Of a DNA stretch of 64,000 nt, positions 1 to 64,000 are shown one piece after another. The position numbers and the translations under genes were made by a program. The stretch is from Carcharhinus amblyrhynchos (Eukaryota). The notes beneath the pieces were generated by a model. That model worked only from the letters and a program-made list of their open reading frames with translations. It made no database searches and was not told the origin of the DNA. Location: assembly GCA_965287045.1 (NCBI GenBank), contig OZ336903.1, positions 1,178,001 through 1,242,000 of the forward strand, read 5' to 3'. How positions within the stretch are numbered: position 1 is the first letter of the stretch; the number at the start of each line of letters is the position of its first letter.

Positions 1-23500: not shown

Positions 23501-26500
23501 GGTAGATTTGAAACCTGCATTCTTGAGATAACAAGGAACTGATAACCATTTTAGCAGCAACTTGTGTGAGTTCTCAGGCAAGGTCGCTATCTGAAAGGTC
23601 AAGTCGCTGCCAGCCTACTTGCATATTTACAGTATTTCTGATTTGTTCCGATATATATGTGTGTGAACTGGTGAAACATCTGATGAATTTTTCATGACAA
23701 AATGGGTCAGTGAAAAAAGAAAGAAGGTAATGCCTGCTTAAAACATTCTGTGTTGAACAATTAATTACCACAATTACATTATTCGGATGAAGCAAAACAG
23801 CAATGAGTCGGTCAGATCCAAACAGCAAACGGTCGGATTATATTGTCATTGGAAATATGAATATCTTGAAGATTTGTAAACGCTACATTATTTATTTTAC
23901 CTCTGATTAGAAACTTTTTTTTTCTAGAGCATAGATCAATGTCCCTGTCAATGGCAGTTAAAATACAGGTTTTAATTAAGCTTCAAATTATGCAATATTT
24001 TGAATTTTGCAACGAGGTGAATATGTTTAAGAAATATAATCTGTCACTTTCATTATCCTTTTAGAACATAAGCAGTTAAGACTCTCTGGCGGTGGAAGCC
24101 GATGTGCGGGCCGACTGGAGATTTATCACAATGGGATCTGGGGCTCAGTTTGTTATGATTCCTGGGATCTGACAGACGCTGACGTGGTTTGCAAGCAGCT
24201 GGGTTGTGGACATGCATTGCAGCTTCCTCTTCATATATCGGCTGCACCTGACATAGGCCCAATTTGGTTGAATGAGCTGGAATGCTCCGGGGGTGAATCA
24301 TTTCTCTGGGAATGTCCCCATGCATTGTGGGGTAAACACGACTGTCGTCATGAAGAAGATGTGAAGATCATGTGCTCTGGTAAACGTCAAACTTCAGTTA
24401 CATTAGAAGTTTCATATATAAGATATGATCCTGATAAACCTAAGGACAGCGTTTACCACCGCCCTTCTGTCAAATTCCTCTGTGTTATTTATTCTGGACA
24501 CCATTACCGTTACAATATTTCTATATCCTACTTTTGATGTGTTGCCTTATCTTCCTTTATCCCACATTTCCTGATATAAATGTATCTTCAAATTAATATC
24601 ACTGACTGTAATGATCATGAGCTTTAAATTTCATCAGTTTATGAGTAAAATGTTCCACTTAACTACATTACTTGGCAGAGATATTAGATTTAATGGGTGG
24701 TATGGTAGCACAGTGGTTAGCACTGCTGCTTCACAGTTCCAGGGTCCTGGGTTCAATTCCCGGCTCGGGTCACTGACTGTGGAGTTTGCACATTCTCCTC
24801 GTGCCTGCGTAGGTTTTCTCTGGTTGATCCGGTTTTCTCCCGTAGCCCAAAGATGTGCAGGTTTGGTTGATTGGCCGTGCTGAGAAGTTGCCCCTTAGTA
24901 CCCAGGGATGCGTAGGTTAGAGGGATTAGTGGGTATAATGTATAGGATACAGGGGTAGGGCCTGGGTGGGATTGTGTCCAGTGCAGACCTGATGGGCCGA
25001 AGGGCATCTTTCTGCACTGTAGGGTTCTATGATCTTTATTTTTCAAGAAGCCTGCTGTCATTTTATTCTTCGCATCAAAATTCATTCCAGTACGAAAACT
25101 AAGTTGTCATTGGCATGTGTATCCTGCCATGTATTAGCATTTTGATACATACTTTGCAATCCTCCTTAGTATTATCTATATAAACCAGTTTGCTGCCACA
25201 ACAGACGCTCTTTATTTTACTGCCGATCACAAAGTCCAGCTGCGTTTTGTAACTCGCAAGAGCAGCGACCGCAGTACCAAACTGTGAACCTCACACCGGA
25301 AGATTTGGTACTTTAATAACGTGAAACGTCACAGACTTTTGAAATTCGATCTTTACACTGACTGTCTGGTTCCCCATTGTCTTTCGTGGGCTTTCATTAT
25401 GGAACTTGACGCAGCTCTGCTGTTAACCCGCGTAAGAAGCCTGACAACACCAGATTTAAGTCCAACCAATTTATTTGATAGTAAACTCACAAGCTTTCGG
25501 GGTTTGACCCTTTGTCAGGTGACGAAGGAGCACCTGACGGAGGGGAAAACCCCGAAAGTTTGTGAGTTTACTATCAAATTAATTGGTTGGACTTAAACCT
25601 GGTGTTGTCAGACTTCTTACTGTGTTTACCCCAGTCCAACGCCGGCATCTCCACATCGTCAATCCGCACACAGAACATCGAGAGCATTGCCCTTTTCACC
25701 ATTGCTGCAAGCTTTACAAATAAGTCAATCGGGTTCATCGTTCAAATGTTTTGATTAAAATTCAATGTTGCCTATTCTTGGATATATCTGCTTTTCTGTG
25801 ACGTTTACGAAATAATTATGACAAATTGCGAACTCAACTTAGAAACATATATACATATCTTTATATCCAAAGTGCGGGGAATCAGAATTGATAATTACAT
25901 CACGTGGTTATTTATGATTTGCTTCACAGAGCACAAAGAGCTGCGTTTGGTGAACGGAAAGCATCGCTGTGAGGGCCGAGTGGAAGTTTTCTATAATGGG
26001 TCTTGGGGAACAGTGTGCTCTGTAAACCTGGATTTCGATGATGGAGCAGTCATCTGTAAACAGTTAGGTTGCGGCACACTCGTTTCCATCGACTATTATG
26101 CTCGCACATTCGGAGTAGGAACCGGACCTATTTGGCTGGATGAGATGGAATGCCGTTCACACGAATCGACCCTTTGGCAGTGCCAGGCAGACCCGTGGGG
26201 TCAACACAACTGTGATCATTGGGAAGATGCAGGTGTCGTTTGTTCAGGTAACACAATCAATCATTCTGCTTACAGGTGAGATTTGAAATATTGATGTAGC
26301 TCATGGCGTCAACATGTTTGTCCTATCAACAGGGGGAGATACACCGAAACAAGAGCAGGAAACTGTGAACAGCTGCAAAAGAGGATCAGCTGTTTTCCTA
26401 ACTTTAATGCAACAGCTCTCTGATTTTATTCCTCTCTTGTCCTATATCAAGATTACTGATTTATTTATTATCCTTGAAAAATGTCGGCCAAAGTTTGCGG

Positions 26501-27606
26501 TTGGCTGGAGGTAACAGCAGCTGCTCCGGGAGAGTGGAGATATGGTGTAATAGAGCCTGGGGCACGGTGTGTGATGATTCCTGGGATATGAACGATGCCA
26601 GTGTTGTCTGCAGACAGCTGGGCTGTGGCTCTGCTCTCGAGGCCACAGGAGGGCGCTCTTTTGGGCAGGGTACCGGTACTATCTGGCTGGATGAGGTGAA
26701 GTGCACCAGAAGCGAATCCTTTCTGTTTGACTGTCCTTCATCATCAGCTCAGTCTGACTGTGATCACAAGGAAGATAGAATCATAGAACCCTACTGTACA
26801 GAAAAAGGCCCTTCGGCCCATCGATTCTGTACCAAACATAAGCCCATCCATGCCCTACCCCCATATCCCTACATATTATACCCACTAATCACTCTAACCT
26901 ACGCATCCCTAGGCACTGACGGACAATTTCTGAGCATGGTCAATCAACCTAACCCGCAGATGTTTGGACTCTGGGAGGAAACCGGAGTACTCAGAGGAAG
27001 CCCACGCAGACACGAGGAGAACGTGCAAACTCCACACAGACAGTGACCCAAGCTGGGAATCGATCCCAGGACCCTGGAGCTGTGAAGCAGCAGTGCCGAC
27101 GTGCTGCCCAGATGTCAGTGTGATTTCCTTCGTTAAATATCCCACTGAGCGGTGCAGTTTGGGTCTGTGTGACGTTGTCTGGCCCATCTTCGCTGAATAT
27201 AATCCATGTTTTCAGATGTCTTTCTGATCAACAATGCAAGTAATTGTGGCTTTTTTTTTTACCATATTTTCACAGGTCCGGCATTATCTCCGACCGTTCT
27301 GCCCACACCTTCAGGTATGTCAGAGTAATAAATATCAATCACTATTATGGCTAATTTTACATTAGGATAAATAATTGTCACACGTTGGCATTGTCTTCAT
27401 TTTATCAATTCTTACCGACAGTCTGGGTGTTTGGATAATCCTGTATTTAAAAATATTGTGGACATTTTAACTCACAACGTCCTTGAGTATTTCATCAAGG
27501 ATATGAAGATGAAAGCACCTCCATCCCTCTGGTGATCTGCATATCACTCGGTGTCCTGTTGATCTGTGAGTTAATCGTCCTTTTGGCAGTAATGCAGAGA
27601 AGATAA
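14536..27606 (+). CDS. Gene A: CD163/WC1-like group B SRCR protein; predicted signal + 6 SRCR (+ linker + TM, stop at 27604-27606); 3' part degenerate
   Basis: Exons 14536-14581, 16883-16915, 17697-18020, 20218-20532, 21548-21862, 22180-22494, 24065-24379, 25930-26247, 27276-27314, 27500-27606 join in frame with canonical splice sites. Confidence 0.75.
16883..16915 (+). CDS. Gene A exon 2 (C)[10 protein letters not shown]
   Basis: tttcag|GC...TCAG|gtaatc, 33 nt, 1 nt different from the gene B copy. Confidence 0.85.
17697..18020 (+). CDS. Gene A SRCR domain 1 (lacks C2/C7)
   Basis: [25 protein letters not shown]...DAGVICS; ttacag/gtaaaa. Confidence 0.95.
20218..20532 (+). CDS. Gene A SRCR domain 2
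   Basis: CSGRLEIH...GTVCD...DVSVICS, 8 Cys, 315 nt, ttcag/gtgagt. Confidence 0.95.
21548..21862 (+). CDS. Gene A SRCR domain 3
   Basis: [26 protein letters not shown], 8 Cys, 315 nt. Confidence 0.95.
22180..22494 (+). CDS. Gene A SRCR domain 4 (lacks C2/C7)
   Basis: [27 protein letters not shown]...GVLCS, 315 nt. Confidence 0.95.
22933..23176 (-). mobile_element. tRNA-derived SINE (V-SINE type, cattgcagtgttaa tail variant)
   Basis: gaggaaacccacgcagacacagggagaatgtgc core; gcagcagtgctaacca head. Confidence 0.85.
24065..24379 (+). CDS. Gene A SRCR domain 5
   Basis: [30 protein letters not shown]...DVKIMCS, 315 nt. Confidence 0.95.
24694..25033 (+). mobile_element. HE1-like shark SINE
   Basis: ggtagcacagtggttagcactgctgc head, gggttcaattcc B box, tggagtttgcacattctc core, ctgcactgtagggttctatg tail. 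Confidence 0.92.
25432..25657. mobile_element. Penelope-like inverted-repeat fragment with degenerate minimal hammerhead-ribozyme motifs
   Basis: ~90-bp arms 25432-25521 and 25531-25620; cacCTGACGGaGGGGaaaaCCCCGAAAgtttgtg. Confidence 0.75.
25930..26247 (+). CDS. Gene A SRCR domain 6
   Basis: [26 protein letters not shown]...DAGVVCS, 318 nt. Confidence 0.95.
26333..26389 (+). pseudogene. Gene A linker-1 pseudoexon (donor GT>CT)
   Basis: TCAG|ctgttt vs TCAG|gtgttt in gene B (52649-52705). Confidence 0.8.
26487..27132 (+). pseudogene. Gene A SRCR7 pseudoexon: acceptor AG>CG, SINE insertion, C8>S, donor GT>TT
   Basis: Alignment to intact gene B exon 52243-52551. Confidence 0.9.
26777..27109 (-). 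mobile_element. HE1-like SINE inserted in the SRCR7 exon, candidate TSD AGAT
   Basis: atagaatcatagaaccctac tail ... gtgctgccc head; AGAT at 26773-26776 and 27110-27113. Confidence 0.93.
27276..27314 (+). CDS. Gene A linker-2 exon (G)[12 protein letters not shown]
   Basis: cacag/gtatgt intact, 39 nt. Confidence 0.75.
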
Positions 27607-27616
27607 TCAATAAAAG
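27500..27616 (+). CDS. Gene A transmembrane exon [35 protein letters not shown] (TAA 27604-27606; TCA in gene B)
   Basis: caag/gtaagg, 117 nt, ~23-aa hydrophobic stretch. Confidence 0.85.
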
Positions 27617-29363
27617 GTAAGGCCCGTTCAGATCCCTGAACCCACGCTGAGTCATGGATGTTGCTTCATACATCAGAGGGGCTTCTCTGCCAATTTACAT
27701 AGAATGACTTGAATACATTTCAAAAACAAATTAACTGAGTATTGGCCAGTAATTTATTTCAAGTCACATGAGAAATAGTAAAATATTACATATAAATGAC
27801 GGAGTTATCTACGTTCATTTTCTTGCTTCATCCACCAGTGCAGGAGATATGGAAATGGAAATATTTTTTGTTGCAATCGATTTAAAAGTTTAAACAATAA
27901 ATTGAGCTCTGATGGCCTGTACTCTCTGTTATAAGAGGAGATGGCAGCAGGGATAGTGTGAGTGTTAGTTGTGTTATTCCATTTTTTTCCTCGATTCTGG
28001 AAAGATACCAGTGGATTGGAAACACGCTAATATGGCACCCTTATACAAAAAAAAGAGAGAGAGGGCAAAAACGTGGCAAACTGTTGGCCACTTATCTCGA
28101 TCTCTGATTTGGGAAGTTGTTGCAGTCTATCATTCAGCAGGAGATAACTGATCAATGGAAAACAAAGTGGAGTTCACCAGGGCCAGCTCGATTTTATGAA
28201 GGGCAAGCTTCCTTGACAAACTTGCTAGAGATTTTTGAGGATTTAAACAACAAGGTGGATTTTGGGGATCATGTATATGTGGCATATCTGGATTATAGAG
28301 GGCATTGGAGAAGAGTAGTAGAATGTTAGGGGTTGGGCACAGAAAATTGGCTTGGAGAGAGGATTGCTTGAGTAAGAGAAATCGTAGGGTCGAGGTAAAT
28401 GGGATCTTCTTCTGCAGAGAAATTGAAGTGTAATGAGGGATGACTCAGTGTTCACTTTTTAACTGTTTACAACTGATATAACTGACCTGCGATTAGCGTC
28501 AGAGTGCAACATAGCAAGGTTCGTGGAGGATTCGAAGATGACTGGGAAAGCAGGCTCTGTTGACATTATAGATTTTACAGATGGATATTGACGGGCTAGG
28601 AGAATGGACTAGAATGTGGCATATCGATATTAATGTGAATACTTGTGAGGTTCTCCATTTTCACGAGAAAATATTGAAAGTGTAAATGATTATTTAAATG
28701 TGAAACATATTCGAATTCACTCAGTGCAGCGGGATCCGGTGTCCTTGTGCACGAATGACAGAATGTGAATATGCAGGTGCAGCGTTTTCTAACAGCGGCA
28801 AGTTGAATATTGGAATTTATTTGAAAAGAACAGCATTTTAAATATCAAGAAATGTTATTAACACTGGAGAAGGCCTTGGTGAAACCGTATCTAGAGTCTT
28901 GTGTCCAGATTTGTTCTCCATACCTGATGAAGGATGTGCTGATACTGAAGGCCGTTCAGGGGGTGTTCACCAGATTGATTCCAGGGCTGAAGGGGCTTCC
29001 ACACGAGCAGTGTTTGACTAGCTTAGGTGTGTACCCGCTGGAGCTCAAAAGAAGTAGGATCTGACTGCGGGACATAAAATGCTAAAGAGTTTGATGAGGT
29101 GGAAATTGAACAGCTATTCCCCATTTGTTGGAGAGTACACAACAGAAGCTCATAGGCCCTCTTTTTTAAGCTCCAGTGGGAAAAAACCTAAGCTATTCAA
29201 ACGGTGCTCGTGTGGTAGAGTGAGTGTAAGACGAAGTAGATCCAAAACTGTGGTGAGGGACGAATTCTCTCAGAGGTTTGTGAACCTGTGAAAAGATTCC
29301 CCGGAATGCAGGGGGACACAATCAGTCAGCAGAGTGAAGAAAGAGACAAATATGTGTCTCCAT

Positions 29364-30723
29364 ATTTATGCAGGGGAGGTCCTATGAGGAGAGACTGAGG
29401 GATTTGGGGTTGTTTTCACTGGAAAGAAGGCGGCTAAGAGGGGATCTTATAGAAACATATAAGATGATTAGAGGTTTAGAACATAGAACATAGAACACTA
29501 CAGCACAAACAGGCCCTTCGGCCCACAAGTTGCGCCGATCACATCACCTACCAACCTACAGACCTATCTATAACCCTCAATCTCATTAAACCCCATATAC
29601 TCATCCAGAAGTCTTTTAAAAGACCCCAGCGAGTTCGCCTCCACCACCACTGACGGCAGCCGATTCCATTCACTCACCACCCTCTGAGTGAAAAACCTAC
29701 CCCTAACATCACTTCTGAACCTCCCTCCCCGCACCTTAAATCTGTGTCCTCTCGTAGCGACCATTTCAAACCGGGGAAATAGCCTCTGAGAGTCCACCCT
29801 ATCTATTCCTCTCAACATTTTGTAAACTTCTATCAGGTCGCCTCTCAACCTTCGTCTCTCCAGGGAAAAGAGTCCCAGCTCCCTCAACCTAACTTCATAA
29901 GGCATGCCTCCCAGTCCAGGCAACATCCTTGTAAATCTCCTCTGCACCCTTTCAATAGCTTCTACATCTTTCCTATAGTGAGGCGACCAGAACTGCGCAC
30001 AATACTCCAAATGAGGCCTGACAAGGGTCTTATAAAGTTGCAGCATTACCTCCCGACTCCTAAACTCAATCCCTCGATTAATGAAGGCCAGTACACCATA
30101 CGCCTTCTTGACCACCTCCTCCACCTGCGAGGCCGATTTAAGAGTCCTGTGGACCCGGACCCCAAGATCCTTCTGCTCCTCAACACTACTCAGACTTCTG
30201 CCCTTGATAGTGTACTCGTTCATCCCGTTGGTTCTGCCAAAATGGACGACTACACATTTATCCGCGTTGAAGTCCATCTGCCACTTCTCCGCCCAGTCCT
30301 GCATCCTATCTATGTCCTGCTGCAACTTTTGCCATCCCTCCAGATCATCCACAACACCACCGACCTTCGTGTCATCAGCGAGGTTTAGATAGGGTGGATG
30401 GTGATAGCCTGTTTCCTCGGATGGAGAAAGCTAGCACGAGGGGGCATGGCTTTAAATTAAGGGGGGGTAGTTATAGGACGGATGTCAGGGGCAGGTTCTT
30501 TACCCAGAGGGTGGTGAGGGACTGGAATGCCCTGCCTGCTGCAGTTGTAAATGTGCCTAGGTTGGGGGTGTTTAAGAGATTGGTGGATAGGTTTATGGAC
30601 GAAAAGGGATTGGTTTAGATTAGTGGGTCAATGTTTTTTTTAAAAAATAAGACTGGTCGGCGCAACATTGTGGGCCGAAGGGCCTGTTCCGCGCTGTAAT
30701 GTTCTATGTTCTATGTTCTATGT
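29364..30723 (+). mobile_element. Younger 5'-truncated CR1 (same subfamily as 1557-2349), split by a nested insertion; candidate TSD TCCAT
   Basis: 29368-29480 joins 30390-30723; (TTCTATG)n tail. Confidence 0.9.
29481..30379 (-). mobile_element. Young 5'-truncated CR1 nested in a CR1, 10-bp TSD GAGGTTTAGA
   Basis: Uninterrupted ORF2 fragment 29564-30352; TSD at 29471-29480 and 30380-30389. Confidence 0.95.
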
Positions 30724-31349
30724 TCCATGGAAGCTGGATAAAGCTCAAATGGAGCAGGCAGGTTTGTGGATTTGGGAGCAAGATCAGATCAGCCATGATC
30801 ATATCGGATGGTGGAGTGGCCTCAAAAGGTTGAATTGCCCCAAACTCGCTCCCAATTCCTGTGTTCCAATGTGTTCATTACTGATTTAGCAATTGACATT
30901 TTGTTTCCACTTACAATTGGATCGAAGCAAAAAAAAAATCCAGAAAAAATGAAAGAAACAATAGGCATAAAGACACATCGCCAATGTAAGCAAGGAGCAA
31001 CAACGGGGGACATGTGTTAGACTCAGTGGAGTAATGAACTGAGCCAAGAGAGATGTGGAGTCGGGGGTGGTGGAGGGGGGGGGGGGGGGGGGGGGCGGAG
31101 ATGATGTTATTAGTTAAGATTGCAAAGGAGTACTAGTATATCAGTGATTAATGGAGTGTTAATTAACACAGAAAAATATTCAATCAAATCAGAAATAAAA
31201 TGGCCAATTTAGAATTTCTTTCAGCTATTTTCGAAGGATAGTTTTTATAGACAGTCAACAATGCTGAAATGAGAGAAATATTAATCAATTGTTTGTTTCA
31301 GTTTATACCAGAGGTAACACTTAAGTTCATGACTTCACAAGATGTGAAT

Positions 31350-32460
31350 GGGAATGACATCAACAGGTAGAAACTAAAACGAACCAGAACATTAAACTCA
31401 TTGGAACATTTTCATCCATGCATTTTTAAAGAAAGGAAAATTCTACCAAAAGCAGAATTGCAGTTTTTCACCGAATCATTACTAAAGGGTGTAATGCCAG
31501 AGTCCTGGCGGGAAGCAAATATTGATGTTGTGATTAGGAAATGAAAAGGACAATGTCAAGAAAATGGGTGTCAGTTTCCTGGACATAAACGGGAGGAAAG
31601 CGAATCAATTGTTGACAAAAGGAGGAAAGAAAATATCTACATTAAAGCAATGTAAAGGAGTCAGTGCACCTTTCATGGTGAGATCCTACGCACAATCAAC
31701 ATCATCAAAATCTCACAAAAGTCACCACAGCACAAACCGTAAACACCAGAAAAGTATTTTTATTGTGTCCAATATTCGTTCCGTAATTGCCATTTTATAC
31801 ACCAATGAATGGGACAATATCCTTTCAGCTCTTTCTTCAGTAAGTTCCAATCTTTCTTGTATGTCAAAAGTTTGCAAATCCGTGTTACATCCTAACACTT
31901 CAATAGAAACATAAAGCTGACACTCCGGTGCCGTGCTGAGCGAGTTGCTGCACACTTGGCGATATGATCTTTCATAGGAGCCATTCACCCAATGGCCAAG
32001 ATGCATTTTCTCTTGGTTATAAATGATCAGCTGACCACGCTAGAAAAGACTTGAGTTAGCAAATTTTCCCGGAACAAAATTTACCATTTGAACAAATTCA
32101 CAAAGTCAGATAAAAGTGTATTTCTATAGACGGAAGGTGATTCAAATCGGTGTTCCGGCACTGGGATCATTTGTTTATAATTGATCTAATCAAACTACGT
32201 TTTAACGATGATAGCATTTTTTTGGACAGAAAGGAAGCCAATGGGATTACAAGAAAACATTCATGAACTTGTTCTAACGGACACATGATTTGTAAACAAA
32301 TTCAATATATTTAACTGATAATGAGTACTTCGCGAGAGCAAACAAAAAACAATTTAATGTATTATACTGAAGAAGGAATTAAATGTCATAGTTCATAAAA
32401 TTGATTAAAAATACACAGATGCCCAATTAATTCGAAGCAGGCAGAAACGTTGACCAGAAG
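31350..32460 (+). mobile_element. Very old CR1-like LINE remnants (partly shared with 48000-48300)
   Basis: Degenerate [18 protein letters not shown]-type ORF2 segment. Confidence 0.55.
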
Positions 32461-32725
32461 CCGAAACAAACACAAAAGTTTATTTCTAAAACAATAGAGC
32501 GGATACTGCTGGACAATCTCAGCAGGTCTGGACAGAGAACAATGTTCACCAGAAGCCAAAACAAACACAAGAGTTCATTTCTAAAACAATAGAGGGGAAA
32601 ATGCTGGACAAACTCAGCAGACCTGAAGAGAGACCAAATTCAACACTTTGAGTGCCAATGACTCGTTTTCATGCCTGACCTGCTGACTCTGTCAGAGATT
32701 TTCTGTTTTGTTTCCGATTTCAAGC
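32453..32725. repeat. ~95-bp local tandem duplication overlapping a short Penelope-like palindromic remnant
   Basis: accagaagcc.aaacaaacacaa.agtt.atttctaaaacaatagag occurs twice; ctcagcaggtctgg ... cctgacctgctga. Confidence 0.65.
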
Positions 32726-33112
32726 TTTGCCACATTGTATTTACAAAATTACAGATGGAAAATTATAAACATTTATAAATTATAAATGGCATCATTGCTC
32801 TGATGCCATTTTGTTTGGATTGCATGGTTCTTAACAGGATTTTGTAAAACGACACAGGAATCAGGGGAGGGTTCAAAAGAATTTACAAATACGTTAGCAG
32901 GTAGGCGGGCAGAGACCTGCCCGGAATGGCTGAACAGAGTTTAAAAAAAAACACGAGAACTTACTTGGCCTATTAGTGCTCTTTTCTGGTGAATTGCACG
33001 GGGCTCCCATCAGAGGAAAGTAAAAACACATTTATTAGTCACAAGTAAGTGTAAACTAACACTGCAATGAAGTTACTGTGAAATCCCCAGTGGTTTCACT
33101 CCTTCCGACCGT

Positions 33113-33433
33113 ACGGCGGCGCAGTGATGAGTGCTGCTGTTTCATAGCTCCAGGACCTGGGTTTGATTATCGGCTTGCGTTATAGTCTGTGTAGAGTTTG
33201 CACCTTCTCCCCATGTCTGCATTGCTTCCCTTGATGAGCTCTGAATTTATCCCACAGTCCAAAAGATGTCCGTATTCGGTTGATTAGACATGCTAATTTG
33301 CCGCTTAGTGTTGGTCACAGGGACAGGCAATGTTCATATGTTTGGCTGCAGAGATAGAACCTGGGGAGGATGGTTGTCAGTGCAAACTCGTTGGGCCAAA
33401 TTGTCTCACTCTGCACTGTAGGGTATCTATGTT
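33113..33433 (+). mobile_element. Diverged HE1-like SINE (preceded by an inverted SINE tail at 33030-33090)
   Basis: gtagagtttgcaccttctccccatgtctgc, cccacagtccaaaagatg. Confidence 0.85.
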
Positions 33434-33843
33434 TTGATGGATTTTCATCTCTGAGGATAAAATCCGGGGATAATATGGTAGGGATGAAATGATTCTGGAT
33501 CATAAAAACCGGTCCACTGACTCAGATGGAATGTTTTTTTTCCTCACATATTCCCGGTTCTCTGATATCTTACACATTATTTGTCCTAAGGGACTGGACA
33601 TTTCGGATCCAGAGTAACATATTTCCTCCATTAAGATAGTGCTGGTTCTTCAGTTTGGATCACTGCAGTCAGTCTGCTGACTGTTCTGCCAAATTGGTGG
33701 GATGTTTAAACGCCAGGATATTTCCACAGAGGCGATTAAGTTGTTGTGATCTCGACTAACGCTCTGAGTCACTCTCTATCACGATAACATTGTAACAACT
33801 TCACAAAATAATTGCCAACTAACAACTATTTTGTGCTTACCAG

Positions 33844-33954
33844 TTTCTTCAAGCATTGACTCCTTCAATCAGATTGAGTATTACACCAGTCACAGTTTAG
33901 GAAACACAGATCCTGGACCAGAATATCCTGAAGTGAATTCTTCCTCAATTCAGG
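33844..33954 (+). pseudogene. Gene A cytoplasmic pseudoexon 2 (donor GT>GG)
   Basis: [30 protein letters not shown]; CAGG|ggaggt vs |gtaggt in B. Confidence 0.8.
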
Positions 33955-34476
33955 GGAGGTGGAAGTTCACATGCGACCATGTCCTTCCGAGCCTTCTCAC
34001 TCTGTAATATCTAAAATAGCGTTTGAAATCTCCAAACGTGTACTCCATGACGTGTACACCATGATGTGTGCACCATGATGTGTACACCATGGAATGGCAG
34101 GGCCAAATGCCTCAGATATTGCAGAATGATTTGAATTACAGAAACTTTGAGTCTCAAACAATATGTTCTCATTGTTCCAAGCAATGGAAATTAGATTTTT
34201 AAAACGAAGTTCCATTTATTTCCCCTTTCTTGGTTGTTATTTGTGGACTGGTTTGTGGGATCGGTGACACATTGGGAACGGTATACATTTGAACGAAAGT
34301 TGGAAAAAAGAAACAAAATTTCGCCCAATAATCTCTATGCTCCAATCCACTGGCCTCCATGCCACAACAGATCAAAGTCTCAGCCCCGGAAATACTGCGG
34401 CAACAGACATTAAACGATATGATTCTAATTGTCCTTCATTACTAATTAAGTTCAATTCAAATCCTTTCCCTCTCAG

Positions 34477-34606
34477 CTCCTGTTTTGACAGACTCTGACG
34501 ATGCTGAGAGTGAAACCATTGACTCTGATGGGGCACTTGCTGCTGAACCGGGACCCTGACGGTATCTTCACATTGACAAGTTCCAGCGGTGATCTGGACA
34601 CTCTGG
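34477..34606 (+). pseudogene. Gene A cytoplasmic pseudoexon 3 (Y>S in GYDDA, net 2-nt deletion)
   Basis: 130 nt vs 132 nt in gene B 46920-47051. Confidence 0.8.
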
Positions 34607-34667
34607 GTGAGATAATTCATTGATTGTTCCCTATCTTAGACAGTGGGTTGGGATCAGTACACAATAA

Positions 34668-36300
34668 GTTGATAAGAAATTGGAACAGGATTAGGCCTTT
34701 GAGAACGTCCAGCCTGGTCCGCCCTTCAGTGGATCATGTCTAATCAGACTTTCATCACATTGGCTCTCTTCCCCTTTTCCCGTGATCCTCGGTTTCTTTA
34801 CTGATCAATAATCTACCTATCTCAGCCTTAAACGTGCACAAGGACTCTGCCTCCACAGCTCTCTGTGGCAACGAGTTCCAAAGATTCCATACTCACCAAC
34901 AAGAGAAAATCCTTCAACTTTCAGTCTGAAATTTCTCCCTCCTCATTCTGAAAATACGCAACTGGTGATAGAATCTCTAATGGCTGCAACATCATCTCAT
35001 TTATCCTGGTAATCCCCATAAGAATCATATGTTTCAATGAGATCACCTTGCATTCTTCTGAATACCAATGCCCATGGCGGCAAGCTATTCCGCCTTTCCT
35101 CCTAAAACTATCCCCTGTTGCATGTGATCATCCTCAGGACCTTTCTTTGAGCTGCCCCTAATTAAACAGTGTTTCCATTAAATAAGTTGCCATAAATACT
35201 CAATTCTCAATTTGTGATCTTTTCAGTATCAGGTAATAATTATCCGAGACCTCTGTTGTCTGCTTTTTTTTATGATTTGTGCAGAAGTACCGCTAAGTTT
35301 CCGTGTATTTTAGCTTCCAGCAGTTTTTCTCCAGTTAAATTATTGTTTTTTTTTTGTTTTTTTTCCAAAAAAATATATTTTACTCTTTGTGCATTTTTTT
35401 ATCCACTCACTGAACTCATCAATATATCTTTGCAAAATGTTTGCAGCTCTCTCAAAATTTGTCTTGATGCAAATTTTAACGCCAGCTTTAAATTTGTCTC
35501 CAGATGATTTGCATCTTCCTCCAAGTTGTTACAATATGTTGTAAAGAGTTGTGTCGAGTTGTGATCCTTTTGGAACCCTACTGGCTACAGGTGGCCAAAC
35601 TGAAAAACAAAACAAAACAAAAAGATCCTTTATCCCCACAGCCTGTTTCCTGCTCATTAGCCAATTCTCTATTACTGCCAATGTAATGACTCCAAAACAA
35701 TGGGCTCTTTTATTGTGAATTAATATTTGTGAGCTACTTTGGTGAAGATTTCAGGAAGTCAAAAAGCAACACATCGACTGTTTCCGCACTACCCAATCCG
35801 ATTGACACATCTTTTAAACATTCAGGGTGAGTCATGAGTGTTTTATCCCGCTCTTCGGGTCTTTACCCCTTCTGAGAATAACTTTTTTGCTGAGAATTAT
35901 GAATTACGTCCTTAAATTCCGACTACTGTACGATTACTGTCTTCCCTGATAACGTATCCGCCCAGTTTACTTCATCTTGTTTTATGCTTACTTATTTCAT
36001 TTAAATCAAACATCGCTGTTTCTGACTCAGAGTCCTCACTCTCAAATTCATTACTCAACCCTATCATGTAATGATCGCAACTTCCCAGGGAATCCTTAAT
36101 TCCGTGGTCATTTACTAAAGCTGCCTCTTTAACCATTGGTTCTTTCCTGGTTTTCAGCATTGTAAATCGTTGCAGTAATCTATCCATAATACCCTTTGTG
36201 ACTTTCTTGCTGCAGCTATCCTTCCCAACGTTATTGAACAATCAACATTAGTAAACTGACACAATTATTGCTCTATCATTTTAAATGCTCCATGATTTGT
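34668..36300 (-). mobile_element. Old degenerate CR1-like LINE fragments; 3' end shared with 46430-46860
   Basis: ctctgcctccacagctctctgtggcaacgagttcca; LGSCDHYMI-type endonuclease-region remnant. Confidence 0.7.
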
Positions 36301-37015
36301 TGATATATTGCTTTTCCTTTGACGTGGATATTGTTTCAGGGTGTATTCTATCCTCCTTCCAATGTGCCACCCCCTCCACCACCCCCCCCCCACCCCCCAC
36401 CCACCCTGCTATTTTCCATCTCCACCCTCATGGACTTCATTTCATCCATGCCATGATGCTCTCTCACAAAAGTGTGCATTTCAGTCCTTATTAACTGTGC
36501 TACCCCATCATACCCTCCTCTCCTGGCGTTGTGAAATGTTAAATGTATCTGAAAATTAATTAATTTCCCAGCTCTGATGTATTTGCAACCAAGTCTTCGC
36601 AAAAGCTATTCTCTCAAATCCAGATAGCTTGGTTTGCGCTGTCTGTTCGTCTATTTCGAACTCTATGTGCATTCAGGTATAAAGCGTTTAAAGATTCGTC
36701 TTTTGCTATTATTAATCATCATTTGTGCTGTGAGAATATTTCCCTTTTGTCGTTAATTATCTGAGCTCCCAATGCTGCATTTTACTGTTCATTATTATTG
36801 ATTCCAGTGCTTCTGTTTCCGATGTCACACATCCAGTTATCATTCCATTTTATCCCTTCCGAACTAAACACTCAAATAATCGCCAATGGACAACATTTTT
36901 GGCCCTGACCAGGTGCAACCCGTCCAGTTTGTTTTGATTTCTCCCCACCCCCAACCAATCCCTGAACTGGTGCCAAAGTCCCACCGATGTAAAACCCGTC
37001 ACCAGGTGCTCAGCT

Positions 37016-38610
37016 GATACAGAGTCACAGAGTCATAGGGGTTTTCAGCATGGAAACAGGCCCTTCAGCCGAACTTCTCCATGTTGCCCTATGTTTAAAA
37101 CCCCTAAGCTAATCCCACTTGCCCGCATTTGACCCATATCCCTTTGTACCCATTGTACCCGTGTAGCTCTGTAAACGTTTTTTTTAATGTAAAATTGTCC
37201 CCGCCTCGACCACTGCCTCTTGTTCCAGACACTCACCAGCCTCTGTGTGAAAAAAAAAGCCCCTCTGGACACCTTTGAATCTCGCCCCTCTCACCTTAAA
37301 CTTATGCTGTCTAATTTTAATCTCCCCTACCTTTAGGAAACAAGAAAATGACTATATACCTTGTCTATGCCCCTCATTATTCTATAGACTTCTATATTTC
37401 ACCCCTCAGCCTCCTACGTTCCAGAGAAAAAAAAGTTCGAGCCTACTCAGCCTCTCCTTAAAATTCAATCCATCAAGTCCCGATAGCATCCTAGTAAATA
37501 TTTTCTGCACTTTTTCTTTCTAGTTTAGGAACATCATTTCTATAATAGTTTGAGCAGAATTGCACACAGTATTCCAAGTGTGGCCTTACCAATGCCTTGT
37601 ACAGCTTCAACAAGACCTCCCACCTCCTGCATTCACCGTTCTGACCGATGAAACCAAGAATGCTAAAGGTCTTTTTCACCATTTTGGCCAACTGTGACTC
37701 CACGTTCAAAGAGTTGTGGACATGCACCTTTCGATCTTTTTGTTCTGCATCTCTCCCCAATGCCCTACCATTAACGGGCTAAGTCCTGCCTTGGTTCAAT
37801 CTATCAAAATGCATCACCACACATTTGGCCAAATTAAAGTCCATCTGCCATTCGTCACCCCACTGGTCTAATTTATCAAGATCCTGTTGCAATTGGAGAT
37901 TAGTTTCAACACTGTTCACTATGCCAGCAATCTTAGTGTCATCTGAAAATCTACTAACCATGTCCCTTATATTCTCATCCAAATCTTTCATATAAATGGC
38001 AAATAACAGTGGGTGCAGCGCTGATCACTGACACACTCTCTACAACCACCCTCCGGCTTCTTTCAATAAGCCATTTTTGTATCCGTTTTTATACTCCTAT
38101 AGAATCATAGAACCCTACAGTGCAGAAAGAGACCCTTCAGCCCATCGAGTCTGCACCGAACACAATCCAATCCACGCCCTACTCCCATATCCCTACCTAT
38201 TAGACCCACTAATCCCTCTAGTCTACTCATCCCTGGACACTAAAGGGCAATTTCTTAGCATGGCCAATCAACCTAACGCTCACATCTTTCGACTGTGGGA
38301 GGAAACCGGAGTACCCGGACAAAACCCACGCAGACACGAGGAGAATGTACAAACTCCACACAGACAGGGCCTGAGCCGGGAATCTAACCCAGGAAGCTGG
38401 AACTGTGAAGCAGCAGTGCTAACCAGTGTGCGACTGTGTCGCCCTCAACCTGGATCCCGTCAGACTTAATTTTATGCAACAACCTACCATGCCGTACATT
38501 GCCAAAGGCCTTGCTAAAGACCATGTCGACAACATCAACTGCACTGTCCTCATCTACCTTCTTAGTTACCCCTTCAAAAAACTGAATTTAATTTGTGAGA
38601 CATGATTTTC
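37016..38610 (-). mobile_element. Degenerate 5'-truncated CR1, present only in the gene A arm, with a nested SINE
   Basis: DLDENIRDMVSRFSDDTKI, LYKALVRPHLEYCVQF, FFTQRLVSVWN; (acagagtc)n tail. Confidence 0.92.
38099..38444 (-). mobile_element. HE1-like SINE nested in CR1
   Basis: atagaatcatagaaccctacagtgcag tail; gcagcagtgctaacca head. Confidence 0.93.
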
Positions 38611-39044
38611 CACTCACAAAACCACTCATATGTCCTGCTACATATAATTTGACAAACACCATGAGCTGTTAGTAAATCGGAAATCATTATATTTGAGAAA
38701 CACTTTCGAACTGACTTCCTAACTCCCCATATTCTGCCATTCTATTTTACCCATTTGATTAATACCGATGCAACTCATGACAAGTGGCTGCTGAGCGCCC
38801 CCTGCTGAATATCCGCTCTGAGAAACCCTTGAGCACCAGGGACGAAACATATCAACCTGAAGTTCCCTGGCATTTGAATCTCATATAAGGATTGCATTCC
38901 CACACTTTCTGTTCTATCTCGTGCAATGGAGCCATATATGGTGCTATGAATTCGGATGTTACTCCCATCACATGAGAAGCCATTACCCCAACAGGGTCGA
39001 AATCAGCCCACCATCAGTGGCACCTCCGCGCCAGGCCCCCAAGT

Positions 39045-39245
39045 ATTTTCCCTGCTCATCTGCCTAACACTAAGGGGCGATTTCGCATGGCCAATCAACC
39101 CAACCTGCACTTCATTGGATTGTGGGAGTGAACCGGAGCGCCCGGGGGAAACCCACGCAGACACGGAGAGAATATGCAAACTTCACACAATCAGCTCGGT
39201 ATTGAAAACGGGGCCCCTGATGCTGTGAGTCCGCAGTACAGCCCT
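39045..39245 (-). mobile_element. SINE fragment (paralog of 45328-45540)
   Basis: ggaaacccacgcagacacggagagaatatgcaaac. Confidence 0.85.
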
Positions 39246-41199
39246 TATTTTGTTTTTATTACTTTAAATCATCCTAGACCTCAGATTGTTTTTTAGGACG
39301 AAATAAACATTTAAATTAAATTGCATCATTGCTACAAGCTCAGCCCTTGTGACTCCCTGTTTCCCGAAGCTCCAGACAAGGCCGCACTGAAGAGCCTTCT
39401 GTTTTTGGCCCGAAATTCAAGGTTTCTGAAGCTGCATTAATCCTGATTTCTAATTAACTAGCTCCAGCTGAGAGGCTGGGAAAACCTTTTTCCAACCTGC
39501 GATTAAGATTCACCCAATCAAAAGTGCAATGTTTAATTGATTGCTAAAATAATGAACAAAGTAGATTGAAATTTAACATTTCCTGGATACTGTGAGGAAA
39601 TCCCTGTCATTTCTGATCCCCTTCATGGAGTCCCATGCTGTGACTGCTTTCTGAATTGATTGTTACCTCTGATTATTACTGCAGTCTCCCGCCCTCTTGT
39701 GTGGAATATACTCGCTCTGCTGTGCAGCCGATTAAAGAATATTGCCGCATTTTGGGTTTAGTTCCTGTCGTGAATGCACAGACTTGTATTAAACAAGCCC
39801 AAAGTTCACCAAAAAAAAGTCTAACGCCACTGTCGACCAGCATTGATCCAATCTGATCGGTTCCTTCCACGCCAACTAAGAATAAGAATGTTACCTGTGG
39901 CGCAAACACAGGAGTTTAACAACCGTTGGGCAGTGACCATTTGCTTCGTTTGCACGTATACATCATTAACCCTATTTTACGACATTTACCAATGGGAATG
40001 CCGCAGTTTAGGGATGTGACCTGTCCCGCGTGGTTTCTGCTTTGTGATTTCCTGCAGTATTTTCAGTGGTACATTACACTGAAGGTATCAGAGAGAATGT
40101 GCAGTGTGTATTTGATAGAAAGAAATTTCCAGTCGAACTGAAATATAACACAGGTATTTGTGAAGTGTTGACCTGATTGTGGAAATACTTGTCATTCTTA
40201 CATATTTTTTCTCTTTAACCGTTTCAGGTCACAGTCATCAACAAATACAGGATGAGACGTCCACGGACATACGGATCTCGTATTAGATGAATTAACATTT
40301 CCACAAATACCGCCATGTCGAATATGCTTTCATGCCAGATAAAAACGTTGTTGTTTTCGGATCAATAGTTTATAGTTTCATGTCGCATTTTGTAATTCTC
40401 ATTTCTGTCTTTGTTCTGCGTGAAAGAGTAAACGTTTTGTTCAATCAACAGTGGAAAACAACCTCGAATGTATATCGAGTCTATATTAAAGCTGTTACAT
40501 CGCATTGCATTGTGGAACGGAACCGTTATTATAATTCAAGATTTGATGTTTTTTTTGTCAAATGGATTTGAAGTTTATTTTGTAAACGCTTCCCTTCTTA
40601 TGCCACTAAATACAGATTAGAGCAGATAAATACATGGTTTGCTTCCATTTTCTTCATTTATTATATTGTAAATAGTCAGGGAGGCAGAGAGAGGACATTT
40701 ACCGGGGGGGTGGGGTTTGCAAAGATTGAATGGGGATTACTGGGAGGATTAGAGGGGACATTAGGAAGACGCTTTTCACTCAGAATGTAGTGGGTGTCTG
40801 CAATTCGTGTGTAAACTGCTGGTCCAGAAAGAAACTCCTCGGATCCGTCGATTGGCCCCCAGATCTGTCGCTGAAATGTTGTAACCTGTAAAGATCGGAC
40901 TGGGGACTGGGTCACTAGAAGGTGGGATTAGAATGGAATGCTAGGTTATATTTCTCGAGATGGTTCAGATGTGATGGGCTGAATGGCCTCTTTCTATGCC
41001 GTATCCTTTTCTCTGCTTTCTGTTAGCCCTCTCGCTGGGCCAGGTGGAGGAATGAGTTTTGTTTTAAATAAGAAACAAGAGGAAAGCTGCGGATATTGAA
41101 GCAACGCTGAGTTATTCTGATACCCATCCCCCCTCCAATAATCAAAGTGAGTGAGAAATCTCCCCGCCCGCCCCATGTTCAACCCAAATGCATTTCCCG

Positions 41200-41460
41200 G
41201 GGTGACAGTACGGTGACACAGTGTTTCGCGCTGCTGGCTCACAACACCAGGGACCCGAGTTCGATTCAAGCCTTGGGTCACTGTCTGTGTGGAGTTTGCA
41301 CATTCTCCCCGTGTCTGACTGGGTTTCTTCTGGGTGCTCCGGTTTCCAACCACATTCCAAAGATGTGTGGGTTAGGGGGGATCAGAGGGTAACTATGTGA
41401 GGGGAGGGGAGTCGGATAAGATGCCCTGTCGATGCAGAGTCCATGCACCGTCAGGATTTG
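41200..41460 (+). mobile_element. Diverged HE1-like SINE
   Basis: ccagggacccgagttcgattc, tgtggagtttgcacattctccccgtgtctg. Confidence 0.85.
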
Positions 41461-41689
41461 ATGGTTTTAAGTGGGGGTAGTTTGATCCCTGGGGTCAAGG
41501 TGCTGCGGTGACAATTCACTCTCTGGCTTTAAACACTCTGCAATGCAGAGACTGGAGAGGAGTGTACACCAGGGGGCAGCATTGCAGCTTCTTCCCCCCA
41601 TTGAAACTGGGATTGTTGCTCCATCTGCTGCACCATCCCCACCACATCCACCGGGGACAATCTGGACAATGGGCTGCAGGGAGACCCAT

Positions 41690-41936
41690 CGCTGGCGGCC
41701 ATCTTGTATTGCTGGAAGAGTCAGCCGGCGGCCATCTTGCGTTACCAGGGGAGATGGCAGGCGGCCATCTTGCGTTGCCAGGGGAGACGGCCGGCGGCCA
41801 TCTTACGTTGCCAGGGGAGACAGCAGGCGGCCATCTTGCGTTGCCAGGGGGACGGCAGGCGGCCATCTTGCATTGCCAGGGCAGACGGCAGGCGGCCATC
41901 TTGCGTTGCCAGGGGAGACAGCAGGCGGGCATCTTG
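41690..41936. repeat. 33-bp GC-rich minisatellite, 8 copies of GGCGGCCATCTTG (YY1-like motif)
   Basis: Cores at ~41694, 41727, 41760, 41793, 41826, 41858, 41891, 41924. Confidence 0.93.
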
Positions 41937-42409
41937 GAATATTGTGTACGCTTATAGACTCCTTATTGAAGGAAATAATTAATTCTATGGGAAGGAGTTG
42001 AAAAAAAAGTGTACTGGACTAATATCTGTAATGGACTGGTTACTGCTGCAGTAAGTTTGCAGAGACCCGGTTTGCATTCAGTGCAGTTTAGGAGAGTAGG
42101 AAGCCATTTGATCAAAACCTCTAAGATCCTGGAGGGTACTGAACGGGTAGATGTGGCAAGGATATTCTTTCTTGCTGGAAATTTAGATCAGGGATCATTA
42201 TTTTCATCAACGGATCGTCCATTTCCGGGACAATATTTATTTTTTGTTGGACATTAAGCGATTAGTTAATGAATTCCTAATGTATGTTAAATTTCCCATT
42301 TCCTTGTATGATTCCACCCAACATTACACCAACATGTTTCTGAAGTCTTACACGAATAACCTGACAATTCCACAATTTGGCAGCAATTTGAAGCCATTTC
42401 ACTGCTTCT

Positions 42410-43335
42410 TCACCTCGCACTCTCTCCCCCACCGCTGGTATCGGTGTGTCACTCCCTTTCTCTCGCACTCTGTCCTCCCACCGCTGGTATCGGTGTGTCA
42501 CTCCCTTTCTCTGGCACTCTGTCCTCCCACCGCTGGTGTCGGAGTGTCACTGCCTCTCTCTGGCACTCTCTCCTCCCACTGCTGCTGTCGGTGTGTCACT
42601 GCCTCTCTCTGGCAGTCTCTTCTCCTACCGCTGGTGTCGCTGTCACTGACCTCTTCGTTCTGTCACTCTCTGCTCCCACTGGTGGTGCCTCTGTGCTCCC
42701 CCCTTCTCGCTCTGTCACTTTCTTTTCCCACCGCTGATGTTTCTCGTTCTCTCGATCTCCCACCCCAACCACGGCTGGTGTCACTGACTCTCCAATTTTC
42801 GCCCTGTCACTCTGTCCTCCTACCGCTAGAGTCGCTGTCTGTCCCGCTCTGTTTCTGTCACTCTTTCCTCCCACCGCTGATAACTTTCTTTGTCCCTTTC
42901 CTCGGCCACTCACTCAACCCATCGCTGGTGTCACTGTCTGTCCCCCTCTGGCTCTGTCACTCCCCTCCCACAGCTGGCGTTTCTGTTCCTCCTCCTCCTT
43001 TCACCCGCATGGTGGCGCAGTGCTGAGCGCTGCTGCGAGACAGTGCCAAGGAAACGGGTTCAATTCCTGGCTTGGGTCATTTTCTATGCGGAGTCAGCAT
43101 GTACTCCCCATGTCTGTGCGGGTTTCCCCCCGGTGCTATGGTTTATTCCCACACTCAGAATGATGTGCTAATGAAGGATTGGCCATGCTCAGCACTCACT
43201 CAGTGTACCCGAATAGGTGCCGCTGTGGCGGACAGAGGATTTTTGCAGTAATTTCATTGCAGTGTCAATGTAAGCCTACTCGTGATACGAATAAATAAAC
43301 TCTCTCCTCCAACCGCTGGTGTCACTGTCCCTGCA
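42410..43335. repeat. ~49-bp pyrimidine-rich minisatellite (~12 copies) interrupted near its end by a SINE
   Basis: cactctgtcctcccaccgctggtatcggtgtgtcactccctttctctgg units. Confidence 0.88.
43007..43299 (+). mobile_element. tRNA-derived SINE (cattgcagtgtcaatgtaagcctac tail variant)
   Basis: gcatggtggcgcagtg head, gggttcaattcctgg B box, aataaataaac end. Confidence 0.88.
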
Positions 43336-45327
43336 ATTCCCTTTTCAACAACTTTATTGACAACGAGGCGTTGTGGGCCTGACACAGCGGAATACAGCAA
43401 GCTCACAGGGAGAAAAAAAAACGCGAGCGAAGTGGGCCGATATGTAAACATTTCCATCTTAATCTGCGCTCAGAAAATGGTGTCGGAATTGTCCAGTTTG
43501 ATCACCATTTCCAATATTTATGTATTTGTGAAATAACGGTCTTCAGCTAATTAATGTTTCTGTTTTAATGCCATAACGACCGAAGGATGGTTAGAATTGC
43601 CGGGCGATCGTACAGGGGCTTATCCGGAGGAAATGAAAACTAACGGATTACTGGATATTAAATCTTGTGGAATTAAAATGAAAAGGAGACATGGGAATCT
43701 GAGCAGCATCTTCATACCTCCCGCTACACAACGGTCTCCAGTGTTTAGGGTAGTGTTGGGATGCAATCGGGTTGTATTTAGTTGCTGGGGAAATGCAGTG
43801 GAGCACCGCCCCCACCCCCACACCCACCCACCCACCCACCCCACCTCCGCCCCCATGATGATCTAGAATATAACAAATGAAGAAAACGGAAACAATCCAT
43901 GTATTTATCCGCCGTAATCTTTATTTAATGGCATAAGAAGTGAAGCTTTTACAAAATGAACGTCAAATCTATTTGACCAAAAAAAAACTTGAATAAAATC
44001 TTGAATTATAATCACGGCTCCTTTCCACAATGCAATGCAATGTAATACCTTTAATATGGACAGTGCAATACTCGACACACTTTCCATGTTGTTTTTCATT
44101 ATTAATTGAACAAAACGTTGATTCTTTCATATAAAACAAGGAAAGAAATAATAATTCACAAAATACACAACATGAAATAATAACATATTGATACAAAAAC
44201 AACTGCGCATTTTTGTGAGATTAAAGCATATTAAACGTGGCGATATTTGTGGAAAACTTAATGGGCGTCCCCATTGATTTAAGTCACATGTCTGAGGACG
44301 TCACATCCTGAATTTTGAGATGGCTGTGACCTGAAACGGTAAAAGAAAAATGAGTGAGAATTACAACCATTTCCACAATTAATTCAACACTACACAAGTA
44401 ATTGTATTACATTCCAGTTCAACTGTCAGTTTCTTTCTATGAAATACACACTGCACATTCTCTGCGATACTTTCAATGTAATGTATCACTGAAAATACTG
44501 CAAGAAATCACAAAGCAGAAACCATGTGGGACAGGTCACACCCCGACACTGCGGCATTCCCATTGGAAAATGTCATAAAATACGGTTTAACATTATATTG
44601 TATATGTTTAAACTTCGGAAATGAATGGTCACTGCCCAAGGTCGCTGCTTATGCAAGGGGCACTGTTATTCTTGGCTGGCGTGGAAGGAACCGACAAGAT
44701 TGGATTAATACGGATTTACTGTATACTGTGGAGGGTAGACACATTTTTGGTGAACTTTGGGCTGAAAGTAGATTCCTTGTTTAATACAATTCTGTGCATT
44801 CGCGACAGGAACTAAACCCAAATGCCAATTATTCTTTGATCGGCTGCAGACCAGAGCGAGTATATTCCACACAAGAGGGCGGGAGACTGCAGTAATAATC
44901 AGAGGTGATAATCAATTCAGAAAGCAGTCACAGCATGGGATTCCATGAAGGAGATCAGAAATGACAGGGATTTCCTCACAGTATCCAGGAAATGCTAAAT
45001 TTCAATCTACTTTGTTCATTATTTTAGCAATCAATTAAACATTGCACTTTTGATTGGGTGAATTTTAATGGCAGGTTGGAAACAGGTTTTCCCAGCCTCT
45101 CAGCTGGAGCTAGTTAATTAGAAATCAGGATTAATGCAGCTTCAGAAGCCTTGAATGTCAGGCCCAAAAACAGAAGGATCTTCAGTGTGGCGTTGTCTGG
45201 AGCTTCGAGAAACAGGGAGTCACAAGGACTGAGTTTGAAGGAATGATGTAATTTAATTTGAAGATTTATTTCAATCTGAATATCAGTCTGAATCCAGATT
45301 GTTTTAAATTAATGAAAACAAAATAAG

Positions 45328-45540
45328 GGCAGCACGGTGAGACAGTGGTTAGCACTGCGGACTCACAGCATCAGGGGTTTTCAATCACGGGTTTTCAATC
45401 CCCATCTCATTGTGTGAAGTTTGCATGTTCTCTCCGTGTCTGCGTGGGTTTCCTCCGGGTGATCCAGTTTCCTCTCACAGTCCAATGAAGTGCAGGTTGG
45501 GTTGATTGGCCATGCTTAATCGCCCCTTGGTGTTAGGCAG
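45328..45540 (+). mobile_element. SINE 5' part
   Basis: gggcagcacggtgagacagtggttagcactgc ... gtgtctgcgtgggtttcctccggg. Confidence 0.88.
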
Positions 45541-45804
45541 ACGAGTAGGGAAAATATTTAGGGCCTGGCGTGGAGGTGCCATTGATGTTGGGCTGATTTC
45601 GATCCTGTTGGGGTAATGGCTTCTCATGTGATGGGAGTAACATCCCAATTCATAGCACCATATATGGCTCCATTGCACGAGATAGAAGCAGAAAGTGTGG
45701 GAATGCTATCCTTATATGAGATTCAAATGTCAGGGAAATTGGAAGACATTTGTTTGGCCGCAAACGATTCTCCAGGCTGGGATGTTGCGCCTCTGGTGTT
45801 CTGC

Positions 45805-45848
45805 TCAAGGGTTTCTCAGGGCAGTTGGAAGATATTCAGCAGGGGGCG
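45805..45848 (-). CDS. Candidate last coding exon of gene B, (A)[13 protein letters not shown]
   Basis: ctcttcag acceptor in phase 1; the alternative is read-through of the previous exon (LGEINL*). Confidence 0.35.
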
Positions 45849-48800
45849 CTGAAGAGCCACGTTTCATGATTTGCATCGGTATTAATCAATTAAGTTAAAA
45901 AAAACTAGATGCAAAAGCGGATTATGGGGATAGGAAGTCAGTTTAAAATTATTACCTCAAATCCGGTGATTTCAGACTTACTAACAGCTTCTCCTATTGG
46001 GCAAAGTTAATGTTGCCGGAATACCAGCTGAGTACCTGGCTGGGAATCTGGTTCTCTGGTGACGGGTTTTAGATTCCTGGGTCGTTGGGAGAGGTTCAGG
46101 AGGTGTGGGGGCGGTGGGAGGGGGAGGGGGCGGTGGTGGTGGGGGATGAGATCAATACAAAGTGAACGTGTTGTACCTGGTTGGGACGGGGAATGCTGTC
46201 CTGTGGTGAGTGTTTGATAGTGTGGTTAGGAAGGGATAAAACAGAATGACAAGTTGATGGGAACACAAAGTGTGTGACATAGGAAAGAGAAACACGAGAA
46301 ACAATAATAAAGAGAGAACAGTAAGATGCAACATCGGAGCTCGGATAATCAACGACGAGAGGCAAATATAGTCACTGCACAAATACTGATTAATAATGGG
46401 AAAAGAAACATCGCTGCCACTATGCACATTGGTATTCGGTAGAATAAGAGGTTATCTCATTGAAACATAGGATTGTTATGGGGATCGACAGGATAAATGC
46501 TGAGAGGATGTTGTCACCCCTCCCCCCACCCACCCACACATTAGAGATTCTAGCACCAGACTGCGCAGAATGAGATGAAAGGGAACCAACTTGAGACTGA
46601 AATTTGAAGTGTTTTTTTTTCTTCTCTCAACATGTTGTGAATCTTTGGAACTCGTTGCCACAGAGAGCTGTGGAGGCAGAGTCCTTGTGCACATTTAAGG
46701 CTGTGATTGGTAGATCATTAATCAGTAAAGGAATGAAGGGATCCGGGGAAAGGGCAAGAGAGTCAATATGATGAATGTCTGATTAGTCACGATCCACTGA
46801 GGGGCGGACCAGGGTCGAGGGGCTGAACGGCCTAATCCTGTTCCAATTTCTTATCAACTTATTGTGTACTGATCACGGTCGACTGTTTAAGAAAAGGAAC
46901 AATCAAAGATTTATCTCACCCAGAGTGCTGAGATCACCGCTGGAAGTTGTCAAAGTGAAGATACCGTCAGGGTCCCGGTTCAGCAGCAAGTGCCCACTCT
47001 GAGGGTCAATGTTTTCAGTCTCAGCATCGTCATAGCCTGTCAAAGCAGGAGCTGAGAGGGAAATGTATTTGAATTGAAATTAATTAGTAAAAAAGGACAG
47101 TTAGAATGATCTCCTTAAATGTCTATTTCCACAGCAATTATGGAACAGATATTGATTTATTGTGGCTTGGAGACCAGTGAATTAGATTATGGGGAATCAC
47201 TGGACGAAATTGTGTTTTTTTTTTCAATTTTAGTTCAAATTTATACCGTTCTAATGAGCCACCGATCCCACAAACCAGTACACAATTCAGAGCCAAGAGA
47301 GGCTTCTGGGGAGATACATGGTAATATCAATTGTTCGGAACAATGATAAACATTGTTTCAGAATGAACGTTTCTGTAACTGAAACCATTCTGCAATGTCA
47401 GAGCTACTTGGCACTGTCATTTCATGGTGTACACGTCATGGTGTACACGTTTGGAGATTTCAGAAGCTATTTTAGATATTACAGAGTGAGAAGGCTTGGA
47501 TGGAAATGGTAGGATGTAAACTTCGACCTACCCTGAATAGAGGAGGAATCCACCTCAGGATATTCTGATCCAGGATCCGTGTCTCCCAAACTGTGACTGG
47601 TGTAATATTCAATCTGATTGAAGGAGTCAATGCTTGAAGAAACTGGCAAGCACAAAATAATTGGTTAGTTGGCAAATGTGTTACTGAGCCGTTGCGATGT
47701 TATCTTGGCGGACAGTGATTCAGAAAGTCAGAGCCGAGATCACAACAAGTTCATCGCCTCTGTGGAAACATCCTAACATTTGATCATGGCACCAATTTGG
47801 GATAACAGTCAGCAGACTGACTGCAGTGGTCCAAAGTGAAGAACTAGCACTACCTTACTGGACAATGGGTGTCACTCTGGCTTCGAACTGTCCAATCCCT
47901 TAGGGCAGATAATGTATCAGATATCAGAGAACCGGGAATTTGTAAAAAAAAACAATTACATCTGGGCCAGCTTTTACGATCCAGAATCACTTTTCCCTGT
48001 CGTTTTATTCCCCCTGTCTTGAACTGATATTTATTTGATGGCATTCTCCTTTCACTTTCTTCATCACAGCATCACTATTTGCTTTCCACCAGCAGTCTGA
48101 CATTACACCCTTTAATAATGATTCTGTGAAAAGCTGCAATTCTGCTTCCGCTAGAATTTTTATATCTTTGAAAATGCATGGATGGAAATGTTCCAATGAG
48201 TTTAATGTTGTTATTTCGTTTTTGATTCTACCTGTTGATACCATTCCCATTCACATCTTGTGAAGTCAAGAACTTGAGTTTTATCTCTGGTATAAACTGA
48301 AACAAACAATTGATTAATATTTATGTAATTTCAGTATTGGGATTGTTGGTAAAAACTAAACCTCGAAAATACCTGAAGTAAGTTCTGAATTGGCCATTTT
48401 ATTTCTGTTCGATTGAATATTTTTCCCCTTTAATTAACACGCCATTATTCACTAATATAGTAGCCCTCGTTTGTCGCCTTAACAAATTACATCATCTTTT
48501 TGTTTCCTGATTCTACATCTCGTTTGGCTCAGTTCACGGCTCCACTGAGTCTCACACACTTCCACGACTGATTTTGCTTGCTTGCATTGGCGATTTGTCT
48601 TTACACTTAATGGGTTTCATTTTTTCTTTTTTATTTGGTTGTTCTTGTTTTTTTTATATTTTCATTCAGTCCAAAAATGGATTAAAATACCCATTTTAGA
48701 AAAATAAAACTGTCGTACTCCAGATATTTTCCCAAATACTAATCTATCCTGTAATTAGCCGCTGAGTGTGCATTAATGCATTGAATTCATTTACACAATC

Positions 48801-51800
48801 AGTCACATGTTTTAAATATTATTATTTAGATCAGACTTTGATGTGTGCAAGGTGCAAACCAGTTGGAAATTGGAAACAGCTACTTTGTTCTTCTTAAACA
48901 GAAGGGAAAATTATCCTTGAACAATAATGAACATTGGTAATCTGATCAGGACACAAATCCTCTGAAGATAAAACGGTCATTTAAAATGTCTCCTTTCTAC
49001 ATGAGGACGGTGAGGTTAATGCTTCCCTTGAGCGTGGCTAAAGTGGGTAAAGAATAAGCGGCATTTTTCCATGTAGCTTGGGTTAAAAAAACACAAACCT
49101 GAAGCACGGTACTGAGTGTCTTGCCTGGAGGGAGGAATGTCATCTATTTCTTCATAAATGGCTTGGTATATAAAAGGACGTGGATCCCAACCTCCCGCAA
49201 CAGGTTCTGTTGGAGGAAAATAGGGACAATTAGCATATTGATACATTCTGTTCCTGTATATCTGTCCATGATTTTTATTGATTTTTATCTCCCCCTATGA
49301 CGAGGTTAGATTCAAACTAGGATCTCACAGAATTTATTTTGTTTCTCTGCATCATGAATCCAGTGTTGATGCCACTGCCTCCATCACAAGGAGCACTGAG
49401 GCATTTAGAGACCAGTGAAAGTCAGCGCATAAGATTGGAATCAAGAAAATTCGGTGCGAGTTCAGACTCTTGCAGTAGTTTTGTTTATCTGTTCAAAACT
49501 AGTGGTGCAAAAGGCAGACATTCATCAGATTCCATGGCCATGTTTTAACATGGAGCAGGTCAGTAACCTGTTACCAGAGGAGCCCAACTCCATACCAACC
49601 ATGGCCGGACAGTAATACCTCCCGCTCTCACCGCTTGGGATTGTTGCCTTGGAAGGGTTTTACAGGAAGTGCTGACACTTTGTTCCTATAAAGTCTTGGG
49701 ATTGAACCTGGTGCGTTTGTCTCAGAGATCAGGATGCTATTCACCGGCATCGATCTTGTAATATTAGTTGGACAGTTTTGCTGGGATGCAGTATTGGAAT
49801 TGATTCTTGTGGAAAATCATACGATCACGTCTCAAAATGGGTCGATTACTGTTCGAGAACTCGGCACGCCCAAACACTCAGTGTTAGTTTGCAACCAATT
49901 GTAAGTGGAAACAAAATGTCAGTTGTTAAATAGTTAATGGACACATTTCAACATAGGAATTAGAAGGAACATAAGAATTAACAGCGAAATTGGGCAATTC
50001 AGCCATTTGAGCCCGTTCCACCATTCTATACGATCATCGCCGATCATATCCAGCTCGATTTGAGCTTTATCCAGCTTTCATTGAGTCAGATAATTGTTTA
50101 TTTCTTGAATCTGCTGACTGATTCTGTCTCCCCTCACTCTGGGCCGTCTTTCCACAAGATCACAACCATCTGAGAGAATGTATCCCTCACTTCAGCTTTG
50201 GAACTCCTTCCTCTCACTCTAAATCTATGAGTCTTTGTTGTAGACTATCCAACAAAGAGCAATATCGGCTCAACATCCACCTCATCAATCTCTTTATCAT
50301 TTTGTAAACCTCAATCAGAACCCCCCGAATTTTTTTGAGCTCCAGCAAGTACAAGCTCAACTTATTCAAATGTTCTTCATACATTGACCCTTTCATTCCT
50401 GGAATCAATCTGATGAGCATCGTCTGAACTGCCTCCAGTATCAGCACATCCTTCATCATGTCTGGAGACTAAATATGGACACGATTCTCTTGGTGCAGTC
50501 TCACGCAGGCCTTATCCAGAATTAACAACATTGCTTTACAAGTAAATTCCTGTCCATTTGCAGTAAATGCCAAAATTCAAATTGGCGTTCTTATAAAATG
50601 ATGCACTTGTAAATTCACGTTCTGTCATTCAAGCACACGGAGACCCAAATCCCTCCGCATTGACAGACTGTGAATATTCTTCCCAATGAAACAATCATTT
50701 ACCCTTTTCATTGTTCTTTTTTTCTGCAAAAATGAATGTCCACACAAATATCCATATCACTCTCCTTTTGTCACATTCTGGCCCATTGTCCTAAGCTGTC
50801 AATACTCATCTGTAATCTCTATAATCTCATCAGAACCAGCTTTCCCACTCATATTTTGATCATCCGCAAAGTTTGCAATGTTTCACTCTGGCCTCAATCG
50901 CAGGTCAGTGAACTGTTGAAAACTGAACGTTGCATCTTGCCTCATATTAAATTTTGCTCGCTATCCAAAGAAGGGCCTTTTTATCCCTATCCTGTGCTTT
51001 CTTTCACTCAACCAATCCTCTCTCCATGACAATATTCTGGACCCAACCTTTGGGATCTAACACTCTTGCCTAATGCCTTGAAGCATCCAGATATGCCACA
51101 TCCACATGATCCCTATCATTCATCTCGCTGTTTAAATCCTCAAAAAAAACTCGAACAAGATTGTCAAACACAACTTATGCTTCATAAAATCGTGCTGACT
51201 GTGGCGAATTCCGCTTTGTTTTCCATTGATCAGTTATCTCCTGACAATGACAGACTGCAAGGACTTCCCAACATAGAGGTCAAAATAAGGGGTTTACATT
51301 TTGCCACTTTTTGCTTCTCTGTTTTTTTTTGAATAAATTTGTCTTGTCACCGTGTTTCCAATCCAGAGATATCTTTCCGAAATCAAGGAAAAATTGGAAT
51401 AATATAACTAATGCACCCACTATCTCTGCTGACACGTCCTTTAATACGAAAGGGTGCAGGCCATCGAAGTTCAATTTGTTCCATTCAAGTTTAAAATGAT
51501 TGCAACAAAACAAAAATTCTATTCCGTACCTCATGCTTTGGTGGATGGTGTAGGAATATGAATGTAAATTACTCCCTCATTGAAATGTAATATTTTGCTA
51601 TTGCTCATGTGACTCGAAATAAATTAAAGACCAATGATCGGTTAATTTGTTTTTGAAATGTACCCAAGTACATTTGCAAAACGGCAGAGAAGCCCCTTAT
51701 GATGTATGAAGCAACATCCATGACTCAGCGTGGGTTCAGGGATATGATTCGGGCCTTACCTTTTATTGATGATCTTCTCTGCATTACTACCAAAAGGGCG

Positions 51801-54800
51801 ATTAACTCACAGATCAACAGGACGCCGAGTGATATGCAGATGACCAGAGGGATGGAGGTGCTTTCATCTTTATATCCTTGATGAAAGATTCAAGGAAGTT
51901 TGTGAGATAAAGTGCCCACAATGTTTTAAATACTTACATGATTATCAAACACTCAGACTGTCGGTAGAAATTGACAAAAAAAAGGCAAAACAAATGTGTG
52001 GCAACTATTAATTGTAATGTAAAATGAGCCGTAATAGAGATTGATATTTATTCCTGAGACATACCGGAAGGTGTGGGCAGAACAGTTGGAGATAATTCCC
52101 GACCTGATGGAGATATGGTGAAAGGGAGACAATTATTTACATTGTTGGTCAGAAAGACATTTGAAAACATTAATTGATTTCAGCAAAAATGGGCGAACAG
52201 CGTCACACAGTCCCAAACCACACCGCTCAATGGGACACTTACCGGAACAAATCACACTGGCATCTTCCTTGTGATCACAGTCAGACTGAACTAATGCTGA
52301 AGGACAGTCAAACAGAAAGGATTCGCTTCCGGTGCACTTCACCTCATCCAGCCAGATAGTACCGTTACCCTGCCCAAAAGCGGCCCCTCCTGTGGCCTCG
52401 AGAGCAGAGCCACAGCCCAGCTGTCTGCAGACAACACTGGCATCGTTCATATCCCAGGAATCATCACACACCGTGCCCCAGGCTCTATTACACCATATCT
52501 CCACTCTCCCGGAGCAGCTCTTGGTACCTCCAGACAAGCGCAAACTTTGTCCTGAATTTGTTAAAGATAATAAATCAATTATTAACCCTGATGTAGCACA
52601 AGAGAGGAATACAATCAGATCGCTGGTTTATTAAAGTTGGCAAAACACCTGATTCTCTCTTGCAGCTGTTCACAGTTTCCTGTTCTTGCTTCGGTGTCCC
52701 TCGCTCTGTTGATAAGGCAAACATGTTGACTCCATGAGCGACATCAATATTTCAAATCACACCTGTAAGTAGAATGATTCATTGTGTTACCTGAACAAAC
52801 GATGCCTGCATCGTCCCAATGGGTACAGTTGTGTTGACCCCACGGGTCTGCCTGGCACTGCCGAAGATTCAACTCCTGTGAAAGACACTCGATATTATCC
52901 AGCCAAATAGGCCCGGATCCCACTCCGAATCGGCGAGAGCCATAGTCAATGAAAACGGTTGGGCCACAGTTAGCCTGTTTACAGATTACAGTAGCATCTT
53001 GCCCACCCAGGTCTTCTGAGCACACTGTTCCCCACGTCTCATTGTAGAAAACTTCCACTCTGCCTTCACAGCGATGCTTTCCGCTCACCAAACGCACCTC
53101 TTTGTGCTCTGTCAAACAAATGATATATACCCAGATGATATCTTCTTTAACCAGAGTGTCTAATATCTGTTGTGCCAGTTGAGGTCACCGTTTGAGAGAT
53201 ATATTTCGCAAAGATCACAAAAAAAGTTGAATTCGAACGATATAATCAAGAATATGCGACATTGAGATTTAATGGGAAGCTTTGGGTGATGGACTCAATC
53301 AACTCTGGCCAAATCCTCCCTCATGTCATTGTAGTTACCTTTATTTAACTGTAATCTCGCTCTATCAGATTCCAACTTCTCCCTCTCAAACTCTCGGGTA
53401 AATTCTGTCATGTTGTGGTCACTGCTCCCAAAGCGCTCCTTAAGTTCCCTAATCAAATCTGCCTCATTGCACATCACCAAATCCAAAATTACCTCCTCCC
53501 CCGCTCTGTCACAAACTGGACCAGAAAGCCCTTTCTTAGACAGTCCACAAACTCCTTTTTTCTGGGATTCACTACCGAACTGATTTCCCCACTTGGACTA
53601 TGGGAAGTATATGAGGGATATAGAAAAAGAAGGGAACGCGATGAAATGGACGGAACAAAGACTTCAGTGACAGTTATGTCCAGAATAAGAAAGTGAGTCT
53701 TTGTGCCAAATAGCCTTCCAAAGTGTGTGTGTTTTTAACGTAATTTAGGAACTCATCTTAACATAGAACATCGAACACCACAGCACAAACAGGCCCTTCA
53801 GCCCACAAGTTGTGCCGATCACATCTTATGTATGAAGCTTCGGTTATAAGTGCAGAAAGTGGGACAGTTACCAGAGCACATGATCTTCACATCTTCTTTA
53901 TGACTACAGTCGTGTTTACCCCACAATGCATGGGGACATTCCCAGAGAAATGATTCACTCCCGGAGCATTCCAGTGAATTCAACCAAATTGGCTGTGTGT
54001 CAGGTCCAGCCAATGCAGGAAGAGGAAGCCGCAATGCATGTCCACAACCCAGATCTTTGCAAACTACGTCAGCGTCTGACACATCCCAGGAATCATCACA
54101 AACTGAGCCCCAGGTCCTGTTGTGATAAATTTCCAAACGGCCCGCACATCGGCTTCCACTGCCAGACAGCCTTAACTGCATGTGTTCTAATAGAAACAAA
54201 ATGGGAGCGTCATGTTATACTTCCAATGCATACTCATCTCATTGTTAAATTCAAACTATTACATCATGTGAAGTAAATTAAAGCCTGTATTTAACTGCTT
54301 TTCACAGAGAGATTAATCTCCGCTCAAGAAAAAAAAATACTCTTACATGAAGTTACAATTTTAGACACTACGGATCATCCAGATATTCGCATTTCTGACA
54401 ATAAACAGTCCCATGGATTTCGGATTGGAACTGACCTGTTCATTGCTGCATGGTTTGCTTTACCAGAAATTGTGCCACTGTGGTAATTAATTGTTCCACA
54501 CAGAATGGTTTCAGCAAACATGTTTTTTCTTTTCACTACTACGTCATTTTGCCATGCATATTTCATCAGGTATCTCGCTAGTTCGCCCATTTATATCGGA
54601 TCAAATAAGAAATACTGCAAATAGTCTGGCAGCGACTTGACCTTTCAGACAGTGACCTTTCCTACGAATTTGCTGCTAATCTGCTCATCACTTCCTTGTT
54701 TTCTCAAAAAATGCAGATTTCAAAACTCTCCTGATGGCCGCCGCTCCAAAACACATGGATGCAATCAAAATGTTTCTAAATGAACCGCGCACATTCCAAC

Positions 54801-57800
54801 TCATCAGCAGCGACCAGCGCACGTGCAAACCGGCACCCACACCCCACTGCCTCCCCAATCCCCTCCCCTTCCCCCTTGCTGACCAACAGCATCACTAACA
54901 CTGGCAATTTATGAAATGTCACAATATCTCATTTGCTGTGTTGATGTAACCCTCATTTGTGGCTAATAAGGAAACTATTTGATTTACACTGGCTGTTCTT
55001 CCGTCAACATAAATTAGCTTCAATATATCATGGTCATGTTCAACGGCACTTATACACTCCATGACTGCCCACCGCTTCACCATAGTTACCCCGGCCACCC
55101 GACACCAGCATGAGAACCAGCGTTGATAGATTTAATTCACTGAAGAGTTTGGATTTCCGTCACATCTGACACTTCACACAGCAAGCCTTTCCTCATACTT
55201 AGTTAACGCTCATAATTTTGGGGACTGGGACACAAGATTGGAATTTTCTTCTCATACATGGCCCCCTCTCTCCCTTCGCTATGCTGTTGTAACCCACCCA
55301 ACACTGATCAGCATATTATTTCCCACTGCCGAAACTGTCTTTGTTTGTGTTGGTCTCAATTTACTGAGGGAAATTACTTTGAGATTTATAAAGTTGTTTT
55401 TTTTTATTACATTTTTGTTGTTATAATATTCCAAACTACGTGTTTTTTTTCTTTCCCCGTGACGTTCTGTTCAGCATCCTGGCGCCAGTGTCAAATATCT
55501 CAGCTTTATGCTCCCGAAAAAGGAGTGAAGTCTCTACGCAGTTGACCAAGATTACAGTTTTCCCTTTATGTTTCCGGAAAAGTGACCTGTTTATTCACCT
55601 GAGCACAGAACCCCTACACCGATGCTGTCACTGCGATGCGGGTTCAATGTGAATGTGCTGCAGTTCCAGAGATGCGATTCGTTTCCTTCACACTGGACAT
55701 CATTCACCCACACAGGCCCTTCACCCTCTCCGTACTTTGAATTGTTATAAGCGGTTACCGCTTCGCCGCAGCCCAGCTGTCTACAGGCCACATTAGCGTC
55801 ATTCAGATCCCAGAGGCTGTCCTGCACTCTGCCCCAGCTGTGGTTGTAGTAAATCTCCACTCGCCCATCACACCGACTTCCCCCATTCATCAATCTCAGT
55901 GGCCAGTTTTCATCTAGGCGAAGAAAGGCATGGAGAACAGTGGTTACACTGCAGCAAATTAAATCAAATTAATATTATCTTTCACCAGAGCAGCTCCCCC
56001 GGAGCAGAGGTGAAGGATGTGATGAGAGGCTGCTTAGCACAGTCAGACAGGAGGCTGAACAGCCAGCGTGGCTGCTCTGAATCTGAAGCAAATACATTAA
56101 TAGACAGAGTGATAATATATGTTTATGGAATTCGAGGATGGACCAGCAATTCGGCGATCTAATGTAGAAATATCCTCTTCAATCCCAGCGCCATGTGTTT
56201 CCATTACCTTGATTTAGGGACTCACCCGTGCAGATGACACTGACGTCATTTCCATGTGAGCAGGTAAACTCTTCCACGGATGAAACCGGACACTCCCACA
56301 ACCGGGACTCGTTCCCGCGGCAGTTGAGGTTCCCCTTCCATATTGTCCCATTTCCCTTTCCAAAGGCTGCACCTCTCAGGATTTTCTCTACCACTCCACA
56401 CTGAAGATGCTCACAGACCACACTGGCGTCTTCTAAATCAAAGTAAAGATCACAGAGCGTCCCCAAGTGTTCTCCATGCGGCACTTCCACCCGGCCGGAG
56501 CACCTGTCCTTTCCACCAACCAATCTCAGCTCATGCTTTCCTGTTTCAGGGACAAACACAGACACAAATAATTTATACATCGAAATTAAAAGAAAGGCAT
56601 GCCAGCATTTTTTTTTGCGTAAAGGTGAGAGCTCTGATAGCATGCGCATCTACAATCATTCCCCACTATTCACAACCAATCATTTAGAACGAATTAACAT
56701 CATATATGATGCTTTTAAGAAGGTGCTTCAACCCAAAGCGAGCAGTCCATCCTGAAGGCAAAAGTTATTTTGCTATTGGCAGAATATAGTGCCTATAGAG
56801 AAGGACCATAATATGCTTGAAATAAACTGCAGTGTTTAAGCATTGCATTATGAGGCAACTATAAAACAATATCCTCTGGAGCAATAACCTGAGCCTAAAA
56901 TGGTAGATGCGCTTCCAAAATTAGACAGCATCTCGCACCAGGAAATTCAGCCACTAAATGACGTTCGAAAAGCTATTGCACTATTTTGGGAATAATGCGC
57001 ATTATTGACGCGTTTTCCATGCTTTGAAATCTCCAACATACATTTGTCCAATTTTACATGTTTCACTAGAAGTAAAACATGAACTTGTATTGCTGTTACT
57101 GAACTCATCCAATTATTTTGTTTGATGAAAGATAATTGAAATGCAAAACCCTTCATTTATTCTGCTGTGCCAATATTCTCTTTAGATGCAAACAGATTTA
57201 CAGTCTGCTACAGACTATGCAGTGGGATCACGGCATGGGAGGCAACACACGACTACCTGACAGGTCCACAAAGAATGTCATGTCAAATGTTTCAGAGAAA
57301 TATATGCCTGGCCTGGGCACTAAATCAACAACAATAATTTGCTAATTTGAGAACGTTAATAAAAATGTAAACATTTGCTATTTGTAAAAAGTGAGCATCC
57401 TTTGAAATATGAAGACCTGGTTGGACAAGTCCATGTTAGAGAGAGGCAGATCTGCAATCTCTCCTTTGTTTAAATATTAAAAACATTTTAAATTAATTTT
57501 CACAAGTCTGTACTCACCGGAACAGATCACACTGACATCGTTCCTGTGGGTGCACCTGGACCGATTTACAGGAACAAAGGTGCAGTCCATCAGGCTTGTC
57601 TCGCTCCCTTTACATTCAAATCTATCGTTCCATATAAGTCCAGTGCCCTCTCCAAAATAAGCCCCACTTCTAATGGAAACGGCGACTCCACACTGCAGCT
57701 CAGCACAGATCACTCTGGCATCATTCCAATCCAAGTCACGGTCACACACTGTGCTTGAAGCTGTATGGCTATGGATCTCCAATCTGCCGGAACATGGAAA

Positions 57801-60800
57801 AGCCCCGGATACTAGTTTTGAAAATCTGTGGGCTGAAAAACAACAGATCACAAAACACTAATTATTGTCAAAACGTATTCACATCCGCTTAACTAGATTC
57901 TACTATTATTAGTTCTGAATCGGGTTCCCCTGAGCTTCCCATTAATTTAAAGATTCAGGGGAATTACAGAGGTAAAAACATGGGGTGCGACGTGGATTCG
58001 ATGGCCTGCCCGGGAGACTCGACGGGCTGAATCCCCTTCTTCTGCATTAAGAAATTCTATAATTAAAGATGTTTCATCAAGTTCAATAGGTGTGAATTAT
58101 TATTCTCTCCCGAAGCCGTGTTCATTCTTAGAGCGATTCCTCTGGAACACTCTTACCCATCCGGACTTACATTGAACCGACTGCTGGTTTATCTCAATAA
58201 ATTCTGAGTATTCCTGCTCCCTACCGCCTGTTGATGGGAAATTCACAATGGCCAACAGGCGGACCTGAATCAATATCATTTCGAATTATTTACCCAGGAC
58301 TTTCTAACTGATAGACATCAAACGGAATTCTATTTTTGATTTTCGGCGCTGAAGCGTGTTGAGAATGAACGTTCTGAAATTACTTCAACCAGAAATGAAA
58401 CTATGTATCCCAGAATGTCTAAATAGTGATTAGCAAACAACACTCAAGCATTATTGAGGGTCTCTGGGCACAGGTAAAATGTGAAGGCCAGGTAAAAAAA
58501 ACGTTATCAAAAGCCCTCCTAGAATTTTAGCTTTTCTATTTTGACGGCGAGAGCATGAAGGGGGAGAGCTTCTGTTTCAAGTTTCAAGAACATTGTACAG
58601 TCCATATCTGGAATGGGAATGAACAATAACTGCATCACTGAAATGATCTCCTGTTCTGGAAAGCAGTCCAGTGGAAGTCTCCCAGGCTGCTGGTTACTGT
58701 GACGAGAACCCATCTCCTTCTATCAGTTTACACTGTCTGAGATCTGTCTGAAGCTGCAGCGACGTTAAATGATAAAACAACTCATCTCCCTTCATTTTAT
58801 TCAGAATAAAGTATCAACTGCCGAACATTTGAATGGAACTCTCTCCCAATGACATTTCTGATTTCTCCCGCTGATAAACGCTAAAGGTAAACTTGTCCGA
58901 AAAAAAACACGTGTGGAAACCATGTAGGAACAGTTGTTATTCATCAGATTCGGGAAGTGAGAGGGAGATAAGTTTCCAAATAGTATCAAACATTTTAGGG
59001 CGAGGATTTACATGGCAGCTATTAAAAAGACACGCCTGGGGAGACAGGGGATATCCAGCCAGTCCCCTCTCACACAGAATCAGAAAATGTTGGAACAATT
59101 CAGCAGCTGTGGGAGAATTAGTGGCGAGGGAAGAATAGAGGGATGTTTCCAGTCCGCAGGACTCTCCTCCAGACCCTTCTCATCCTCACTCCGCTCTTGG
59201 AACACCTTCAATCTGCCCACTGATTGCTGCTCTGAAAGTAGCCGCAGTGACTGGATAAGCGCTCTATGGCCTCCGCAATCAATAGTCAGTAAATGTCAAA
59301 CACATGGACCGAGACACCCGGATTTAATTCAGAGACAGCCGCCAATTCTGACCGAGTGCCGAATGATCCGGACTCCGCATGAATGCACTTCCGCATGAAT
59401 GCACTTCCGTACACAACCAGTCCATCAAAGCATGCCTCAAATTTTGACTCTGCCCAGGCAAGACCGGGACAGAATAGTCCGCCCGGGACTCTTTCTCGCT
59501 GTCCTTCCAGGTCTGTCCGCCCCCTCCCCCACCGTGGTTGCTGACAGGTCCGTGTCTGTCTCCAGGCGTGTGGTTTTGTCGGTTGAGGCATTGGGGGAGG
59601 GGTGGTGATGGAGAACTCGAAGGGTTGGGGGATCGGGATGCCTCCGACCGTATATCTGGGGTGCAACCACATTTTCATTTGAGGGGAAAATTTCTGGAGT
59701 GCGACGCAAAAAAAAAGGCATTTAGAATCGGGCGATTTGGAGTTACGTTAAAATAGTAGGATAAGCCAAACGCTGCGGACAGATGAAGATAAACTGTTGC
59801 TCAGCAGAAGCCTGATTGTTGTCCAGGATTTGCTCTGTGTGGCCCTGGAATGATTCATTATTTGTTGAATGGTGACCAGAACTGAACAGTGAGGAACCAG
59901 GAGCGAACAACTCCTCTCCTGAACACAGCTAACAGCAAGAGCTCAGCTCAAGGACACAGCGGGTCTGTGCACGGTTGTGGTCATTGTTAATCACTCTCAT
60001 TGCTGTTGCTTTATTATAAACTAAAATCCTGGTGTTCATGTAACCACAACTCGATTTACTGAATATTAAAATTATTCGCCAGTCTCTTTACGACTGTGTA
60101 TAGTCTCCGAATACTTTATCCGCCCTTTCCCGGAGAGTAGATTGGGGACTTTTTTTTTACCTGAGCAAATCACACCGGCATCATTGGAGTGCGAATAGCC
60201 ATAGTGACTCCATGGATCTGAGGGACATTCCCGCAGGGCTGTCTCGGTCCCTTCGCACTGAACATCATACGTCACAATGGGTCCGGCTCCTCCCCCAAAG
60301 TGAGCCCCGCCTGGTGCAGAGAGCGCGGTCCCGCAGCCCAGCTCCCCACACACAACATCGGCGTCCCGCTGGTCCCAGTCACTATCAAACACAGTGCCCC
60401 ACTGTCCCCTGTAGTGAATCTCCACTCTCCCAGCGCACCGACTCTGCCCATTCGCCAGTCTCAGCTTCACCGCCTCTGTAAAATACAGAAATAAACCAAC
60501 AGTTATTGGCCAGCTGATGCAGCAGGTCAGATAGGAGTCAAGTCAAGCATCCAGTGTGTTAAGGATTTCAACAAACCCTGGGATAATATGAGATAAGAAC
60601 AACGAACAAAAAAATTTACAGCACAGGAACAGGCCCTTCCGCCCTCTTCGCCTGTAGCGACCTTACTGCCCGACTGAACTAAAAACCCCTACCGTTCTGG
60701 GGACCATATTCCTCTATTCCCATCCGATTCCTGTACTTGTCAAAACTCCCCTTAAAAGTCACTACTGTATCCGCTTCCACTCCCTCCCCCTGAGACATTG

Positions 60801-61460
60801 CAAGTGGAAGCGGGAATATGGATTGACAGTGGGAAACAGCCGCAAACTAGTTGGAAGTTGGAAGCATCATTCTGCTGCGTCAGGCAGGAGTGTGGATGGG
60901 AGCTTACTTGATTCCACCCACAAAACTCAGGACTGTTATGGTCCGGGATCCACCTGGACTAATATAGTGGAATCCCTATCCTAGTATGGATTCGAATCTG
61001 CCACCAGGGTCGAACCAGGTGGTTCACCCTGCTGCAACTGTCTGAATTGGACTGTCAGGTAGTCTCCAGCCCTCCCCGGGGCTATTGGCTGCGGCGAGTT
61101 TACGGCGGAACCCGTATATACCGGTGGTCAAACGGCTCGAATATTGCACTGCATTATGGTAACTAGAGAAGTAAAAATTTATTTCCAAACAGCAGTGGGA
61201 AATCTTTGCCTCTCGCCCTGCTCCTCGGCGATCTAATTTCTAAATTAGGGAGCAGAACTTAAACATTTACGTGAAAACATTGCAAGAACATTTTCATTCA
61301 CAACTGACAGGCAGACATTGAACCGAACCATTGAATACAAAGATACTGAAATTGTCTCAGGGATTTATCATTCAGTTGGATGGATTAGTGCAGTGAAATA
61401 TCAGATATGAACTTGGAGGGCGATTACCTGATGGATCAGCCTGGCTGTTCCCTGGTCTGC
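45805..61460 (-). CDS. Gene B: apparently intact CD163/WC1/SCART-like type I membrane receptor, 7 SRCR + TM + Tyr-rich tail (exon 1 outside window; last exon uncertain)
   Basis: Exons 61428-61460, 60161-60475, 57518-57832, 56226-56540, 55599-55913, 53872-54186, 52791-53108, 52649-52705, 52243-52551, 52065-52103, 51760-51876, 49099-49206, 47532-47642, 46920-47051 are all open, AG/GT, phase 1-1. Confidence 0.88.
46920..47051 (-). CDS. Gene B cytoplasmic exon 3 (A)[43 protein letters not shown]
   Basis: ctctcag/gtgaga, 132 nt. Confidence 0.85.
47532..47642 (-). CDS. Gene B cytoplasmic exon 2 (V)[36 protein letters not shown]
   Basis: gccag/gtaggt, 111 nt. Confidence 0.85.
49099..49206 (-). CDS. 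Gene B cytoplasmic exon 1 (E)[35 protein letters not shown]
   Basis: ccaacag/gtttgt, 108 nt. Confidence 0.88.
49950..51540 (-). mobile_element. Old degenerate CR1 (paralog of 27830-30880, without the nested insertions)
   Basis: GPDGLHP-like, [19 protein letters not shown] fragments. Confidence 0.85.
51760..51876 (-). CDS. Gene B transmembrane exon [39 protein letters not shown]
   Basis: caag/gtaagg, 117 nt. Confidence 0.9.
52065..52103 (-). CDS. Gene B linker-2 exon (G)[12 protein letters not shown]
   Basis: atcag/gtatgt, 39 nt. Confidence 0.85.
52243..52551 (-). CDS. Gene B SRCR domain 7 (9 Cys)
   Basis: [30 protein letters not shown]...DASVICS, 309 nt. Confidence 0.95.
52649..52705 (-). 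CDS. Gene B linker-1 exon (E)[18 protein letters not shown]
   Basis: aacag/gtgttt, 57 nt. Confidence 0.8.
52791..53108 (-). CDS. Gene B SRCR domain 6
   Basis: [26 protein letters not shown], 318 nt. Confidence 0.95.
53292..53590 (-). mobile_element. CR1 ORF2 endonuclease-region fragment; separate CR1 3'-tail fragment at 53759-53825
   Basis: [11 protein letters not shown]...FGSSDHNM; aacatagaacatcgaacaccacagcacaaacaggccc. Confidence 0.8.
53872..54186 (-). CDS. Gene B SRCR domain 5
   Basis: [30 protein letters not shown], 315 nt. Confidence 0.95.
55599..55913 (-). CDS. Gene B SRCR domain 4 (lacks C2/C7)
   Basis: 315 nt, near-identical to 22180-22494. Confidence 0.95.
56226..56540 (-). CDS. 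Gene B SRCR domain 3
   Basis: [27 protein letters not shown], 315 nt. Confidence 0.95.
57518..57832 (-). CDS. Gene B SRCR domain 2
   Basis: [18 protein letters not shown]...DVSVICS, 315 nt. Confidence 0.95.
60161..60475 (-). CDS. Gene B SRCR domain 1 (lacks C2/C7)
   Basis: 315 nt, tacag/gtaaaa. Confidence 0.95.
60593..60790 (-). mobile_element. Short CR1 3' end, specific to gene B, candidate TSD TGAGA
   Basis: Empty site at ~17580 in gene A; acagcacaggaacaggcccttc 3'UTR. Confidence 0.8.
61428..61460 (-). CDS. Gene B exon 2 (C)[10 protein letters not shown]
   Basis: tttcag/gtaatc, 33 nt. Confidence 0.85.
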
Positions 61461-61863
61461 CTGAAATGAAATTTTGAAAATTAGTCTTTGTTGGAACAGG
61501 AGATGAATGAAACTGTCAAAACCAAACATCACAAAGTCAACACCGAGGATCTGTGTTATTTCTTCACTATATGATTTCCAAGCATTTGCTGTTAAAAAGT
61601 TTTATTCAAATTACCTCACCCGCGATACTATGGCCTATGAACATCCTGGTCTCATTCCATTTTTTGAATATATTTTTAAGCACGTGTTACCGTATTCCCA
61701 AACAGGGATATTTTGTGTCAGTCAAATCTCCAAGTCTACTTTAGCCTCTAGTTTGCATAATAAAACCAAAAAGACAGTGATTCTTCTCTCTGGTTGGATT
61801 GCTGAAATTTATAACTTGACCCACAGAGTAACAATGATAAAGTTACTCGAATATCTCTGCACC

Positions 61864-62262
61864 AGGGGAGATCTCATTGAGACGTATAAGATGATGAATG
61901 GGATGGATAGGATAGAGGTGGAGAGACTCTTCCCGCTCAAAAAAGGCAGTAGGACTAGGGGGCACAGCCTCAAGATAAAGGGGAGGCGGTTTAGAACGGA
62001 GTTGAGGAGGATCTTCTTCACTCAAAGGGTGGTGAATCTCTGGAATTCTCTGCCCGTTGAACTGGTGGAGGCTGCCTCGCTAAATATTTTTAAGAAGCAG
62101 GTTGATGGGTTCTTGATAAGAGAGGGGATTAAGGGTTATGGGGAGAGGGCGGGAAAGTGGAACTGAGCCACAACAGATCAGCCATGATCTTATTGAATGG
62201 CGGGGCAGGCTCGAAGGGCTAAATGGCCTACTCCTGCTCCTATTTCTTATGTTCTTATGTTC
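61864..62262 (+). mobile_element. 5'-truncated CR1 in intron 1 of gene B
   Basis: RGDLIETYK...[14 protein letters not shown]; ttcttatgttcttatg tail; empty site at ~16470. Confidence 0.93.
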
Positions 62263-64000
62263 AATACGGACAGTGCGTCATTTATTTCCAATGCAGACAA
62301 TCCTCAAATATCCTTATTAACTCTTCGCAAATAATATCGCACAACTTCCACTTACGTTGTTCTCATTGCCAGAATTGCGGGATAGCATTGCAATATTTAC
62401 GCAAAATGTTGACAATTTCTATGGTCCAAATGGAATCTCTGACCCCCTTCACCCATTCCATCTTCCTATCTCTGGCTCCACTTTTCAGTGTTCAGTAATT
62501 CTCCCACTGAACATTGACCCATTTCAAAAACACAGAATAAAGAAAAGTACATCATGGAAATAGACCCTTCGGTCCTTCAACCCCTGTCCATCATGATGTC
62601 CATTTAAGCAAAAAAAGTTGTGTTATTTCCGTCCCTATCCTTCTATTTTCTCTTTATTCTTGCACCCATCTAGATGTCTCTTAAAATGTTTCTCATGTGC
62701 CTGCTTCCATCACCTCCTCTGGCAGCGCCTTGCAGGCATGCACTACTTTCTGAGCTTTTCCCACATATCTTACTTTAAATTTCCCCTCTCACCTTAAATC
62801 TGTGGCCCCTTTTCTTCCTGCAACAGATCACTAATGACACTAACAAGCAATGAAATAGAAGGCGCTGGTCAGCAGCCTCATTTGCTAAAAAACAGCCATC
62901 ACCTGAATCGTTTGTGTACCGTGTAGATGATAGACAACAACAAATGGTCAAGACTCATTCGGCAGTTCATTCCAAACCCGCGATTTCTACCATCAAGAAA
63001 TACAAGGACAGACCGACGACACCACCCTGAATTGTACATTCCCTTCTAAGCCGGACAACATGCTGAGTTCGGACGATATCGGAGTTGCTTCATTCTCGTG
63101 AGCGCTAAATCCCTAATCTCACTATGCCTGCACCAGTGTATCATCTACTGAAGCCAGGCAGCAAAAAATGCTCAGAGATCCATTTCTGAAGACATATGGG
63201 TACAGATAACAAATGCTGCCATTGCCAGGGACACTGACTTCACAAGAAAGAGCATAACAATAAAAAAAAGCAAGGCCGTGGCTGAATGTGGAATATTAAC
63301 CTTATTTGGAAGAGATATAGAGACATGGGAAGTTTGGTACTGTAAAATGTAGGCCCATTTAAATATCACAAAAAGCCATTCGCACGAAGCAGAAAGGCGG
63401 CAAATATATCTCCCCGTGACTGAGTATTCGATCTGTTAATCATGTTTTATCTTAAACTATGAGACACAACAAGTAACAAATAAATGTCAGTATTACGAAT
63501 GGAATTAATTACACTACATCGTATTTGTAGTTGAAAACCACCGTTTAAGTCTGGAACCGTTTAGCTGACAGCAGGAAGATGAGATTACGAGTCGCTAGTG
63601 GAACCATAATTTTGAAATGTACGGCCATACCAAACTAACACTCGCCAGATATAAGATATTAGTTTTAGAATATAAGCGGAAATTTATCAAATCTTATCTG
63701 GACAGTGAGTTTTTTTTTTCCTGGGATCTGTAAAATGGCTGAAAACATTTTCCAAGGAACAGTTGGCGTCGCCAATTTGGAATGAGTAATGGGTTTTCAG
63801 AGCTCATTCTAAGAAATGGAAAGCTCAATGGATATTGAGAGTGTCTGGGAACAGGTTGACAATTATCCAGTGATTGATACACAAAACGGAAGTCGATGTA
63901 TGGTTAGAAAGCTTTGTTTTGATTTCTAAAGCTCATTTTTCCAAATAGCAATCAGAAATACTGATGTTGCAAATTCGCGGAAGAAGCCGGATCTTTCATT

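What the first reader, a model, noticed from the sequence alone, without database searches (positions are those of the whole stretch)
46920..49206. Gene B tail has WC1-style and mixed activating/inhibitory tyrosine motifs
Seen: 7 tyrosines over three exons, including back-to-back [14 protein letters not shown] (fits the ITIM pattern SxYxxV) and GYDDA; there is no canonically spaced ITAM. Established: pYEEI is the optimal Src-family SH2 ligand, and WC1 tails carry YEEL and GYDD motifs, unlike the short endocytic CD163 tail. Inference: a lymphocyte co-receptor rather than a haptoglobin-haemoglobin scavenger.
Basis: partly seen in the sequence, partly recalled or inferred. Interest (0 to 1): 0.7.

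Follow-up and report, generated by a model that had tools for sequence, protein, structure and literature searches.

The report
Shark WC1-like receptor family signalling tail

Summary
The seven tyrosines and named motifs are real. They lie in gene B, an intact 16-exon, 963-aa receptor with seven SRCR domains; a fourth, tyrosine-free tail exon (44330-44283) was missed. Gene B is one of 27 copies in a tandem cluster (16 without a lesion), with 7 more in a second cluster. YEEI, EYY and YDD are kept in 16, 16 and 15 of the 16 intact copies and across other sharks, and YEE[IL]/YDD match teleost and ruminant WC1-type tails. The ITIM-like SEYPEV is weak: the loose pattern appears in 32% of shuffled tails, 11 of 16 intact copies, and 5 of 27 other shark proteins. 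The G of GYDD is private to gene B. The first SRCR domain has two hypervariable loops, as in WC1. Verdict: a new shark member of the WC1/CD163c branch, likely an activating pattern-recognition co-receptor, not a haemoglobin scavenger; lymphocyte expression and binding partners are untested. The scan reported a paralog of this family earlier in the same genome. The family expansion, not the mixed motifs, is the main interest.

The parts
49099..49206 (-). Tail exon T1 (108 nt, phase 1): YQAI (49168-49157), YEEI (49156-49145) and a third tyrosine (49111-49109) found only in gene B
47532..47642 (-). Tail exon T2 (111 nt): conserved EYYTS (47610-47596) and labile ITIM-like SEYPEV (47568-47551)
46920..47051 (-). 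Tail exon T3 (132 nt): GYDDA (47037-47023; DYDD[AV] in relatives) and a dileucine-like SGHLLL (46998-46981)
44283..44330 (-).
   Evidence: acceptor and stop conserved in paralogs; present in Mustelus protein models
51760..51876 (-). Transmembrane exon with start of the tail
52065..52103 (-). Short Pro/Ser/Thr stalk exon
52243..52551 (-). SRCR 7, membrane-proximal d' type
   Evidence: groups with CD163 SRCR9 and WC1 d', support 98/91
52649..52705 (-). Interdomain exon
52791..53108 (-). SRCR 6, e type
   Evidence: groups with teleost and ruminant e domains, 99/96
53872..54186 (-). SRCR 5, d-like by position and score
   Evidence: groups with teleost counterparts 96/85
55599..55913 (-). SRCR 4, six-cysteine domain in the position of CD163c domain n (identity with n not tested)
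56226..56540 (-). SRCR 3, b/c clade
   Evidence: best human CD163 match SRCR5, 108 bits vs next 92; weakly with c domains in the tree, 86/70
57518..57832 (-). SRCR 2, b/c clade; absent from 3 of 16 intact paralogs
60161..60475 (-). SRCR 1, WC1 a-like: lacks cysteines 2 and 7, two hypervariable loops among paralogs
   Evidence: Pfam SRCR E 7e-32
61428..61460 (-). Small exon 2; the signal-peptide exon 1 lies about 2.2 kb beyond the window end (locus L045)
14536..40272 (+). Gene A, an inverted paralog: exons 1 to SRCR 6 intact; T1 deleted; lesions from the interdomain exon onward

Best explanation
Gene B encodes an intact seven-SRCR type I membrane receptor of the WC1/CD163c branch, one of a tandemly expanded shark family, and it likely works as an activating pattern-recognition co-receptor. 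Shown: gene structure, family size, motif conservation, variable first domain. Inferred by analogy with bovine WC1: the variable first domain binds microbial or stress ligands; clustering beside an antigen receptor lets a Src-family kinase phosphorylate YEEI, which docks SH2 proteins and boosts the receptor signal without an ITAM of its own. Inferred from motif class: the [DE]YDD[VA] site recruits an SLP-76/BLNK-type SH2 domain, and SGHLLL mediates regulated endocytosis. The first tyrosine and the SEYPEV tyrosine are optional, copy-specific sites. The expressing cell is probably a T-cell subset.
For: Intact 963-aa frame, 16 exons, GT-AG. YEEI 16 of 16, YY 16 of 16, YDD 15 of 16 intact copies; in other sharks YEEI in all 19 parsed proteins where the exon was found, YY 25 of 27, YDD 22 of 27 (27 of 30 proteins parsed, isoforms included). 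AVYEE[IL] and YDD[AV] occur in teleost, sheep and serow tails. WC1 needs phosphorylation of YEEL and the motif is shared by CD163c/WC1 but not CD163A (PMC2906472). ExYDDV/DxYDDV bind SLP-76 and BLNK SH2 (PMC2211848); CD6 DDYDDI binds SLP-76 (PMC5440646). Domains 6 and 7 are e and d'. SRCR 1: dN/dS 1.26 (0.83-1.9) versus 0.31-0.50 for the six other SRCRs; loops pN 0.32 vs pS 0.20, rest pN 0.06; 12 sites with 5 or more states versus 0-4 elsewhere; one side of a branch with sheep WC1 a, 78/88. WC1 diversity sits in two variable regions of domain 1 (PMC3511184, PMC5949365). In cod a CD163-like gene marks a T-cell cluster with putative TCR gamma/delta (PMC9276791).
Against: No expression, phosphorylation or binding data for any shark copy. 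Grouping of SRCR 1 with WC1 a is not starred, and grouping with CD163A h-i-j-k is not rejected (p-AU 0.074); by raw score SRCR 1 is closer to generic eight-cysteine domains (134 bits) than to sheep a (107). Tail similarity to non-shark tails is weak (best 8.6 bits; 2 of the 10 WC1-type or teleost tails with the motif scored no better than shuffles). Gene B itself has G and A around YDD, a poorer fit to the SLP-76 consensus than DYDDV. The EYYTS site, the most conserved in sharks, has no counterpart tested in WC1. The dN/dS interval for SRCR 1 includes 1, and paralog pairs are not independent.
Confidence: 0.6

Rival explanations
1. Same receptor and Src-dependent tail, but expressed mainly on myeloid cells or granulocytes as a signalling and endocytic pattern-recognition receptor, not as a lymphocyte co-receptor.
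For: No expression data were obtained; YEEI and YDD-type sites can be read by kinases and SLP-76-family adaptors in myeloid cells too (established knowledge, recalled). A dileucine-like motif is present.
Against: The relatives with this tail motif that have been studied are enriched in gamma-delta T cells (cattle WC1 and CD163c, PMC2906472; cod, PMC9276791).
Confidence: 0.22
2. A paired-receptor family: copies with SxYxxV (or VxYxxI at the first tyrosine) recruit SHP-1/2 or SHIP and inhibit, copies without activate, so gene B has a truly mixed tail.
For: SEYPEV fits the consensus [SIVL]xYxx[IVL] (PMC7666139). Two tyrosines toggle among intact copies (first Y 10 of 16, SEYPEV Y 12 of 16) and none of 16 lacks both. 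5 of 16 carry VxYxxI. Tyrosine at the SEY site recurs in Heterodontus (2 proteins) and a full SEYPEV in Rhincodon, so it is not confined to one lineage. Paired signalling was proposed for bovine WC1 tails (PMC2681482).
Against: Pattern arises in 32% of shuffles; full pattern in 5 of 27 other shark proteins and 2 of 10 named species, 0 of 7 second-cluster copies. Neighbouring residues of the site vary as much, as in a relaxed linker. The no-double-loss pattern is not significant (Fisher p 0.23). All intact copies keep YEEI, so there is no clean split into two tail classes.
Confidence: 0.13
3. A CD163A-like haptoglobin-haemoglobin clearance receptor.
For: Human CD163 is the best solved-structure match; the d-e-d' end is colinear; NCBI names several shark relatives 'M130-like'.
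Against: CD163A's h-i-j-k domains form their own clade (99/89) without any gene B domain; tail exon T1 finds no CD163 chain at E up to 10; a multi-copy family with a hypervariable first domain does not fit one conserved ligand. A 2018 paper's title states that Hp-CD163 recycling arose in mammals (seen only as a reference).
Confidence: 0.03

Closest known systems
WC1 of ruminants and pigs (a-[b-c-d-e-d]-[b-c-d-e-d'])
   Same: Tandem multigene family; six-cysteine first domain with two variable loops; e-d' next to the membrane; multi-exon tail with [AI/V]YEE[IL]D and downstream YDD[AV].
   Different: Seven domains (6 to 9 or more among copies, with 1-3 first-type domains); an extra six-cysteine fourth domain; shark-specific YQAI and EYYTS tyrosines; tail otherwise unalignable; orthology of domain a only weakly supported.
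CD163c-alpha/SCART and the chicken WC1/CD163c hybrids (a...c-n-d-e-d')
   Same: Y-(Q/E)-(D/C/E)-(I/L) tail motif; a domain order that by position reads a-b-c-n-d-e-d', as described for chicken hybrids (PMC2906472).
   Different: No SCART or chicken hybrid sequence was in hand, so domains m, l, n were not compared; bovine CD163c tail is coded by two exons, gene B's by five including the TM exon.
CD163A (M130)
   Same: b/c, d, e, d' domains; best PDB match.
   Different: No h-i-j-k clade domain; unrelated tail; single-copy in eutherians versus 27+7 copies here.
CD6
   Same: Group B SRCR co-receptor with ITAM-less multi-tyrosine tail; C-terminal acidic YDDI site binds SLP-76, like the shark [DE]YDD[VAI].
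   Different: Three SRCRs; gene B has no YxN GADS site; CD6 ranks far below CD163 as a match. The CD6 tail was not aligned.

Membership tests
CD163/WC1 family (group B SRCR, type I membrane) | Single-exon SRCR domains ending in d-e-d' before one TM helix | tested here: met
WC1/CD163c branch | Membrane-proximal tail motif Y-(Q/E)-(D/C/E)-(I/L) | tested here: met
   YEEI, 16 of 16 intact copies; definition from PMC2906472
WC1 proper | N-terminal domain of the a clade | tested here: inconclusive
   one clade with sheep a at 78/88; alternative not rejected; only one distinct a sequence in hand
WC1 proper | Multigene array with diversity concentrated in two loops of domain 1 | tested here: met
WC1 proper | Domain order a-b-c-d-e-d' | tested here: not met
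   an extra six-cysteine domain (SRCR 4) lies between the b/c pair and d
WC1 proper | [DE]xxxL[LIM] endocytic motif in the tail | tested here: not met
   absent in gene B, which has SGHLLL; DGH[MLF]LL in Heterodontus and DGHILL/DSHILL in the second cluster do fit; motif definition PMC8427877
WC1 proper | Expression on gamma-delta T cells; tyrosine-dependent potentiation of TCR signal | not testable with these tools
   no RNA holder listed
CD163c-alpha/SCART | Domains m, l and n | not tested
   no SCART sequence was retrieved
CD163A | N-terminal h-i-j-k domains (k diagnostic) | tested here: not met
   h-i-j-k clade 99/89 holds no gene B domain
ITIM-bearing inhibitory receptor | [SIVL]xYxx[IVL] pattern present | tested here: met
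   SEYPEV, but expected in 32% of shuffles
ITIM-bearing inhibitory receptor | Motif conserved in paralogs and orthologs | tested here: not met
   11 of 16 intact copies, 0 of 7 second-cluster copies, 5 of 27 other shark proteins
ITIM-bearing inhibitory receptor | Phosphatase recruitment and inhibition | not testable with these tools
   needs pull-down and cell assay
ITAM receptor | YxxL/I-x(6-8)-YxxL/I | tested here: not met

The most novel reading that the evidence does not exclude
Sharks carry a WC1-like germline array of gamma-delta T-cell co-receptors, as old as jawed vertebrates and expanded to about two dozen genes, in which hypervariable first domains are paired with tails whose optional tyrosines (first Y, SEY site, skippable YEEI exon) act as activating/inhibitory switches, plus secreted decoy copies.
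Probability: 0.15. Interest if true: 0.8.

Novelty: new member of a known kind. Interest (0 to 1): 0.45.

Why it matters
WC1-type arrays are described for ruminants, pigs, chicken and platypus (PMC2906472). A shark array with the same tail motif and a variable first domain places the design near the root of jawed vertebrates and gives candidate surface markers for shark T-cell subsets. The conservation ranking of the seven tyrosines says which to mutate first. Four searches of the held library listed no paper on shark WC1/CD163c genes, but most subscription journals are not held and NCBI already names some shark relatives 'antigen WC1.1-like'.

Tried and rejected
RNA support: no RNA holder listed; the two listed runs cover introns and exons alike and showed no exon-joining contigs among the 15 joints shown of 57, so they say nothing on splicing. 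Protein search with SRCR 7 returned long repeat proteins first and no close shark copy among the 120 listed of 4921; it did supply ruminant and teleost tails. Pfam: no family for the three tail exons. PDB: nothing meaningful for T1 or TM. A conserved block in the last intron (44580-44400) was tested as an extra exon and rejected: stops or frame breaks in several copies and absent from Mustelus models. My first idea that the second cluster lacks T1 was wrong: a diverged T1 with YAEI is present in 7 of 7. My early reading that the SEY tyrosine is confined to one lineage was wrong. dN/dS of T2 (1.34, interval 0.5-5.1) is uninformative. Three of 15 hits were set aside from the table or unparsed along with two bacterial-looking chance hits (P0147, P0150). 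Chen 2014 and Redmond 2018 could not be read. No structure or complex prediction was run: the tail is likely disordered and the tool cannot model phosphotyrosine.
Full report
Observation. A six-frame motif scan found [14 protein letters not shown] and GYDD on the minus strand at 49168, 49156, 47568 and 47037. They fall in three phase-1 exons with AG/GT ends, 49206-49099, 47642-47532 and 47051-46920, holding 3, 3 and 1 tyrosines. Alignment of the downstream DNA of 25 copies showed a conserved acceptor and stop defining a fourth tail exon at 44330-44283. With a Mustelus protein as guide the whole gene was mapped: 16 exons, 963 codons, no internal stop, seven SRCR domains, interdomain and stalk exons, one TM exon, a 139-residue tail with 7 tyrosines; exon 1 lies 2.2 kb beyond the window. 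NCBI models of Mustelus join the same tail exons. No RNA evidence was obtained. The closeness to Mustelus (83-86% in T2) indicates a ground shark (inference).

Chance. In 20,000 shuffles of the tail, YEE[IL] appeared in 0.3%, back-to-back YxxI-YxxI in 0.8%, YDD in 8% and the loose ITIM pattern in 32%; gene B has no strict ITIM, ITAM, ITSM or YxN site.

Family. Searches of the window's own genome with T1, T2 and TM gave 25 of 25, 34 of 35 and 32 of 32 candidates as matches: 27 T2 copies within about 1.9 Mb of contig C34 and 7 more at 8.5-8.8 Mb; counts are lower bounds. Of 27 first-cluster models built from fetched DNA, 16 show no lesion (two with exon 1 outside the DNA fetched), 7 have lesions and 4 are tail fragments. 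Some copies are nearly identical, so assembly duplication cannot be excluded.

Which tyrosines matter. Among the 16 intact copies YEEI is kept in 16, YY in 16, YDD in 15, the first tyrosine in 10 (otherwise D, H or N), the SEY tyrosine in 12 (otherwise C or L; full SxYxxV in 11), the third T1 tyrosine and the G of GYDD in 1 each. Parsimony on local DNA trees gives 0 steps for the YEEI tyrosine and both YY tyrosines, 4 for the first tyrosine and 5 for the SEY tyrosine. The second cluster has [DN]QG[IV]YAEI, EYYTS, SEN and DYDYV in 7 of 7. Searches with T2 and the tail gave 30 shark-type proteins with the tail; 27 were parsed, from 10 named shark species, isoforms included. YEEI was in all 19 where T1 was found, the first tyrosine in 18 of those 19, YY in 25 of 27, YDD in 22 of 27 (14 YDDV, 7 YDDA, 1 YDDI; none with G before it). 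A tyrosine at the SEY site was in 7 of 27, the full pattern in 5 (four Mustelus, one Rhincodon). This recurrence outside the Mustelus lineage counts against calling it a one-off, but the usual state is N. No ray or chimaera protein was identified.

Relation to known tails. Teleost CD163-like, sheep WC1 and serow WC1-type tails among the proteins carry [AV][VI]YEE[IL] and one or more YDD[AVI]. A profile from 9 shark tails ranked such tails in the top 8 of 66 non-shark tails, four of them above all 200 of their shuffles, though scores were low (2.5-8.6 bits) and two teleost tails with the motif did not exceed their shuffles. PMC2906472 (abstract, passages, sections 8 and 9 read) defines Y-(Q/E)-(D/C/E)-(I/L) as shared by WC1 and CD163c-alpha, states that WC1 needs YEEL phosphorylation, and that CD163A tails (YREM; short and long isoforms) are unrelated. 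That pYEEI is the optimal Src SH2 ligand is recalled, not checked here. PMC8427877 (passages) describes WC1's dileucine motif; gene B has only SGHLLL.

Ectodomain. In a tree of 67 SRCR domains SRCR 7 groups with d' (98/91), SRCR 6 with e (99/96), SRCR 2 and 3 fall in the b/c clade (94/94), and CD163A h-i-j-k form a clade without gene B domains. SRCR 1 lacks cysteines 2 and 7 like sheep WC1 a and groups with it at 78/88, but a grouping with h-i-j-k is not rejected (p-AU 0.074). It is the only SRCR with dN/dS near or above 1; its variation sits in two loops, with length changes from 104 to 110 residues, as described for WC1 domain 1 (PMC3511184, PMC5949365, PMC2681482, passages; their figures and supplements were not seen). 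By position the order reads a-b-c-n-d-e-d', like chicken WC1/CD163c hybrids; n was not tested.

Mechanism. Shown: structure, expansion, conservation pattern. Inferred: ligand binding by the variable domain, co-clustering with an antigen receptor, Src-family phosphorylation of YEEI, SH2 docking there and at YDD, regulated endocytosis. Cell type is inferred from cattle and from cod, where a CD163-like gene marks a putative gamma-delta cluster (PMC9276791, passages). The inhibitory reading rests on a loose pattern (PMC7666139 consensus, passage) at a labile site and is rated 0.13.

Novelty. A new member of a known receptor kind. Searches listed no paper on shark WC1/CD163c genes in the held library, which lacks most subscription journals. 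Interest is moderate and comes from the shark expansion with a WC1-like variable domain and a ranked set of tail tyrosines.

Noticed in passing
window 14536-40272 (+), gene A: Exons 1 to SRCR 6 are intact; all lesions (broken donor and acceptor, repeat insertion at about 26776-27110, stop in TM exon, T1 deleted, T3 frameshift) lie downstream. Could be a secreted six-domain form rather than a dead copy; other broken copies also have most lesions from SRCR 5 onward.
   Followed up: partly
window 47610-47596 (-): [13 protein letters not shown] is the most conserved tail block in sharks and has no tested counterpart in WC1; teleost tails have EYYDD repeats. Binding partner unknown.
   Followed up: partly
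P0123, P0124, P0127, P0128, P0130, P0132 (Heterodontus): NCBI isoforms skip T1 (YEEI exon) or T3 (YDD exon); all tail exons are phase 1, so motifs can be dropped in frame.
   Followed up: partly
L038-L044 (C34, 8.5-8.8 Mb): Second cluster of 7 genes with two or three first-type domains, a shortened following domain, YAEI instead of YEEI and DYDYV instead of DYDD.
   Followed up: partly
window 44580-44400 (-): Intronic block conserved at 84-94% per 30-base bin among 25 copies, more than the intron around it; not an exon by frame test; possibly regulatory.
   Followed up: partly
first-cluster models g013, g017, g022, g026, g027, g028, g029: Two or three tandem copies of the variable first domain, and SRCR 2 missing in four models: domain number varies among copies.
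   Followed up: no
window 4457-4504 (-): Signal-peptide exon of a third copy that runs out of the window's left end (model g032, intact).
   Followed up: yes
window 1560-2324, 29567-30430, 61507-62163: Open frames resembling CR1/L2-type LINE reverse-transcriptase ends (recognised from recall).
   Followed up: no

Follow-up and report, generated by a model that had tools for sequence, protein, structure and literature searches.

An acidic residue within the predicted membrane helix of WC1-like scavenger receptors is retained across sharks and rays

Here we describe a family of WC1-like scavenger receptors in sharks and rays in which the predicted transmembrane (TM) helix carries an acidic residue, apparently gained in the elasmobranch lineage and then retained as Glu or Asp. 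We regard the residue as real, specific to this lineage and probably under selection, within a receptor family that is already known. It is likely to be a selected contact of some kind, and such a selected acid would most likely serve in assembly: the gain and retention of an acid in a membrane anchor suggest a putative partner protein bound within the membrane.

Results

Gene B is predicted to encode a WC1-like receptor

The window, the whole 64-kb stretch of shark DNA analysed here, contains an array of inverted paralogs, gene C (minus strand), gene A (plus strand) and gene B (minus strand), of which A and B are oriented tail to tail. Gene C, with its signal exon at 4504-4457 (minus), runs off the left end of the window. 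Among database proteins those of Mustelus asterias come closest, at 74-94% identity per exon.

Gene B has seven SRCR exons on the minus strand (60475-60161, 57832-57518, 56540-56226, 55913-55599, 54186-53872, 53108-52791 and 52551-52243), all open with AG/GT ends. Each of the seven matches PF00530 and encodes 6-8 cysteines, as tandem group B SRCR domains with one domain per exon. An open inter-domain exon (52705-52649, minus, AG/GT), a hinge exon (52065..52103, minus, AG/GT ends) and the TM exon (51760..51876, minus; 117 nt, phase 1-1, proper AG/GT ends) complete the extracellular and membrane portions, the open translation of the TM exon including [24 protein letters not shown]. The tail is specified by four minus-strand exons with AG/GT ends that carry YEEI and YDD: cytoplasmic exon 1 (49099..49206) has the YEEI motif, of the WC1/CD163c-alpha type, and the further exons, spanning 44283..47643, lie at about 47643-47532, 47051-46920 (YDD) and 44330-44283 (stop). 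Part of exon 2 is found at 61429..61458 (minus); no signal exon was found for gene B within the window, and it probably lies past the right end.

WC1 and CD163c-alpha genes are reported to have one domain per exon, a single TM exon and 4-6 tail exons (PMC2681482), and the tail motif Y-(Q/E)-(D/C/E)-(I/L) is described as common to both (PMC2906472). The exon plan of gene B, together with the YEEI at 49206-49099, which conforms to this motif, therefore matches WC1/CD163c-alpha as portrayed in those sources. A TM-plus-tail profile matches 'antigen WC1.1-like' proteins of Latimeria, Pelodiscus, Callorhinchus and Discoglossus, names that are automatic annotations. For the Mustelus homologue the best solved relative is CD163; the last three domains are collinear with CD163 residues 682-1101 in an alignment that ends before the TM segment. 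The predicted product of gene B is thus a seven-SRCR WC1/CD163c-alpha-like receptor with a YEEI tail. Identity between A and B is patchy among exons (81-97%), their TM exons being 94.7% identical, and pN/pS values between their exons, at about 0.3-1.1, are non-discriminating.

The glutamate lies in the core of the predicted helix

A sequence-only reading of this DNA had pointed to a Glu and two cysteines within the TM helix of both paralogs, and we find the peptide and the codons as it described them. In gene B the Glu codon (GAG, 51806..51808, minus) lies nine residues ahead of the Gln-Arg-Arg cytosolic boundary, with cysteines at positions -10 (51836..51838, minus) and -1 (51809..51811, minus) relative to it. 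In gene A the TM exon (27500..27616, plus) has the same Glu (GAG, 27568-27570), although this sharing carries little information given the near-identity of the two TM exons. Placement of the Glu had been set beforehand as a test. Helix windows were scored with two simple scales, Kyte-Doolittle and one of Hessa type, rather than with a trained TM predictor, and on these hydropathy scales the Glu falls in the bilayer core in every top-scoring window. In the best window of 21 residues it is residue 14, in the inner half of the gene B helix; its position in the top-scoring windows is 12-14 of 19, 13-16 of 21 and 14-16 of 23, and every top window of 19-25 residues includes it. When two copies of the 38-residue TM exon were predicted together without an alignment, the score was 0.08, which weighs on neither side.

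The acid is confined to, and retained in, elasmobranchs

Homologues were collected in several ways. A search with the TM exon, biased towards Glu, returned 8 proteins, all with Glu; a tail-only search added one Heterodontus protein with Val; and a TM-plus-tail profile built from five seeds, four of them with Glu, gave 70 and 42 matches, to which cluster look-ups added members and names. We examined 148 sequences, 146 of them stored and 2 taken from the window; 27 were without the family TM segment. The remainder were anchored without use of the Glu column and merged into distinct genus-plus-sequence rows. Excluded from these were the 2 window rows, one row with an unrelated helix, which belongs to fused model P0019, and 11 rows lacking a name, 2 of which have Glu.

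The column is acidic in 51 of the 57 distinct named elasmobranch rows (43 Glu, 8 Asp), the other 6 having Val, and the acid form occurs in all 15 elasmobranch genera, four ray genera among them; conservation across sharks, proposed in the sequence-only reading as a check, thus extends to both sharks and rays. Charged residues in these 57 rows number 51 at the Glu column versus only 2 at the other core columns (-12 to +7), which places the Glu column beyond chance. Gln or Asn is found there in 0/57. The 16 outgroup rows (2 chimaera, 3 coelacanth, 2 turtle, 1 frog and 8 teleost, the last from Labeo and poorly alignable) have Val, Leu or Gly at the column, an acid in none, and no charged core residue in any. 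Of the six Val rows, one is a divergent Heptranchias subfamily placed beyond the acid clade, whereas the other five are from Heterodontus and nest within that clade; the Heterodontus clade they form is expanded, and one other Heterodontus paralog retains Glu.

A quick tree of 74 rows places a single gain (branch support 90) and, among carpet sharks, several Glu/Asp swaps; it implies one loss, which becomes two if the long-branch model P0085 is taken separately. On a second tree, built with FastTree from 55 rows with the TM segment omitted and excluding both P0085 and the Val subfamily of Heptranchias, the acid column undergoes 5 residue changes and 1 class change, the neighbouring Cys 13 and 8. 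Overall we count a single gain, some four Glu/Asp swaps and a loss in the Heterodontus clade; in sharks and rays alike the acid is retained on a tree whose length amounts to 18 substitutions per site. Swaps are only between Glu and Asp, never to Gln, Asn, Lys, Gly or Ala, although Gln, Lys, Gly and Ala are each one base from a Glu codon. A rough neutral codon model gives P values of 0.037 for 3 Asp among 4 exits and 0.003 for 5 among 6 at kappa 2, and 0.07 for 3 among 4 at kappa 1; allowing one non-acid exit, P ranges from 0.07 to 0.0005 over the cases tried. The bias towards Asp would therefore be unlikely under this neutral model, but not extremely so. As the rows are related they represent few independent events, and Leu+4 and Val+7 equal the acid in class conservation. 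Read together, the trees and alignments indicate an acid gained in the elasmobranch lineage and subsequently retained as Glu or Asp.

Neighbouring residues do not reproduce known assembly motifs

The two cysteines singled out alongside the Glu are present, but a special role for them is not borne out. The Cys at -10 is family-wide (45/51 acid rows) and, as it is also found in 8/16 outgroup rows, is older than the acid; the Cys at -1 is labile (33/51 acid rows, 13 changes on the tree). The zeta disulfide cysteine is described as lying one turn above the acid (PMC13107469), and a zeta-like disulfide was rejected for either Cys on account of wrong spacing and the lability of Cys -1. At position -8, Ser in gene B (51830..51832, minus), Thr or Ser is found in 45/51 acid rows and 0/22 non-acid rows; on a helical wheel this position and the Glu are no more than 80 degrees apart. 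The Heterodontus clade without the acid has also deleted the -9/-8 residues; the hydroxyl residue and the acid have come and gone together, over about two independent events. Among the 51 acid rows, DxxxT-type support (D/E-xxx-T/S) is seen at i+4 in 1 and at i+3 in 6, and none has a Cys one turn above the acid, a Tyr-Thr staple, FxxDT (as FxxD/NT) or a Tyr in the TM core.

Paralog A is heavily damaged in its membrane-proximal and tail exons

The signal exon, exon 2 and SRCR exons 1-6 of gene A (14536..26247, plus) have open frames, cysteine counts as in B and intact splice sites; the signal exon, the six SRCR exons, the intact hinge exon (27276..27314, plus) and the TM acceptor would splice mutually in frame. 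The inter-domain and SRCR7 exons (26333..27132, plus) have the inter-domain donor changed from GT to CT, the SRCR7 acceptor from AG to CG and its donor from GT to TT, with the last Cys lost, and the SRCR7 exon is interrupted by a SINE-like repeat of about 335 bp (26777..27109, no strand assigned), the frame entering which stops at 27044. The TM exon carries a premature TAA (27604-27606) where B has TCA. In the decayed tail (30920..34607, plus) about 1.25 kb including the YEEI exon is missing at 30920/30925, the donor of the next exon is GG in place of GT, and the YDD exon has a frameshift and a Tyr-to-Ser change.

Gene A had been proposed to be a tail-less form able to compete with B. The stop in its TM exon is indeed there, but the gene is more broken than that proposal allowed, with the repeat insertion, four dead splice sites and loss of the YEEI exon. 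Competition requires A to be made; the gene reaches its TM exon only by skipping two exons, and a tail-less protein would arise only through such skipping together with escape from nonsense-mediated decay. A recent pseudogene is the account we rather favour. The other, a possible but less probable one, is a six-SRCR tail-less membrane protein in which SRCR6 is spliced to the hinge and which could be a decoy. The SRCR6-hinge-TM join is in frame, and the dead splice sites are concentrated in the inter-domain, SRCR7, TM-donor and tail set (4/10, against 0/18 elsewhere; Fisher p 0.01, with groups drawn post hoc), a clustering that softens a reading of A as plainly dead. Furthermore, A departs from the shark consensus at 5/278 conserved positions and B at 16/285. 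However, the dead SRCR7 exon is likewise barely diverged (1/36), so that recent death or gene conversion accounts for the intact part. An AATAAA at 27896 is without a counterpart there in B, but one such hexamer per 300 AT-rich bases is commonplace. The stop, moreover, lies upstream of the remaining spliceable exons, making the transcript a decay substrate unless it ends in the intron. Judged from the sequence, both a recent pseudogene and an exon-skipped tail-less receptor fit gene A, and a working decoy role seems unlikely.

Discussion

Gene B resembles WC1/CD163c-alpha (SCART1) in devoting a separate exon to each SRCR domain, in its inter-domain and TM exons, and in its multi-exon Y-E-E-I tail and multigene array; it differs in its acidic TM residue, where the coelacanth, turtle, frog, teleost and chimaera homologues compared have Val, Leu or Gly. 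With CD3, DAP12, zeta and FcR-gamma it shares an acidic TM core residue on a chain with cytoplasmic tyrosine motifs, but it has a seven-domain ectodomain and a YEEI tail instead of an ITAM, and its family is without both the DxxxT support motif of DAP12 and CD3 and the Cys and Tyr-Thr staple of zeta and FcR-gamma. Like CD16A/CD64 and CD300c it would be a type I receptor that binds ligand and has an acid in its TM helix, placed in the helix's lower half as it is in CD16A, but it differs from them in its unrelated ectodomain, the absence of FxxDT and a long tail of its own.

The reading we tentatively prefer is that B is a WC1/CD163c-alpha-like pattern-recognition co-receptor whose acid contacts a partner receptor at a basic TM residue. 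According to this model the carboxylate, probably paired from two receptor chains, would bind the basic residue, and B would, in the manner of CD3 or DAP12, supply its YEEI/YDD tail to the partner, yet would also bind ligand; B chains that stay unassembled would be kept back in the ER or degraded there. By analogy with WC1, the partner might be an antigen-receptor chain on gamma-delta T cells. A basic partner is favoured because only carboxylates are tolerated at the position and because B has tyrosines of its own, which give it the polarity of signalling modules (PMC13107469). Bovine WC1, furthermore, is reported to signal only when brought together with the TCR (PMC8356672). However, in the complexes so described the basic residue binds an acid pair usually backed by DxxxT (PMC13107469), which is present here in 1/51 acid rows, with a Cys one turn above in 0/51. 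Also counting against a basic partner are the lower-half position of the acid, the few independent events, the equal class conservation of Leu+4 and Val+7, the Glu in four of the five profile seeds, and an expanded Heterodontus clade that manages without the acid, as well as the report that WC1 occupies islands apart from those of the gamma-delta TCR in resting bovine cells and the two meet only after activation (PMC8356672).

Self-assembly and zeta-type assembly are close rivals to a basic partner. The acid might drive homo- or hetero-oligomers among paralogs, pre-clustering receptors without an outside partner, which we consider somewhat doubtful. Polar residues drive helix self-association, and the Val-to-Glu change in Neu activates by dimerisation. 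The large paralog arrays and near-identical TM helices are consistent with such oligomers, as are the up to six WC1 variants reported in single bovine cells (PMC8356672) and the cation-centred trimers that DAP12 helices are described as forming through their acids (PMC13107469); Gln and Asn, however, would be equally good for hydrogen bonds yet are never found, a weak objection given about four events. The sequence-only reading proposed either a Lys/Arg-bearing partner, by analogy with CD3, FcR-gamma and DAP12, or assembly of the SRCR proteins with each other, and the analogy is incomplete in that the ligand-binding receptors CD16A and CD300c use acidic adaptors. In CD16A a lower-helix FxxDT is described as binding zeta or FcR-gamma without a basic partner (PMC13107469), and the TM Glu of CD300c as assembling with FcR-gamma, E191V abolishing signalling (PMC12447643). 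A B receptor of this type, its acid hydrogen-bonded to a CD3-zeta or FcR-gamma dimer as an ITAM-coupled activating receptor, would fit the lower-half position, but the absence of FxxDT and of core Tyr, the tyrosine tail that B itself carries and a 2014 survey that did not find FcR-gamma in the shark genomes of that date (PMC4016189) make it unlikely.

Two further explanations dispense with assembly. The acid alone could set the surface level as a signal for retention, turnover, sorting or intramembrane cleavage, given that ER quality control is described as reading polar TM residues and degrading unassembled chains (PMC13107469); we give this little weight, since the known cases are coupled to assembly and the co-varying Thr/Ser would be unexplained. 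Least probable of all is a tolerated, functionless substitution that became fixed in an ancestor before duplication and gene conversion spread it. Val to Glu needs a single base change, the length and hydrophobicity of the helix suffice for insertion, exon identity between A and B is patchy and one clade lost the acid; against this, the residue has been kept over the full tree length with Glu/Asp swaps only, its neighbours changing freely.

It is conceivable, if rather improbable, that in sharks and rays a WC1-like scavenger receptor became a fixed component of an antigen- or NK-receptor complex, in which it would bind ligand, act as a signalling module and dock by a new acid-plus-hydroxyl TM face, with acid-free and tail-less paralogs of the same arrays tuning the output. 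The literature searched, which left most subscription journals outside its reach, yielded nothing on the TM acid and no description of a shark WC1-like family, here a large one with YEEI tails in cartilaginous fish. An assembly motif of this kind would be an addition that fits none of those tested (DxxxT, FxxDT or the zeta-type Cys). For the coupling of WC1-type co-receptors to the gamma-delta TCR, the shark family's combination of a gained, conserved acid with natural acid-free paralogs and a natural loss provides a single-residue handle for finding the partner.

Discussion

When the transmembrane (TM) exon of gene B is read on into the intron, it continues into a short open end (window 51759-51725, minus strand). 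The C-terminus of two retrieved Mustelus protein models, P0001 and P0016, is identical to this intronic end of B, and AATAAA is found at the end of the TM exon in A and B alike (window 51767). A short-tailed form may be made by B itself, or else the two Mustelus models are artefacts of read-through. At the other end of the exon, the acceptor is weak (window 51877-51890, minus strand). Several shark models (P0012, P0047 and P0009) lack the TM exon and retain the tail, and could possibly represent either soluble forms or mis-annotations. A further Mustelus model, P0019, in which an SRCR receptor is fused to a multi-helix, GPCR-like sequence, is probably a merged gene model.

The acidic residue of the TM helix and two TM residues have been lost in an expanded Heterodontus clade (P0010, P0025-P0037, P0056, P0058 and P0081-P0085), in which the tail of four models is short, frameshifted and devoid of YEEI. 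Heptranchias possesses both an acid-free subfamily (P0127 and P0139-P0143) and an acid-bearing one (P0007 and P0052). Because several members of each lie on an equally long contig, the two types may occupy one common locus.

A third paralog in the window, C (4457-4504, minus strand, and 1-1395), has its start in head-to-head orientation to that of A, and it continues past the left end. The window also contains LINE-like fragments (1560-2349, 29477-30721 and 61507-62166), a 588-base assembly gap (10712-11299) and, in the A-B spacer, a short tandem repeat (41688-41936). Between A (20218-27616) and B (57832-51760), exon identity is patchy, with 97% in SRCR4, 95% in the TM exon and 81% in SRCR6. 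This patchiness suggests that exon-wise gene conversion or shuffling has taken place among the paralogs.
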